From a virus (lineage: Duplodnaviria > Caudoviricetes): DNA of 64,000 nucleotides. A program made the translations under genes and the position numbers. Numbering within the stretch: the first letter of the stretch is position 1; each line of letters starts with the position of its first letter. This document shows, piece after piece, positions 1-64,000 of the stretch. The stretch is taken from positions 194,510 to 258,509 of the IMG/VR virus record IMGVR_UViG_3300033463_000005; one strand, written 5' to 3'. The notes under the pieces were generated by a model. The model did not search any database, had not been told where the DNA came from, and worked only from the letters and a program-made list of their open reading frames with translations.

Positions 1-53
1 GCTTTGTCAACAATAATTCCTTGCATGTCATTTTCATCCTTTCTGTTTTATCG

Positions 54-1088
54 TTACTTCAATCTTCCATCAGATGCTTCAGTGAGTTGTGGATACGCGA
101 TACCCATCAGCTCTTTCATTTGTGGATGTGCTTTACCAGTCTTCTCATGATACCGAAGATCAAGAATGTGCTGCCATTCATCTTCGGTTGCACACATCCA
201 GATGTCTGCCTTGATTGCATGCGGAAGAACATCGCGAGCAGCTTCTGGTTTTGCTCCGGCCGCGATGAGTTTTAGATAGCTTCTCTCAGCCATCTCCATA
301 CTCATTTCCCAAAGGACACTTCGAGTATGGTCCATGATGTCATTGAAGTATGGTTTTATGAATGTGAGTTCTCCACCAAATTTCTCCTTGCCATAGTTGC
401 AATATCGCGTACTTTCCATTGCAAACGAACATGGGCGGTGTCTTACCATCTCATGACTGACCCCTCGGTTCGTTGTGAACAGTATGATGTGTGGGAGCAT
501 ATGTGATAAGCAGCAATCTTCAACACCGTCATTTTTCATAGATTTAATGAATTCTTCTCGTGACATAAATTTGAATGGATTTGTCACATCTTCCGCTTTG
601 ATGTCATAATCAGAATAATGATGGTTTTCATCAAATTCTGCACAGAATTCATCATACATTGCATGGAAGATTTCCGGATATAATTCAGATAATCCCCATA
701 TGAAATCGAGTAATTCGGTTTTGCATTCTTCGACAAAATCATGTGTTGATTCATACTTTTGTGATGCATTAAATAAATACTTCAACCAATCGTAGAATGC
801 TCGAAGTGATCCAACCACATAATTGTCAATATGTCGAAGATACGATCCTTCTGATGTATCAAAAATGAAATTGAGCAAATCCAGATCAGTGATTTTGACA
901 TACACATGTCCGAATTCCAGCATGGCATGATGACCAGACTTGTACAGGTTGGCCACAAATTTAGTTGCTGAATCCTCGGTGATTCTGTCCTCGGACTTGT
1001 AGCAGGTTCTGCCAACCCGCTCGATAATTTGATACGGTGTCATGTTGCTCGTGTCAAGCAACACTGCATTTTGATCGATTACTTTCAT
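54..1088 (-). CDS. thyX: FAD-dependent thymidylate synthase ThyX
   Basis: ThyX motif HEMVRHRPCSFAMESTRY, N-terminal GRTCYKS..GHHAMLE, C-terminal EAARDVLP and LRY...AHPQM. Confidence 0.93.
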   Translation of the reverse strand: MKVIDQNAVLLDTSNMTPYQIIERVGRTCYKSEDRITEDSATKFVANLYKSGHHAMLEFGHVYVKITDLDLLNFIFDTSEGSYLRHIDNYVVGSLRAFYDWLKYLFNASQKYESTHDFVEECKTELLDFIWGLSELYPEIFHAMYDEFCAEFDENHHYSDYDIKAEDVTNPFKFMSREEFIKSMKNDGVEDCCLSHMLPHIILFTTNRGVSHEMVRHRPCSFAMESTRYCNYGKEKFGGELTFIKPYFNDIMDHTRSVLWEMSMEMAERSYLKLIAAGAKPEAARDVLPHAIKADIWMCATEDEWQHILDLRYHEKTGKAHPQMKELMGIAYPQLTEASDGRLK

Positions 1089-1645
1089 TTTCTCATTTCC
1101 TCTTCATTGTGTTTTTCTGAATAAATCATTGCGACATGTGCCTCAATGATATCGCAAGGCCAATCTTGGGGTTCCATATCATTAACATATTCTTTCATCA
1201 ACATCATGGTTATCATGTCAATGAGTGGTGTTGCATCTTCTCCAGAAATTGTTGCAACGCCATAATTTCTTCCCATTATAGAAATCTTCTGATAGATTTC
1301 ATACGCTGTCAAATCTTCCCAGTTTGGTACGTTGTGTTTATCGGAATAACAGCGCAAATGCCATTCCTTTGCAGGAAAGAAATCATCGTCTTGGATTCCA
1401 AATGTACCCCAATCATTCACCTCGAGAAAAACCTCGAATGTATTTGTATCAAGGGTTTTTCTTCGAACGATCATTGTGAATGGGATATCGTTATTCATGA
1501 AACCGAATGCTGACTGGAACATTGAAACATCACGTGTTTTAGCCAGTTCAGCAATAAACTCGGCTGTCATTTTGATCATTTCATCTGCTCGTGTATATGG
1601 CAGATTTATGAATTGAAAGTATTCAATTCGTTTGTCACTTGGCAT
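1085..1645 (-). CDS. hypothetical protein
   Basis: ORF in tightly packed minus-strand run; GGAGG RBS before ATG at 1645. Confidence 0.7.
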   Translation of the reverse strand: MPSDKRIEYFQFINLPYTRADEMIKMTAEFIAELAKTRDVSMFQSAFGFMNNDIPFTMIVRRKTLDTNTFEVFLEVNDWGTFGIQDDDFFPAKEWHLRCYSDKHNVPNWEDLTAYEIYQKISIMGRNYGVATISGEDATPLIDMITMMLMKEYVNDMEPQDWPCDIIEAHVAMIYSEKHNEEEMRK

Positions 1646-1656
1646 AAATTTCCTCC

Positions 1657-2019
1657 TCATAAATGTGGTGAATGTACCTGCATCTTTGCTTTAGAGAAAT
1701 CATTGCTTACTACATCGGAAATAGCACAAACAAGTCCTCGGTTAAGTTTCTCACCTTCATAGTGGAAGTTGTCGATGAAGTAGAGATACAACTTACTGGG
1801 AATCGTTTCTCCGTTCTGAAGTATTGCCTCACAATCATAGATCCCCTCCTCACGAGGGAAGGGATCTATCCAACAGAGATCAAAGCCATTCTTATCCGCA
1901 AGAATTCCGTGAAGATATACGAATGGTGTGATATTGGTTGTGACAATAATCCCGATTTTGTCAGGATCATCAGCTTGAGACAACCCATAAACTTTTATTA
2001 TGTCAGCCATAATTATCAC
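1657..2019 (-). CDS. hypothetical protein
   Basis: ORF packed with neighbours, GAAAGGTG RBS. Confidence 0.65.
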   Translation of the reverse strand: MIIMADIIKVYGLSQADDPDKIGIIVTTNITPFVYLHGILADKNGFDLCWIDPFPREEGIYDCEAILQNGETIPSKLYLYFIDNFHYEGEKLNRGLVCAISDVVSNDFSKAKMQVHSPHL

Positions 2020-2022
2020 CTT

Positions 2023-3888
2023 TCATGACAATCCCTCCAATAAAACGATCTTGGAAACAACGTTCGCAAGGAATGACTTGTATGTACAATTGGTCTTTTT
2101 GATTGTGTCAAAATATACCTTTGATCCAGTTCCTGATTTCAATTCAATCAATGGGTATGACCATGTTCCGGAACCAGATGATTTATGATCAAGCATCCGT
2201 ACACATACCTCTTGAGTTGCGTTATAAAATTTAATCTCGATTCCTGGAAGATTATCGTCAATTCTCTGTAGTCCGAATATAACTGTGAAGTAGTCAAAGT
2301 TTTCGAGTGTAACATACTCCATGAAATGTTTCTCGAATTCATATGCAGCAGTCTTGAACCGAGACTCTGCGAGAGTACACCACACGGAAGAATATATCGA
2401 CCTGTATACATCTTTATGCCAATCAATTTTAAGTTGGCTGAGAATCTGATCCGTCAGATAATCTTTTGTCGTGTACATCAGACTTCCGGACTCAACGAAT
2501 TTCTTGAGCTTCTTATCAACTAGAGAATCGATATGTGCTTCCATGTCAAGAATTGTTTTGACTTTGTTGTTCTTGTTGATGTTCTCATTACTGATGACAT
2601 TATCCGGGTCAATAGCATATGCTGTCATTCCGTCATCAGTAAAGAAGCATGGTCCACAGTGTTTCAATTCTGTATATTGCGTGCATTTTGCTGTCGTATA
2701 TGCTCTGAGTTTATCCATATCGAGTCTATCTTTCAATACCTCAGCAAGACACGCAATAAGGTACTTGTTTAACACATCATCAATTCCATTTTGTTCATAT
2801 TGCATGATATAAACACAAGTGGATTTATCAGCCAATCCAAGATCGTCGATTGTGATAATGTGTTCCTTTCCCAGAGATATCATAATAGTCTTCATGTATG
2901 GTGTATATGAAACCTCGAGCTTTAAAGATTTTGATGAAATGTTATTAGATTTTATAGCGTCAACCGAATATACCTGATGCGGTTTGTCACGTCTTATGTT
3001 GCCTACTTCTCTTATATTCCGGAGCCAGTCAACAACAACCTGGAATACTTCGTCACAACCAATCATCTTGTCTTCCTTGAGTCTATTAATAGCACCGATT
3101 GCTTCTTTGACAAAGTGATTACCACTATCAGTCGTTACAACATATTCGAGCTCTCTGGCGATGCGTTTGGCGATACTCACGCATTCTTTCATTGTGATGA
3201 TGTTGCCCGTGAGCTTCTCAAGGTGTTCACCATCAAGTTTGACTTCATGCCGGAATGGATAAATCCGGATTGGCGTGCAGCACGATTCGCCGAAATTAAA
3301 CCGAACCCAGACATCGTTACTGTGAACGCATTCCTTGTAGAAGTGTCGGAGAACATCAACACCGAGAGCATTCCACATATATGGCGCTTTCTTAATCACA
3401 AATTGTGTGTAGTCATTTCTTGGAATCACGTCACGCTGAACAAATTCCCCGGCACGCGTATCCATCAACTCATTCGTGTATGCATTGATTATGGCAACAA
3501 CATGTTCGAATGCCTGTCTGTTTTCCAGTTCCGTAAGTTCAACAGCATAATCACAGAACTTTTGAATGTTGCTCTTTATCGTTGTGAATATGAAGGAATT
3601 AATTTCATCACCATAGATACGGTAATTTCCGGCACCATCAATTGCAATATTTGCGTCCTTGTCGGAAACTGCCGAATGGAACACAAAATTGTATTCCGGA
3701 CAATCATCCGCTGGAATGATAATCCTCAACCAATAATCTATATTATGATGATTATCGGGGTTAACAAAATTGATATCGCGGCGGACTAGATCATCTTCTT
3801 TCATGATATATGGACTGTGTTCCCATTCTTCATCACGGAATATCTCCGTTAGAATCTTAAAGATTCTGCTTCGGTCCATCGGAATCAT
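2023..3888 (-). CDS. hypothetical protein (621 aa)
   Basis: long ORF, overlaps upstream stop by 4 nt. Confidence 0.8.
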   Translation of the reverse strand: MIPMDRSRIFKILTEIFRDEEWEHSPYIMKEDDLVRRDINFVNPDNHHNIDYWLRIIIPADDCPEYNFVFHSAVSDKDANIAIDGAGNYRIYGDEINSFIFTTIKSNIQKFCDYAVELTELENRQAFEHVVAIINAYTNELMDTRAGEFVQRDVIPRNDYTQFVIKKAPYMWNALGVDVLRHFYKECVHSNDVWVRFNFGESCCTPIRIYPFRHEVKLDGEHLEKLTGNIITMKECVSIAKRIARELEYVVTTDSGNHFVKEAIGAINRLKEDKMIGCDEVFQVVVDWLRNIREVGNIRRDKPHQVYSVDAIKSNNISSKSLKLEVSYTPYMKTIMISLGKEHIITIDDLGLADKSTCVYIMQYEQNGIDDVLNKYLIACLAEVLKDRLDMDKLRAYTTAKCTQYTELKHCGPCFFTDDGMTAYAIDPDNVISNENINKNNKVKTILDMEAHIDSLVDKKLKKFVESGSLMYTTKDYLTDQILSQLKIDWHKDVYRSIYSSVWCTLAESRFKTAAYEFEKHFMEYVTLENFDYFTVIFGLQRIDDNLPGIEIKFYNATQEVCVRMLDHKSSGSGTWSYPLIELKSGTGSKVYFDTIKKTNCTYKSFLANVVSKIVLLEGLS

Positions 3889-4511
3889 AAGTATTCATCC
3901 TCACTTTCATCAATAACGTCGACAGCATCGGTCATATCATCGTCGTCTTCTTCTTTTTTCGGTATAATCGTCATATTAGCTTCTTCAACGTTAGAGACCG
4001 CATCGATGAAGAGTCTATGGAATTCTTCAGCAGATATTTCTTCACAGCATTCATCGAGGAACCGAATGAATCTCTCATATGATGATGTTGTATCTTCGTA
4101 GAAAGTCGGAGATATGTATACAGGATATTCTTGATAACGAATATCTTGTTTTCCTGATAATAAATGACCAACAAACAATGACAGAACAGGGATATGTGTC
4201 GTGAGAATAGTGTCGGTCTCATCAGTATAACCTAGTATCATGAAGGCCATACTGCCTCGCATGATGAAAGGACAATATTTATGAGGTTTCATTCTATAAT
4301 GTTTTCCACGCATATCATTGATACACTGTTTGTGAAAACTCTCCAGTGTCTTTATACATGAGAGCTTCTTCTCGTGAAGTGGATCAAATATCTTTTCGGA
4401 TACTTCTCGCATCTTTTCTTCCTCAACTCGTTCAATAGAGTCGATCTCTTCTTGCAAATGCTTAAGCGTTTCAATAGGTGTCATCATTATTCCTCCTTCG
4501 TATTCGTTCAT
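3885..4511 (-). CDS. hypothetical protein with acidic tail
   Basis: ORF with AGGAGG RBS. Confidence 0.75.
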   Translation of the reverse strand: MNEYEGGIMMTPIETLKHLQEEIDSIERVEEEKMREVSEKIFDPLHEKKLSCIKTLESFHKQCINDMRGKHYRMKPHKYCPFIMRGSMAFMILGYTDETDTILTTHIPVLSLFVGHLLSGKQDIRYQEYPVYISPTFYEDTTSSYERFIRFLDECCEEISAEEFHRLFIDAVSNVEEANMTIIPKKEEDDDDMTDAVDVIDESEDEYL

Positions 4512-4528
4512 TATTGTTACCTCCTTAT

Positions 4529-4963
4529 TTAATCATCCATCAGTAAACCGAGTGCATTAATCATAACCCATATGGTGCTGATAACCCCACAAACATATGT
4601 GGTCACATCCCAGAATTGAGCAAATATAATTGTGAGGATTATGAATATGATTGGTGCGCCCCAAACTTTTAGAAATTGCAACCATGAAAAATGGAGTTTC
4701 GATGTCGAAGCCCCGAATACCACCCCACATGATTTACATGTATAACTTTCCCCTCTGGAGTGTCTTTTTATTACACCGAGAGTGTGTTTGATAACATGTG
4801 ATCCTGTGTAAATTGGGTCAAGTCCATTAAATTTAATATTTTCACTGGTGCAGTATGGACACAGATATACGAGCCGGTCCAAACACTCTTCTTCATTCGT
4901 CGTTGGCGGTTTGATTATTCGGATCTTCACCTTTGGTGGTTTCAATGGCACCATGTGTCTCAT
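4529..4963 (-). CDS. Zn-ribbon membrane protein
   Basis: CPYC...CKSC pairs and two C-terminal hydrophobic segments. Confidence 0.7.
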   Translation of the reverse strand: MRHMVPLKPPKVKIRIIKPPTTNEEECLDRLVYLCPYCTSENIKFNGLDPIYTGSHVIKHTLGVIKRHSRGESYTCKSCGVVFGASTSKLHFSWLQFLKVWGAPIIFIILTIIFAQFWDVTTYVCGVISTIWVMINALGLLMDD

Positions 4964-5009
4964 GCTCGGTTACCTCCTTCTTGTATATAACTCCAATTGA
5001 TACATTTTG

Positions 5010-5252
5010 TCATGTATGATTCGAAAACATATCGGCTGGTGCCGTATAATCATACTTTGATACATCCGTTATATCACCAGCGTGTTGTGGTGTATATGCC
5101 GATCCAAGAATCAACTTCCCAATCGGAATATCCATAATCTCGTCGAGATTTAGGTCATTGTCTACATCAATATTTCTTGTCACTTTCATATCAAACGGAT
5201 TGTCAATTCGAGTGGCGTGAATATCAATGGTTATCTGAAAACCTTTCATCAT
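5010..5252 (-). CDS. hypothetical protein
   Basis: coupled ORF, GAGGAGG RBS. Confidence 0.6.
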   Translation of the reverse strand: MMKGFQITIDIHATRIDNPFDMKVTRNIDVDNDLNLDEIMDIPIGKLILGSAYTPQHAGDITDVSKYDYTAPADMFSNHT

Positions 5253-5680
5253 TCTTCCTCCTCATCATCATAGTAATGGGCTCCAAAATTTTCCTCCGAA
5301 TATTCTGGAAATTTCCATCCAAATTTGCCATACACATCACCATCTTCATCAGGATACCTAATGAAATCAGACATGGATTTCTCATACTCTATCTCTTTGG
5401 GTCCGTCTGTCGAATATTGAATTATGGTATATTTGTATTTCTTGTTATATAATAAAGCCGGACAGTTTTCTTTGACCCATTCTTTAGGCGCGGTAATACA
5501 CCAGTTTGCCGACATGTCGATGTTACCAGAGAGAACAACAAGTTTATTTTTCTTACACCACTTATCATTAGAAAATGCGCGATGGTTTACCCATGAAATG
5601 AATGGTTCATCCAGTGGATAATCTCTTCCAGAAAACCAGTTGTTCAATTCGAAGTATACTAATTCAATATCACTCATCAT
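5249..5680 (-). CDS. hypothetical protein
   Basis: coupled ORF, GAGGAG RBS. Confidence 0.72.
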   Translation of the reverse strand: MMSDIELVYFELNNWFSGRDYPLDEPFISWVNHRAFSNDKWCKKNKLVVLSGNIDMSANWCITAPKEWVKENCPALLYNKKYKYTIIQYSTDGPKEIEYEKSMSDFIRYPDEDGDVYGKFGWKFPEYSEENFGAHYYDDEEEE

Positions 5681-5882
5681 TACTCCTCATTACTAATACA
5701 ATACTCTCCAGAATTCTATCCAGTTTATTGACATCACATTTGATCTCGAGACACAGAATTCTCATTTTAGTGATATCCATATCAAACGTTCCGTCTGATT
5801 TGATGTGACTCTTGAGAGCTCGTGCACAACCATCAATAGAATCGATTAACTCATATATTTTTTCATTGCGCATTATTATCAC
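5670..5882 (-). CDS. hypothetical protein
   Basis: coupled ORF, AAGGAG RBS. Confidence 0.6.
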   Translation of the reverse strand: MIIMRNEKIYELIDSIDGCARALKSHIKSDGTFDMDITKMRILCLEIKCDVNKLDRILESIVLVMRSNDE

Positions 5883-6226
5883 TCCTTATTTTTGATCACG
5901 AGATTGAATCCAGTGAATCTCGAATAGATTCCATTATGAGTATCGAATATCCCAATCGGGGAAGCATAGAAATCTGTTGCATATTTCAGATGTTCGTACA
6001 GCGGTGCTTCTTTAACACCGATGAACCAGCTGTCAGTGTCCAGGTAGAACATATCGATATGTGTTATTGGTTTACCATCTATTGACAACATGCATTGTTT
6101 GGCATCAATCATTGTGTGCAGCATACGCAGAAAATCACCGAGTGTTCCTTTATACCCCATTTCTGCCGGGAGTACGGATACCTTGATAGCAATCATGTTG
6201 TCCGAGAGAGTTACCTTACCAAACAT
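5879..6226 (-). CDS. hypothetical protein
   Basis: first ORF after AT-rich promoter motif, GGAGG RBS. Confidence 0.7.
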   Translation of the reverse strand: MFGKVTLSDNMIAIKVSVLPAEMGYKGTLGDFLRMLHTMIDAKQCMLSIDGKPITHIDMFYLDTDSWFIGVKEAPLYEHLKYATDFYASPIGIFDTHNGIYSRFTGFNLVIKNKE

Positions 6227-6278
6227 AACATTTCCTCCAGTGTAAAATTATTACTATGACCTATCACACAGGTCATTG

Positions 6279-6298
6279 CACATTAATAATATACGTAT
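6279..6298 (-). promoter_or_regulatory. putative phage early promoter (TATATTATTAATGTG type)
   Basis: copy of the recurrent motif ATA(T/C)(A/G)TATATTATTAA.GTG lying between a terminator and a gene start. Confidence 0.6.
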
Positions 6299-6316
6299 AA
6301 AAAATAAAAAAGAATA

Positions 6317-6334
6317 GGGGAGCATAAGCTCCCC
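6317..6334 (-). terminator. intrinsic terminator hairpin
   Basis: GGGGAGC-ATAA-GCTCCCC followed by T-tract on the minus strand. Confidence 0.7.
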
Positions 6335-6349
6335 CATATCTCACAATGT

Positions 6350-6781
6350 TTATTCGTCAGGGTGGACTTTTCCGTCCTCGTAATCATATGTGTCAGAGTG
6401 TTCCTCGTAGATATATGTTGCTTGACCTATATCATTATTGAAGAACTCTCTGAGGTCAAACCACTTGTCTCCCAGAATGTTGCCGATCTTTTTCACAGAT
6501 GCACTTCCGCGAACGCCGGTACAATCAATCCGACAGTATTTTCCGACAAGATCTTCCCATCTGGACACACCAACCGTATCCATGATTTTCATCATGGCGA
6601 CGATCGCAGAACCGTTACCTTTCCACGTCTTTGCTCCGAGATGGCCGACACCATTCTGGTATCCGCCGATACCACAGTTGAATGAGTCGGTTTTAACATG
6701 CACGTAGAATGTGAGAACCCCGTGATCAGCCATGGAAATCGTCACATCTACAATCTGCGCATTTTTTATATCTTGATTCAT
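6350..6781 (-). CDS. hypothetical phage protein
   Basis: ORF with GGAGG RBS. Confidence 0.75.
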   Translation of the reverse strand: MNQDIKNAQIVDVTISMADHGVLTFYVHVKTDSFNCGIGGYQNGVGHLGAKTWKGNGSAIVAMMKIMDTVGVSRWEDLVGKYCRIDCTGVRGSASVKKIGNILGDKWFDLREFFNNDIGQATYIYEEHSDTYDYEDGKVHPDE

Positions 6782-7014
6782 AGTGTTTCCTCCTCCTTAC
6801 GAATACTCTTCAGAGTAATAACCTGGTTTTCCCCAAGTATAAGTGGATGCATTTTTATGAGCTGATCTATCTCATGTTCTCCGTTTGGTTCGTAACCATC
6901 CGCAATTAATTCGGCATTATGATTGTGAAATGCTTCAACTGCAACAGAGTAATCGGTTGTAACGCATATAATATTTCTATCATATGCATCATCATATACA
7001 GTGGAAACATTCAT
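6778..7014 (-). CDS. hypothetical protein
   Basis: coupled ORF, GAGGAGG RBS. Confidence 0.6.
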   Translation of the reverse strand: MNVSTVYDDAYDRNIICVTTDYSVAVEAFHNHNAELIADGYEPNGEHEIDQLIKMHPLILGENQVITLKSIRKEEETL

Positions 7015-7026
7015 CCTTATTCCTCC

Positions 7027-7956
7027 TCATAATGTTCCGGAATGCTCAACATGAATTTTCATCATGTTTGCCCAGTATTCTGCATATGAACCCGGATTGC
7101 AGACGACCGTGAACATTCCACATCCTTCAAATGTGTCCTCATAGATCTTCTTGACAGAATCAGGAATCTTCACAATTGTCAAAGACTCGCAATTAGAGAA
7201 TGCTTTTCTGTCAATACGTTCGCAACCTTCCGTGATATACACGGCTTCTAGTTTCGTACAGTAAGCAAATGCTTCTTCCTCAATGCGTTTGATATTATTT
7301 TGAATAGATAATGTTTTGATTGCAGTTCCACAAGCATATCGCTCTGGAATTGAAGTCACATCGTAATTGAATGGAATTGGAACGTTCTCAAGATTTTCGC
7401 ATCCCGCGAATATTCTTTTTTCGATACCAGTGATATTTGAATTGTCGAGACCGCTTATTGTTTTCAATGCACTACATCCATAGAAAGCGCCTTCTTGGAT
7501 TTTCAATGTCGGATTGTTGTTGAATGTTACGGTTGTAAGACTTTGCAGGTAATGCATAGCCCAGCACTCAATAAGATGAACCGTGTTCGGTATCTCGATT
7601 GTTTCCACATTCGGAATGTATCCTGTTGGTCCACAAATAATACATGTATCATTTTTGATTATGATGTGTTTTGTTGTCTCAAGACAACGGAGGTCTGTTT
7701 TTGTAAATGGGCCAATTTCAACAGTCAATCTATCGTGTGAATATACCGTGGCTTCTGCGCGTTGACCAATAGCTTGCAATACATCATTGATTTCTCTTTG
7801 AGTATCACGCTCTATAGAAATGACATCAACGGTGAAATGGCGACCCCAACCGTCGCTGTCGGTTTTCTTTGTATCAATATATATCTCCGGGTATCCGTTT
7901 GATTCATAAAATTCTCTGCCGTTTTTTGCAGCAGGAACTTCAAACACCTTGATCAT
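7027..7956 (-). CDS. BspA-type leucine-rich repeat (LRR_5) protein
   Basis: repeats of I..xAF.xC..L..V.IP.xV..I (e.g. IEEEAFAYCTKLEAVYITEGCERIDRKAFSNCESLTIVKIPDSVKKI). Confidence 0.88.
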   Translation of the reverse strand: MIKVFEVPAAKNGREFYESNGYPEIYIDTKKTDSDGWGRHFTVDVISIERDTQREINDVLQAIGQRAEATVYSHDRLTVEIGPFTKTDLRCLETTKHIIIKNDTCIICGPTGYIPNVETIEIPNTVHLIECWAMHYLQSLTTVTFNNNPTLKIQEGAFYGCSALKTISGLDNSNITGIEKRIFAGCENLENVPIPFNYDVTSIPERYACGTAIKTLSIQNNIKRIEEEAFAYCTKLEAVYITEGCERIDRKAFSNCESLTIVKIPDSVKKIYEDTFEGCGMFTVVCNPGSYAEYWANMMKIHVEHSGTL

Positions 7957-7974
7957 AATTATTTCTCCTTCTTT

Positions 7975-8259
7975 CTATCCTTGATGAAATGTGACAGTTT
8001 CATCCACTGGTGTCACATCAATGTTGTCCGTACAAATTGTTGTTTTGCACGGATATTTACCATTGTTTGTCCGATAATTGTAGACCTTAAACTCATACTT
8101 ACGGTCGGAGAAATCAAATGTGCGAGACGGGAGCACATCTGCTCCCGTTCCATTCGTGTTTGTTTCCCATTTTGCTTCACAACAAAACTTGATTTGATAA
8201 TCACCATTTCCCGCTTTTTCAATGTTCTCAAGAATCGTTTTCAACTGACTCACTGTCAT
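7975..8259 (-). CDS. hypothetical protein
   Basis: GGAGG RBS before MTVSQLK start. Confidence 0.62.
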   Translation of the reverse strand: MTVSQLKTILENIEKAGNGDYQIKFCCEAKWETNTNGTGADVLPSRTFDFSDRKYEFKVYNYRTNNGKYPCKTTICTDNIDVTPVDETVTFHQG

Positions 8260-8264
8260 GTTCT

Positions 8265-8570
8265 TCAGCCTCCGTTGTACCAGTCGAATGCACCGGCAAT
8301 GATCATATGCCACAATCTGTCGGTAGTTCTAATCGCTCTATCTGTTCCTTCGCAATCCAGCAGAGTTATCTCATGCTTCTCACGAGGTCTCGGGTGAACG
8401 AAGATTCTGTATCCTTTGCTGAATAATTTACCATCACAGAAATACAATTGCGTTGTGTGTACATGTTCATGTCGTGTGATCTTCTTTTCAACTTTTTCAT
8501 ATGAATGCACGATTGGATATGAGTTCGGTACCTCATACAGATACAGATGAAACTCTGGATGGTCGCACAT
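8265..8570 (-). CDS. hypothetical protein
   Basis: packed ORF, GGAGG RBS. Confidence 0.6.
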   Translation of the reverse strand: MCDHPEFHLYLYEVPNSYPIVHSYEKVEKKITRHEHVHTTQLYFCDGKLFSKGYRIFVHPRPREKHEITLLDCEGTDRAIRTTDRLWHMIIAGAFDWYNGG

Positions 8571-8571
8571 T

Positions 8572-9048
8572 TTATTTTTCCTCCGTATTAAGAGATTGAT
8601 TAAGAATTCGATGGAATTCTTCCGCTCGTTTCATATCTTTATCCCAATCTTCCTTGGACGGTGGGACATACGGCGGAAGGTTACTCATGAATTCAGTAAA
8701 TGCCTCTTTTGAGCGAAGCTGTGGTGGAAGTGGTTTGACCTTAGCAGTTTCTTCGAGAACCTTACCGACAGCTTCCTCAATCGCGCCATACCACCCACCA
8801 TCAACGAGGTCTTTCATCATCGCAGACATATTTTCATTTTTAGCATGACTGTCGAGTGCTGTCTCAAGCTTTTCGACAAACTCGTCTTTGCTTAAGTCTT
8901 TCCACTCTTTCAGAAGTTGGTATCTGGATTTCCCGTAATAACCAGATACGATACACCATTCCTTCACCCATTCTTTGTAATCAGAATGTCGATTGAGTTT
9001 ATGTTTATGAATCAGGCGAGTTATCCTTTTACGTTTCTTCCAGTTCAT
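8572..9048 (-). CDS. hypothetical protein (basic MNWKKR N-terminus)
   Basis: coupled ORF; N-terminus resembles that of the upstream gene. Confidence 0.7.
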   Translation of the reverse strand: MNWKKRKRITRLIHKHKLNRHSDYKEWVKEWCIVSGYYGKSRYQLLKEWKDLSKDEFVEKLETALDSHAKNENMSAMMKDLVDGGWYGAIEEAVGKVLEETAKVKPLPPQLRSKEAFTEFMSNLPPYVPPSKEDWDKDMKRAEEFHRILNQSLNTEEK

Positions 9049-9356
9049 AGTGGTCTTCTTCCTTCCTGTAATTCAGATTCATACCAGTCTAATGCGAATC
9101 TGGCATTGTTTGTGATATACTTTAAGAATTTCTGCTCTTTGTCTGTGAACTTTGGACACTCCCCTTGGAAGTAAGTACACAGACAGTGCTCAGTACGGCT
9201 ACATTCAAAATCCCAACATACGCCGATAGCCTTAATCTTGACGAATTGGTTATAGTATCCCGGCGTAATCAGTTTCCGGTTTTTGTAGTAATAACCGTAT
9301 TTTGAATTGTATCTTCGTGTAATCTTACGAAGTCTGCACCGCTTCTTCCAGTTCAT
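9045..9356 (-). CDS. hypothetical protein (basic MNWKKR N-terminus, Cys-rich)
   Basis: coupled ORF. Confidence 0.62.
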   Translation of the reverse strand: MNWKKRCRLRKITRRYNSKYGYYYKNRKLITPGYYNQFVKIKAIGVCWDFECSRTEHCLCTYFQGECPKFTDKEQKFLKYITNNARFALDWYESELQEGRRPL

Positions 9357-9798
9357 TCAAACATCCCTTTCGTACACAGAATTCTCTTAACTCTGGGAGT
9401 AGAGTTGAATTGATATAATCTTCATGCAGGTCATACCAATCATTCCACATTAACTCAAAATACTTCGATTCTTCGAAACCAGTCATGGAGTCAGAAGCTC
9501 TGATTGCAAGTCGATACATCAGATATCTTTGCTTTAACGTCATTTCCTGCATATACTCCATCAGAGCTCTAACAAGATGACGTTCAGGACGATCCTTGTT
9601 TTCCGGTTTATCACAATCCGCAAGCGTTGCATTGACACACGCAATATCCAGGTTTTCATCATCAACAACGACATGCGCCATACCACCACATGAACACCCA
9701 TCCAATGTATAAATCATCCATGTCAACACGATGCAAATTTGCATATTTGGGTGCCATTGTACACGTTCAATATTTGTAGAATTCATTTTCTCATTCAT
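9325..9798 (-). CDS. hypothetical protein
   Basis: coupled ORF. Confidence 0.7.
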   Translation of the reverse strand: MNEKMNSTNIERVQWHPNMQICIVLTWMIYTLDGCSCGGMAHVVVDDENLDIACVNATLADCDKPENKDRPERHLVRALMEYMQEMTLKQRYLMYRLAIRASDSMTGFEESKYFELMWNDWYDLHEDYINSTLLPELREFCVRKGCLNELEEAVQTS

Positions 9799-10271
9799 AT
9801 CATGGCCTCTTTCAGTTTCCGGTCTACTTCCTCATGAACCCGACGTTTTTGTTCCGCAAACCATTCATCCTCAGAAATTTCAATGATGTATATGGGAAGG
9901 GTTTTCCCATCGTCTCTGAAGTCCTGAGGTGAAATTCCAATATTTCCTCTTCTCGGCATTCCATCGGACTGCATGATTCTTGCAGGTACCATCCATTCAT
10001 CAAATGTGCACCCACCAATCATCATCCATTGTTCTTTCGGAACATCGATGACAGTGAACCACTCGTCGCAGTGAGTCGGGTTCACAATATTTCCCATCTT
10101 TCGGAAATACCGACCAATGAGCGGTTTGAATATTTCCTTTACGGGGTCCGTGATTTTTGTATTGATATCCGAGATCTTATTCCTCAATTCATCAATCTCT
10201 TTCTCAAGGGCAAGTTTATCCTCAATAAGAGAACTCATGTCTTTAAATTCTTCATGTGTCATATTATTCAT
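9795..10271 (-). CDS. hypothetical protein
   Basis: coupled ORF, GAGGAAGG RBS. Confidence 0.7.
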   Translation of the reverse strand: MNNMTHEEFKDMSSLIEDKLALEKEIDELRNKISDINTKITDPVKEIFKPLIGRYFRKMGNIVNPTHCDEWFTVIDVPKEQWMMIGGCTFDEWMVPARIMQSDGMPRRGNIGISPQDFRDDGKTLPIYIIEISEDEWFAEQKRRVHEEVDRKLKEAMI

Positions 10272-10596
10272 CCTTCCTCTCTTTGATATAATAATCTTGA
10301 TAAAATTTTCTTATTTCTTCATGAAATGTCCTTTCAACCAGATCAAAATCAATTAGGACCTTGTCAGCATCATCCCAATCATCAGAATCTGGATGTTTCG
10401 GTTTATAGTTGTCCAATGTAATAGGGAAATTCCATTGCGGTTCTCCACCGCTGGGTTCACTGATATGTATTACAGGACATCTACTATTACCGAATGATTG
10501 CATACGAATATCAAAATCATATCCATGATTAATAAACTTATGATATCCCAAAACTTGTACTTCCGCCAGAGATACTCGTTCTTCCATATCAATCAC
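10264..10596 (-). CDS. hypothetical protein
   Basis: coupled ORF. Confidence 0.65.
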   Translation of the reverse strand: MIDMEERVSLAEVQVLGYHKFINHGYDFDIRMQSFGNSRCPVIHISEPSGGEPQWNFPITLDNYKPKHPDSDDWDDADKVLIDFDLVERTFHEEIRKFYQDYYIKERKDE

Positions 10597-10933
10597 ATCC
10601 CAATATCAATGTATTAAACTCCGCAGCGAAATACGATGTGTTGTAATGTTTTTCTTTGAATTGTTGATAAAATTTATCCAGACATTCAGTAGAGCAAATA
10701 TCATACCACTGAATGGAATCGATTGAATCATTGCCCCATTCACGATGTCCGGTATTGACACGGATATACACGGAATGTTCTTTGATTTCCTTTTTGCATA
10801 TATCACATGTGCAACCGGTTTCAAATATTTTTGTAAACTTATGTTTGATTATTTTACCGGTTGCTTTCTCTAATTTCTTGACTTCTTCCGGTGTATAATA
10901 TGCACACACCAATCTCTGTTTCATTCTTGCCAT
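10589..10933 (-). CDS. hypothetical Zn-binding protein
   Basis: CDIC...DICSTEC motif, GAAAGG RBS. Confidence 0.68.
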   Translation of the reverse strand: MARMKQRLVCAYYTPEEVKKLEKATGKIIKHKFTKIFETGCTCDICKKEIKEHSVYIRVNTGHREWGNDSIDSIQWYDICSTECLDKFYQQFKEKHYNTSYFAAEFNTLILGCD

Positions 10934-10949
10934 GTTACATCATCCTTTC

Positions 10950-11345
10950 TTAATCTGCAAAATTTCCGAACATTTCACGATTAAATGTGCCACCGTCTTC
11001 GATAATAATCGTGCGCGGTCCAGTATGTGTTGATAATCTGACAATACCAACTGTAGTACCCGAAAAACGTTTACCAACAACTTCCGACCATGAATACATC
11101 CGTTGTTGTTTTGTCGATGCATTCATTGCAAATGCATATTCACCGACAATATGTTCTGGTAATCTCCAACCAAATCCAGCAGGTTTGAAATATTGATTTG
11201 CTAAATGCTCATCAAATACTTCTTTCATGTTTGGTGGAATCTCAACATTTAGAACATCACCACGTTCACCCCGTCTCAATAAGATATCTCGGACAATATC
11301 AAGATCTTCTGTCAGGTTAATATCATATATTCCGATTTTCATCAT
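10950..11345 (-). CDS. hypothetical protein
   Basis: AGGAGG RBS before ATG 11345. Confidence 0.65.
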   Translation of the reverse strand: MMKIGIYDINLTEDLDIVRDILLRRGERGDVLNVEIPPNMKEVFDEHLANQYFKPAGFGWRLPEHIVGEYAFAMNASTKQQRMYSWSEVVGKRFSGTTVGIVRLSTHTGPRTIIIEDGGTFNREMFGNFAD

Positions 11346-11799
11346 GTTCCTCCTTATCAATGTCTTTGTCAATGGTTATAATATCAGAATCTTGTAATAA
11401 CATGAATCCTTTCATGTTCATTTCATCTTGGATGAATTTGAATAACCGCTGAAATATTTTAAAATCATATGAGTAAAATGGTTGCCCATAAAATTTATCT
11501 TTATAATTCTTCAATCGATTTGCATAGTATAATACACACCCGCGGTGCATAACAATGACTGGAAAATCGAAATCATCATAAAATGCAGTAATTGTACGTT
11601 GACCATTTGGATTTGAATAATAATTAACACGGATATATACCTCGGGGCTATCATGTTTTTCCATGTTGATATAGTTTATTTGAAAAATGAATCCGCCATG
11701 TGAACGAAATGTCCACGACGATGATATCAAACATTTCATTTCATCCATCATAATCGTGCGCTCCAAACATTCTTGGATCGTATATCTTGTAATTGGCAT
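11323..11799 (-). CDS. hypothetical protein
   Basis: GGAGG RBS before MPITRY. Confidence 0.68.
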   Translation of the reverse strand: MPITRYTIQECLERTIMMDEMKCLISSSWTFRSHGGFIFQINYINMEKHDSPEVYIRVNYYSNPNGQRTITAFYDDFDFPVIVMHRGCVLYYANRLKNYKDKFYGQPFYSYDFKIFQRLFKFIQDEMNMKGFMLLQDSDIITIDKDIDKEEHDENRNI

Positions 11800-11829
11800 A
11801 ATAAACCTCCATATGAAAATATAAAAATA

Positions 11830-11855
11830 GAATGGGGCGCACATGCGCCCCATTC
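11830..11855 (-). terminator. intrinsic terminator hairpin
   Basis: GAATGGGGCGC-ACAT-GCGCCCCATTC plus T-rich tail. Confidence 0.7.
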
Positions 11856-11856
11856 A

Positions 11857-12207
11857 TTATTCTTTATTCGAAGTTGGTTTTGCAGGTGTATAAAAGATAT
11901 TATATTGATTCCGAAGAATCCGAATACCCACTTCTACTTGGGTTTCTGATAGATATGCTTTTACCGTGAAATGAACATTTAATTCATTCACGATAATTGG
12001 GGCGGATTTATTCACCCAATATGATTTGGCGACTAACTCACCAGGTTTGTATCGTTTGATATAATCAATCATATCTTGTGCATTGAATTCTGTCTCTGAA
12101 CAAAATGTCAATGTTGACATGATACCACCACCCAATTCTGCACCAGATGATGTAACCATCGTGCATGGTAGTTGTTTAAACTCCCAATTGTTGATCTTCA
12201 TTTTCAT
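11857..12207 (-). CDS. hypothetical protein
   Basis: AAGGAG RBS. Confidence 0.62.
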   Translation of the reverse strand: MKMKINNWEFKQLPCTMVTSSGAELGGGIMSTLTFCSETEFNAQDMIDYIKRYKPGELVAKSYWVNKSAPIIVNELNVHFTVKAYLSETQVEVGIRILRNQYNIFYTPAKPTSNKE

Positions 12208-12523
12208 CGTCTCCTTTTTGCAATTCATAATTCATCCGTGATTCAAATTGAACCGGATTTATATGTGTTGTCTTTTGTGGATCCATAATTACATCAGAAA
12301 TTGTATCATTATCTGATAATTCTTTTAAATATTTGACAATACTATCATTTTCCATTCCCGGCATGCATTTATCAGATATCACGTCTCGTGCAATTTCATT
12401 GATTTTCCGCCTTGATGCATATGGACAATCATCATCGAAATCACACAAAGGTCCATCACTGGTGATACATTCTGGTGGACACAATCCACCGGGTGGATAT
12501 GGACATGGGAATTTTATAGGCAT
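12176..12523 (-). CDS. hypothetical protein, Cys/Pro-rich N-terminus
   Basis: AGGAGG RBS. Confidence 0.62.
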   Translation of the reverse strand: MPIKFPCPYPPGGLCPPECITSDGPLCDFDDDCPYASRRKINEIARDVISDKCMPGMENDSIVKYLKELSDNDTISDVIMDPQKTTHINPVQFESRMNYELQKGDDENEDQQLGV

Positions 12524-12524
12524 A

Positions 12525-12947
12525 TTATTTCCTCCTACGTTTCACAAAGAATGTCACAACATTTGTCGGTTCAAGAACATCAATCATGCCCGTTGTTTTA
12601 TTCACATAAAATTTTCGTCCAAATTCATATCGTGCTGCATGTGACCTACCAGCATGTTCATCCATACGTCCACGGACGTATACCGAGTGTAAAACAGCGC
12701 TTAATAGTTTTGATCCACATTTCATATCCATTGTGGAATATGATACATGATATGCATTTTCAAATACATAATACGGGATTCCTTCACGTAATAACATATC
12801 CCGAATCATTTCAACTGGATATGGTGTTCCCGGGATAATACTATTTTCAGAGAAGAACACTTTCAGTTTTGTCTCATACTGTTCTCGCAATTCTTTATTC
12901 TCGAGATAATGAGCTTCGTCATGTTTTGTTAAATCATGATTACGCAT
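12525..12947 (-). CDS. hypothetical protein
   Basis: AAGGAGG RBS. Confidence 0.7.
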   Translation of the reverse strand: MRNHDLTKHDEAHYLENKELREQYETKLKVFFSENSIIPGTPYPVEMIRDMLLREGIPYYVFENAYHVSYSTMDMKCGSKLLSAVLHSVYVRGRMDEHAGRSHAARYEFGRKFYVNKTTGMIDVLEPTNVVTFFVKRRRK

Positions 12948-12959
12948 AATAAACCTCCT

Positions 12960-13163
12960 TTATTCATCTTTCATGGAAGCACCGCATTTATCGCATGCAG
13001 TTGTTCGAACATCAGTAGGATAACCACAGATAGAACAATAGTATTTCTTAAACTTGAAACCCCTACTCTTTTGGATGAGAATATGCTGTATTGTTATTGT
13101 GTCCATACTTATTCTTGCAGCATATTCTTCAAGTGTCAACCATTCACCTTGCTGCACTATCAT
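12960..13163 (-). CDS. small Zn-ribbon protein
   Basis: CSICG...CDKCGASM, AGGAGG RBS. Confidence 0.68.
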   Translation of the reverse strand: MIVQQGEWLTLEEYAARISMDTITIQHILIQKSRGFKFKKYYCSICGYPTDVRTTACDKCGASMKDE

Positions 13164-13179
13164 ATTATCTTATCCTCCT

Positions 13180-13707
13180 TTAAGATGGCAACTGTGGTTT
13201 CTTGATTTTATTTCCAGCACCAAAATTCCAATCAAATGAAATTATCTTTTCAAATACTGTCATATCTCCCCCTACCATTAATTGTAATTTCATTGCATAT
13301 TGTTTGATGTTGATTTTATCAATATGATGCTTTACCAACGACAATACAGCATCATCAGATGAATCATCATCAAAGTTGATGAAATTAAATGCTAACATCT
13401 GATAGATTGTAAAATTCAATTCATCTTCTGTGAACATTTGTGCTGCTTCAATAAAGATGTAAATATTGAATTGTTTGTTTAATATTTCACATGTCGCCCA
13501 TAATCCATTTCGTGGTATAAACGGAAAGATACGACTCAAATCTTCTTGATGTGTGAAGTATACTTTGACTTTTGGCAACATTTCCAATGCACAAATAATT
13601 TCTTTCCATGTATGTTTCATGAATTTGTCATATGGAATAAATGGTTCACCGGTATCATCTCGGATTGGATGATACTTGGAATGTTTTATATATTTTGGAA
13701 TTATCAT
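13180..13707 (-). CDS. hypothetical protein
   Basis: coupled ORF. Confidence 0.68.
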   Translation of the reverse strand: MIIPKYIKHSKYHPIRDDTGEPFIPYDKFMKHTWKEIICALEMLPKVKVYFTHQEDLSRIFPFIPRNGLWATCEILNKQFNIYIFIEAAQMFTEDELNFTIYQMLAFNFINFDDDSSDDAVLSLVKHHIDKINIKQYAMKLQLMVGGDMTVFEKIISFDWNFGAGNKIKKPQLPS

Positions 13708-14114
13708 TCTTTCAAATCTCCCATCGAATCAATTATTATTTTATCATTTGGATCATCAATTAATCGAATTGCGTCTCTCCATATTTTGAATGTTATTATA
13801 AACTCACTTTCATAAATTGGCTTGGCATATTCATCGGTTTGACATTGTAATGGTAATTCTGTTGCATTTGGATCAAAAATTGTTCCTTTTATCTTCTCAA
13901 AAGATTCTGGTGAACCTGGTGTGACACCATAAAATGCTGTAGCACCACAGAATCTTTTACCTGTTTTATCCTTTTTAATCATAATTAAATCGGCATCTGG
14001 AAATTTTTCTTGTAAACATGACACGATTTTATGTTGCAATGTTTCATATCGATATCGTTTATATGTTTTAAAACCTCCACGTTTTTGGAGTTTCTTTTTC
14101 ATTCGTTTATTCAT
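13704..14114 (-). CDS. hypothetical protein
   Basis: first ORF after promoter motif. Confidence 0.68.
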   Translation of the reverse strand: MNKRMKKKLQKRGGFKTYKRYRYETLQHKIVSCLQEKFPDADLIMIKKDKTGKRFCGATAFYGVTPGSPESFEKIKGTIFDPNATELPLQCQTDEYAKPIYESEFIITFKIWRDAIRLIDDPNDKIIIDSMGDLKE

Positions 14115-14174
14115 AAATACATGCCGTCCTTTCAATAATTATTTGACAAGTTATGAATGATTCATTGACTTGTT

Positions 14175-14194
14175 CACGTTAATAATATATATTT
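14175..14194 (-). promoter_or_regulatory. putative phage early promoter
   Basis: minus strand AAATATATATTATTAACGTG. Confidence 0.62.
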
Positions 14195-14211
14195 AAACAG
14201 CAAGAAAAAAT

Positions 14212-14233
14212 ATGGGGCACATATGTGCCCCAT
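14212..14233 (-). terminator. intrinsic terminator hairpin
   Basis: ATGGGGCAC-ATAT-GTGCCCCAT plus T-tract. Confidence 0.7.
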
Positions 14234-14253
14234 GATATTACTTTGTCATCCTA

Positions 14254-14955
14254 TTATTCATAGAATATTTTTGGAAGACCTTTTGTCTTACGTATTTTAT
14301 CAAACGATTTTTTATGTTCTCTGATGACATTCATCATATCATCTTCCGTATGAAGTGTGATTCTAGTTCCATCATACATGGATAATACATTTGGAAACCA
14401 CTTCAACACGCGTGGTGAATTAAATGAGAATATGATCTGAACATCCGGTCTTCTTTTGATGACACGTTTTATTTTTCTCATGATCATGTCAATGTTATCA
14501 ATTGATAAACCGGAATCGATTTCATCCATCAGAATGACATGATCAATACCTTCTTCAATGTCATCCATGTCAAATCCTCGTAATAAATCATATGCTGAAT
14601 ATATGATAGCTTGTCCTTCTGACATTAATTTTGAATTGAATGATTTTGAGAACTGAAATGCTGAATTGAAATCACCCATGTATGAATCTTTTCCGGTTTT
14701 CACATTGTCTCTTGCATTCATATATGAAAAACATTTTGTTCGCCCTTCCACAGTAATTTTCAATGTTTTTTCTTTATCAAATCCATTTTTACAATAACCA
14801 TTTGTTTCAATTGCTGAAATGAATGTTGATTTTCCAATGCCATTTGGGCCAAACAATGGGATGACACGTTCTGTGAATTGTATCACATCCACTTTATCGA
14901 AGAAGAGAATCTTTGATAATTTCGTTTCAGGTATTACCTGAATTTCCTTCAGCAT
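14254..14955 (-). CDS. ABC-family (AAA_21-like) ATPase
   Basis: Walker A GPNGIGKS, signature SEGQ, Walker B ILMDEIDSGLS. Confidence 0.85.
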   Translation of the reverse strand: MLKEIQVIPETKLSKILFFDKVDVIQFTERVIPLFGPNGIGKSTFISAIETNGYCKNGFDKEKTLKITVEGRTKCFSYMNARDNVKTGKDSYMGDFNSAFQFSKSFNSKLMSEGQAIIYSAYDLLRGFDMDDIEEGIDHVILMDEIDSGLSIDNIDMIMRKIKRVIKRRPDVQIIFSFNSPRVLKWFPNVLSMYDGTRITLHTEDDMMNVIREHKKSFDKIRKTKGLPKIFYE

Positions 14956-15487
14956 TCATATTTCCTCCATTTTTGAAATACTCGTCCGGTTTCTTATTGG
15001 TTAACACCATCAAAGAACCGGCCAAATATGAAATTATCCAACCGAGTCTCATATTCAGTTCTCGATGATTTATATCATTCATATCCGGAACACCACTTGG
15101 TTTGAATTCATAATCTAATTCACCTGTTTCATCATCAAATTTTACGATGAAATCTACCTGGGGAAGATTTTCACCAAATACTTTATCACCCCATCGAAGA
15201 TTTTCGAAACATACACGAATCACATTGTGGTCTTCTGGACGAATGACAGTAAAGTGGTATGATTCATTTGCCAGTTTCCCGGTGATTGGATCCATATCAC
15301 GTTTCTCATCCGGGAAACATGTGATTGTACAACCCAACGCAGGACCATTGTCTCCATCCACATGTAAGAAGACAGTATCAATCTGCTCTGGTTTTATACC
15401 ACTCTGAACCATCAATCCGACACATGAACCAATTACTTGGTGGAATGACAATTCCGTCGCTTCATTTATACCGCCAAATCTGAACAT
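14927..15487 (-). CDS. hypothetical protein
   Basis: AGGAGG RBS, follows promoter motif at 15536-15555. Confidence 0.72.
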   Translation of the reverse strand: MFRFGGINEATELSFHQVIGSCVGLMVQSGIKPEQIDTVFLHVDGDNGPALGCTITCFPDEKRDMDPITGKLANESYHFTVIRPEDHNVIRVCFENLRWGDKVFGENLPQVDFIVKFDDETGELDYEFKPSGVPDMNDINHRELNMRLGWIISYLAGSLMVLTNKKPDEYFKNGGNMNAEGNSGNT

Positions 15488-15587
15488 TTTAAAATACCTC
15501 CTGTAAAATAATTAATTTGGATATCTGTTTGTATCCAAATTAATTATATACATATAAAAAATAAAAATGTAAGGGGACTATGTCCCC

Positions 15588-16664
15588 TTACATATTATCA
15601 GTTTTCTTTTCTTTGTTAATTTGATTCTCGTAGTCAGATAATTGTGTGGTGGCATCAATCCCATATTTATCCTTGATATATGTGATCAACGCCGGTATCG
15701 GTTGTGATGCGGTTTCAGAAACATTTCCTTCCACAATTTCATCAACCGATAATTGCAAATCATCTTCATCAACGATTTCGTTCAATTGGAATTTGATATT
15801 TGAATTCGTTGTCGAATTCATGATTCCACGATATGTCTCCATATCAGCTGTTGTTGATTGAATGATGAACCGGTGTGGAGTTTTGATTTCTTTGGCAATG
15901 TTTTCTCGCAATTGTTCCGGATTGGATATTTCAATCGTTTTGAATTCCATGGCAAATGGATTCCGATATGTTTCAACTTCATATTTATCATTACACAAAA
16001 AGAACACGTTTGGTTCATCTTCACCATATCGCCATTGTAACCATGGACCTGCATAAAACACATTATTTCCGAAATCCGTATATCCGTGATAATGCCCGAA
16101 TACACAGATATCAGAAATCTCACCCAATAATTCTGCAGAATGAATGATCTCGTATTTCGCCGATTTGCATGGATTCTTTGTTGTTGATGCAATTGGACCA
16201 TGTCCAACAATCAAATCATAATGTTTATCTTTGAAGAATTTATCATATGAGATATCATCACCATATTCTTGCGGAAGAAATAGTACATGTTTTCCATTAA
16301 ACAATACAACATCACAAGCATTCTCAATATAGAATACTTCCACGTTATCAATCTTTTGTAACATCGGGATGAAGATGTCGTATTGTTGTTGGTCATGCGT
16401 GTATGTCCCATGTACGAAATAAACAGGAACGTGTGTTCTGCCGTTTCTTCCACAGAAATTACATGCGAGATTTAATATGAAGAATGATGCAAATTTCATT
16501 TCATCGATTGTTAATTTATGATCAAACAGATCACCGGCAACGAAAATTGCATGACATTCTTCTTTGTGCTTTTTAATAATCCCCAGGAATTCGTTCAATG
16601 ATTTGAGAAAATCCTCTTTCGGTAGTTTTACGCCAAGATGTGTATCTGCAATGAATGCGTACAT
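15588..16664 (-). CDS. SbcD/Mre11-like DNA repair nuclease
   Basis: metallophosphoesterase motifs DTH, GDLFD, GTYTHD, GH, FGHYH, YAG, plus C-terminal cap domain. Confidence 0.85.
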   Translation of the reverse strand: MYAFIADTHLGVKLPKEDFLKSLNEFLGIIKKHKEECHAIFVAGDLFDHKLTIDEMKFASFFILNLACNFCGRNGRTHVPVYFVHGTYTHDQQQYDIFIPMLQKIDNVEVFYIENACDVVLFNGKHVLFLPQEYGDDISYDKFFKDKHYDLIVGHGPIASTTKNPCKSAKYEIIHSAELLGEISDICVFGHYHGYTDFGNNVFYAGPWLQWRYGEDEPNVFFLCNDKYEVETYRNPFAMEFKTIEISNPEQLRENIAKEIKTPHRFIIQSTTADMETYRGIMNSTTNSNIKFQLNEIVDEDDLQLSVDEIVEGNVSETASQPIPALITYIKDKYGIDATTQLSDYENQINKEKKTDNM

Positions 16665-17009
16665 TTATTCACCTTCCGTCTGTGATTGGATATTGTATAC
16701 TGGTTCTTGTGTGAAACGCATCTTAATTCCATACCGTTTGCATACATCAAATTCTGTTAAACATCCAGGGGATTCATTCCATCCTGGTAGGAAGAAACAT
16801 ACATCCGCATCTGCCAATAGCATAATGGAATGTCCTAACATCTTAACACGATTCCCAACAATGTCATCCGGTTTTGTGAAACTATCGATGAATTCCACTT
16901 CCGCGTCCTGTGGTAATTGCATACGAATCATTTGCATATTAAATTCTCTTGTTTTGATAATCTCTTCATCAGATAAACCTGCCATCGGTTGTGATATGAA
17001 AATTTTCAT
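16665..17009 (-). CDS. DUF4406 / nucleoside deoxyribosyltransferase-like protein
   Basis: KIFISQPMAG ... LADADVCFFLPGWNESPGCLTE pattern. Confidence 0.75.
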   Translation of the reverse strand: MKIFISQPMAGLSDEEIIKTREFNMQMIRMQLPQDAEVEFIDSFTKPDDIVGNRVKMLGHSIMLLADADVCFFLPGWNESPGCLTEFDVCKRYGIKMRFTQEPVYNIQSQTEGE

Positions 17010-17085
17010 AACAATCAACTCCTCTCAAATAAAAAATATATTTATTCGAAAATTATAAAAATGGTGGGCCGAAGCCCACCATTCA

Positions 17086-17784
17086 TCATGACGGCTTTCC
17101 ATCAACACGCGGATCATTTTTCCAAGGTTTATCAATGAAAACTGCAATGCGTTTATATTTCGGAAATTGATCTATTAACCAATTCAATTCCAATGGTTTC
17201 TCTCTTCCTCCAAAATATGCAACATCGATTTGATTATGGAAATGCGATATTTCTGATGCATAATATTTATGGCTTCCATGTATATGACCATGGATGTTCA
17301 ACTTGTTCTGATTATCTTGCGGACGATGTGAAAACAGTATATCATTCCATATAAACTTTGGAGTTACATATCTGAAACCGTTATCCAAATACCATTGATC
17401 ATCAAACAAATCATTGTTACCACGTGTCATAATTTTGATTCCTGGTATTTGTTGTAAGATGGATGATATCTCCTGTTTCTTCTCGATTTCTCCATCACAG
17501 ATATCTCCAAGAAAAATTAACAAATCATCATGATTGATAATCGACTGACAATTTTTGATAATGGTTTTAGTCTTGGGATTTTGGTAATTCGCTTTCGTAT
17601 CTTTATCAAATTTAATCAGATGCCAATCACTCATGAGATATACCTTATGTCCCGTATTCAAAGTTTTGTCAATTAAATTTGCAATTGATGTGGATTTCTT
17701 TGGGTCCGCATCCAGTATCTGTTGATTGATCTTATCTTCTTTCTTTCGGGAATATTCCTGTATGATTTGAATGAAATGATTCAT
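17086..17784 (-). CDS. calcineurin-like metallophosphoesterase
   Basis: SDWH, LGD, GNND, FSH, HGHIH motifs. Confidence 0.85.
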   Translation of the reverse strand: MNHFIQIIQEYSRKKEDKINQQILDADPKKSTSIANLIDKTLNTGHKVYLMSDWHLIKFDKDTKANYQNPKTKTIIKNCQSIINHDDLLIFLGDICDGEIEKKQEISSILQQIPGIKIMTRGNNDLFDDQWYLDNGFRYVTPKFIWNDILFSHRPQDNQNKLNIHGHIHGSHKYYASEISHFHNQIDVAYFGGREKPLELNWLIDQFPKYKRIAVFIDKPWKNDPRVDGKPS

Positions 17785-17862
17785 TGTCAACACCTCACAT
17801 ATGGATTTTATGTTTACCATTTTTGTGAAAAAAGAAGGGAGTCGGTTTGACTCCCTTCATCA

Positions 17863-19737
17863 TCAAAATGGTTGGACCAAAAAGTCATATGCTCCTTTGA
17901 TATCATAAATCGGAATATTCTTTGCTTTTGCTTTTTCTGTTTTTGCAGACGTATAACTCAAATCCGGTACAATGACAGCAACACAATCATTCGACCATCC
18001 TCCAACTTCATATCCAGACTCAATCAAAGCTTCAGTCAGATCTGCATCACGTGTTCCTGTCATGCAAATCTTTCCACCTTTTCCATATTGATAATCAACA
18101 CGCTTTAACCGTTTCGGTACCCACTCCATCATTGATTGAATTTCTTCTTTATTGCGCATATATCCATCAATGATTCGTTGCAGTTTCATAGTTCCAACAT
18201 TTGGAATATATCCAATCGTCATAATGTATTCCGGAAAACTACCATCCACCATCGAATGAATGATTTCATCATCTCCAACAACAGACAGGATTTGTTTCCA
18301 TGTCTTCTCATCCGTGTCGTTGAAAGATAATGCCCCGAGGAATCGTGGAAGTGTTGCTTCTTCCAAAGCTTTCGAGATTGAGTTGATGATGTTCAGAAAT
18401 GATTGATAACCAATACCTTCGACTTCTTGTGGAATGATATCATCATATGTATGCAGATCATATAGATCTTCAATCTTTGATAAAAATCCACCATCGTACA
18501 ATTTTGTGATAACACCTTTACCGACACCAACCATCTTCATCTTTTCTGCATGACGAATGATTGCACCGAGCTTCAATCCTTTGCAATTCGGATTGGAACA
18601 ACGTACAAGTCGATATGACAAATAATCCAGCTTTGCACCACAGATCGGACAATTCTGTGGAACCGGAATCGGATAATCACCATCATGATACGATTCCAAG
18701 AAATATGGCACGATGTTGTACATGATGCGAACCGTGTCATCATGGCGTAATTGCATATCCACAACACGTTGTAATGTGGATAATGTCACATGATCAACCG
18801 TAACCGTATCAAACTTTACTGGTTCCAGAATTGCAACAGGAGTGATTCTCCCTTGTTTTCCGAATTGATACTCAATTGATTTCAGCTTCGTCTCTTGCAC
18901 ATTATACAGAATCTTGATTGCGATTTCATATTCGGGACGTGTGAATACGACTGGTCCATCAAAGTGAATCATCGATGGAACCACACCATCAATTGAATAT
19001 GTCTTTTCGTTGATTTTAACTGTGGCGCCATCATCTAATCTCGCTTTGATAAATGATTCAATCCCTGTGTAATCATCACATCGACAAAATAGACACGTTG
19101 AAGATTCTGTCAATGGAGATGGGATGTATTGTCTTCCATCGATATACCCACGCAACGGAATCAATGACACATATCGAATCAAATCCATATTACGGGATGT
19201 AATTGCAGCAGCAACAACATCACGTGGACGTTTGTATATTTTACTTAAATCACTTTGGAAGAATGATTCGTGTGAAACAATTGCTTCGAATTTAATTGCC
19301 GTTGTTCCATCCCATACAAATGAACGAATCTCTTCCAATCGATTTTCGAATAACTCAGTCACATCGACTGAAGTCCCATCATCATAATCCCCTCTTGTGA
19401 AGAATCGATTGGTTCGTAAATCACATGCAACCGAACATCCGTCGAATTTTGGCTGTAAACAAATATCACCATTCCATGATTTTGATTCAATGTGGTCTTT
19501 ATATGTTTTCTGTCCCGGTCGCATCGGAATTGTACATCCATATACTTTCGGTAGTGTTCCGACGATATCATTGACTGCATCGGATTGCGTTTGTCTATTG
19601 AATGGACGTGCTGATTCTCCACCATGTTCTTTCAGATAATCTTCCAATAGTCTATCATATTCTTCGTCTGAAATGAGTGGATTGCCTTTTGAATACGCTT
19701 CAATGTATTTGTCCAATTCTTGTTTTGTGATTGACAT
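17863..19737 (-). CDS. ligA: NAD-dependent DNA ligase
   Basis: Y..GNPLISDEEYD domain Ia, KFDG adenylation motif, TRGD, IDGVV, OB fold GRITPVAILEPV, Zn finger CPICG...CSNPNC, HhH, BRCT-like C-terminus. Confidence 0.95.
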   Translation of the reverse strand: MSITKQELDKYIEAYSKGNPLISDEEYDRLLEDYLKEHGGESARPFNRQTQSDAVNDIVGTLPKVYGCTIPMRPGQKTYKDHIESKSWNGDICLQPKFDGCSVACDLRTNRFFTRGDYDDGTSVDVTELFENRLEEIRSFVWDGTTAIKFEAIVSHESFFQSDLSKIYKRPRDVVAAAITSRNMDLIRYVSLIPLRGYIDGRQYIPSPLTESSTCLFCRCDDYTGIESFIKARLDDGATVKINEKTYSIDGVVPSMIHFDGPVVFTRPEYEIAIKILYNVQETKLKSIEYQFGKQGRITPVAILEPVKFDTVTVDHVTLSTLQRVVDMQLRHDDTVRIMYNIVPYFLESYHDGDYPIPVPQNCPICGAKLDYLSYRLVRCSNPNCKGLKLGAIIRHAEKMKMVGVGKGVITKLYDGGFLSKIEDLYDLHTYDDIIPQEVEGIGYQSFLNIINSISKALEEATLPRFLGALSFNDTDEKTWKQILSVVGDDEIIHSMVDGSFPEYIMTIGYIPNVGTMKLQRIIDGYMRNKEEIQSMMEWVPKRLKRVDYQYGKGGKICMTGTRDADLTEALIESGYEVGGWSNDCVAVIVPDLSYTSAKTEKAKAKNIPIYDIKGAYDFLVQPF

Positions 19738-19762
19738 ATTAACCTCCTATACGAAATAGAAT

Positions 19763-19786
19763 GATGGGGCGCATATGCGCCCCATC
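19763..19786 (-). terminator. GC palindromic hairpin/terminator
   Basis: GATGGGGCGC-ATAT-GCGCCCCATC. Confidence 0.6.
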
Positions 19787-19793
19787 TCATCAT

Positions 19794-20057
19794 TTATAAT
19801 CCAAATGCTTTTGGACCGATTACTTGTGAAGGTGGTGGATTTGTAAGACCCGGTGTACAATGAGCAACCCATGGGGACATTGCATCAACTGCAGGAGTGT
19901 TTGGATTCTCATCGAAATTTACCGGAAATGGTTGACCAGTTCCTGTTGGAAAGTGACCCTTCTCCATGTCTTTCAGAATCGTTGTGAAATCGGTTGTTCC
20001 CGCATAATTATGCGCAGGCGTCATAATGGTTGATTGTCCGGATGAATAAATATCCAT
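19794..20057 (-). CDS. hypothetical protein
   Basis: AAAGGAGG RBS. Confidence 0.68.
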   Translation of the reverse strand: MDIYSSGQSTIMTPAHNYAGTTDFTTILKDMEKGHFPTGTGQPFPVNFDENPNTPAVDAMSPWVAHCTPGLTNPPPSQVIGPKAFGL

Positions 20058-20106
20058 AAACTCAACCTCCTTTCACAGTAATCATATATCTATATAAATA
20101 AAATTA

Positions 20107-23100
20107 TTACATCACAGATGTTGCATTGGCATTATTTACGCTTGCGGTTTTTCTTGCATCAGATTGTTTCATTTCTTCCCATGCAGTTCTGTTAATTTTA
20201 ACCAGCTCATTCATGTCGGAAGCCAATGCATTAACAAACGCTTTTGCACCTTTGACACAAACTTTCATACCATCGAGTGCGTCCTTATATGCACGCATAT
20301 TCGTTTGATCTTCTTTCACACTCTTCATACTATCTAGAATTGAAATCATGTTATTCAGAAGATGTTCCCACATTTTGTGCCAATCTTCTAATTTATTATA
20401 AATATTATCAGAACGATATTCTCCAGTCATTGGGTCAAATCCGCCAACTCTTCCACGATTATTAGTAACATTATTTGTACCGAAGCAGATTTTGTCCAAC
20501 CAGTCGGATGTTGCTTGGTCGATAACATATTTGATTCGTTCCAGATTTGTATGTTCAACGATTGAAATACCTTTTGCGATATTATCAAATTTCATCGGAC
20601 CCAATGCTTCAATTTTAGCCTGATCCAATCTTTTCTGACCATTACCGTTTTTAACTTGATTGCCGCAAAGATATGCCAAATGTTGAATGATCGTTGTGTA
20701 TTTAAGAAGACTCTCATCGTCTATGAGAGGCTGCCCAGCTCTGGCTTTTGGATTAAATAGATAGAAATGAACACCGTCTTTGAACAAAGCACTCCACGTA
20801 TGTCCATTCACATCATGAATCGTTTTATATTTATTCTTTTTGGATTTGATTTTGAAAATCAAATTCTTAAACTTTCTGATGATTTGTCCCAACAGTCTCA
20901 GCAAACCATTGAGAGCATTTCTTAAAATACCGATAACACCCTTTGGAGATTGCGTCCAGTCTCCACGAGACATATCAGAAGCACCGGGAGCGTTGATTGT
21001 TTCGGTGTAGAATCCTTCCATAAATGCACTGATATCACCGGATATTTTCTTTTTGTCAACTGATTTAGTTTCGAGAATTGTCATCATTTCATCGAAATTC
21101 TGCGAGAAGAATTCCATTGCCATTTCAGCAGTATGGACATCCTCGGTCAATTCTTCGATGTCAATATCTTCAACATCGTCATCATCAGAAACAGAACCAC
21201 GAATATGGAATTTATCAACCGCAGTATGCATTGCCGTTGTTTCATCCATACCCATCTCAAGAAGTTCTTCGTATTCCTTTTTGACATCAGGATCTTTTGG
21301 TTCATACTTTTCACCGGTCATTTCACATTTCGCAAACAACAATTGTTCCATGTGGAAACGTTCCTCGTTTGCAATATCTGCGTACAAACGACGAAGAACA
21401 TCCACATTGGTTTCTTTTGCACCATCCATGTATTCATTCATGGCATCAGCTTCAGAAGCCATCAATTTCATCAGAATTCCAATTTCTTTCGGATCATATT
21501 CATTTTGTTCATCTGATACATCGGAACCAAATTTACCGAGATCGATGTCATCTGTATTTACAGTTTCATCGGCATCGGTTTCGATTGTTGTTTTTTCTTC
21601 TTTGGTTTCCTCTTTCAACTCATCGTCATCCAGATCGATATCTCCGACGGTGATTTTTTCAACACTTTCTTCTGCTTCTTGAACAAAGCGGGACGGGATC
21701 ATGACATGCGCCTCCTTCACAGGTTTAAATGGTTTTGCGGTTCCATCATACATCATTTTTGTATGAGTGTATATCCAGTTCATGAATTCTTTGATGGGTG
21801 TACCATAATCAATCTTTTCGTCTGTATAATCCCAAACGCCAAAGTTGATTGGTTTGTTCTCCACATCAGCAGAACATTCTGCGACGTAATCAAAGATTTC
21901 ATTTAATGTGTTGAATGTACGGCGACGCATATGTCCCCATTCATCCGTAACACGCTTGAATGCTCCTTCGAGATAAATGAATTTTCCTTCATATGGAACG
22001 ACACAAATCGTATGTGTATTAATCGGTTTATTATTCGTCGTTGTAAACGACATGAAGTATTTTTTGTATGTTACACCATATGCTTGGAGATATCCAGCCT
22101 CATATTCCACAAAGTCAAAGCAGTTACCTCCACCGGCTTCATCAACTTCTTGACCAGAATGGAATACCCAATATTTATTGTAATCCGCGTCAGATACGTT
22201 TCCAGTCATCAAACGACCATCACGAATCAAACCATATTTGAGTCGTTTCAAATCGTTGGATAACCATTGGCAAACTTTGTCTGTTGAGTAATCAAACTTT
22301 GTCGATTTGCTTAATACCGATGGTGGAACAATCCATCTCCATTTGAATGTGAAGTATCTGCGATGATGCTTTTCGTTCTTTGCATTCTTAACCGTGGATT
22401 TCATTTTCATTGCGGAGATTTGATCAACACGAATGGTTCCATATAGTTTCATACGAACCGGTTCAGTGATCCAAACTTCACGCGTGACATTTGTGTCCCA
22501 TACTTTCTTTTCTTGGATCAACTGTTTTGTTGTTTTATGTTTGTAATCCTTGAATGGTTTTTCAGGGACGTACACATACATTTTGTCGAAACGCTCTGGT
22601 GTATCACGTTCCATGTTTACCATGATACCATTCAATGCACCCTCAATGGATGAAGAAAAACAAACACGTGGAGACGTATTGTCTTCAAAATAATTGTCAT
22701 TCGGATCATATGGATCCAAATATTCCGGAACACGTGGTTGGAATATCTGCCCATCGAAATGTGATTTTTGTGATACATGGAAAACCAGATTATCAGAGAA
22801 TGGGTTTACACCATTCTTGATATCCTGGAATGCTCCTTCTTGGATGGTGTCAATAAAACCCTCGGTGAATAACTCACGATATGGTCCGTGTCTAAAAGCA
22901 TTCTTTAATTTTTCAGGAACATAGTGGTTTGCCCAATCTTTTAGAACAGACTTGACAAGAATTCCAACCGATCGAATATCATTGAGTGCTTTCTTGTCTT
23001 CGGGTGTTTCAATTTTATATGGTAGATTTTTGACTTTCAAAAGTGGATTTGTTTCATATACATTTTTTGCAGTATCACGAATGTCTGTTAAAATGTTTAT

Positions 23101-24930
23101 CAATTCCTCATGCGGAAATGTAAAGGATCCTTCATGAATTTTCTTTCTGTCTTCTGGTAATTTATCAAAATCATTAATAACCCAAATGATACCACGAATT
23201 TGAATAATAGTTTCATCAAGAAGATCCCGCCATACTTCTGGCGCCGACACCGACATATCCCAATTATCATCGTTGCCGACATCAAATTCTTCAATGGATT
23301 TTATATTCCATGAACTTTCCGGAATGGATGCCCAATAATAATATAATTTTGACATTGCGAACAATATTTTGCTCGTCAATTTTGTTGTAAATGTTCCATC
23401 TTCCTCGTCAATTTCCCAATAGTCGTGATTGTCTGTAGAAGATTCTTGAAAGTTTTCTACATCAGGTCTGATGATATATCGAACCGTTACAGGTTGCACA
23501 TCCTTGATCGGGACTTCATTGAGATCAACGAGAAGAGCTTCTTTTGATTGATCCATCCATTCGTATTTTGCAACATGATCTTTTAATTTAGAAATATCAA
23601 TTGCATATATGAAACCATTACCAGTCAATTCAAATGGTTCAAATGATTTACCATCATAATCGTGAACACGAACATGGACAACCTTAAGAGGTTCATCAAG
23701 ACCATCCGTCTGGTTCCATTCATCATAATCCGAATTAAATGATCGGATTCCCATTCGATAGAGTTGTCTCACCCAAGGTCTATCGGCGGAAAAAATACTT
23801 GCAATGCCTTTGTAAGGTGTGATAAACAATTGTTTATCAATATCAATTTTGTCATTTAATTTCTTTGCACACCCAAAGTACACAATATCAGGTTTATAAT
23901 TTTGAATAGGGATCGGTTTGTCTGAAGCATAATTATCTTTTGCTGATTCTTGAACGGGATCATCGGACGCAATCATTCCATGATCTTTCGCATATTGTTC
24001 ATCTTCATCACAAAGCATTCCATGTTCTCTCATATATGGGATGTCTTTCGATTCATCCCACGGAACCAGCATTGTCATGGAATTCATTTTCGTTAACAAT
24101 GCTTTATTCAAAGGACGATCATCCAAACGACAGATGTATGATTCAGAGTAATCAATATTACCAAAATAATCATTGAATATTTTCAATGATGACATTGGTT
24201 CAAAGATTCCTTGTTGTGGGTCCAGAATGCTTGGGATGTTAAAACTGATCAACATGAATTCATGCCCACCGGTTCCACCATTCCATTTCACATGAACATA
24301 GAATCGAGCATTTGGCTGTGTCATGATCCAATCGTTCAGTTCTTGGAAATTCGGGAATTCTTTTCGATCCGGATTCATGACAATACTTTCACCATATACA
24401 TCGAATGCAGGATCACGTGGAGAATAGATTGGTCGTGGTAACACATTGATTCCACGGAAGTTTGCTTCTGCACACCATGTACACAGTTCACAATTCTGAT
24501 TTCCCGTTGGCGGTTTCTGATCTGCAACATATTTTGCATGAATCCGATTAGCAATACTTTTCGCCAATGCCAAAGGATCCGTTTGATTTGATACACCTTT
24601 TACACGTTTCATCAATTCGTCTTCTTCATAATATGGAGCCAATGTATGTGGAGGAGCATTTCCAATACTGGTTCCATCTGACATTGGGGGAACTTGTTCT
24701 TGTGCAAACAGTTTTACTTTCTTCCATCCAGATGTATCAAGATTATATTCACGGGCACGACGCAGTATTTTACGTGCCAAGGGCTTTCTATCAGCGCCCT
24801 TTGCATATCCAACTTTCTTTGCAGCATCTTCAATATGAGCAGCATCATTCAGTGGGAATTTACGTTTATCTGGAATTCCGAATTGGGAATCTTTTAAACT
24901 GTTTCGCTTTTCAGTTGACATTTTAGCCAC
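20107..24930 (-). CDS. large multi-domain (polyvalent) probable virion/head protein: papain-fold, ART-like, transglutaminase-like and ferritin-like modules
   Basis: ~1600-aa ORF; NCELCT...GHEF papain-like dyad; GNCFDFV...THT; EADAMNEY...EERFH di-iron ferritin motif; modules separated by QE[SAG]; GTG start after AAGGAG. Confidence 0.72.
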   Translation of the reverse strand: MAKMSTEKRNSLKDSQFGIPDKRKFPLNDAAHIEDAAKKVGYAKGADRKPLARKILRRAREYNLDTSGWKKVKLFAQEQVPPMSDGTSIGNAPPHTLAPYYEEDELMKRVKGVSNQTDPLALAKSIANRIHAKYVADQKPPTGNQNCELCTWCAEANFRGINVLPRPIYSPRDPAFDVYGESIVMNPDRKEFPNFQELNDWIMTQPNARFYVHVKWNGGTGGHEFMLISFNIPSILDPQQGIFEPMSSLKIFNDYFGNIDYSESYICRLDDRPLNKALLTKMNSMTMLVPWDESKDIPYMREHGMLCDEDEQYAKDHGMIASDDPVQESAKDNYASDKPIPIQNYKPDIVYFGCAKKLNDKIDIDKQLFITPYKGIASIFSADRPWVRQLYRMGIRSFNSDYDEWNQTDGLDEPLKVVHVRVHDYDGKSFEPFELTGNGFIYAIDISKLKDHVAKYEWMDQSKEALLVDLNEVPIKDVQPVTVRYIIRPDVENFQESSTDNHDYWEIDEEDGTFTTKLTSKILFAMSKLYYYWASIPESSWNIKSIEEFDVGNDDNWDMSVSAPEVWRDLLDETIIQIRGIIWVINDFDKLPEDRKKIHEGSFTFPHEELINILTDIRDTAKNVYETNPLLKVKNLPYKIETPEDKKALNDIRSVGILVKSVLKDWANHYVPEKLKNAFRHGPYRELFTEGFIDTIQEGAFQDIKNGVNPFSDNLVFHVSQKSHFDGQIFQPRVPEYLDPYDPNDNYFEDNTSPRVCFSSSIEGALNGIMVNMERDTPERFDKMYVYVPEKPFKDYKHKTTKQLIQEKKVWDTNVTREVWITEPVRMKLYGTIRVDQISAMKMKSTVKNAKNEKHHRRYFTFKWRWIVPPSVLSKSTKFDYSTDKVCQWLSNDLKRLKYGLIRDGRLMTGNVSDADYNKYWVFHSGQEVDEAGGGNCFDFVEYEAGYLQAYGVTYKKYFMSFTTTNNKPINTHTICVVPYEGKFIYLEGAFKRVTDEWGHMRRRTFNTLNEIFDYVAECSADVENKPINFGVWDYTDEKIDYGTPIKEFMNWIYTHTKMMYDGTAKPFKPVKEAHVMIPSRFVQEAEESVEKITVGDIDLDDDELKEETKEEKTTIETDADETVNTDDIDLGKFGSDVSDEQNEYDPKEIGILMKLMASEADAMNEYMDGAKETNVDVLRRLYADIANEERFHMEQLLFAKCEMTGEKYEPKDPDVKKEYEELLEMGMDETTAMHTAVDKFHIRGSVSDDDDVEDIDIEELTEDVHTAEMAMEFFSQNFDEMMTILETKSVDKKKISGDISAFMEGFYTETINAPGASDMSRGDWTQSPKGVIGILRNALNGLLRLLGQIIRKFKNLIFKIKSKKNKYKTIHDVNGHTWSALFKDGVHFYLFNPKARAGQPLIDDESLLKYTTIIQHLAYLCGNQVKNGNGQKRLDQAKIEALGPMKFDNIAKGISIVEHTNLERIKYVIDQATSDWLDKICFGTNNVTNNRGRVGGFDPMTGEYRSDNIYNKLEDWHKMWEHLLNNMISILDSMKSVKEDQTNMRAYKDALDGMKVCVKGAKAFVNALASDMNELVKINRTAWEEMKQSDARKTASVNNANATSVM

Positions 24931-25048
24931 GCATAGCAGCTCCTTTCTAAACAAAGTTACCGAGACGTTTCGATTGTCAAATAAACAACCGCATAAATAT
25001 GTGATATATTTTATATATCTATCCAATCTGAACGGAGTGTGAACCTAT

Positions 25049-26023
25049 ATGAATGAATTAATTCAATCGATTAAAACAGTGGATCGGTGTCTTGAATCAT
25101 CAGACTTTGAAGTCATTCAGAGTCTTTTGAATTGTTATTCAAAAGCAATGTCTGTATTGGAATATTGCGATGATACTACAGATGTTTCATCATTTGAGAT
25201 TTTCCAAGAGTCTTTTAAAGATGATTTGAAGAAACCTATTTTCGGCGATAAGAGTGAAAGTGTTGCAAAACGAATCCTTATGGTTTTGCCGCGTATTATC
25301 GCAAAACTTATCACGTTGCTAACAAATATGATTTCGCGTTTTAAAAAATCAGAAAAGCGGGCAGAGAAAACCGCTGAAGATATCAAACAAACAGTCGAAG
25401 ATATTCCGGAAGAATCTAAAGAAAAAACTATTATGCTTAATTTATACTATACACCAAATGTGACTGGTTTGGATTATGTCCATGAGATTCATAAAGCATA
25501 TGATGGTATCCAGGGTGTTGTTTTTGGTGCAATATTTACCCAAAAAGATGGAAACACAACTATTTCTAAATATTTGGAAATATTGCGAAATGAACGAGAT
25601 CTCGAAAGGATTGCACAGCGTCTACAAGGAATTGATACACTCACTCGTCTTGAAAAACGCTCACAAACTCTTACTGCCGATGACATAGCCAGATATGTCG
25701 AATCAATGTTGGATGAATCGGACGAAGAGTCTATAGATGTTATAATAGAATATATGACCAAGGATTTAAAAGAAATCAAATCCATGATTGAACGAGAAGT
25801 GTCCAATGTAGATAACCAAAACATGAACCCAAAATATGCAGCGCGTGATAGAACTTCTAGTAGACGGAAATGGAGATTCCATTCACCAGAAGAAATTCAG
25901 CGGGTTATTGATTTCATCTCACAAATTGTCAGTCAATTATCCGAGTTTCAAGCAAAATATTGGAAAATGAAAACTGACGATCTCAATGAACTGCAACGTG
26001 GCGCTGATGCATTAATAAAATAA
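25049..26023 (+). CDS. putative internal head protein
   Basis: FQES motif followed by amphipathic helix (ILMVLPRIIAKLITLL) similar to the C-terminal part of the 1600-aa protein. Confidence 0.6.
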   Translation: MNELIQSIKTVDRCLESSDFEVIQSLLNCYSKAMSVLEYCDDTTDVSSFEIFQESFKDDLKKPIFGDKSESVAKRILMVLPRIIAKLITLLTNMISRFKKSEKRAEKTAEDIKQTVEDIPEESKEKTIMLNLYYTPNVTGLDYVHEIHKAYDGIQGVVFGAIFTQKDGNTTISKYLEILRNERDLERIAQRLQGIDTLTRLEKRSQTLTADDIARYVESMLDESDEESIDVIIEYMTKDLKEIKSMIEREVSNVDNQNMNPKYAARDRTSSRRKWRFHSPEEIQRVIDFISQIVSQLSEFQAKYWKMKTDDLNELQRGADALIK

Positions 26024-26034
26024 AAAAAAACGAT

Positions 26035-26063
26035 TAGATGAGGGGCATGAAGCCCCTCATCTA
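26035..26063. terminator. bidirectional terminator-like hairpin
   Basis: TAGATGAGGGGC-ATGAA-GCCCCTCATCTA between convergent genes. Confidence 0.65.
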
Positions 26064-26225
26064 AAATATTAAATATTTATGTAGCGATATAACTTGATAA
26101 ATCATTAATGATATCATCCATATCAGATGATTTGATTGCACCCATCACATTTCGTAAATTTGTTATAATAAATTGCTGAGGGGCACTTGCCCCTCAGCAA
26201 CTCATCATTTGTTCATATCAGTTGA

Positions 26226-26483
26226 TCAGTCAAAGAATCTACCGGGCTTCGGAGACAGGGGTGGTTCAGGCTGCTTGTAGCCGAGAGCAAGATCAGAATC
26301 CTCGATGTCAATATCGAACTGACCACTCTTCAGAGAGTTGTTGCCGCCAGAAACGATGGATTCCGGATTGAACGATGTGAACTTCGCAGCAAAGAGATCG
26401 GCATAACGAGAAGATGCTGCATCATAGCTTTCCTGCACGACCGGATCAGTGCTCATTGGATCGAACTCGAAATCATTACGCAT
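26226..26483 (-). CDS. small putative virion protein
   Basis: AAGGAG RBS, VQES motif, high-expression codon usage. Confidence 0.65.
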   Translation of the reverse strand: MRNDFEFDPMSTDPVVQESYDAASSRYADLFAAKFTSFNPESIVSGGNNSLKSGQFDIDIEDSDLALGYKQPEPPLSPKPGRFFD

Positions 26484-26496
26484 GATGAATTCTCCT

Positions 26497-27885
26497 TTAC
26501 ATTGAATTTGTTTGATCCTTACCGTAAAGATCAGTCAACAATTGGTTGATATACAACTGGTTGATTGTGATGATCAAACGGTAAGTATTCGCGTAGTTTA
26601 CGTTCTGGAATTTTAGTGTCCTAGTCGCCCAGTCCACATAATATCCATCACGTATCAATGAATGATTTTCTCTCATATCAACATGAACGAATAACTCTGG
26701 ATTCATTTTATGTTGAAGATGATAGTCAATCATTTTATTGATTGTTTGTCCAAAGATACTTCCGATATTGACTTCCGTTTCACCCCAGTCCAGCTTAATG
26801 ATTGGACGTGAATGAATCTTCCATCCATATAGCAACGGAAAATCTTTTTCATTGAAAACATCAGAAAAGATTGGTATAGAAATTGCACCTGGGGTTGGTT
26901 CAATCATCCGATACGGGCCTGGGTTCGGAACTGACAAATCAAACATACCAATTGTATTGAATTCACATTCAATTGTGAATGTAATTGGACAGTCTGATTC
27001 CGCCTGACCAATCTTTGTGACATTTGTGTAGTTTAGCTCATGCATCCGACACAACAGTGACGTCATATAATATGAATAGAATGCATCTTTGTGTCGTCCC
27101 GATGAGAATCGATACGATACAGGATACATCGAATTCATATTCAAATAATCCACAAATTGTGACACATTTCCTTCTGCGTCTTTAACAGGAATTCCCGCAT
27201 AACGAGAAATCTCCATTAAGAACCCATCAGGAAGAGCCATTTCCAGTGCAGTGTCGATATCAAAGTATTGCCCATTTGTTGGAATTTTATTGATGAGATA
27301 GGAAGCCCATCGCAATTGTTCCATAGCGGAACGGAATGACAGTACGAAATCAAAATACATGATCACACGATTGATCTTCCCACGCCATTCGATTCCCTTC
27401 CGTTTGTCAAAGAATAACTTTTCCATTTCGGAGCGATTCTGAAACCGATTTGATGTGGTTGACCAAAGTGTGGTCGCATAAGATCCCGCAGCAAGTCGAT
27501 GATCCAGACCACTGAGAGAAATACGAGGATTCACAACACAGATTGGATATGGTTGTGTACGAATTTGTTTTGGAGTATGCCTTAGCTGACGATGCGCAAT
27601 TGTGGTAGATGGTAAAGCAGTTGCGAATGTATTGGAAGGAAACAGGTCCAGAACAAACTGCAATAGAATCGCAGTCACATTTCCAACAGTATGCGCCATA
27701 TCAGTACCAGACTGACATGCCAATGATAACTCATAACCATGTCGATGATATTCTGGTGATAGGGAATTATACTGATAAGAATATCCGGGATGCTGTTCCT
27801 CCAAATTGGTTTTACCCTCATTGAAATTATTTGCATTATCCCGATTCGGATGCATATCATCGTAATGTGTCATTGTTGCTGACAC
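26497..27885 (-). CDS. putative virion structural protein
   Basis: 462-aa ORF in structural block, beta-rich; function not recognised. Confidence 0.6.
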   Translation of the reverse strand: MSATMTHYDDMHPNRDNANNFNEGKTNLEEQHPGYSYQYNSLSPEYHRHGYELSLACQSGTDMAHTVGNVTAILLQFVLDLFPSNTFATALPSTTIAHRQLRHTPKQIRTQPYPICVVNPRISLSGLDHRLAAGSYATTLWSTTSNRFQNRSEMEKLFFDKRKGIEWRGKINRVIMYFDFVLSFRSAMEQLRWASYLINKIPTNGQYFDIDTALEMALPDGFLMEISRYAGIPVKDAEGNVSQFVDYLNMNSMYPVSYRFSSGRHKDAFYSYYMTSLLCRMHELNYTNVTKIGQAESDCPITFTIECEFNTIGMFDLSVPNPGPYRMIEPTPGAISIPIFSDVFNEKDFPLLYGWKIHSRPIIKLDWGETEVNIGSIFGQTINKMIDYHLQHKMNPELFVHVDMRENHSLIRDGYYVDWATRTLKFQNVNYANTYRLIITINQLYINQLLTDLYGKDQTNSM

Positions 27886-28304
27886 CTCGCGATCAATACC
27901 GCCAAAACGGACGTGAATTTTTCGATATTATAATATCGAATAAACGGGAAGTCGAATTGTGTAATCGACGGACACCGATTCAGAATCATCAATGGTCGCC
28001 ACATGTTTGTGAGACCATAACGATCATATGCACATAGCTTCGGATTTCGTGTGTATTTCGGATCAAACTTTTCGACTGTATACATATCTGGATAGGATTC
28101 CAGTATACGATAGAATTTCAAAGGAAGATACGAAATCACGACATCCCACGTATGTTCATTCAATGTATCATCAACCAACAATTGTTCTTCCCGAGATAAT
28201 CTCACGGAGGTGGAAATATTTTCCAATGTGAAGAGATCGGATCTGATGTATGCAAGCAATGAGGGCAGCAATGTTTTTTCATCAGAGGTCATTGGATCTC
28301 TCAT
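27870..28304 (-). CDS. baseplate wedge-like (T4 gp53/LysM-like) protein
   Basis: YTRNPKLCAYDRYGLTNMWRPLMILN resembles the gp53-family motif RPxxxAYxxYGxxxxWxxxxxxN. Confidence 0.6.
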   Translation of the reverse strand: MRDPMTSDEKTLLPSLLAYIRSDLFTLENISTSVRLSREEQLLVDDTLNEHTWDVVISYLPLKFYRILESYPDMYTVEKFDPKYTRNPKLCAYDRYGLTNMWRPLMILNRCPSITQFDFPFIRYYNIEKFTSVLAVLIARCQQQ

Positions 28305-28319
28305 CTCCTCTCATGAAAT

Positions 28320-28604
28320 TTATTGTACACGGACATACATTTGAAAGATGTCATTATCATCACAGACCAGCGTCGCTTTGTAATCACCATTTGGATTTTG
28401 AATCATTCGAGATTCATTTAGAATTCGAATCGGAAGTTTGAATAACTCCGTTAACTCAATGGATCCAGATTGATAATTAACAGAAGAGAACACTGGGGAT
28501 ACAATCTCAATGATATCACCATCTTTGATTGTATCCCGTGTACGTATGATACATGTTGATGTATGAGGGATGGAAATCGTCATATCACGATTTTGTAGTA
28601 ACAT
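28320..28604 (-). CDS. hypothetical protein
   Basis: packed ORF. Confidence 0.62.
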   Translation of the reverse strand: MLLQNRDMTISIPHTSTCIIRTRDTIKDGDIIEIVSPVFSSVNYQSGSIELTELFKLPIRILNESRMIQNPNGDYKATLVCDDNDIFQMYVRVQ

Positions 28605-28632
28605 GGTTCATCTCATCCCTTTCTTTCATACA

Positions 28633-29769
28633 TTACTCGGCTGCACCTTCACCATCATCGGCAATGCCTTCGGACTGACCGGTTGCAATCTTGCCGAGTG
28701 CAGAGACAGCATCAGAGAATGCCTTGACAACTGCATCAGCGGTGTTTGAGACATCGCTTGCCCAGGTCTTGACATTGTCGTTGATCTTCTGGAACTTCGC
28801 GGAGATCTTCTTCTGAGTACCAGCCTTAGACTGACCATGACGGACCTCTTCAGCAGTACAGAGAGACTTGATGAAGTTCTCGGCACCAGCCTTCTTGGTC
28901 TTGGAAGCAGCCTTAACGATACCAGCAGAAACCTGCTGTGCAACGTAGGTGTAGGTGATGAGCTCAGCAATATCCTCAGCGTCAGCGTTCTTGGTTGTGG
29001 AGATGCCCTTAACAGCCGGGAAGGAAGAACCCTTCAGAAGCTGCTTGTAGAGCGCATTCACATCCGGAACACCACCCTGATCGAAGCCAGTCTTCGGATC
29101 ATTTGCAGCATACTTATCAGATGCGAAGAAGCCCTTCAGCATCTTGACAAAGCTCTGATCGAAAGACAGAACTTCCTGGACAGTTGGATCCTCAATGCAA
29201 TCACCAATGCCCATGCCGAAGACAGAAGCGAGACGAGCCATGCAGTTACCATAGCTGAAGATCAGCTTCTCAGCTTCAGATGCAGTCGGGAAGATACCCT
29301 TTGCAAAAGTGATAGCATTCTTGGACTTACGGTTGGTTGCGAAATCACGAACCAGCGCCTGTGCAAGTGGTTTTGCAAATGCGATCATGAAGTTACCAGT
29401 GTTCGCAGCAGAAGCGGAAATACCATACTTCTTGCCGAGACCAATAATAGCCTTCATGTCACGATCAGCAGCAGTTTTCACCTTCTTGGCATTCTCAAGA
29501 ACGACATCGTAGAAACCGATCAGTTCCTGAGCAACAGCCTCTGTTGCGAGACCGACAGCCTTGTCCGGTTCGGTCGGAAGACCTGCTTCCTCAGCCTCGG
29601 TAGCGGCTTCCTGAATAATTGCAGAATTTGCCGGAAGTTCAGCGAGCTTCGCAGCATACTCGAAAATCGCAGAAGAAACGTTAACCTTACCCAGTGCCTC
29701 CTTTGCATGGACATCGTGCATAGAGGCATCACCAGTGTCAAGGTCAAGCATGATTTCAGAAAATTTCAT
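28633..29769 (-). CDS. abundant Ala-rich putative virion protein
   Basis: strong codon bias, IQEA motif near N-terminus, GAAAGG RBS. Confidence 0.72.
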   Translation of the reverse strand: MKFSEIMLDLDTGDASMHDVHAKEALGKVNVSSAIFEYAAKLAELPANSAIIQEAATEAEEAGLPTEPDKAVGLATEAVAQELIGFYDVVLENAKKVKTAADRDMKAIIGLGKKYGISASAANTGNFMIAFAKPLAQALVRDFATNRKSKNAITFAKGIFPTASEAEKLIFSYGNCMARLASVFGMGIGDCIEDPTVQEVLSFDQSFVKMLKGFFASDKYAANDPKTGFDQGGVPDVNALYKQLLKGSSFPAVKGISTTKNADAEDIAELITYTYVAQQVSAGIVKAASKTKKAGAENFIKSLCTAEEVRHGQSKAGTQKKISAKFQKINDNVKTWASDVSNTADAVVKAFSDAVSALGKIATGQSEGIADDGEGAAE

Positions 29770-29869
29770 ACTAGCATTTTCCTTTCTCATAGTGATTATA
29801 TTCACACGATGTTATATGATAAGAGCCCCCTAATATCATACGACTCCGTGTAAATTACAATTTGGTTTG

Positions 29870-30193
29870 TTATACGGTCGAATCGTCCCGTAATTGCATT
29901 TTATAAGAATCAATTAATTGATTTGCTTGATTCTTATATTTGTTGATCAGTTCGGTTCTGATTTTGCGATGATCCATTCCTGCACGAACCAATGCAGCAT
30001 AATCAGGATCAGATTCTTGTTTTGCTAACATCAATGCGACAACAGATACTGCGATGTTGTTTGCAGTATCCTCGGTCAAATGAATTGTATTTTTTACATC
30101 AATTCCTTGTTGTGATGCAAGCTCTTGCAATTGTTGGTTTTCATGTAAACGTTTCATGATCAATCCAACTTTTGCAATGATGTCATCATTCAT
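29870..30193 (-). CDS. hypothetical protein
   Basis: GGAGG RBS. Confidence 0.7.
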   Translation of the reverse strand: MNDDIIAKVGLIMKRLHENQQLQELASQQGIDVKNTIHLTEDTANNIAVSVVALMLAKQESDPDYAALVRAGMDHRKIRTELINKYKNQANQLIDSYKMQLRDDSTV

Positions 30194-30332
30194 GTGAATA
30201 CCTCCAATCTACAGAGTATTATCATAACGTGAATTAATATAGTATGAAGGGGCATGAAGCCCCTTCTGCGTATTAATTATTTTTATACATATATAATTGA
30301 TATGTAATATCTGAATGAAAGGAGATGTTGTT

Positions 30333-30530
30333 ATGAATCCATCCCAAATGATGAATGTGTGGAACCCGTTCAGTCGATCCACACAAACATCATCCGAGAT
30401 TGTCCATTCCATTACGAATGTTGACAATACTTGTGTCAACCGTAATATCATGGATGCTTTGCATGTGGCGACGTGCAAAGCGATTGTTGACAAGAATTCA
30501 TCAACAATCGAGAAACCGTGGATACGGTAA
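30333..30530 (+). CDS. small hypothetical protein
   Basis: AAAGGAG RBS and upstream TATATAATTGATATG promoter-like motif. Confidence 0.5.
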   Translation: MNPSQMMNVWNPFSRSTQTSSEIVHSITNVDNTCVNRNIMDALHVATCKAIVDKNSSTIEKPWIR

Positions 30531-30586
30531 ACAAGAAAAAAAGAAATTGATACTTTCATATCAATTTCTTTTTTCATATTGTTCTA

Positions 30587-30844
30587 TTAAAATGGTATTT
30601 CATCTTGATATGAGATGATTTCATTTGCATTTGTGATTAATGAATCATATTGACGATTCATCAGTTGTCTTGCATAATATTCCAATTCATTTAAGATTTT
30701 AACATCCCGATCTTCTTGTAGATAGATATGTTTTCTGTATACTGTGACAAGTTCCAAAAGTTGTCTTGCATAGAAATCAATGTCTGATACATATAATTTC
30801 ATAAGTGGTTTATTCTTTGCATCTTTATTGTGATAAATATCCAT
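30587..30844 (-). CDS. hypothetical protein
   Basis: GGGAGG RBS. Confidence 0.65.
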   Translation of the reverse strand: MDIYHNKDAKNKPLMKLYVSDIDFYARQLLELVTVYRKHIYLQEDRDVKILNELEYYARQLMNRQYDSLITNANEIISYQDEIPF

Positions 30845-30941
30845 TATGAATCCCTCCCATATGAAAAACTCACAATTAGAATATGAGTTGATTCGTATTC
30901 TTCATACCAATTATATATTTATCAAGAAAGGAATTTTGATT

Positions 30942-31505
30942 ATGTTTGATATTGATAATCACGAGAAGATTATGGAGTTGATTTCAGCAAAACATCCAGA
31001 TGCATATGTCATTCCCATTTACGTTCAGTTGTATCATGAACGTTATGGAATTGATGAGTTGAAAGAGGTGAAACAATTTAATCCCGCAGGATTTCGTGTT
31101 GGATTTGGAGCAAAGATTTCTATGTTTGACAAACATTCTTTTCCACCTGATAAAATGTTTGCTTATGAGATTGAGACAGTATTCTCTCATTTTAATGATA
31201 AATTGAATACAGATGAAAAGTTTGTTGTGTTTTCAACAATTATTGTGAAAGAAGAGAAACCTGTTGGTGAAGAATACTCTGTAACAATATCACCTGAATC
31301 AAAAATAAATCCAGAAGCATTTATATATCCTGAAGCATTCTATAACAAACAATCCGTTGTACATTCAGTTGTTGATGAACAGATTGAATACTATTATAAT
31401 CAATTGAAGGAATTCTTGAAAAAGCAATATGAGACAATTCGTAGACAAATTATTGCTGCGGATATTGCAGAAAATTCCATTCAAAATGAAGATAAAAATG
31501 GATGA
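30942..31505 (+). CDS. hypothetical protein
   Basis: GAAAGGA RBS before MFDIDN. Confidence 0.7.
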   Translation: MFDIDNHEKIMELISAKHPDAYVIPIYVQLYHERYGIDELKEVKQFNPAGFRVGFGAKISMFDKHSFPPDKMFAYEIETVFSHFNDKLNTDEKFVVFSTIIVKEEKPVGEEYSVTISPESKINPEAFIYPEAFYNKQSVVHSVVDEQIEYYYNQLKEFLKKQYETIRRQIIAADIAENSIQNEDKNG

Positions 31506-31636
31506 AAAAATTTTTTGAAAATTCATATATATATTCTTTTATTGGCGAAGCCAATAATTATTATATTATATTATATATAACACGTATAGCATAGGCGAAT
31601 TTTCGCGCTGAAAATACTTGTGTTTGGAGGTGTATT

Positions 31637-32596
31637 ATGACAAATGGAGAATTCAAACGGACATTATTAGAAACCGGATTATTTCATAAAACGGGGAATG
31701 GATTGTGGTTCCGATGTGACACATGTCCATTCTGCGGTGATATCAAAAAACACATGTATGTTTTAATCAAATTAGCTGATGACACACCTGTATTATATCA
31801 TTGCTTCAAATGTAATTCTCATGGAGTTATGAATCAATCATTTTTGAATTATTTCGGAATCGATAATTTGAAAATTCCGAAATGGAATTGTCGAAAGGTT
31901 CATTGTAACTCTAGAGATGAAATATCATCATTTGAAATACTTGATGAAATCAATCATGCTAATATGATTAACATTGGGATGGATTACATTCAGAAACGTG
32001 TTGGAATTCGTCCAGACATTGATCAATTAAAATCGTTCTGTATGATTGGAAATCCATATGGGTATGTTCAGGATTTCATCGGAGGGAATGGTTATGGTTT
32101 AAAGAATCGATTATGGTTCCAACTTGTGAATGGTTGTATGGTTGGTCGATTATATGATTCAGATGAAGGTGACCGATGGAAGAAATATACCGGCAATACG
32201 CAAACGACTATTCCAGGTATTTACATGATCAAAAATGGTATTGACACATATCAGACCATCAATGTGTGTATCTGTGAAGGTGTCATGGATGCAATCGGAT
32301 TATATTATAATGGTAATATAGCCAATGGATTGTTCATTGCATGTTTGGGTCGTGATTATGGTCTTGGAATGAAGTATGCGTTGGATATGGGTATATTCGG
32401 TGAATCTGTTCAGATTCGATTCTATTTGGATTCAGATGTAGATGATGTGAAATTACCACCTGGATATGATCGATTATTCAAATCCATATCGTATTATAAA
32501 AACACATCTGCAAAAGATTATGGTATTCCGATCGATTTATTATCGATTGAGAAAATACAAAATTCTTATGAAAGCCAAAGGAGACAAACGAAATGA
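31637..32596 (+). CDS. DNA primase (Zn-ribbon + TOPRIM)
   Basis: CPFCGD...HMY...HCFKC zinc-binding domain; TOPRIM CEGVMDAI and YLDSD; KDYG. Confidence 0.85.
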   Translation: MTNGEFKRTLLETGLFHKTGNGLWFRCDTCPFCGDIKKHMYVLIKLADDTPVLYHCFKCNSHGVMNQSFLNYFGIDNLKIPKWNCRKVHCNSRDEISSFEILDEINHANMINIGMDYIQKRVGIRPDIDQLKSFCMIGNPYGYVQDFIGGNGYGLKNRLWFQLVNGCMVGRLYDSDEGDRWKKYTGNTQTTIPGIYMIKNGIDTYQTINVCICEGVMDAIGLYYNGNIANGLFIACLGRDYGLGMKYALDMGIFGESVQIRFYLDSDVDDVKLPPGYDRLFKSISYYKNTSAKDYGIPIDLLSIEKIQNSYESQRRQTK

Positions 32597-32925
32597 AATT
32601 CAATTTGATCGATGTGTTGATGTATTTACAGAAACACAACAGCAACGGGTTCCATGTGAACAACGTAACAGAAATCAAGAGATTCGACGTTGGTTATCGT
32701 GGAGATGGTGAGTATGACACCGTGTGGAAGATTGGGTTGATCAATTCCAAAATGTCCGTTGTGTTAATTCAGGATGGACGTATGCAATCATTGACAACAT
32801 TCTCGGATTGGAAACATGTTGGGTCGAAACTCATATTTGATTTCCATATGACACCAAAGGATGTTGCGACGATATTGGAATTGGAAAATCCCGATGATAT
32901 TTCACAATGTTTTGAACGGAGATGA
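32593..32925 (+). CDS. hypothetical protein
   Basis: coupled to primase, AAGGAG RBS. Confidence 0.68.
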   Translation: MKFNLIDVLMYLQKHNSNGFHVNNVTEIKRFDVGYRGDGEYDTVWKIGLINSKMSVVLIQDGRMQSLTTFSDWKHVGSKLIFDFHMTPKDVATILELENPDDISQCFERR

Positions 32926-32929
32926 TCCA

Positions 32930-33106
32930 TTGAAACAACCAAATCAAAAAATTGAAATAATCATAATGATTATAACATGGATTCTGTTGATTGGTGGTAT
33001 TGTAATGATGGGTTTCGGTTTATTCAATGGGATTATCTGGTTATTCATTACTGGAATGATTGTGGAAATCATTTCGTGGTTACTTGCCACTGCATTTATT
33101 GATTAG
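32930..33106 (+). CDS. small membrane protein
   Basis: two hydrophobic helices; TTG start inferred. Confidence 0.55.
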   Translation: MKQPNQKIEIIIMIITWILLIGGIVMMGFGLFNGIIWLFITGMIVEIISWLLATAFID

Positions 33107-33119
33107 GAGGAAATGGAAG

Positions 33120-34121
33120 ATGAGACCAAGTAAGGAAGAATACTATCTGAATATTGCGAGAGTTGTTGCATCTCGTTCCACATGTTTGAGAAGAAACTAT
33201 GGTGCGGTCATTGTGAAAAATGACCGCATCGTTTCGACTGGATATAATGGTGCACCCCGTAATGATCCAAACTGTTGTGATATTGGAACATGTAAACGAA
33301 TTCAGAATAATGTTCCACATAATACCGGAGACTATTCGGATTGTTGTTCTGTCCATGCAGAACAGAATGCCATTATTCATGCAAATTATGAAGACATGCG
33401 TGACGCTGTCATGTATTTGGTTGGGGTTGATCCGAATACAAATGCATTAATTCCGGAAATTTCGTGTTGTCCGATTTGTCATAGGATGGCAAAGAATGCT
33501 GGACTGGTTTCTGTTGTCACACCATATTCTCACATTGTCTTGTCTGGAAAAAGTGTTGATAACATTTTACAACAAGAAACGATAACAGACACTGGAATAT
33601 CGGATACTGAAGAAGAGATAGAGCAGTTTGAAGATATGATGGAATCTTCTTATTGGGAAGATTACATGAAAGCATACTATAAACTGGAAATGTATTATGA
33701 TTCCCTATTAACGGCAGAATTTATTGAGAATCTTGCATATGTATTATATCTCAAAAATATGTCTGGTATGTATGCAGAACGAATCGGAATCGAGTGGAAT
33801 GATGGGAATTCTGATGAATTGATTCGTCAATTGAATTGTTGTCATTTGTATGTGGCAATTGATTCATTAAATGTGATTACGGCAGATGAAGATGTATCAT
33901 TCTTGACATTCGAAATCAAATATAACCGTGGTCCGAAACGATTGTATCGGGTTACATGCACAAATGCATTCTTGGAACAAATCGAACCATTGTTTGCATT
34001 CTTCCGTCATAAGATGCGAATTCGATTTAAAACACTTCATGATGATCAAACGATTTCACCGGAGTTACCATCTATCAAATATATGATGGATCATGCCAGA
34101 TACAAACGAGAACACAAATAA
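33120..34121 (+). CDS. dCMP deaminase with C-terminal extension
   Basis: RSTCLRR.YGAVIVK, TGYNG, HAEQNAI and CPIC zinc motifs; ~190 aa extra C-terminal region. Confidence 0.88.
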   Translation: MRPSKEEYYLNIARVVASRSTCLRRNYGAVIVKNDRIVSTGYNGAPRNDPNCCDIGTCKRIQNNVPHNTGDYSDCCSVHAEQNAIIHANYEDMRDAVMYLVGVDPNTNALIPEISCCPICHRMAKNAGLVSVVTPYSHIVLSGKSVDNILQQETITDTGISDTEEEIEQFEDMMESSYWEDYMKAYYKLEMYYDSLLTAEFIENLAYVLYLKNMSGMYAERIGIEWNDGNSDELIRQLNCCHLYVAIDSLNVITADEDVSFLTFEIKYNRGPKRLYRVTCTNAFLEQIEPLFAFFRHKMRIRFKTLHDDQTISPELPSIKYMMDHARYKREHK

Positions 34122-34162
34122 TATGATGGGGCGGATATCCGCCCCATATTTTTTATTTTTGA

Positions 34163-34182
34163 AAATATATATTGTTAATTTG
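34163..34182 (+). promoter_or_regulatory. putative phage early promoter
   Basis: AAATATATATTGTTAATTTG after GGGGCGG-ATAT-CCGCCCC terminator. Confidence 0.6.
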
Positions 34183-34236
34183 ATACAACATGAATGATTG
34201 TATCAAAACGAAAACATTTTACAGGAGGAAACAAAA

Positions 34237-35544
34237 ATGACAAATTCTCATTCTCAATTCGGCGACGGGATTCGCGCTGCAATTGAAGCAGTGGCACTCC
34301 AGAATGCTGCCAGACTCACATTGAATAAAAATGTGAGGGACGCATTCAAACGTCTGGGTGATTATCAAATCAATCCGGATGAAACCACCATCTCGGGTTA
34401 CAAGAGATGGACAGAGTTTATCAAGCGATACAAAACCGTGTGGGATGAAACATCATGCGGTTATGAGCTTGATAAATTAACAGCAGAGATTGAAAAATTG
34501 AATGCTGAATACATCAATAAATTGGGTGCAATTCTTGATGAATACAGCAAAGCATCGGTGGGAGTGTCGTTTCAGGATAAAAAGACAGATGCTCCGAGAG
34601 TGAGCACGCCCACCACAACGGATTCTAAAACTAAAAAGCCATACATCATTCATCGGGATGAGAAACCGGCAAAAGATGAAAGTCCGATCATCGTTAAGAA
34701 CGAAGGGGTGAAATCAGAACCGATTCCGAAAAAGGAAGATGCGTCATCACCTGCATCTGACAAGCCGGTTATTTCGCCTCTGAATCCTTGTAAATTAGAC
34801 AAGGATGCACGACCCATTGATTGGGTTCATTCGATTCCGGGCACAAAGTATATGATTTATCCGAGTGGAAAAATCATTAATCGGTATCGGGCGCTCCCCG
34901 TTTATCCGTATAAGCATAACGGAAAATGGGTTGTGAAACTCATCGGAGATACCCGTCCTGACCGAGTGAATCCGACATCGTTGGAATTTACTGTCGAGGA
35001 ACTCGTGAAGCGGGCATTTCCGACACTGCCGAAACCGGAAGATGTAAGACCGACCGCGAACGGTCGTGTTCGTATCGAAGATGTCACAACACCGCTTACC
35101 AAAAAGACGGTTGAAGCAGAATCTTCGAAAACATCTGAATCGAATGATCCCTCGCCGTCTGACATGTGCAGATTCATCACATGTTATCCGGAGATTCCTT
35201 TTGACAAATATCTCGTATCGAGAGATGGTCGAGTATTTAATAAATACTCCCATTCATATTTGGCATTCTCGGATAACGTGGCAAATCCGTCACGCAAGAA
35301 GAACCAGCACGCCTTTGCATATGTAAGCCTAAACTCCAGTAAAGGCGGCAAGGGCGAAACTCGTGGTGACGGTCCGGCAACCGAAGTTCGCGCAAACCTG
35401 GCACATGTCCTTCTGTGCACCTTCTATTACAAGAAGGATACTGACCCGCGGAAATTTCTTAATGGAAGAAAGATCAGAATGATTGATCCTTCCAAGGGTT
35501 GGAGACTTGACAATATTGATATGAGTTCGGTGGGAGAGATTTAA
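34237..35544 (+). CDS. protein with two NUMOD4-like repeats (degenerate HNH-family)
   Basis: IPGTKYMIYPSGKIINR and KYLVSRDGRVFNKY motifs; no intact HNH. Confidence 0.6.
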   Translation: MTNSHSQFGDGIRAAIEAVALQNAARLTLNKNVRDAFKRLGDYQINPDETTISGYKRWTEFIKRYKTVWDETSCGYELDKLTAEIEKLNAEYINKLGAILDEYSKASVGVSFQDKKTDAPRVSTPTTTDSKTKKPYIIHRDEKPAKDESPIIVKNEGVKSEPIPKKEDASSPASDKPVISPLNPCKLDKDARPIDWVHSIPGTKYMIYPSGKIINRYRALPVYPYKHNGKWVVKLIGDTRPDRVNPTSLEFTVEELVKRAFPTLPKPEDVRPTANGRVRIEDVTTPLTKKTVEAESSKTSESNDPSPSDMCRFITCYPEIPFDKYLVSRDGRVFNKYSHSYLAFSDNVANPSRKKNQHAFAYVSLNSSKGGKGETRGDGPATEVRANLAHVLLCTFYYKKDTDPRKFLNGRKIRMIDPSKGWRLDNIDMSSVGEI

Positions 35545-35599
35545 TATCTCTCCCTCGCTTACATATTGATATTCCATATCAAAAGGAGGAGTCCTATAT

Positions 35600-37294
35600 A
35601 TGAGCAGAATTTCAAAAGAAGTGTCCGAACGACAAAAGACATTTGGTAATGAAATGCCGGATCTGAAAATCGTTCGAAACTTTATGAATGGGATTTCATA
35701 TAAACTCGATCCCATTCAGACCCTGAAGATGATTGCCGCTTCATCCATCTTCGGTGAACCTTCCTACTATCGGGAAGGTGGTCTGAAAGAGAAGAAAATC
35801 ACATTTAAAACAGAGGAAAAGTGTGATATCAAACCTCTGTTCAAAGATATGATTCTCAATAAGACTACCACAGAGGTATTTGAAGAAGCAATTGATGCAG
35901 CACTGGAGTATGACTTCGGTGCAACAATTCAACTTGCAATTGAATTGCGTGAGAAGTATCTCATGCGGTTGAATCCGCAAGTCATCATGGTTCGTGCCGC
36001 AATCCATCCTAGTAGAAAGGAATGGACAAAACACCATAAAGGTGAATTCATCACGGCAAACAACCGCGTGATGAAACGTGGTGATGAACCAGCAACCCAA
36101 CTGGCGTATTTTATCTATGTTACCGGATCGAAAGCCAATATGCCATCGATTCTGAAACGGTCGTTGGCTGCAAGACTCGGAACATTGACAAAATACGAAG
36201 TCAACAAGTATAAGAATTCCGAAATGGGTATGATTAATACCGTGCGTATTGTTCATGCAAATTCGGATGTTCTGAACGAGTTGATGGAGACAGGTTCCGT
36301 GTCAGTTGGCACGGAAGAAAAAACGTGGGAGAATCTTCTCTCGGATGGAATGTCATGGAAAGACCTAGCATTGCAGGTATATGCCGGTAATATTAAACTC
36401 CCTGCAATGGCATTGATCAGAAACCTTCGAAATATCTTTATGGCATTTGCTGCAGATAATTCGGTAAAACCCGAAGTATATCAGTTTTTCCATGATAAAC
36501 TCATCAAAGATGTCCCGTATGCCAGACAGTTCCCGTTCCGATACAAATCGGCATATAATGCGATTGAATCTTCGCCATTACCAATTGCAATCAAGTATCC
36601 GTTACTGGATACATTGTCGCAGTGCGTGGATTTATCAATTGATAATATGCCGCATTTGATGGGAACAACCGTTTGCTTGACGGATAATTCGGGTTCTGCA
36701 TGGGGCGGCTTCACCTCGGAATTCGGATCAGTTTGTGTTGCAAACATTGATAACCTTTCATCTGTGATTGCCGCAAAAGCATCCGATGCAGGTATGGTTG
36801 TGAAGTTCGGTGATAACTTCATCGAATATCCAATCTCCCGTCGTGATTCGGTTTTGACACAGGTTAAACCGATTGATGCCCGCGGTAGTTCTGATGTGGG
36901 TGGTTCCACGGAAGGTGGAATCTGGAAGTTCATGAAGAAAGCGATTACCGAAAAGATTCATTTCGATAATCTGTTTATCTTCTCCGATCAGCAAGCCGGT
37001 ACAGGCGGGTTGTATGGAACTTCCGAAGATATGTACGAATACTGCCAGAAAGGATACAATGTCCGTAGCAGAATGATTGATGTATTCGCACTCATCAATG
37101 CATATCGCAAGGCGGTCAATCCAAGACTGAATGTATTCTCGGTCCAGACTGCTGGATATAATAACCTTGTTATTCCGACCATGACATATCGGACAGCTAT
37201 GCTCACGGGTTGGACTGGTAAGGAGGTTTCATTCGCTGCTGAGTACATCAGACAGTGGGATGCAATCGAAATGAAATCTGGCAATAATATGTGA
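35600..37294 (+). CDS. Ro60/TROVE domain RNA-binding protein (Rsr-like)
   Basis: N-terminal NFMNGISY...FGEPSYY, TWE..LS, ALIRNLRNI, QFPFRY..AY TROVE motifs; vWA MIDAS DNSGS and IFSDQQ; C-terminal GW. Confidence 0.92.
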   Translation: MSRISKEVSERQKTFGNEMPDLKIVRNFMNGISYKLDPIQTLKMIAASSIFGEPSYYREGGLKEKKITFKTEEKCDIKPLFKDMILNKTTTEVFEEAIDAALEYDFGATIQLAIELREKYLMRLNPQVIMVRAAIHPSRKEWTKHHKGEFITANNRVMKRGDEPATQLAYFIYVTGSKANMPSILKRSLAARLGTLTKYEVNKYKNSEMGMINTVRIVHANSDVLNELMETGSVSVGTEEKTWENLLSDGMSWKDLALQVYAGNIKLPAMALIRNLRNIFMAFAADNSVKPEVYQFFHDKLIKDVPYARQFPFRYKSAYNAIESSPLPIAIKYPLLDTLSQCVDLSIDNMPHLMGTTVCLTDNSGSAWGGFTSEFGSVCVANIDNLSSVIAAKASDAGMVVKFGDNFIEYPISRRDSVLTQVKPIDARGSSDVGGSTEGGIWKFMKKAITEKIHFDNLFIFSDQQAGTGGLYGTSEDMYEYCQKGYNVRSRMIDVFALINAYRKAVNPRLNVFSVQTAGYNNLVIPTMTYRTAMLTGWTGKEVSFAAEYIRQWDAIEMKSGNNM

Positions 37295-37312
37295 TTTTCA
37301 CATCACATATGT

Positions 37313-37402
37313 ATAGTTGCGATGCGGTGTAATCGGTTACTTCGCCATTTGTTCTAAAAATGATACGAGATCATATACCGGTTATGATATTCTCGCAACT
37401 AT
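37313..37402 (+). ncRNA. candidate Y-like RNA (Ro60-associated module copy 1)
   Basis: terminal stem ATAGTTGCGA/TCGCAACTAT, GATGCGG-helix-TACTTC ... helix-ATATTCTC; starts 19 nt after the Ro60 stop. Confidence 0.65.
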
Positions 37403-37406
37403 CATC

Positions 37407-37492
37407 GTATCAATATTATGATGCAGCCGCATGGGTTACTTCACCTGCATAAATGAATAATACCTGTGTATTTATTCTCATAATGTTGATAC
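37407..37492 (+). ncRNA. candidate Y-like RNA (module copy 2)
   Basis: terminal stem GTATCAATATTATGA/TCATAATGTTGATAC with GATGCAG..TACTTC..TATTCTC. Confidence 0.65.
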
Positions 37493-37496
37493 AAAT

Positions 37497-37570
37497 GCCC
37501 CGGTACCCGAATTGGCATAGGGAGCGGTCTCAAACACCGTGTTTTGTCGGTTCAAGTCCGACTCGGGGTA
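37497..37570 (+). tRNA. tRNA-Leu(CAA), short variable arm
   Basis: acceptor GCCCCGG/TCGGGGT, anticodon arm GCGGT-CTCAAAC-ACCGT, T-loop TTCAAGT. Confidence 0.8.
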
Positions 37571-37674
37571 CTAACTGATGCATGGCATAGATGTTTGCTC
37601 CAAGCATCTATCATCAGTTATCGCGGAATGTATATATGCGGGCATTGCGCCCGCATATATACTATTTCCTTTTG

Positions 37675-38835
37675 CCATGTGTAATGTAATTGTATAGATT
37701 GGAGTGTGTAGTATGAGTTGTGGTGAAGCAGAGTACTGTGAAACCTAGTCGTGTGATGGCATAGTGCATTCACGTTCGTTTTGTTCAGGTGGAGTGGGGT
37801 ATGGTAAAGCATGGTTGTGTGCAGGCATGTGCTAGTGCAGCAGGGTCGTGTTCTACTATGTTCAGGTGAAGCATGGTTATGTTCGGCTACGTTTAGGCGA
37901 AGCAGGGTCTTGTTTCATTGCGTTACGGTGAAGCAAGATGCTGTTCGGCTATGTGGTGGCAAAAGCAAGGCAGTGTCCTATTATGTTCGGGCGGAGCTAG
38001 TCATGTTCTATTACGTCTAGTCCTGGTATGGTTAAGTGGGGAGCTGTACATTGATGGTTTGATCAAGTGATATGCGGTGAAGCATTGGCAACGTGGAGTG
38101 ACGTGGAGAACTGTCTCGTCACGGCGTGCGCTATAACGTATGGTGACGGCAAAGCAACGTAGTGCGCGTCCATGCGACGGTTTAGTACCGAGCAGCCTAC
38201 CTATGTAATGGAACTGTCGAGTCGTGTCACGCAGAGTTCAGTATTTGTGGGGGACTGTACAGTTGAGAAAGGCAATGTTCTGGCAGGGAACGGTCAGGTA
38301 GTATTGTGTTTAGGTGGAGTAAGGTCGCGTTTTGTTTAGGCGGAGTAGCGTGAAGTTCAGTACAGTTCTGGAAACGTAACGTGACGTAACAAAGCGTCTG
38401 GAACATTGATGCAACGGTTCGGTGCCGTAGTGGTGGTTTGTGCTGTGTCGCTATTGTGTTGTCCTGCGAGGGAACGTGGGGGCAGCGTTCGGTTGTGCCC
38501 CGTATCGCAAAGGCAAGGCACGGTAGTGCGCATCCTATGTGTAGGTGGAGTCTCGTTGCGAGAGGCAACGCTTTGTTATGGTTTGGCTTAGCCACATATT
38601 ATTTCGATACAGTATGGGTTTAATCTGGAGCTGTGATGGAACGGCACTGTTTAGCAAGGCAGTGTCAGGGTTATCCTATGCGTTGTAGAACCAAGCGATG
38701 GAAATGTTATGGTCAGTGTACTGCCGTAACGTCGTGGTATTGTGAGGTAGCGTCATGTAATGCTTAGGCAACGCCGTGTAACACAATGTCACGTCCCATT
38801 TCGTCATGGAACCGCGCTGTACACACAGTATGGCA
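37675..38835 (+). repeat. non-coding pentamer-periodic array 1 (NN-xRY units, ~31-nt super-repeat GGYRAAGC)
   Basis: GGYRA(A)AGC-like anchors at 37865, 37896, 37927, 37958, 37990 (31,31,31,32 nt apart) separated by pentamers such as ATGGT TATGT TCGGC TACGT; G/T-rich, no credible ORF. Confidence 0.85.
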
Positions 38836-38911
38836 TCTGCCACAAAGTATGTAATCCGACATTTTGAAATATAAATGTCGGATATGCATACTCTATATTA
38901 CTTATGTAAAT

Positions 38912-38985
38912 CGGGGTTTAGCTCAGATGGTACGAGCGCCTGGTTTGGGACCAGGAGGCCATCGGTTCGAGACCGATATCCCCGA
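38912..38985 (+). tRNA. tRNA-Pro(TGG)
   Basis: CGGGGTT acceptor, CCTGG-TTTGGGA-CCAGG anticodon arm, TTCGAGA T-loop. Confidence 0.88.
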
Positions 38986-38990
38986 CTCGT

Positions 38991-39131
38991 CATTCATTCA
39001 GTTGATGCAGTGAATCAAGATACTTCGGTTAATAATATTATTGGAAAAATATTTATAAGGTTCAAATCCTTAAACACCCCAGCGATAGTTGGAGTGACAT
39101 ATTCTTGGTTCGATATTCTCAACAATGAATG
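38991..39131 (+). ncRNA. candidate YrlA-like RNA (module copy 3 enclosing a T-arm)
   Basis: GTTGATGCAG-TGAATCAAGA-TACTTC ... TAAGG-TTCAAAT-CCTTA ... TCTTGGTTC-GATATTCTCAAC. Confidence 0.65.
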
Positions 39132-39140
39132 TTTGACAAC

Positions 39141-39306
39141 TGTCATCAATATAAGTGTAATTGGCATTGGTGAGAACGCCGTTGTGAGATGTGGAATTAA
39201 AGAACATCTATTAGTGTATATGGCAAACTGCAGATTGTCATATATGCCACAATTCGCGGGCATGGGTCGAATAACTACCCCGAAATTACAAACTGTATTG
39301 ATGACA
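39141..39306 (+). ncRNA. unknown structured RNA
   Basis: 11-bp closing stem TGTCATCAATA/TATTGATGACA enclosing internal hairpins. Confidence 0.4.
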
Positions 39307-39309
39307 AAT

Positions 39310-39403
39310 GGTCATGTCTTCTAGTGGCAAGATACTTCATACATTGCAAGGCGCCCTTGTATTGTGTATGATAGAGACTCCGGTTCGATTCCGGACGTGA
39401 TTT
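39310..39403 (+). ncRNA. tRNA-like RNA with long hairpin in place of the anticodon arm
   Basis: acceptor GGTCATG/CGTGATT, D-loop TAGTGG, T arm TCCGG-TTCGATT-CCGGA; TCATACA..CAAGG-CGC-CCTTG..TGTATGA hairpin. Confidence 0.6.
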
Positions 39404-39487
39404 TCGTGGCATAGTTACACACGTCGATACATATCGATGCAACCAGTGTGTGGTTGCGGCTATGTCACGTACCAACGATATTCATTT

Positions 39488-39659
39488 ATACAAGTATGCA
39501 AGTGGTCATAAGCGGCTCACGTAAGTGAGAGGACACCTAATAAAAATACTCGTTCATGATTTCTCGTCCACTTATGTGGCGATGCAGTTGAATGGGTTAC
39601 TTCGATTACATATAATTGATCACATTATGTGTACGCGGGTTCGAATCCCGCCTTGTATA
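39488..39659 (+). ncRNA. tRNA scaffold carrying permuted Y-like module (copy 4)
   Basis: acceptor ATACAAG/CTTGTAT, D-loop AAGTGG, T arm GCGGG-TTCGAAT-CCCGC; insert ACTCGTTCA-TGATTTCTCG..CGATGCAG-TTGAATGGGT-TACTTC. Confidence 0.68.
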
Positions 39660-39673
39660 TATGAATATCTATG

Positions 39674-39809
39674 GGAGGATTAGCTCAGTTGGTAGAGCAC
39701 GAAACATAACTCGTTGCGTTATTCTCGGGACCCAAAGTGCCCGATGCAGTGTGATGAGTTACTTCGCATATGGCGCGCGTGGTCGTAGGTTCGAGTCCTA
39801 CATCCTCCG
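39674..39809 (+). ncRNA. tRNA scaffold carrying permuted Y-like module (copy 5)
   Basis: GGAGGAT/ATCCTCC acceptor, canonical D arm TAGCTCAGTTGGTAGAGC, T arm GTAGG-TTCGAGT-CCTAC; insert AACTCGTTGCG-TTATTCTCGGG..CCCGATGCAG-TGTGATGAGTT-ACTTC. Confidence 0.75.
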
Positions 39810-39827
39810 TTCTAAAATTTATAAGAT

Positions 39828-39900
39828 GTGACATTAGCTTAGTTGGTAAAGCAATCGCCTTTTAAGCGATAGAGCATGGGTTCAAGTCCCATATGTCACA
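39828..39900 (+). tRNA. tRNA-Lys(TTT)
   Basis: GTGACAT/ATGTCAC acceptor, ATCGC-CTTTTAA-GCGAT. Confidence 0.9.
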
Positions 39901-39910
39901 TTAATTATAA

Positions 39911-39986
39911 TCCCGCATAGTTCAGTCGGTAGAACGGCGGACTGTTAATCCGTATGTCGTAGGTTCAAGTCCTACTGCGGGAGCCA
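39911..39986 (+). tRNA. tRNA-Asn(GTT)
   Basis: TCCCGCA/TGCGGGA acceptor, GCGGA-CTGTTAA-TCCGT, encoded CCA. Confidence 0.93.
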
Positions 39987-40330
39987 TCGTCGTCGAAGGC
40001 ATTGTCTTCGCCGACAAAAAGAAGTTCCATCCGACCAAAATCGGGAAAAAGAATTAGCGCCAGAATTCTTGGGTTATTGTCTGCCGCGATATTTCCTGCC
40101 TGGGTGAAATAGCGTCCTAGGTGAAGAACTGATGAGTGCACGCATCGGCATGTGTAGTTCTCAGAAGAGGTCTTCAACACGTGCAACACGTAGAGAAATC
40201 TCCGGCCAAGGGTCCTGGTTTCCGGATCAAGATTTCTCAACCGCACCGAAATCCGCGGCGCGGTAGATTAGGGCCCAAAATAGTAGAGGTGTGTTGAAGC
40301 GGGTACTTTAATCAGTTCTCGTGGAGCACC
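39987..40330 (+). ncRNA. unknown GC-rich structured RNA
   Basis: nested helices AGAACTGA/TCAGTTCT, CTTCAACAC/GTGTTGAAG, GAGAAATCT/AGATTTCTC; no ORF. Confidence 0.55.
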
Positions 40331-40334
40331 TCGG

Positions 40335-40429
40335 GGTGTATTAGCTCAGTGGGTAGAGCGCCAGTTCGTGGTTAGTGACTATGTCCTCATGAACTGTAGA
40401 GGTCGCGGGTTCGAGCCCCGTATACACTC
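40335..40429 (+). ncRNA. tRNA-like RNA with expanded anticodon arm
   Basis: GGTGTAT/ATACACT acceptor, canonical D and T arms, 9-bp CAGTTCGTG/CATGAACTG stem with 17-nt loop. Confidence 0.62.
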
Positions 40430-40434
40430 TTTAT

Positions 40435-40514
40435 TCCCGCATAGCTCAGACGGTAAAGAGCATAGCGAGCGGCCGTTAACCGCTAGGTCGTAGGTTCAAG
40501 TCCTACTGCGGGAA
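40435..40514 (+). tRNA. atypical tRNA-Asn(GTT) (insertion after D arm, C33)
   Basis: same acceptor and T arm as the 39911 tRNA; AGCGG-CCGTTAA-CCGCT; ~6 extra nt between D and anticodon stems. Confidence 0.62.
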
Positions 40515-40527
40515 CCGTTTCAATTAG

Positions 40528-40552
40528 TGAGGGGACCTTCGGGTCCCCTCAT
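40528..40552 (+). terminator. intrinsic terminator
   Basis: TGAGGGGACC-TTCG-GGTCCCCTCA then T-rich tract. Confidence 0.75.
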
Positions 40553-40573
40553 AAAAATTTTTATTTTTTTTTT

Positions 40574-40593
40574 AAATATATATTATTATAGTG
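40574..40593 (+). promoter_or_regulatory. putative phage early promoter
   Basis: AAATATATATTATTATAGTG, near-identical to 41597-41616. Confidence 0.65.
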
Positions 40594-40642
40594 ATGCAAT
40601 ACAAGAATTTGCATCAGAAAAAATATTTAGGAGGAATATACT

Positions 40643-41545
40643 ATGTCAAAACCGCATAATGAAAAGAGAGTTGAATTTGTATCAGCTCGCATCAAAGATC
40701 TGCAGGATACAATTGCGGCACTGCAGAAAATTCTTGACAATCCTGACATAGGCGAAAAACGAGTAGTTGAAGAACTCGGGTTAGACTTTGCGAAATATCG
40801 TCGCTTCGTTTATGATCTTACCTGGATAAACAAAGCGACAGTATCCGCAAATGTAACTGATATGAAGCCAATCAAAAACTGTGTAACATGCTGCTGGCAA
40901 GAATTGTTGTGGTTGGATATATGTCGTTGCAACTCGGCTAATATAGCTGTGGCGCCAACAGACACAGTTGAAACGATTGACAACATCATTTCGGAATTGT
41001 CCGAAAGAGAGCAATTGGTTATACATATGCGATTCGAGGAAGGTTTGTTCCTCGATGAATGTGCTAAAAGGATTGGTGTAACTCGCGGACGTGCTGGTGA
41101 GATTTTGAAACGGGCAGAGACGAGAATCAAATACAAGTATGACAGACTCAGACTTGGCGATGGTAAATATGGAACCATCATCGGAATGCAACGCCGATTG
41201 GAAGACGATCTCGAGATCAAAATAAAAAGAGAGATCATCGAGAAGTTGGACTGCAGAATCGAATCTCTTGCAGCCCTAATAAAGGATGCGTATAATACTA
41301 TAAATGGCGCTGAAGAAAAACAAAAAGAATCGACTTCCTATGTGAGACTATTGCGTTATACCCCGCTTGAAAATCTGGAATTATCGGTAAGATCATATAA
41401 TTGTCTGAAGCGAGCGGGATACAAATGTCTCAATGATTTCTGTGACAAAACTCTCACCGATATTAAGAAAATAAGGAACATTGGTAGGAAATCATACGAA
41501 GAGATTGTTGAGAAGCTCACAGAAGTGGGCATATGTTTGGAATGA
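40643..41545 (+). CDS. sigma-70 region-4 HTH fused to RNA polymerase alpha-CTD
   Basis: LSEREQLVIHMRF..GLFLDECAKRIGVTRGRAGEI (sigma r4); PLENLELSVRSYNCLKRAG...KIRNIGRKSYEEI (alphaCTD). Confidence 0.85.
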   Translation: MSKPHNEKRVEFVSARIKDLQDTIAALQKILDNPDIGEKRVVEELGLDFAKYRRFVYDLTWINKATVSANVTDMKPIKNCVTCCWQELLWLDICRCNSANIAVAPTDTVETIDNIISELSEREQLVIHMRFEEGLFLDECAKRIGVTRGRAGEILKRAETRIKYKYDRLRLGDGKYGTIIGMQRRLEDDLEIKIKREIIEKLDCRIESLAALIKDAYNTINGAEEKQKESTSYVRLLRYTPLENLELSVRSYNCLKRAGYKCLNDFCDKTLTDIKKIRNIGRKSYEEIVEKLTEVGICLE

Positions 41546-41596
41546 TAAATAAATTATTTATAGGAGCCTTTATGGCTCCTATATTTTTTTATTTTT

Positions 41597-41616
41597 GAAT
41601 ATATATTATTATAGTG
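41597..41616 (+). promoter_or_regulatory. putative phage early promoter
   Basis: GAATATATATTATTATAGTG after TAGGAGCC-TTTAT-GGCTCCTA terminator. Confidence 0.65.
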
Positions 41617-41667
41617 ATGCAAGTAAAGAAGTTTGCATCATAAACATTTAATGAGGAGGAACACAAA

Positions 41668-42771
41668 ATGATATTTCTTAAAAACATGCCGGAAAGTGAC
41701 AAGCTTCTAAAATATCTAAAACCATTATCATCTCCACCAACAGACGTTGTATCATTTATAAATGAGAAAGAGATGACAAAGTTCTATGAACTTATGCTTC
41801 CATCTGACTGTATCATCGATACGGAAATAACTGGAGAAGAGATGCAAAGTTTGTTGAAACAATTTGGGTATGATGATTATGAGGGAGCAAGCCTCACAAA
41901 AAGAGAACGGCGAATTCCACTTGACTTTGTCGTTGCAAATACAATACCATTGAAAACCATCGAAATATCATGGTTCGATGAAGATGGGGATCAATATATA
42001 ACTCAAAAACTATGTTTGTCTGAAGATGTTACGGTGATGAGATTTGATGAATCTTTATTGGACACGGACCCTACCATGGTTTACACAATCATCGATCATA
42101 CAACATTATCGGATTTAAGACATTACATCAGTACAAAAACCAACGAAGATCTTGACACGATGCGATTTATCATTGGATCAATGGAAATCTCTCGCCACAT
42201 AAATGATGTCGGTGGATCTATGCGATGTTTAATCGTCGCATTCTATGATTCATTCGAAGTTGGTATTAATCCAATCATCGACAAAATTACCGCATATGAT
42301 AAAACACGAATGAATACAATATCTGATGGAAACATTTCTATGGAAGAAGCTGAAGTTATCACATTAGCGGCAACATTGTCTGAAGACATCACAGATGCAT
42401 TGGCTTCTTTTTACTCTGTGAATGTTGGATTGTTGAATCCGGTGATACAAGAAGTGTATCAGAAAAAGACTTCCAGGATTGCGCAAGAGAGTCACACATT
42501 CAAAAAGTATCCCGACAAAAAGAAGAAAATCAGGTATGTGAAAAAGCATCTAATAACGATGTTGGATGTTGAACACGAATTTGCAAAACGCGGATTTGTT
42601 AGAAAATCGATGATCTGGTATGTTACCGGTCATTGGCGTGAATACAAGTCTGGAAAGAGAATATTCATCCAAGGATATTGGAAAGGTGCATTGCGTCATT
42701 CCAAGGATGATGTTATCCCGAATCTTGAACCAAGAGAACGGGAACTGGTGATACCTGAAAAGAGCGAATAA
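41668..42771 (+). CDS. hypothetical phage protein
   Basis: 367-aa ORF, GAGGAGG RBS, C-terminal WYVTGHWR..KSGKRIFIQGYWKG motif. Confidence 0.78.
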   Translation: MIFLKNMPESDKLLKYLKPLSSPPTDVVSFINEKEMTKFYELMLPSDCIIDTEITGEEMQSLLKQFGYDDYEGASLTKRERRIPLDFVVANTIPLKTIEISWFDEDGDQYITQKLCLSEDVTVMRFDESLLDTDPTMVYTIIDHTTLSDLRHYISTKTNEDLDTMRFIIGSMEISRHINDVGGSMRCLIVAFYDSFEVGINPIIDKITAYDKTRMNTISDGNISMEEAEVITLAATLSEDITDALASFYSVNVGLLNPVIQEVYQKKTSRIAQESHTFKKYPDKKKKIRYVKKHLITMLDVEHEFAKRGFVRKSMIWYVTGHWREYKSGKRIFIQGYWKGALRHSKDDVIPNLEPRERELVIPEKSE

Positions 42772-42817
42772 ATGCTAATCATAAATAACTAGTGAAATTA
42801 AATGAAGGGAGAAGCAA

Positions 42818-43306
42818 ATGAAAAAGCCTAGTAAAGAAGATATGGTATTAATACCAATTATAATTTTCGGAGTTGTCATGATGATACTAACAATAATCTC
42901 AGATCATGGTAAATCCAAAACAAACGTAATTGAGGAAACAACTATCACTGAGTCAGATACAACAACGACAACAACGACAACAGAAGTGCCACAGACGACT
43001 ACAACAGAAAAGGTTACAACGACAACTACTACCACTACGACATCAACTGTTGTAACCACAACAACAACAGATGTTACAACAACGACATCAACCACGACAA
43101 CAACGGAAACATCCAAATTGATGACATATGATATTTTACAAAGAATCGAAATCATCAATATTTTATTGGATGAGACAAAATATGAGCGTTTAATTAAAAA
43201 GGATCCGTCCAAATTAACCAATGATGAACATTTGGAATTATACTATTATAATTCATTGGTGATGGAACGGAAACAACTTCGGGAATATCTCGATAAAAAC
43301 AAATAA
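42818..43306 (+). CDS. membrane-anchored Thr-rich protein
   Basis: N-terminal TM helix then ~55-aa poly-Thr linker. Confidence 0.75.
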   Translation: MKKPSKEDMVLIPIIIFGVVMMILTIISDHGKSKTNVIEETTITESDTTTTTTTTEVPQTTTTEKVTTTTTTTTTSTVVTTTTTDVTTTTSTTTTTETSKLMTYDILQRIEIINILLDETKYERLIKKDPSKLTNDEHLELYYYNSLVMERKQLREYLDKNK

Positions 43307-43319
43307 GGAGGAAGATGTA

Positions 43320-45953
43320 ATGGAAACTTCTCTTGATCTTATTGGCGTAGCACTCCGCTTTGTTAAATATGTAGATTTTGCGAATACTTTACATAGATAT
43401 GCAATATTTGAAATTGGTCGCGTTGGTGGCAATATAGAACTAAAAGCACTTGAAAAAGCATACGCATCTCAGTTATGTCAAATACCTGGTGACCTGACGA
43501 ATGGTATCCTACAACAAAAGCAAGTACATGATAACTCTGGATGTTATACGGTGCGCCTTTGTCTGTTCATTGGCAATATTTTGGACGGGGCAGACCTGAT
43601 CGAGAAGGGGAGCGATGCAACGAAAGTAACCATCACTTATGAAACCGGTAATATACGACCATCATTGAAAAGCATTAAACGCATGACCGCCTATGGTAGA
43701 CCGTGGTTTGAACGCTATCCTGTCGACTGGGATGCAACGGAAGAGACGGAAGCGTTCAAGAATAAACTCGAGGTACTTGCACACCTGTTCGAAGATTTTC
43801 CTCATGCAACAAGGTGTGCAAATATAACTCATAAAAACACTCTGGCGTTTCTTGCAGTACGGCTCGGCCATATTGTCTTTGACATTGGCCGAGGGCGATT
43901 CGTCACAATTGTCCAACAAAAACACGAACCTGAATTGCTAGACCTGATTCTTACTGACACATCAGTGAATCAAGTCTGGATTTTGAACCAGGTATCTTCA
44001 ATTGTTGAAGATGAAAAACCCTGGTGGTGGAGTTCAGGATTCCCATATGTCAGGGGTGAAGACATTTTGTCAGAAATTGCCGCATTGCAGATAGACATCG
44101 TAACATTTCTGGCAGAGCGCAAAGACCGCTATCAGAAACTTGCGGCTCATATTCTGGAAAATCATGAGGATTCTACGTCTGCTGACACAACAAAGACAGA
44201 GGAGGAAAATGCAATGAATTCCGAAAAAATCGAGTTCCCGGAAAGTGCCCCGAAGAAATGGGTGTCACTGTATGGTGATCTCCACGAACTTTTCTCAACG
44301 TGGTGTCGAAAGCGTGGAGCGACACTGGAAGAATTTGTGTGCTCACATGGCGGTTTTCCGGATTATCCACAAGGCATTTATTTCAATATATTGAGGAAAT
44401 TCTCCTCAGAGTCAAAAGATAAATTAAGGTTCACAGTTCATTATGACGATACGTTTAAAACTGTCGCAATCAGATTCTTTGCATACAACATTGAGTCTTT
44501 TCACGTAACCACTCCGAAAGAACGGCTTCAGATCAGAAGTATCACATTTTGTGAACCTATATTCAAAAGCTTTATTGGAGATAAACCCTCCGAGCATCAG
44601 ATTTATTGTTCACAAACAAATGGGGACCCAGAAAGCAAAACCAGTGCTGACTGGAAACCGGTTGACGTCATTCGGGAATATTTCGGTAAAGAATTTCTCG
44701 ATAAGATTGGTGAAATCTTTGCGAAATATGTTCCGAAGGAGACAGCCATCTTCGAACCCGGGATTATTCTGAAATGGGAACTCTGTTCGGAATACAAGTT
44801 CTTCAATGAACTTCGGACGGAGATCGACAGATACTTCAAACGCTGGTTTTCGGAAGATGTATCTGTGTCACAAATCATTTTCTCTGAAAACAAGGTTGCA
44901 TGGGAAATCCAAATGACCGATGATAGAAAATATCGGGCAGAGTTGACACATGACACAAATCGCAATACTGCGATTTGTGTCCATGACGATATACTGAGAT
45001 TCTTCAAACAGGGAACTGGATTCGTAGAAAGAAAACTCGCTATGTATGAGCTTGACTATGAATTCGGTGAAAGTTTCTATCACGGAATAAAACGTATCTA
45101 TGAATATATCCGTATGCAGGTATTAAACATTGTCAACGCAGAAACACAGAAATCGACATTGCCGAAATTGGCATTGTCAGAAGAAGAACCCTATATCTTG
45201 CCGAAAGAAGAATTCAAAAAGATAACCGAGGATCTTAAGAAACTCGCTGAATCAACATCTAAGGAGGAAAAGAAAATGAATGAAAAGAAGGAATTTAACG
45301 CATTCGGAGAAGTTCTGAAAAGACTTGCCGAAAGATTGACAACGGAGACACAGGAATCAAAAACTGATGATCCGATATTCCCGCATTTCTCAACATCCAA
45401 GGACGGAGTGAAACTTGTGACTATACCGTGGGATGTTTATCGTAATATGACGAACACTCAGTATGGTATGACCACTACAATAGTGAAAGATCGCGCTTCA
45501 ATGATAATGAATGCGTTCTGGAATCCTAAAACCGGTGTCGCAACTATTCTCTGGGCGGATGGTTCGAAGACCATGTCAAAGCCCATGGAAGGAACCACTC
45601 CGGATCCGGAAATCGGATTTGCCATCTGCATTGCAAAGAAGATAATGGGTGGAACCCAGAATAAATGGAGAAAGTGGTTGAAGAGCACCATCGAAGCATC
45701 TACAGCTTCCGCCAAGAAGAAAAGTGACAAGAGTCGTATCAAGCTGGAGAAACAGGCTCGTGCACGTCTTGATGCTCAGCAGATCACAGAACCGTCTGAT
45801 GTTCAACTTACAGAAATGATTGAGACAATCATCAAAGAAAATGCAACACGAAACAGACCAAATGTTTCTGTTAAGTTCATTGACCATTCGTATGACGTAC
45901 TTGATAAGCCGGCTCCTAAAAAGAGACCCGGCAGAAAGAAGAAAACCAACTAA
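43320..45953 (+). CDS. large hypothetical protein with conserved C-terminal phage domain
   Basis: 877-aa ORF; ATILWADGSKT...DPEIGFAICIAKK domain. Confidence 0.8.
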   Translation: METSLDLIGVALRFVKYVDFANTLHRYAIFEIGRVGGNIELKALEKAYASQLCQIPGDLTNGILQQKQVHDNSGCYTVRLCLFIGNILDGADLIEKGSDATKVTITYETGNIRPSLKSIKRMTAYGRPWFERYPVDWDATEETEAFKNKLEVLAHLFEDFPHATRCANITHKNTLAFLAVRLGHIVFDIGRGRFVTIVQQKHEPELLDLILTDTSVNQVWILNQVSSIVEDEKPWWWSSGFPYVRGEDILSEIAALQIDIVTFLAERKDRYQKLAAHILENHEDSTSADTTKTEEENAMNSEKIEFPESAPKKWVSLYGDLHELFSTWCRKRGATLEEFVCSHGGFPDYPQGIYFNILRKFSSESKDKLRFTVHYDDTFKTVAIRFFAYNIESFHVTTPKERLQIRSITFCEPIFKSFIGDKPSEHQIYCSQTNGDPESKTSADWKPVDVIREYFGKEFLDKIGEIFAKYVPKETAIFEPGIILKWELCSEYKFFNELRTEIDRYFKRWFSEDVSVSQIIFSENKVAWEIQMTDDRKYRAELTHDTNRNTAICVHDDILRFFKQGTGFVERKLAMYELDYEFGESFYHGIKRIYEYIRMQVLNIVNAETQKSTLPKLALSEEEPYILPKEEFKKITEDLKKLAESTSKEEKKMNEKKEFNAFGEVLKRLAERLTTETQESKTDDPIFPHFSTSKDGVKLVTIPWDVYRNMTNTQYGMTTTIVKDRASMIMNAFWNPKTGVATILWADGSKTMSKPMEGTTPDPEIGFAICIAKKIMGGTQNKWRKWLKSTIEASTASAKKKSDKSRIKLEKQARARLDAQQITEPSDVQLTEMIETIIKENATRNRPNVSVKFIDHSYDVLDKPAPKKRPGRKKKTN

Positions 45954-45966
45954 TTAGATGATAAAT

Positions 45967-45986
45967 GGGGGCGCATATGCGCCCCC
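45967..45986 (+). terminator. GC palindromic hairpin/terminator
   Basis: GGGGGCGC-ATAT-GCGCCCCC. Confidence 0.65.
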
Positions 45987-46024
45987 TGATTTTATCATTA
46001 ACAACATAATTATTTTAATTTTAA

Positions 46025-46044
46025 AAATATATATTATTAATGTG
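46025..46044 (+). promoter_or_regulatory. putative phage early promoter driving the RAMP-like gene
   Basis: AAATATATATTATTAATGTG followed by 5' hairpin AATAAAGAGG/CCTCTTTATT. Confidence 0.62.
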
Positions 46045-46271
46045 AAATAAAGAGGATAAACCACGCAGTTGGTAGTTCCTCTTTATTATGGTCATCTCCG
46101 ATAATCCCAGAAGTTATCGGTTATGATAGATTCGATGTGGGTAGTAGCAAATCAGATGACAATGATTTGTGAATCATACCACCGCGATATGCGCACGTGT
46201 CATTGTACCGTATCATCAATCTGCGGTATATAAATGGATTGAACATCATTTATAGGTTAGGAGAAAAAATT

Positions 46272-47099
46272 ATGGCAGCGAAGAAAGCAACTACTGAGAC
46301 AACTGCAACCACCGAGAAGAAGGGCGTGCTCAAGACATATGAACTGCCCGTTCACATCACATTCATGGAAGGTGTTCTGGGTACACTTCCGAACGACAAA
46401 GAGATTCTCAACAGCTTCATTACGTCGAAATCGGCAGATGCGGTTTCCCGCACGGATGAAATCGAAGCAGTCGGTATCGAAGAAGTTATTGAGAAGGGAA
46501 AGACGGTATTTCCGCGTGATGCGGAAGGCAGACCCTTCATCTATGACTATCAGTTGAAGGGGTTCTTCAAAGAGAAGTGCTCCTTCTTGAAGAACATCAA
46601 CGGAACAGAGTCGGCGAAGATGACGGCGTTTAAGAAGAAGATTGATGGTCTCTTCTTCATCAAAGACCGCCGGAATCCGATCACAATCACTGACGGTCTG
46701 AGCATTGAATCCTGCCAGAGACCGCTGCGTGCAGAAACCGCACAGGGTCCGAGAGTTTCTCTTGCGAATTCGGAAGAGATTCCTGTCGGATCTGAATGCG
46801 ATTTCACGGTTCTTGTCTTTGACAAATCCCATATTGATATTGTCAAAGAATGGCTGGAGTACGGTATCGTACACGGCACGGGTCAGTGGAGAAATTCCGG
46901 TAAGGGACGTTTCATCTGCGAATTCGGCGAAGTCTCCGAAGGCGAAATGACCTATGCCGAGCACATTAAGCGTGCAAAGGCGGCCATCAAAGCCGAAGTT
47001 GCCCAGAAGATTCTGGAGCAGCAGGAAAAAGAAGCCGAGAAGAAACGTCAGCGGGAAGCTGCTGAAGCAGAAAAGGCCGCAAAGAATGCCGGTAAATAA
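46272..47099 (+). CDS. stand-alone RAMP/Cas7-like RNA-binding protein
   Basis: beta1-Gly VHITFMEGVLG; PFIYDYQLKGFFKE (Cas7/Csm3 P.I....LKG motif); thumb QRPLRAETAQGPRVSL; EEIPVGSECDFTV; Gly-rich loop YGIVHGTGQWRNSGKGRF; AGGAG RBS; strong codon bias. Confidence 0.82.
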   Translation: MAAKKATTETTATTEKKGVLKTYELPVHITFMEGVLGTLPNDKEILNSFITSKSADAVSRTDEIEAVGIEEVIEKGKTVFPRDAEGRPFIYDYQLKGFFKEKCSFLKNINGTESAKMTAFKKKIDGLFFIKDRRNPITITDGLSIESCQRPLRAETAQGPRVSLANSEEIPVGSECDFTVLVFDKSHIDIVKEWLEYGIVHGTGQWRNSGKGRFICEFGEVSEGEMTYAEHIKRAKAAIKAEVAQKILEQQEKEAEKKRQREAAEAEKAAKNAGK

Positions 47100-47177
47100 A
47101 TCATAAATCGTAAAGCCCCGTATTTTATGTATGATACGGGGCTTTACATTCATATACACTTGAAAGGAGGAATATGA

Positions 47178-49418
47178 ATGCCCGATAAAAATGATTGTTT
47201 TTCTTCGGTTATGAAAGAAATAAACAACCCATACAAAGCATGTGTGGATAAAATCTACACAATGATCGAGGACACAATTTGGTTGTCTTTAAACCGGGAG
47301 AAAGCACTGTATTCAATGTACTACCCTGATGAAACATCAACTGGTAGAAAGACTGAATTTACCATGAGAAAGAGTGATAAACAATTCGGTCTATATCGGA
47401 CAAATGATTATGTCGCTGGCATAATCGATGTATGGAATGGAAGTAAGGTTCATATTCCATACACGTATACCGTAAAACCGGATGACCATATTTCCATCCA
47501 AAGATGGAACACATATGATCATGAAAATGGCATTTCAAAATGCCACATTCAGTGTTTAATCAATGATGTGAATGCCAAATTATTGGAGCATTTCAGTAAA
47601 TTGTTGATTAAACCTGCACGGTGTACAACATTCGATGATGTATGGAATACAGTCATTTCATATATCAGTAAGTATTGTTCGCGGTCGATCACATGGATGA
47701 AACTGGAATCGACCAAGAATGACGAACGTACCCGAATCACAATTTCGGAACAGTATCGGAATGTTGACAAGCACATTGATGTCATGACAATCAGTGTCAT
47801 TGATCGAGATCTGCTTATGACAATTCCGGCTGTTGAAGTTGTCAGCACATATGGAGCAGAATATTACAAACAGATTCTGCAGTTTGCTGGTCAACTATCT
47901 CGGATTCTTTGTGACTGTCAAGATGAAGGGATTATCAAGAAACCGGATGCCGACATCAATATGACGATGGGGATAATTCGGATGTGTTGTGTGGTGCCTG
48001 GATGTAGCTGGATTACGATCACACAAAATCCAAAACTTGCAATTGTAAAATGTGGCGGTGTCGAAATGCTTCGACACGATATAATTGATAGGGACAATAT
48101 TATCACAACAATCACAGAAGAAGCATTTTGCGATGAAATACATCTTGGAACGGTATATCGGTTGATCAATCATTTGATATGTTCATTTGGATATACTCAT
48201 ATTAAATTTGACATGTCCACTGTCAACTATCAAAAGATATATGAGTTCATTCATACGTATTTATATCAGCATCTATCGAATTCCGATCTTTGCAAGTATT
48301 GTGCAGTATGTGATACGGATATGTCTACAATTATATTTGATGAACGTGATATTCCAAAAAAGGAATTATTGCGAATCCAATATACAGATATCGGATTGAA
48401 ACTGATTCTTTGTTCGGATTTAAAAACACCTCTCCGAGTAAATACAAATTGGAAGATCAAACACATACTTCCAATTTTGAGAGAATTCTGGGAATATTCC
48501 AAATATCCAGAACCAGTTGTCACCAGTGAAGAAATCGGTTATCCCGATGATATAACGGAGGAAAAGAAAATGAAAACTACAATCACAAAGGAATTCATGC
48601 AAAAAGAATTCCTGAAACTGTGCGGAATTATTCAGAATGAAATTCAACCGATATTGAATGATGTCGCCCTGCTGGGTGGCGATTGGGCTAATGCTGGTAC
48701 TGCGGGATTGATGTGTTGGAGTGTGTATCATGCCGCGTCGTATCGGAATCGGAATATCGGTGCCCGCCTATTAAATGATGATACTTTGGCAGTGTGGAGT
48801 GGTGAAAAACACAACCATGTCATAGAAATCAGATTTTCAACAGACTATACACATGGCTTTTATATTCGGATTGATGATCTGAAACGTCATCAAATGCATG
48901 AACCGATCACTGCTAATTTCTTCGAGACTTTATATGACAAATGCATTAATGCGTTTGACGACGATCTGTGGGAAGAAATTGGTTATCCAAATGATATAAA
49001 GCCTGATATTGATGAATCCGATGACATGTATAAACTATGGCAGTACTTCGGTAAGACCTATTTACGTGATCCAAAACTAAAAACATTTCTTCCATATGCA
49101 CCATCCTTTGAAAATGTAGATCGTCTGGTATTCAATGGACCGGCGACAATTGTCTATTGGAAGGATGGCACAATGACAGTTGTCAAAGCTACAAAGGGTG
49201 AGACAATTGATCCCGAAAAGGGATTCGCAATGGCAGCACTCAAGAAGGTAAATGGCAATACTGCCAATTACATGAGAAAGCTGTCAAAGCTTTTTAAGAA
49301 AGCAGAAATCATCGAACCCACAAGGAAGAAGAAGGCCAAGAAGAAGAACACCGATATTGTAACAACTGCCAAAACACCGAAGAAAACAACCAAGCAGAAG
49401 GTTGAGCCAAAAGGGTGA
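47178..49418 (+). CDS. large hypothetical protein with conserved C-terminal phage domain
   Basis: 746-aa ORF; FNGPATIVYWKDGTMTVVK...DPEKGFAMAALKK domain; internal repeat EEIGYP(D/N)DI. Confidence 0.8.
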   Translation: MPDKNDCFSSVMKEINNPYKACVDKIYTMIEDTIWLSLNREKALYSMYYPDETSTGRKTEFTMRKSDKQFGLYRTNDYVAGIIDVWNGSKVHIPYTYTVKPDDHISIQRWNTYDHENGISKCHIQCLINDVNAKLLEHFSKLLIKPARCTTFDDVWNTVISYISKYCSRSITWMKLESTKNDERTRITISEQYRNVDKHIDVMTISVIDRDLLMTIPAVEVVSTYGAEYYKQILQFAGQLSRILCDCQDEGIIKKPDADINMTMGIIRMCCVVPGCSWITITQNPKLAIVKCGGVEMLRHDIIDRDNIITTITEEAFCDEIHLGTVYRLINHLICSFGYTHIKFDMSTVNYQKIYEFIHTYLYQHLSNSDLCKYCAVCDTDMSTIIFDERDIPKKELLRIQYTDIGLKLILCSDLKTPLRVNTNWKIKHILPILREFWEYSKYPEPVVTSEEIGYPDDITEEKKMKTTITKEFMQKEFLKLCGIIQNEIQPILNDVALLGGDWANAGTAGLMCWSVYHAASYRNRNIGARLLNDDTLAVWSGEKHNHVIEIRFSTDYTHGFYIRIDDLKRHQMHEPITANFFETLYDKCINAFDDDLWEEIGYPNDIKPDIDESDDMYKLWQYFGKTYLRDPKLKTFLPYAPSFENVDRLVFNGPATIVYWKDGTMTVVKATKGETIDPEKGFAMAALKKVNGNTANYMRKLSKLFKKAEIIEPTRKKKAKKKNTDIVTTAKTPKKTTKQKVEPKG

Positions 49419-49479
49419 ACGAACCAATATTTTAGAAGAGTTTCAAAATGGGTGCCATATGGCACCCATTCTCTTCGTT

Positions 49480-50590
49480 GTAAAGTATAAGTATTGGTCT
49501 TGTATGAATCTGTGCTGATATGTACTGGTAGAGTAGGGTTATGTGGCGAGGTGTAGATGATTCGTCGTGTAACGTCTAGGTTTGGTATGCCATGATCATG
49601 TCATCCGCGTCCAGGTACGGTCAGGCTTCACATGTTAACGTGATACAATGCATCGGTGAAGTCCTGTAATGTTTAGCTGTGATGATTGTAATGGATTCGT
49701 CATGCAACGCCAAGGCAAAGTGTTATGATGATTAGTGACAGACGGTGTCGGTGAAGTGCGGCGAGGAAGCGTATGATTTCGCATGGGTTTGACAAGGTGG
49801 AGGAATGTGGAACAACGCGTTGGTTTTGTTTGGTTTAGTAATGCAAAGGCAACGTGGGGCTGGGTTTGGTTTGATTCGGTTTGGTAACGGCCTAGATAGG
49901 TTATGTCTCGTATGTCGGTGTTCCGGTGCAGTCCAGCAGAGCAGTGTCAGCACTGTCCTGGTATCGTGTGGCAACTCGAAGTTACGATATGATTCGCGAT
50001 TGTAAGGCAAGGTATGATGATGCTTTGGCAAAGAGAAGCGATGTCGGATCTCGTGGGGTTTTGTGCCGGTGAGGCGTCGTTTAGTTTCACACCGTGTCGG
50101 TACTGAAAAGTTAGACTATGTAGCGGCATAGTCATACGATGTTTGGGCTGTGTTTATCAGTGTGCTGGTTCTGCAAAGTAAAGTGGTGTCCTGTATGGTG
50201 TTGGTGATGTGCAGAATAGTGATGTTTCGGCGTTGTAAGGCTGTGCGGAACATCGTGTTGGTACAGTGTCGAAGGCTTGTGTTGTGTCGGTGTGGTGTTG
50301 TGACATCTCATATCGTAGCGTGGGGTATGGTGTATCCTAGTTTGTATAGGCACCGTACTCTCCCGTTTCATACCGCGAAGTTATGTGATGGCGCCGTAAT
50401 GTCAAACTACGTGGCGTCCGGTCCTGGCAAAGCTCACTCTTGTGCAGTAAAGGTTTGGCACTGTCATATTGAGTGCTGTGCTGGCAACGTACCATTCTGC
50501 ATCATATCGTGTTGGTATGGTGACGATGCGTTGCGTACAGTTGCACAAGGTTACGCCGAGGTAAATCATGGCCTAATTATGCAATGACCG
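49480..50590 (+). repeat. non-coding pentamer-periodic array 2
   Basis: e.g. 49856-49885 GGGGC TGGGT TTGGT TTGAT TCGGT TTGGT; 50287-50331 TCGGT GTGGT GTTGT GACAT CTCAT ATCGT AGCGT GGGGT ATGGT; GGYRAAGY-like anchors. Confidence 0.82.
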
Positions 50591-50646
50591 CAAACCAACA
50601 AAATATTTCGCAGAGTATCACAACTATAAGATACTCTGCGAAATAT

Positions 50647-50728
50647 GTCTGCATGGCGAAATTGGCAGACGCGTAGGATTTAGGTTCCTATGTCGAAAGA
50701 CGTCTCGGTTCAAATCCGAGTGCAGACA
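50647..50728 (+). tRNA. tRNA-Leu(TAG)
   Basis: GTCTGCA/TGCAGAC acceptor, TAGGA-TTTAGGT-TCCTA, long variable arm. Confidence 0.9.
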
Positions 50729-50735
50729 CTCATAT

Positions 50736-50768
50736 GCCGCTGTGGCGAAATTGGTAGCACATGACAGA
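50736..50768 (+). pseudogene. 5' half of interrupted tRNA-Leu(TAA)
   Basis: GCCGCTG-TGGCGAAATTGGTAG...ACAGA; pairs with the 3' half at 51417-51467. Confidence 0.75.
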
Positions 50769-50782
50769 AAGGAGGTGATAAC

Positions 50783-51328
50783 GTGAATAATTATGATGAT
50801 ACAAATTTATATGCAATTTTTGATGCATTTATGAAATATGGTGATTTTTATCCACATGAGATACCAGGATTTCCTGGCTATTATATCAATAGATTTGGAA
50901 TTATGTTTGATAAAAATAGAAATGAAATTGAACCATACCAATATCCAAATCAATATAAAATGGTATATTTAACTGATCAATACGGGAATCATCGTGTTTT
51001 TGGAATCCATCAACTTGTTGCAATGACATTTGATCCAGATTGGTTTCCAGGTTGTATTGTCCATCATATAGATGGAAACAAATACAACAATAATGATTGG
51101 AATTTAGAATGTATGAGTCGTGCACAACATACATCAATGCATAATCCATTACGTTATATTGATAAAATCGAGACATGTGATATTTGTGGTAAAAAATTTA
51201 TATGGAAAGCAAGCACTCAACAATATTATTATTCCGATATAAAGCGTGGTGTTCATCGTATTAAAACATGCTCACCAAGTTGTCAGTCATATGCTGGTCG
51301 AATGACACAACTAGGTCGAGCATATTAA
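50783..51328 (+). CDS. HNH homing endonuclease (NUMOD4-HNH)
   Basis: IPGFPGYYINRFG, IHQLVAMTF, VHHIDGNKYNNNDWNLE, C-terminal Zn motif. Confidence 0.9.
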   Translation: MNNYDDTNLYAIFDAFMKYGDFYPHEIPGFPGYYINRFGIMFDKNRNEIEPYQYPNQYKMVYLTDQYGNHRVFGIHQLVAMTFDPDWFPGCIVHHIDGNKYNNNDWNLECMSRAQHTSMHNPLRYIDKIETCDICGKKFIWKASTQQYYYSDIKRGVHRIKTCSPSCQSYAGRMTQLGRAY

Positions 51329-51334
51329 ATATTT

Positions 51335-51416
51335 GGCCCCGTATTCGAATAGGCAGAGAAGACGAACTTAAAATTCGTTGTCGTAAGACGTGTGGGTTCA
51401 AGTCCCATCGGGGCTA
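51335..51416 (+). tRNA. tRNA-Leu(TAA)
   Basis: GGCCCCG/CGGGGCT acceptor, ACGAA-CTTAAAA-TTCGT, variable arm. Confidence 0.85.
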
Positions 51417-51467
51417 TTAAAATCTGTTGCCGGATACGGCGTACCGGTTCAAATCCGGTCAGCGGCA
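51417..51467 (+). pseudogene. 3' half of interrupted tRNA-Leu(TAA)
   Basis: TTAAAA-TCTGT-variable arm-ACCGG-TTCAAAT-CCGGT-CAGCGGC-A. Confidence 0.75.
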
Positions 51468-51475
51468 TTCTCATT

Positions 51476-51509
51476 GGGCTTGTAGCGCAGTCGGTTAGCA
51501 CTACCGCCT
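51476..51509 (+). pseudogene. 5' half of interrupted tRNA (Ile-like)
   Basis: GGGCTTG-TAGCGCAGTCGGTTAGCAC-T-ACCGC-CT; pairs with 52122-52158. Confidence 0.7.
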
Positions 51510-51525
51510 ATATAGCATACTCAAT

Positions 51526-51598
51526 GGGTCGATAGCATAAAGGTAAGTGCCCCTGTCTCATAAACAGTATTATCCGGGTTCGAATCCCGGTCGACCCA
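51526..51598 (+). tRNA. tRNA-Met/Ile2(CAT)
   Basis: GGGTCGA/TCGACCC acceptor, CTGT-CTCATAA-ACAG, CCGGG-TTCGAAT-CCCGG. Confidence 0.82.
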
Positions 51599-51632
51599 TA
51601 CTAATTATTTCTAATATAATGGAGGTTACATC

Positions 51633-52109
51633 ATGAATAATTTAGACACAAACGTGACCGGATTACTAACAGAAATGCAAGTTCAACGAGAATTCATAAA
51701 ACGCGGTTTTGGAGTTTCTGTTCCATTAAACCCATCTGAGCGATATGACTTAATCGTTGACGCATTTGGTGGATTATTCAAAGTCCAAGTAAAAACAGCA
51801 ATTGATCTCGAATCAGATGATGGTTTTATGATATATACATCATCTGTTCACAAAAAACATGGTGTGTGGGACAGAAAATGTTATGACGAAAATGAGGTTG
51901 ATTTGTTTGCAACCGTACATAATGACACTGTTTACGTTATCCCATATCCCGATGCCGGAACAATGTCACAGATAACACTTAGAACAAAACCAACCAAAAA
52001 TGGTCAAGAGATTAATATTCATTATGCTGATCACTATGAATTGGATAACGTAATAGGCAGATGGAATAATTTAACTGATTCTAATAAGCAACAACTGCTT
52101 ATTGAATAA
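51633..52109 (+). CDS. PD-(D/E)XK homing-type endonuclease
   Basis: G..TE...FIKRG..VSVP....RYDLIVD......VQVKT...Y...EVDLFA pattern. Confidence 0.85.
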   Translation: MNNLDTNVTGLLTEMQVQREFIKRGFGVSVPLNPSERYDLIVDAFGGLFKVQVKTAIDLESDDGFMIYTSSVHKKHGVWDRKCYDENEVDLFATVHNDTVYVIPYPDAGTMSQITLRTKPTKNGQEINIHYADHYELDNVIGRWNNLTDSNKQQLLIE

Positions 52110-52121
52110 GGGCTCGCTGGA

Positions 52122-52158
52122 AAGCGGTTGGTCCTGGGTTCGAGTCCCAGCGAGCCCA
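52122..52158 (+). pseudogene. 3' half of interrupted tRNA (Ile-like)
   Basis: AA-GCGGT-TGGTC-CTGGG-TTCGAGT-CCCAG-CGAGCCC-A. Confidence 0.7.
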
Positions 52159-52210
52159 TCATGTAATATATTTTCAACGGTATATTACATATGAATATAG
52201 AAATGAATAT

Positions 52211-52296
52211 GCCTGAATGTCCGAGCGGTCGAAGGAGGCGGTCTTGAAAACCGTTAGACGAAAGTCTCGTGGGTTCGAATCCTACTTCAGGCGCCA
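52211..52296 (+). tRNA. tRNA-Ser(TGA)
   Basis: GCCTGAA/TTCAGGC acceptor, GCGGT-CTTGAAA-ACCGT, variable arm, G73, CCA. Confidence 0.92.
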
Positions 52297-52664
52297 CTTG
52301 CGGGTATTCATTTCGTTGTCCTTTCAAAATTAAACCTTATAATCCGTGTGGTTTACAAGTGGAGATTTCTCCATGGAGGTTTACACACCTCGAACTTTCC
52401 CGTATGTGCACATACGGTTGATATACCAAAACCGGTTGGTTGATACCATAGATGATCACTATGGTGCGGTATTATTAATAAACATTGAATCCGCTTAATA
52501 TCCCACAAACCATCGATGTGACTCGGAAACGAAAGGATCCATACAAGAACTTTATGAACATATTGTGCCGTTCATGAAGAGGTTAATCCGGACACGACTT
52601 CTATCGATAATTGCCCCATAGTTTTCGGTCTATGGGGAATCAATATAAACATGGAGGAATGAAT

Positions 52665-52853
52665 ATGACAACAAATTCAACAAAAACAACCGTCAAAGGT
52701 GGAGTATCGTTTCTCGAATTACTACAGCTTGCATTGATTGTTTTGAAGTTGTGTAAAATCATTACATGGAGTTGGTGGTGGGTGTTAGCACCGACTTGGA
52801 TTCCAATTCTGATTCTGATATTGGTTGTAATCGTTGTTATGAAACAAAAATGA
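52665..52853 (+). CDS. small membrane protein
   Basis: GGVSFLELLQLALIVLKLCKIITWSWWWVLAPTWIP motif, GGAGG RBS. Confidence 0.75.
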   Translation: MTTNSTKTTVKGGVSFLELLQLALIVLKLCKIITWSWWWVLAPTWIPILILILVVIVVMKQK

Positions 52854-52974
52854 TAATTGATGGTGGTGGTCATCCTGTGACGGTACAAATGTAGACCTTG
52901 CGTACGAAGTCATCTACTGTATTCGTGACAAAGTATGTGTGATATGGGTGTATTCAATTCCATCACCACATTAT

Positions 52975-53047
52975 GCTGGATTAGCTCAGTTGGTAGAGCG
53001 GCTGATTTGTAATCAGCAGGTCGGGGGTTCAAGTCCGTCATCCAGCT
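52975..53047 (+). tRNA. tRNA-Thr(TGT)
   Basis: GCTGGAT/ATCCAGC acceptor, GCTGA-TTTGTAA-TCAGC. Confidence 0.92.
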
Positions 53048-53051
53048 TCAA

Positions 53052-53373
53052 CCTGTGTTGAGCATATCTCAACCAAACGATCTAATGGTATGGGTTACAG
53101 TTTCAACGAGGTTACCATATCGAAAAAAAAAGGGTTCCAGGATGGGGTCCCTGGAAGCTGTATTCAGTCGCGAATGGTACGGCCGATGTTTAGGGAGGCA
53201 AGCATACAAACCTTCCACTCGTGGTGAAAGAGACGGGTTTCACTCATGGGGATTGATCACCCTGTGTAGATAGCTTTGATCATCCTATATAAGCCGGCTT
53301 GACGGGGTCGTAGTGTATCAGATGCTCGCGGTGAGGGAACAACCGCCAGCCAATCAACCAGATACATCCGTCA
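53052..53373 (+). ncRNA. unknown structured RNA between tRNA-Thr and tRNA-Gln
   Basis: GC-rich, multiple helices (GTTGAG/CTCAAC, TTCCAGG/CCTGGAA, TGACGG/CCGTCA, TGTATC/GATACA); no credible ORF. Confidence 0.45.
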
Positions 53374-53381
53374 TTTTTGGG

Positions 53382-53456
53382 TGGGGTATCGCCAAGTGGA
53401 AAGGCGCCAGACTTTGACTCTGGTATTCGTAGGTTCAAATCCTGCTACCCCAACCA
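53382..53456 (+). tRNA. tRNA-Gln(TTG)
   Basis: TGGGGTA/TACCCCA acceptor, CCAGA-CTTTGAC-TCTGG, CCA. Confidence 0.92.
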
Positions 53457-53502
53457 ATCACATGGGTTTGGCATACCATGTGGTACTTCCTGTAAATGAG
53501 TT

Positions 53503-53524
53503 GTGGGGCGCATATGCGCCCCAC
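53503..53524. terminator. GC palindromic hairpin between convergent units
   Basis: GTGGGGCGC-ATAT-GCGCCCCAC. Confidence 0.65.
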
Positions 53525-53542
53525 TCTCATCACTCTTATTTT

Positions 53543-56500
53543 TTATACATTATTCCAGTTACCGGTCTCCCGATTATAAATCTTCAATTCTGTTTCATCT
53601 TCTTGTGTTTTGTCGTTGATGATCAATGTTTTGTAATTCACGATTTTACCCATATCATTTTCAACATTCCCAATATTCACCAAATCGGATCCACGTAAAA
53701 TTTGCATTTTTGTTGGTGTGAATTCATTTTGGTTTTCATCAATTCCGCGCAGTTTGAATTGATGTGTTTCCGGGAACACCAATCTCCATGAACCGTGTGG
53801 TTGATGTGTTGGGATGGAACCGATTATGAGATCTTGCATTGGGACATATTTTGATGTGTATGGTTGTGTTTGTGTCGTAACATCAAATGGTGAATTAACC
53901 ATGATATTGAATAACAATCTTCCATCAGAATCAACCAATGTTACAGTACCATGTGTTGATGTTGTGATTTCGACATCACTCCATGTGAGTGTTTCTTTTT
54001 TGATGTATAATTCACGTGTATCCGCGTTCATATAATACTTCTCATGTGTTGTTGATGTTGGTTCAAACATCCAAACCATCGGGCCAAGTTGGTCCACACA
54101 CCACGTGACGGTTGTTTGTGGATTTGTATGAACGTATCTGGTATCTACATATTCGGATGGAAGCAATGATGTGTCTGATTGTGACATCAGATTATTTAAT
54201 GAACGACGAATGATTCCACATGTGAATTGTTTATCCGCCATATCATTCGACAACCACTTCCATACCAGATATGAATCATACTGGTCCAACTTTGCATCTT
54301 CAACTGCTTTGATGACACCGTTCGTATTGTGCTGTTCTGCAGTCAATGTAACAAATCCATGACAATAGAATTTATTAATGTCAACCGGCGTTCTCACATC
54401 ATCCGGAATGAGCAACGGGATGGTATCTTGTGAAATGACATTGATTGAAGTTGCGGATGCAAATGATTTGATATTGATCGTTGTGTTGTCTTGTAATTTT
54501 GATACAGTGAATTCTCTGACAGATGGCAGGAAGGAATTGATATATGCATCACGAGGTGTCACATCGCCATCTTTTCGGATTGTGTCGGAATTATTTGCAT
54601 ATGCAATTTGTTCGATCTTCTCCCATGTACCAACAGCACCAGAAACACGATATTGATATAACCAAATACCATCCGATTCTTTTACCAATGCACATAATCC
54701 TTTGACAACATTTCCTTTGACTGGCAACAGTTGATCAAAGTTTTGAATCATAAATGACAATTTCAAGCCACGTCCGGTTGAATTACCAATCGGAGATGTG
54801 CCATATGGGACTGTCATGCCATAATTCGGATCATACAAATCAAAGTTCGACAAATTGATTTGTGTATGTGCATCAGATGGTGCAATTGTAACATCTGTGA
54901 CACCACCATTTTCATCTACCGCATTCACAATATAATTGAATGCAAAACCACCGATGACAACAATACCGACATCTGAAACGACATAATCAGTACCATGGTT
55001 TGAGATTTGATGTAATGTGACATTTTGTGGATCGACAAATGGATTCAAATTTGAAAGCTCTCTGAAATCATTATGCGCATACAAATCAACACGTTGCAGA
55101 TTTTCAAATGAATCAAAGATATATGCATTCGATTGTGTTTCCGAATCTTCCGTATAAATCGGATCACCATTCACATCGACATGTGTTGGACGAACCCATT
55201 TATCACGTGTACCATTATACAGATAATCCTTGTCGTCTGCGGTAAAACTCGCATATGACCGAATATATTTTTTGTCAACAACCGATGTTGGTGCCAATCC
55301 GGAAATATTCGTTAACTGCATAACGGATGTTGGTATATCACAAATACGAGCCAATGTTCTTGCAGGTTTTGGGAATTCTGCAGTTGCATTGTTCTCATAT
55401 TTAATATCATCATTCGATAACAGATAAACACGTCCGATTGACAGCGCGTTTGTCTCATCTGTTCCTGGATACAAACGATCTTTACCAGGATCGAAAATCA
55501 ATCCGGCGATTTGTCGTGTCGATTGATCTTCTGGTTGATATGTCGGGGTATTATGCAACGCATAAATTGACATATGTTGAGCAACACCGTTGGCTTCATC
55601 ATTCTGAATCCATTCAGGTAATCCTTCCAGATTCTGAATATCATGTGGATATCTTGGTTCACCTTCATCTGTATGAGAAGATTTCATCTGCATACCGACA
55701 AAACCCGCATCTGTTGTATTCGGTTCAAACGCGATTGATTGATCCAATTGAATATCAAATGCCGGTTTCAATGGATTGTGATATTCATACAAATTTGATT
55801 CGAATGTTTCAACCGGAATGATATACATTCCGGAATCCGCATCATATGTCCAACCAACATTCTGCGTCATCGTGATAATGTTATCACCATTCATGTTGAT
55901 TCCGATATTATGCGTATCATCCGTTGAATAGAATTCGATTGTTCCGATTGGCTTTGTAAAATCGGTATTATTTTGATCAAATGTGCCGGACACCGGTGCA
56001 CAACGAATCACCCAATCTGTCAAATCTCCGGATGGAACAGACCCCAATCTTGTACCAGTGCATGGATACACATTCACTTGATATCGGGTTTTATTGCCTG
56101 CATGTCCAATCTCCAATAATCTGGAATGATCATACAAATGATCCGAATCTTGTGATGGATCGTACATGTCGATATTTGTGAATGTTACGGATGGTCCTTG
56201 ATTTGTTGCATTCGATGTAAACCAGAAGAATGGTAAACCGATCATATTTGAATCTGCAAATAGATCTGAATACATGATCAATTCATTGGATGCATATTTT
56301 CGTTGAATTGGAAATGGTTGTAAATTCGATTCCGCTGGATAATAATATCTTGGATCCAATGATGACTGATGTGAATCCGGATCAGTCCAATCCAATCCCG
56401 CTTGTTCTCCATCATCAAATTCATCGATGTCATTGATACACCACAAACGCGGTGGTGTATTGGTTTTATACCATTTATATGAATACACGTTTGATGAATC

Positions 56501-56920
56501 TGTGCTTGTTGACATCGGAATATACACAGTATTCAACATCCATAACAACAGACCATAATTGCGGTCTTTATTATAGATATTATATTTGATAGAATCAATG
56601 GTTGAACGTCGCAAACCATTCAATTCTGTGATATGTGGGAGATTGGCTCTAGAAAATCCCAAAGATTCATCGACATTGTCAAACCGGTATTCGATTTCGT
56701 CGAATACCGGATCAACAACGGAAGTCTTTTCTGATTCAACAATCACATGATCACCAAGATTGTGAACCGTACCGATGAACGTAGCACCAGTTTCTGAATC
56801 CTGAACATTTTTGGTTTTGTCAGTTTTCAATAACCAGTGTTTCCGTTCTTGGTTCATGATCAAAGCCAACCCAGATGCACCCAAATACCAATTGATTTTA
56901 TTCGGGGTTTTCAATGTCAT
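53543..56920 (-). CDS. large putative virion (tail/baseplate) protein, paralog A
   Basis: 1125 aa, D/T/N-rich beta protein; shares the YENNAT...RTLARICDIPTS block with the next gene. Confidence 0.7.
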   Translation of the reverse strand: MTLKTPNKINWYLGASGLALIMNQERKHWLLKTDKTKNVQDSETGATFIGTVHNLGDHVIVESEKTSVVDPVFDEIEYRFDNVDESLGFSRANLPHITELNGLRRSTIDSIKYNIYNKDRNYGLLLWMLNTVYIPMSTSTDSSNVYSYKWYKTNTPPRLWCINDIDEFDDGEQAGLDWTDPDSHQSSLDPRYYYPAESNLQPFPIQRKYASNELIMYSDLFADSNMIGLPFFWFTSNATNQGPSVTFTNIDMYDPSQDSDHLYDHSRLLEIGHAGNKTRYQVNVYPCTGTRLGSVPSGDLTDWVIRCAPVSGTFDQNNTDFTKPIGTIEFYSTDDTHNIGINMNGDNIITMTQNVGWTYDADSGMYIIPVETFESNLYEYHNPLKPAFDIQLDQSIAFEPNTTDAGFVGMQMKSSHTDEGEPRYPHDIQNLEGLPEWIQNDEANGVAQHMSIYALHNTPTYQPEDQSTRQIAGLIFDPGKDRLYPGTDETNALSIGRVYLLSNDDIKYENNATAEFPKPARTLARICDIPTSVMQLTNISGLAPTSVVDKKYIRSYASFTADDKDYLYNGTRDKWVRPTHVDVNGDPIYTEDSETQSNAYIFDSFENLQRVDLYAHNDFRELSNLNPFVDPQNVTLHQISNHGTDYVVSDVGIVVIGGFAFNYIVNAVDENGGVTDVTIAPSDAHTQINLSNFDLYDPNYGMTVPYGTSPIGNSTGRGLKLSFMIQNFDQLLPVKGNVVKGLCALVKESDGIWLYQYRVSGAVGTWEKIEQIAYANNSDTIRKDGDVTPRDAYINSFLPSVREFTVSKLQDNTTINIKSFASATSINVISQDTIPLLIPDDVRTPVDINKFYCHGFVTLTAEQHNTNGVIKAVEDAKLDQYDSYLVWKWLSNDMADKQFTCGIIRRSLNNLMSQSDTSLLPSEYVDTRYVHTNPQTTVTWCVDQLGPMVWMFEPTSTTHEKYYMNADTRELYIKKETLTWSDVEITTSTHGTVTLVDSDGRLLFNIMVNSPFDVTTQTQPYTSKYVPMQDLIIGSIPTHQPHGSWRLVFPETHQFKLRGIDENQNEFTPTKMQILRGSDLVNIGNVENDMGKIVNYKTLIINDKTQEDETELKIYNRETGNWNNV

Positions 56921-56935
56921 GTCACTCCTTTGCGA

Positions 56936-59900
56936 TTATTTTTGTTTCCATGTTCCATTTTGGAAAACATACATGCTATTATTGAGAATCAATAACGTAT
57001 TTTCGGAAATGTCAACATCACCATCATACATTCTGAATTGATTCAAATCAATCGTAGATGCAGTTTCCAATCTGAATACAAACATTGGTTGTGCTTTCTC
57101 ATGAACATTGTCGAGTGTGACATTTTCATGGAAAACATCAATTACTGGAATAAATGATCCAATCGGATCGTCGGTAGGTAAATCGGAAATTGATGCATTT
57201 TTACTATGATACAACTGGAGGTTATTAATATCAAACACTGAATCAGAATATGTATTTGCAATACAATAATTGATCAGATCCGATTTCAATGTATCAAGAC
57301 CTTCATATTTGATATTGCCATTGGCAATATCTGTTTCCAAATCCGATGCAACAAACGGATGGATGACGCGATAAATATCATTCGTTTGTGGTGGAATCAA
57401 CAAAACATCCGTTTGATATGTTTCTCCAGAAACATACGGTGCTGTCGTGTATATCATGTGAGCAATGGTATCATCACCAAATGTTTCACGGATATAATCG
57501 ATTACTTCATCGACCGTGTAACCATTCAATTCATTCCGCAAACCATCCAATTCTTTCATATGTGCAAAATGATCAAATCGATACACATTAAATGCCAGAT
57601 GATCACTGTCATACAACGACACATATCCATCTGGAATATCGTTTGGATCAAACAGATCCTTCATGTTAAATGGAATCGATTTTGTCAACGTTGTGAAACT
57701 GACATTGTGATCGTACTCATTCTTCGTGTATTGACATGGGTTGTAAACATATGGGATTGGTTTTTGATCAATCGTATTGAATTTCAAACCGTTCCATCCC
57801 ATGTCATATGATGACACATTCAGATTTGTTCTCGCAGGAAATTCCAAATCATGATCGAGATAATCATACTTTGTTCGAAGCACATCATATTTTGTCATGT
57901 CGATCGATGGAATTAATGCTATAAATGAATTCCATGTATTCAATCCAAAGTTTGAAATATGCTGTGCCAAGTTTTCACCATTTGTCAATTTCGCATATGT
58001 CACATATGCATCCATATTGTGTTCATTCGAATCTGTTGTGATGGTACGCTGATTGACAATATCCAATAAGTCAACAAAGTTTGTTGACACGAATATGTTA
58101 TATGTCATAACACGACACCAATCACGTCGTTCGATATATGTTTCCGTATCGTCATACACTGGATTTCCAATATCTAAATCACCAGTAAATGCCAAACGAT
58201 GTTCTTCATCCCATGTGTGATGAAGTGTATCATATGGAATTAATGTAACACCAAATCGGATTGGATCATAAATAAACGTATAAATTGATTTATCAAGATC
58301 TCGTTCGCGAATTGGTGTGAATTGGTTCCATATAGTCTGTTGGATTTCCCATTGTAATATTGCGCCATCACCAATACCAGTGATGGTTGACAATGGATAT
58401 GTTGATATTCTTCCATTGAAATTCGCCATAGGAATATCAAATTGAGGCAATGATTCATTTCCCGGAATCGATGGATCCAGTGACAAATGGAATGTAAGAA
58501 TGCTTTGTGTCACATCTTCAGATATTGTATCGACAACGCCACGGAAGAAAATACCTCCGACATTAAATCCAAACTCGTCACCAACTTCATATCCACTTCC
58601 ACCATTTGCAATGGAGATTGTGTATTGCAAATTGTCGCCGAATTGAATTACGTCACGTTGTATCGTATATGTACCGCATTGATTCTGAATCACTTCATCT
58701 GTTGCCGACGATTCTAAATCGTGTAATGTCGGAATGTATTGATAATCCGAAGATTGATATAAAACGAAATGATCGCTTCTGGGATGATTCCATAGTTGAT
58801 CAAATTGATCATCATTCCACGACGCATACTGACGTGTGTATTGATCATCAATGACAAATGTCGGTGCGACTCCAGAGATACTTTGTAATTGCATGAATGA
58901 TGTTGGAATATCACAGATGCGAGCCAATGTCCGTTCTGCACGCGGATACTTTGTGGTAGCATTATTTTCATATGCGATCGGATCGTTTGTAATTAGATAA
59001 CCGCGACCAAACTCCATATCTGGATCATATGAAATCATGCCCAATGAGAATCGACGATTTCCATGATAAACAAATGGTTTCTTTGTATGATATTTAGGAA
59101 TCGTTTTATCACCGAAATGATTATTATCAATATATGCAATGTTTGTTAAGTAATTCAAATTTGATACAATTTTACTTTCATCTGTGATATATTGACGATC
59201 ATACGAATATACCAAAACCGGTTCCATATCATCGATGATATCATTCACGTCAGTTTGTGGAACAGATGAATCCAATATAATCGCCGCAGTCTGTTTCTTT
59301 GTCGCACGTTGATTCTGTTGATTGGCGTCATCGCGAATTGCATACATTTCAACGTGTGCGTGATGTAGTGTGCGATCCAAGAAATATTGATAGTATGGTG
59401 GTAACCCGTCGAAGTCACTCAAATTATAGATGATTCCATTTTTCTTGATCACAGAATGGTCAGAATAATCCGATGTGAAATCAATGTGAATACCACTCCG
59501 CATTCCAGTTGTTTGTGTTTCATACGGAATGTAATATTGCTTGCTGAATATAACATTGAATGCAGCAATACATGCAGGGTTTGGATTTGATTCTGTCGTG
59601 ATGTTTTGATTGAAATCTTCCAATGCAATCAACGCATATGTTTGGTTGTTGAAAGTTTCACCATCGTAATCATAATCACCCGGAGCAGGTTCATGGAAAA
59701 TCCATTGTGGTTCTAATTCACATAATGTGATTTTTGTATCGATTGCATCCCATGTGATTTCTTGTGATGCAATTGGTGCAACATGATATACGTCACCAGC
59801 AAATTGAACGAATTCGATTCGTTCAACCGCAACAGAATAATTCTTTTGAATTGCGTATGGTTGTTTATAAAATTTACCATATGCTTTGATGTACCATGTT

Positions 59901-60700
59901 GCAGACGGGTCTGATGATGATGGTATATTCTCATCACCGTAGATGTATGGGAATAGTTGCACAACATGTTGACCATTTGTTCCAATCGTCAGCAAGGAAC
60001 GATTGTATTGATCATCATTTCCAATCCATCGAATTTCCGGGAAGCGAATATCGGATGTCGAACATATCCATATGAACGGTAATTCGGAATATGATTTCAA
60101 ATCAACCGTAATCAATGTTGCGCCATCAAATGAATCAATCAAGTCTTCTGTCATATTATTTCTTGCAAAATAATAAGTAGCATGATGATCTTCGTTATTT
60201 GATCCATCGATGTATAGCTCATATTCCACACCATCAATGAGAAGCTTTGGATTTGTAAACGTCTTTACAAAATTGGATTTTCTTGTGTAGAAATCGCCAT
60301 CTGCTTCTGCACGCATAATTACAACACTTGTCAAATTTTGAAATTTCAATTGATATATGTGATTGGATAGCATTGTATCTGATTTGACACATGCCATCAT
60401 CATGTGTTGTTGTTCGTATGTGTCAATGAAATCAGCATATTTCAATTGAAAATAATATCTGAATGTATCATTCAGATAATGTCCATCCAATGGCGGATGA
60501 TTCATTTCCATCTTTTGCGATTCCAATAACATTTCAGAACCAAAATTTTTCACGATACCAACATACTTCAAACCGTTCAAATCAGTCAATCCGAATGACT
60601 GACGTGTATGCTGTTCATACAATTTTTTGGAAAGTTGTAAGAATGTCCGTAATGCATCAGGAGATGTATACGGGGTTTTTGTAATCACTCGTTCGGGCAT
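56936..60700 (-). CDS. large putative virion (tail/baseplate) protein, paralog B
   Basis: ~1254 aa; shared block plus the ISIANGGSGYEVGD motif. Confidence 0.7.
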   Translation of the reverse strand: MPERVITKTPYTSPDALRTFLQLSKKLYEQHTRQSFGLTDLNGLKYVGIVKNFGSEMLLESQKMEMNHPPLDGHYLNDTFRYYFQLKYADFIDTYEQQHMMMACVKSDTMLSNHIYQLKFQNLTSVVIMRAEADGDFYTRKSNFVKTFTNPKLLIDGVEYELYIDGSNNEDHHATYYFARNNMTEDLIDSFDGATLITVDLKSYSELPFIWICSTSDIRFPEIRWIGNDDQYNRSLLTIGTNGQHVVQLFPYIYGDENIPSSSDPSATWYIKAYGKFYKQPYAIQKNYSVAVERIEFVQFAGDVYHVAPIASQEITWDAIDTKITLCELEPQWIFHEPAPGDYDYDGETFNNQTYALIALEDFNQNITTESNPNPACIAAFNVIFSKQYYIPYETQTTGMRSGIHIDFTSDYSDHSVIKKNGIIYNLSDFDGLPPYYQYFLDRTLHHAHVEMYAIRDDANQQNQRATKKQTAAIILDSSVPQTDVNDIIDDMEPVLVYSYDRQYITDESKIVSNLNYLTNIAYIDNNHFGDKTIPKYHTKKPFVYHGNRRFSLGMISYDPDMEFGRGYLITNDPIAYENNATTKYPRAERTLARICDIPTSFMQLQSISGVAPTFVIDDQYTRQYASWNDDQFDQLWNHPRSDHFVLYQSSDYQYIPTLHDLESSATDEVIQNQCGTYTIQRDVIQFGDNLQYTISIANGGSGYEVGDEFGFNVGGIFFRGVVDTISEDVTQSILTFHLSLDPSIPGNESLPQFDIPMANFNGRISTYPLSTITGIGDGAILQWEIQQTIWNQFTPIRERDLDKSIYTFIYDPIRFGVTLIPYDTLHHTWDEEHRLAFTGDLDIGNPVYDDTETYIERRDWCRVMTYNIFVSTNFVDLLDIVNQRTITTDSNEHNMDAYVTYAKLTNGENLAQHISNFGLNTWNSFIALIPSIDMTKYDVLRTKYDYLDHDLEFPARTNLNVSSYDMGWNGLKFNTIDQKPIPYVYNPCQYTKNEYDHNVSFTTLTKSIPFNMKDLFDPNDIPDGYVSLYDSDHLAFNVYRFDHFAHMKELDGLRNELNGYTVDEVIDYIRETFGDDTIAHMIYTTAPYVSGETYQTDVLLIPPQTNDIYRVIHPFVASDLETDIANGNIKYEGLDTLKSDLINYCIANTYSDSVFDINNLQLYHSKNASISDLPTDDPIGSFIPVIDVFHENVTLDNVHEKAQPMFVFRLETASTIDLNQFRMYDGDVDISENTLLILNNSMYVFQNGTWKQK

Positions 60701-60803
60701 ATGATCATCTCCTTCGAAATAAAAATTTTTCAACACATATACTATTTTTCTGAACGGGATAGAAACATTATATTACTATCCACATTTCAGAAAGGAATGA
60801 TGA

Positions 60804-62444
60804 TTGATGATTGATTACGTGTTAAAAAAGATGGAGAATCCCTTGAGCGGGATTCGAGTTGACCTTGGTGTTGATCAACCATTATGGAAGTATGTCAAAA
60901 AAGCAGTCCAGGATATTGAAGTATTAAACATCCTTGGATTATATCGATACGACAGAACAATCGATCCCCCATACATTCATGTCGTCAATTGGATGTGGGA
61001 TCCACATCCATTAGCAGAAGAGATACAATATCGCCGGCGTGAAACCGGCGATAAGCTTTCAACAAAATCGATTGGAGATACTCGTATCGGTATTCTGGAA
61101 TTTGATATTATATGTGGAGCACGTGATAAGAATCGAAATATCATACAACAGGTTGTTCATAATAAACTCTATGTTCCAATTGAAGATGAACATGGAAATT
61201 ATTTGCTGGACAATCAGTTGTATTCTGAATATCAGCTCGTTGACAAACTTCTGTATCCGTCTGGTAATAATTCATTCACACTGAAATCATTGTTGCCAGT
61301 CGTCATTCAGTTTGTTGATTCAACGGAATCTTCCATGGACAATTATCTTGTCACGGCAAAAATTGGCATGGTGAAAATCTTCACAACCATGGAACCGATT
61401 TTGGCATGCTTTATGCATATACCGGGTCCGCTGTGCTATCTCGGCGTATACCCAATATTACAGTTCTGTGACCATGTCCGTCAGCAGGATAAAGACGAAT
61501 ATGAGTATTTCCAACCAATCAAAGATCGTGATATCTATATTCGAGCATATCGAAAAGGCTTGGAACAATTCGAGTATGTTCGGACAATTTTGGTCATGGC
61601 AATGTCTCTGATTGAGAAATACGATCCTGCAACACTGGACGAATTAAACTCACCTGAATGGTGGATTTATCAATTATCTTATTATGACAATATTATTGAA
61701 CATCGCGGTTCCTGTCATGAAATGCATGTTGCAAGAATGCTTGATACAATTTCTGCAAATGTATTACCAATTCCGGACATTGACAAACGTAACATGATTG
61801 CATTATTGCGGTATGTATTGCAAACAGAATTCACAGATGTCAACATCTATTCCTATGAAAATAAACGTTTAAGACTGAACGAAGTCATTTCAACAATTGT
61901 CACTGCTGAAGTATCAGAGAAATTGAAAAAGATGTTTAAATATGGAATGCTTCTGAAGATGGTTGATATGGAGCCTGCTGTCAAATTCCGTCCGGATTTG
62001 ATTCTGAAGAATATCTATAAACTTGGAACAGTACATGTGACTGACTTTGCAAATGATTTGGATTATCCACAACATCTACGCTTCACAAAGAGGGGTCCGA
62101 ATTCGCTCGGCCGACTTGATAATCATAAGATCAACTTCGTTCATAGACAATTACACCCCAGCATGATTGGTGTCATTGATCTATTGGATTATTCAAAGGA
62201 TGTTGGACAATCCGGCATGATTTCTCCATGGGCAGATATCTCGGCATTGTCCGAAGTCAATACAAACAAATATCCAAATATCAAATACGATCTCTTCAAC
62301 TTCATTCAACAAGAATTTCCAAATCCCGGTATACGATTCAATTGTAATAATATTGAAGAGTATAATCGGTTGTTGGATAAGCTTGTGTGGAGAGCATACA
62401 TGAATATTGAATATCATGTGAATCCGGAGGAAGAATCGAAATGA
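60804..62444 (+). CDS. phage multisubunit RNA polymerase beta-like subunit (N-terminal part)
   Basis: ENKRLRLNE, RFTKRGPNSLG and RQLHPSMIGVIDL...GQSGMISP resemble RpoB KRxR, fork-loop GPGGL and RDVHPSHYGRIC motifs; split-RpoB size typical of phiKZ/AR9-like phages. Confidence 0.78.
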   Translation: MMIDYVLKKMENPLSGIRVDLGVDQPLWKYVKKAVQDIEVLNILGLYRYDRTIDPPYIHVVNWMWDPHPLAEEIQYRRRETGDKLSTKSIGDTRIGILEFDIICGARDKNRNIIQQVVHNKLYVPIEDEHGNYLLDNQLYSEYQLVDKLLYPSGNNSFTLKSLLPVVIQFVDSTESSMDNYLVTAKIGMVKIFTTMEPILACFMHIPGPLCYLGVYPILQFCDHVRQQDKDEYEYFQPIKDRDIYIRAYRKGLEQFEYVRTILVMAMSLIEKYDPATLDELNSPEWWIYQLSYYDNIIEHRGSCHEMHVARMLDTISANVLPIPDIDKRNMIALLRYVLQTEFTDVNIYSYENKRLRLNEVISTIVTAEVSEKLKKMFKYGMLLKMVDMEPAVKFRPDLILKNIYKLGTVHVTDFANDLDYPQHLRFTKRGPNSLGRLDNHKINFVHRQLHPSMIGVIDLLDYSKDVGQSGMISPWADISALSEVNTNKYPNIKYDLFNFIQQEFPNPGIRFNCNNIEEYNRLLDKLVWRAYMNIEYHVNPEEESK

Positions 62445-62983
62445 GAATCAATTACAAACTCTTTCGTGGATCTATCGATAAAAAGCTTTCAATCACGTAT
62501 TCTTACATGTATGAACCAACGGGAGATTTCCAAACCATTGTTCAACGTGAAAATGGTACGGTGACAATTCTTCCATCATTTGGAATCAGTATCGCACATG
62601 GTTTTGAACAGGACCACATTTATATTGTATCAAATCAATACTACGTATTCTCATCATTATTGGAGAAAGCGGTGAAGTTGATTTCTGATCATTTGTATGA
62701 GATATTTCCGAATGTTGGTCATACGGAATTTGAAATTGATGCAAAGACATTGGAACGATTTCAAACAGAGAAAGCAATTGCAATTGACGGGATTACAATG
62801 ATTCCAGCCGTTTGGGTTGATGAAACAAATCAATGCTTCCCAGGTATTCAAATTAATACATTAAAATTCGGATCAATTAAGATTCCATTACAAGAAGCGA
62901 TTCCAATCAGTTTACTGTTAAAGAATTTTGATCCGCATGCAGCATCGTTAACAATGCTTCGGATTTGTGGACGGATAGAGTGA
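62441..62983 (+). CDS. hypothetical protein
   Basis: coupled to the RNAP subunit gene. Confidence 0.72.
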   Translation: MRINYKLFRGSIDKKLSITYSYMYEPTGDFQTIVQRENGTVTILPSFGISIAHGFEQDHIYIVSNQYYVFSSLLEKAVKLISDHLYEIFPNVGHTEFEIDAKTLERFQTEKAIAIDGITMIPAVWVDETNQCFPGIQINTLKFGSIKIPLQEAIPISLLLKNFDPHAASLTMLRICGRIE

Positions 62984-62985
62984 TA

Positions 62986-63013
62986 ATGTGGGCGGGGATA
63001 TCCCCGCCCACAC
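62986..63013. terminator. bidirectional terminator hairpin
   Basis: ATGTGGGCGGGG-ATAT-CCCCGCCCACA between convergent genes. Confidence 0.65.
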
Positions 63014-63014
63014 A

Positions 63015-63998
63015 TTACATTCTTGATGTTCCGAGGAATCTGTTTGCAGAATCCCAGAAGTCGGATGACAGAGCGGTACCAATATGATGCAACAAATTTT
63101 TTCCATTGGATGCAGCAAGAATTGCTTTTGTGACCAAACGCATGGAACCATTTACACGATATTTATCAACACCGCAACACTGTGCAATGTAATCAAACAT
63201 CGTATGGTTATTTAACATAATCGAAGTTTTATCCATTGGAGATGTCATTAAGCAATGCTGTAAATCTGTAACAGAAATCGTCATATCAACTGACAAAGGA
63301 TATCCATAAACAGAGACATCATTACCATCCGGATTCTTCGATATTGTCAATCCAGTAACCATACCAAGACGTGTACCCCATAAACCCGGAATGTTACATT
63401 GAATAATCGGTGGATAACTATACGATGCACCGGAATTCTTTGACATCTTCGGAAGAACCATTCCCAATGCGAAGAACATTGGGACAAGAATCTCTGTCAA
63501 ATAAGAATATGGATCACCGCCGGATGCACGAAGTTTTACCGTTAAAGCAACTTCAGAACCATTCGATGTATGCTTTTGGAATATGAGCGGATAGATTGTG
63601 TGGTCACCCTTGAATGAACGCAACATGGATGACGCAATACCCGCAGTAAATCGACCAGCGGATCCGAGTTGTGACATGATTGATTCTGCCGCAGTAACAG
63701 CATTATCCGCCAAATTAATAATTTTGTCTGCCGCACCAACTGCACCTTGTGATGAACTTGTAATGAATGCAATTTCATTACCATATGATTCACCAGTGTT
63801 GATGACAGACGAATATATCATGGATTCTCCGACTTGGTTGTTATATGATTCTTGGATAGATTTCGGATCAATCATAAATGAAATGTATTGTGACGTGTCA
63901 CCATTCTGTGAATCAAGCTCCTGAGCGGAACCCAAACTCTTGCATGGAGTAACAAACCTGTAGTTTGCCCAAACATCATCAGTGTCGCTTGCTTCAGA
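63015..63998 (-). CDS. putative tail/baseplate structural protein (5' truncated by window edge)
   Basis: frame stays open to the window end; tube-initiator-like layout (YPLIF...YSYPPII...G.PLSVDMTISVTDL). Confidence 0.6.
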   Translation of the reverse strand, partial: SEASDTDDVWANYRFVTPCKSLGSAQELDSQNGDTSQYISFMIDPKSIQESYNNQVGESMIYSSVINTGESYGNEIAFITSSSQGAVGAADKIINLADNAVTAAESIMSQLGSAGRFTAGIASSMLRSFKGDHTIYPLIFQKHTSNGSEVALTVKLRASGGDPYSYLTEILVPMFFALGMVLPKMSKNSGASYSYPPIIQCNIPGLWGTRLGMVTGLTISKNPDGNDVSVYGYPLSVDMTISVTDLQHCLMTSPMDKTSIMLNNHTMFDYIAQCCGVDKYRVNGSMRLVTKAILAASNGKNLLHHIGTALSSDFWDSANRFLGTSRM

Positions 63999-64000
63999 TG

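Follow-up and report, generated by a model that had tools for sequence, protein, structure and literature searches.

A tRNA-Leu(UAA) gene of an uncultured phage is split by an HNH nuclease gene and a spare tRNA-Leu(UAA) gene, a probable intronless homing cassette

A resident tRNA-Leu(UAA) gene in the tRNA cluster of an uncultured phage is interrupted on the 5′ side of its anticodon loop by a 648 nt cassette, which carries an HNH homing-endonuclease gene together with a complete spare tRNA-Leu(UAA) gene. We consider this mobile combination of nuclease and spare tRNA to be probably a free-standing homing-endonuclease element that has no intron. The insertion and the replacement of the resident tRNA gene are accompanied by presence/absence polymorphism of the cassette among close relatives, by recombinant flanks and by maintenance of the nuclease gene.

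The window, by which we mean the whole stretch of DNA analysed, comprises the last 64 kb of the 258.5-kb record of an uncultured virus that is 96% complete (IMGVR_UViG_3300033463_000005). All of the tRNA genes detected in the whole phage genome by ARAGORN (12/12) fall within the window, and a tight tRNA cluster at 50647–53456 contains both of the split tRNA genes described here. The G+C content of the phage genome is 38.8%, and TTA makes up 18% of the leucine codons in its long ORFs.

Organisation of the split tRNA-Leu(UAA) gene

All features described are on the + strand. The upstream neighbour of the split gene is a tRNA-Leu(UAG) gene (50647–50729), which was recognised by ARAGORN and scored 53.7 bits with Rfam, and the left flank is 99–100% identical in the related loci L012 and L013. 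The 5′ remnant of the resident tRNA-Leu(UAA) gene (50736–50768, GCCGCTGTGGCGAAATTGGTAGCACATGACAGA, abbreviated GCCGCTG...ACAGA) comprises the 5′ strand of the acceptor stem, the D arm and the 5′ strand of the anticodon stem. Its counterpart at 51417–51467 begins with TTAAAATCTGT and ends with CAGCGGCA (also written TTAAAATCTGT...CCGGTTCAAATCCGGTCAGCGGCA), and represents the matching part of a class II tRNA from U33 onward, with the 3′ strand of the anticodon stem, the variable arm, the T arm, the 3′ strand of the acceptor stem and A73. The two halves pair in 7/7 positions of the acceptor stem and 5/5 of the anticodon stem, and when rejoined with one A, a base that flanks the insert at both ends, they are called as tRNA-Leu(taa) by ARAGORN, in agreement with an earlier sequence-only reading of this DNA that had described two halves with complementary acceptor and anticodon stems.

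Alignment to the intact alleles of L012 and L013 places the HNH cassette at 50769–51416, in place of C32 of the resident tRNA. The 648 nt consist of a 14 nt Shine-Dalgarno leader (50769–50782), a 546 nt ORF, a 6 nt spacer and an 82 nt tRNA gene, and the AAGGAGG of the leader (50769–50775) starts exactly at the junction. The ORF (50783–51328) has a GTG startcodon and encodes a 181 aa HNH homing endonuclease, as indicated by matches to Pfam HNH_3, to PHROG families and to PDB entry 1u3e. The tRNA gene (51335–51416, delimited as 51334–51417 by ARAGORN) is a complete tRNA-Leu(UAA) gene with a long variable arm and A73, which scores 52.5 bits with Rfam and of which the discriminator A directly adjoins the 3′ remnant. 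According to ARAGORN it is the sole gene with a UAA anticodon in the 258-kb phage genome. It is identical to the rejoined resident allele at only 56/87 positions, and both strands of the anticodon stem differ. The two further elements of the earlier reading, an HNH endonuclease ORF and an intact, divergent tRNA-Leu with the same anticodon between the halves, are both present.

Empty and recombinant alleles in related loci

Related loci were obtained from a large protein collection, with the contigs L012 (85% identity) and L013 (75%) found via the neighbouring 746-aa protein. Both have the same order of tRNA-Leu(UAG), TCATAT, an intact tRNA-Leu(UAA), an 8 nt spacer and an intact tRNA(CAU), and no nuclease genes were found at this locus in either. 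The upstream 165 nt are identical in 164–165/165 positions among the window, L012 and L013, and the 172 nt downstream of the tRNA(CAU) gene are identical in 171/173 positions between the window and L013. The anticodon arm of the intact L012 allele is as in the window halves (CATGACAGA-C-TTAAAATCTGTTG), and the intact L013 allele shares the acceptor stem GCCGCTG/CAGCGGC with the window. The sequence-only reading had anticipated that relatives without the cassette would carry an intact tRNA-Leu(UAA) with the GCCGCTG acceptor; L012 and L013 both carry the intact gene at exactly the same position, with the GCCGCTG acceptor in L013.

The cassette is present in the window and in L005, an independent 913-nt assembly of a near-identical phage, and absent from L012 and L013. 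The L005 locus is composed of a 5′ remnant, an HNH gene (96% identity), an inner tRNA with 0/82 differences and a 3′ remnant, and this recurrence in an independent assembly, together with the intact homologous alleles at the same locus in L012 and L013, argues that the nested layout is not due to chance. The window and L005 show 26 differences, 5 of which fall in nt 1–17 of the 5′ remnant (Fisher test of the 33-nt remnant versus the ORF, p 0.007). Decay of the remnant was considered as a cause of these substitutions and ruled out, since L012 shows that they represent another resident allele, with 32/33 positions of the L005 5′ remnant identical to the intact L012 allele. The L012-type 5′ remnant of L005 (GCTGGTG) is combined with a window-type 3′ remnant (CAGCGGC), such that the acceptor halves mismatch, and a G-to-C change in the 3′ remnant breaks the pairing of the anticodon stem. 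These features mark L005 as a recombinant, such as would arise from homing with co-conversion.

The 5′ remnant in the window is itself chimeric, with nt 1–17 of the GCCGCTG allele type and nt 18–33 resembling L012. Its D stem of GCG versus CAT allows for only one Watson-Crick pair, as CAT is the partner of the L012-type ATG. Furthermore, both intact alleles (L012 and L013) have an anticodon loop of CTTAAAA, from which it follows that C32 is absent at the window junction. Rejoining of the halves would not give a sound tRNA, judged from the missing C32 and the chimeric D stem in the window and from the stem mismatches in L005, and with such mosaic remnants neither version would do so even if spliced.

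Signs of flank co-conversion are thus seen as the mixed remnants of L005 and the chimeric 5′ remnant of the window, and also as an old flank carried along with the second cassette in L016 (see below). Mosaics of which the crossovers lie a few dozen bases away from the point of insertion fit what would be expected from homing with co-conversion tracts of variable length. The tRNA-Leu(UAA) alleles (rejoined window allele, L012 and L013) are just 65–79% identical to each other between flanks of 99–100% identity, and the tRNA(CAU) alleles are 75–92% identical between the same flanks. Repeated nuclease-driven replacement of alleles may be the simplest reading of these tRNA hot spots; alternatively, the variability of the tRNA alleles may result from pressure by host anticodon nucleases (PMC10264068).

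Searches beyond these loci gave few matches. Comparison of the region with 50,697 phage records by megablast yielded no match, the HNH protein gave distant matches only (27–51% identity) when compared with the same records by tblastn, and scans of IMG/VR seeded with the 746-aa neighbour, the HNH protein and the PD-(D/E)XK protein of the second cassette detected no relatives. The rejoined tRNA was matched by blastn only at 76–79%, to tRNA-Leu genes of Pseudomonas, Rhizobium and Synechococcus phages. The sole exact-pattern match of the 3′ remnant was found in an unrelated 180-kb phage, of which the intact tRNA-Leu(UAA) gene shares the acceptor and T arm, and this was rejected as an empty site.

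Absence of a recognisable intron

The earlier reading had also noted that a group I core was not apparent, which is in line with Rfam searches at permissive thresholds (E ≤ 1) of positions 36000–55000, where neither group I nor any other intron family was matched, and with the fully occupied insert. Searches of five related loci (Rfam, E ≤ 5) likewise gave no match to an intron family. Outside the ORF and the tRNA gene the insert has 20 nt only, and as it is filled by the Shine-Dalgarno leader, ORF and tRNA, there is no room for a ribozyme. The bases at the junctions are A and A, rather than the U(−1) and G(ω) of group I introns. A group I intron was ruled out based on the lack of an Rfam match, the lack of space, the wrong bases at U(−1)/G(ω) and the non-canonical rejoined tRNA.

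The colinear halves in the window, with their perfect acceptor and anticodon stems, would also be expected of a true intervening sequence, in which the 648 nt are removed by an unrecognised ribozyme, or by tRNA-processing nucleases and an RNA ligase, and the outer as well as the inner tRNA-Leu is produced. The 3′ end of the inner tRNA adjoins U33 of the outer tRNA, and its 3′ processing would therefore release the outer 3′ half, and tRNAs of Lak megaphages have been reported to have 'enigmatic introns', one of which maybe encodes a tRNA (PMC6784885). We nevertheless regard such removal as extremely improbable, given that no intron family was matched and no space for a ribozyme exists outside the ORF, that an A precedes the 5′ splice position and another is the last base of the insert, that C32 is absent and the D stem in the window is chimeric, and that in L005 the acceptor halves mismatch (one G-G and one G-U) and the anticodon stem is broken. 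In addition, no RtcB, Rnl2-type ligase or tRNA-splicing endonuclease (tRNA_int_endo) was found in the 96%-complete phage genome, which speaks against phage-encoded enzymes for a protein-spliced (archaeal-type) intron or a split tRNA.

The HNH protein

The HNH ORF matches Pfam HNH_3 with an E-value of 3.6e-9 and a score of 36.6 bits (curated cut-off 24.8), as well as several PHROG families of HNH endonucleases. The closest solved structure is that of I-HmuI (PDB 1u3e, 4.9e-6 over residues 26–113). The N-terminal and catalytic region resembles I-HmuI, and the C-terminus contains a Cys4 treble-clef zinc finger (Pfam zf_Tbcl), where I-HmuI has C-terminal DNA-binding modules. I-HmuI, which nicks one strand, is encoded within the DNA polymerase intron of Bacillus phage SPO1, whereas the HNH gene in the window is not located in an intron.

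Alignment of six homologues with 52–96% identity showed that the residues of the HH..N..N..N..H motif (H94 H95 N99 N103 N107 H116) and the four cysteines are invariant. The dN/dS ratio of the HNH gene relative to the 96%-identical L005 copy was 0.20, a value based on just 18 substitutions, which indicates that the gene is under purifying selection. Taken together, the HNH_3 domain, the match with I-HmuI, the invariant catalytic and Cys4 residues and the low dN/dS ratio make the predicted protein look like a working enzyme, and the gene looks expressed.

Distant homologues and the fate of the remnants

Further homologues of the HNH protein were identified in L004 (70%), L006 (59%), L007 (55%) and L011 (52%). 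In all six loci (6/6, including the window and L005) a 5′ remnant of a tRNA-Leu gene is located directly upstream of the HNH start, and a complete tRNA-Leu gene follows directly downstream of the HNH gene in 5/6. The linkage over 52–96% identity suggests that the partnership of the HNH gene with tRNA-Leu is old. The last tRNA position retained in the remnant is 31 in the window, L005, L004 and L011, 32 in L007 and 27 in L006; the break is thus at 31/32 in 5/6 loci despite differing stems (ACAGA, AGAGA, CTTGA and AGGGA). In three of the loci (L004, L006 and L011) the HNH gene is directly followed by a complete tRNA-Leu (UAA or CAA), and the 3′ remnant is lacking; in L007 both remnants and an encoded CCA are present along with the HNH gene, and a complete inner tRNA is lacking. 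The fully nested form of the window is therefore one of several states, and the split gene with HNH but without a complete spare in L007 suggests that rescue is not obligatory.

The preservation of the 5′ remnant alone in L004, L006 and L011, together with the different gene order in L004, the highly mosaic tRNA alleles at the locus and the loss of C32 at the junction, could also be read as the signature of a passive recombination scar, with the remnants being by-products of illegitimate or homeologous recombination in tRNA arrays and the actual target of the HNH enzyme being elsewhere or not a tRNA. We think this unlikely, as HNH is linked to tRNA-Leu in 6/6 loci at 52–96% identity, the position of the break (31/32) is the same in five loci with different stems, an unrelated nuclease of the I-Ssp6803I family occupies the equivalent place in the next tRNA gene, and both flanks are otherwise 99–100% identical. 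A homing cassette is our preferred explanation, against which it does count that the junction is not perfectly clean, C32 having been lost, and the three loci lacking a 3′ remnant suggest that ordinary recombination among arrayed tRNA genes has a part in forming such loci as well.

The position of the 5′ remnant directly upstream of the HNH Shine-Dalgarno sequence in 6/6 loci, even where there is no 3′ remnant, and the remnant-AAGGAG junction common to the window and L011 (52% protein identity), may alternatively mean that the remnant is kept because it is useful to the cassette, either in homing, by providing a homology arm, or in HNH expression, by acting as leader or processing signal. This would be compatible with homing, but is highly unlikely in our estimate, because the remnant sequences are not conserved between loci and the remnant of L005 is simply the resident L012-type allele. 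A fold in which the 5′ remnant sequesters the Shine-Dalgarno site was not supported either, with no stable predicted fold including this site (z +1.2).

A second cassette in the neighbouring tRNA(CAU) gene

The design is repeated in the next gene of the cluster, where a tRNA(CAU) gene is split by a nuclease gene plus a complete tRNA(CAU). The 5′ remnant of the resident tRNA(CAU) (51476–51509) and its 3′ remnant (52122–52158) each have a single mismatch with the intact tRNA(CAU) of L013, over 34 nt (G24A) and over 37 nt (position 67), respectively, and the anticodon stem of the uninterrupted L013 gene (ACCGC/GCGGT) is as in the window halves. The second cassette (612 nt, 51510–52121) is present in place of the anticodon CAT, and contains a complete tRNA(CAU) gene (51526–51599), a PD-(D/E)XK endonuclease gene (51633–52109) and a 12-nt tail (GGGCTCGCTGGA). 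The nuclease matches Pfam PDDEXK_5 (1.9e-24), and its best solved relative is PDB 2ost (1.4e-4), which we take to be I-Ssp6803I, the homing enzyme of a cyanobacterial tRNA-fMet intron.

The tRNA(CAU) site is empty, that is, the gene is intact, in L005, L012 and L013. A 91%-identical copy of the second cassette was found in L016, where both the tRNA allele and the surrounding genes differ from those in the window, and to which it has carried along its old right-hand flank GGGTTCACTGGAAAGCGGTTAGTCC. In three more distant homologue contigs (L017, L018 and L019) a tRNA(CAU) gene is located directly upstream of the nuclease gene, and in L017, the only one of these of which the downstream sequence was read, a 3′ remnant follows directly after the nuclease gene. 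The second cassette parallels the HNH arrangement with an unrelated predicted nuclease fold. An assembly artefact was ruled out, since the nested designs recur in L005 and L016, which were assembled independently.

Proposed mechanism and implications

We propose that, in a mixed infection, relatives without the cassette would have their intact tRNA-Leu(UAA) gene nicked or cut by the HNH enzyme near position 31/32. The genome that carries the cassette would then serve as the repair template, with homology arms provided by the tRNA remnants and the further flanks. Such repair would introduce both the HNH gene and the spare tRNA, and would co-convert flanking tracts of varying length. As it differs throughout the D and anticodon stems, the spare tRNA gene would escape cutting and would keep the decoding of UUA, and the neighbouring PD-(D/E)XK and tRNA(CAU) cassette would do likewise to the next tRNA gene. 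Both the cutting of the intact allele by HNH and the resistance of the spare tRNA gene are inferred steps. The proposal of an intron-less homing cassette in the sequence-only reading finds support in the empty sites, the lack of an intron, the maintained HNH gene and the mosaic flanks. Its claim that the target tRNA is destroyed stands insofar as the gene is split into remnants that would make no sound tRNA, with the caveat that phage tRNA genes are accessory, which weakens the logic of an attack on an essential gene.

Homing endonucleases are thought to persist in important genes via self-splicing introns or inteins, or harmlessly between genes. An element that resides inside a gene and makes up for the damage by supplying a spare copy would add a third strategy to these, and would be a parallel in nature to the engineered cleave-and-rescue drives. 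We lean towards the view that phage tRNA clusters may hold natural selfish elements of this 'cleave-and-rescue' type, in which unrelated homing nucleases (HNH and PD-(D/E)XK) are each welded to a cut-resistant copy of the tRNA gene that they attack and invade structural RNA genes without a ribozyme, that repeated homing and escape of the target may have created the most variable spots in otherwise identical genomes, and that the tRNA-encoding 'introns' of megaphages may be the same thing. The tRNA halves and 'tRNA-in-tRNA introns' of large phage genomes may be explained in this way, and such loci are predicted to be miscalled in the annotation of phage tRNA genes. The cassettes also suggest that selfish nucleases, beyond codon usage or host anticodon nucleases, drive the turnover of phage tRNA genes. 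The two nucleases are compact and presumably have long recognition sites specific for tRNA genes, and the natural allele pairs (L012 and L013 versus the spare) are presumed to be sensitive and resistant, respectively.

Comparison with known systems

Our literature searches found no paper describing a cassette of a nuclease and a spare tRNA, and what appears to be new here is this variant of intronless homing, which is well documented by natural empty, filled and recombinant alleles. Free-standing endonucleases that home without an intron are known, such as SegB, SegF, SegG and MobE (PMC2330249, PMC2988022), and SegB of phage T4 is the nearest characterised system. SegB cuts inside tRNA genes of relatives that lack SegB, and upon homing the adjacent T4 tRNA genes are co-transferred, to the exclusion of those of the recipient (PMC2330249). 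It resembles the window cassette in the location of the nuclease gene in a phage tRNA cluster, the presence/absence polymorphism and the co-conversion of flanks. In contrast, SegB is a GIY-YIG enzyme encoded between tRNA genes, which recognises the T-psi-C region, replaces a 1.25-kb block and leaves no remnants, whereas in the window the anticodon loop of a tRNA gene is interrupted by an HNH gene, and the two halves of the interrupted gene are kept on either side of a dedicated spare with the same anticodon.

Group I introns are found in the anticodon loop of tRNA genes, such as the cyanobacterial and plastid tRNA-Leu(UAA) intron and the tRNA-fMet intron that encodes I-Ssp6803I (PMC3984707). 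The same types of genes, tRNA-Leu(UAA) and tRNA(CAU), and the same anticodon-loop region have been invaded in the window, and the nuclease of the neighbouring cassette belongs to the same I-Ssp6803I family as that in the tRNA-fMet group I intron. Unlike these introns, the cassettes in the window have no ribozyme, and the damage would be repaired by a second DNA copy and not by RNA splicing; the insertion of the HNH cassette is after nt 31/32, and the tRNA group I introns are located within or after the anticodon.

The window cassette and the 'enigmatic introns' in tRNAs of Lak megaphages (Devoto et al. 2019, PMC6784885), among them one with a predicted tRNA gene, may be of the same nature. In both cases a phage tRNA gene is interrupted by a tRNA-bearing insert that is present in some variants and absent in others, although for the Lak insert an intron was suggested, and neither a mechanism nor a nuclease was described; the likeness is drawn from the published description.

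Integrative elements in tRNA genes bring a copy of the 3′ end by which the gene is made whole again, and the synthetic 'Cleave and Rescue' (ClvR) gene drives are engineered. The window cassette would share the logic of both, in that a useful gene is occupied or destroyed and a replacement is carried along, but integrative elements use integrases and replace a part of the tRNA gene, whereas the window combines a homing nuclease with a whole natural tRNA gene.

Target tRNA genes and their surroundings

The two tRNA genes split by the nuclease cassettes (window 50736–51467 and 51476–52158) were compared with the intact copies of two related contigs, L012 (4623–4790) and L013 (8266–8433), and were found to be islands with 65–92% identity among the three phages, set in flanks that are 99–100% identical. 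The cluster containing them has perfect hairpins on both sides, with the left hairpin (50603–50646, 17 bp) ending one base before the start of tRNA-Leu(UAG), and the right hairpin (52160–52193, about 12 bp) located just 3′ of the tRNA(CAU) remnant. Both hairpins are kept in L012, L013 and in L005, a relative carrying only the HNH cassette, and may function as processing or termination signals. G+T-rich stretches without ORFs adjoin the tRNA clusters in the window (37700–38850 and 49480–50590) and in two contigs with more distant HNH homologues (L004 4100–4880 and L006 2830–3304), and their position is conserved across the relatives.

Tail of the PD-(D/E)XK cassette

The stop codon that closes the PD-(D/E)XK nuclease gene is directly followed by 12 cassette-borne bases, GGGCTCGCTGGA, which start with GGGCTCG; this heptamer and the 3′ acceptor strand in the tRNA(CAU) 3′ remnant are complementary (window 52110–52158; L016 691–740). 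The same 12-base tail accompanies the cassette in L016, a contig where it resides in a different tRNA allele. The tail and the remnant jointly form a tRNA-like minihelix consisting of an acceptor stem and T arm, and the region gave weak Rfam matches to mascRNA and tmRNA-like families (27.3 and 21.1 bits, respectively). It could signal RNase P-type processing of the mRNA that encodes the nuclease.

Other HNH genes and tRNA-Leu genes

In contig L007 (4891–5590), an HNH gene with 55% identity interrupts a tRNA-Leu(UAA) gene with the CCA encoded on its 3′ half, and no complete spare accompanies it. This insert opens with ~50 nt (…AATTCCACCACCCGAGCACCA) that are nearly the reverse complement of the tRNA 5′ half, with ACCA at the end; they may be a hairpin or what is left of an inner tRNA after decay. 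The tRNA-Leu(CAA) gene of the window (37497–37571) is only 75 nt long and lacks the long variable arm, and its nucleotides 1–28 match without a difference the 5′ remnant that precedes the L006 HNH gene (2069–2096); in L006 the HNH cassette has hit a CAA tRNA-Leu gene, and the spare tRNA there is likewise CAA. Separately, a second HNH_3 gene is present in the same phage genome outside the window (G000:C1:9276–9404, 32.5 bits, in a 258-aa open frame).

Abnormal tRNA-like genes and possibly Y RNA-like modules

Two tRNA-like genes (window 40334–40430 and 40435–40516) have abnormal anticodon arms, one having a long stem and loop and a length of 97 nt, and the other being an Asn-like copy with C33 and extra bases after the D arm; ARAGORN gave an assignment for neither. 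A module of the form GATGCAG..GGTTACTTC recurs in the window (37313–39809), L006 (172–2040), L011 (5740–5872) and L007 (6260–7000), often adjoining T-arm-like sequences, and occupies the expected place of the anticodon loop in a 136-nt 'tRNA' (window 39674–39809). Weak matches to the Rfam YrlA (Y RNA-like) family were obtained in the window (25.8 bits) and in L011 (30.5 bits). In L006, the modules and the HNH cassette are closely preceded by a gene for which the precomputed Pfam annotation gives a weak TROVE (Ro60-type) match. The modules and the YrlA and TROVE matches agree with a Ro60/Y RNA remark in the sequence-only reading.
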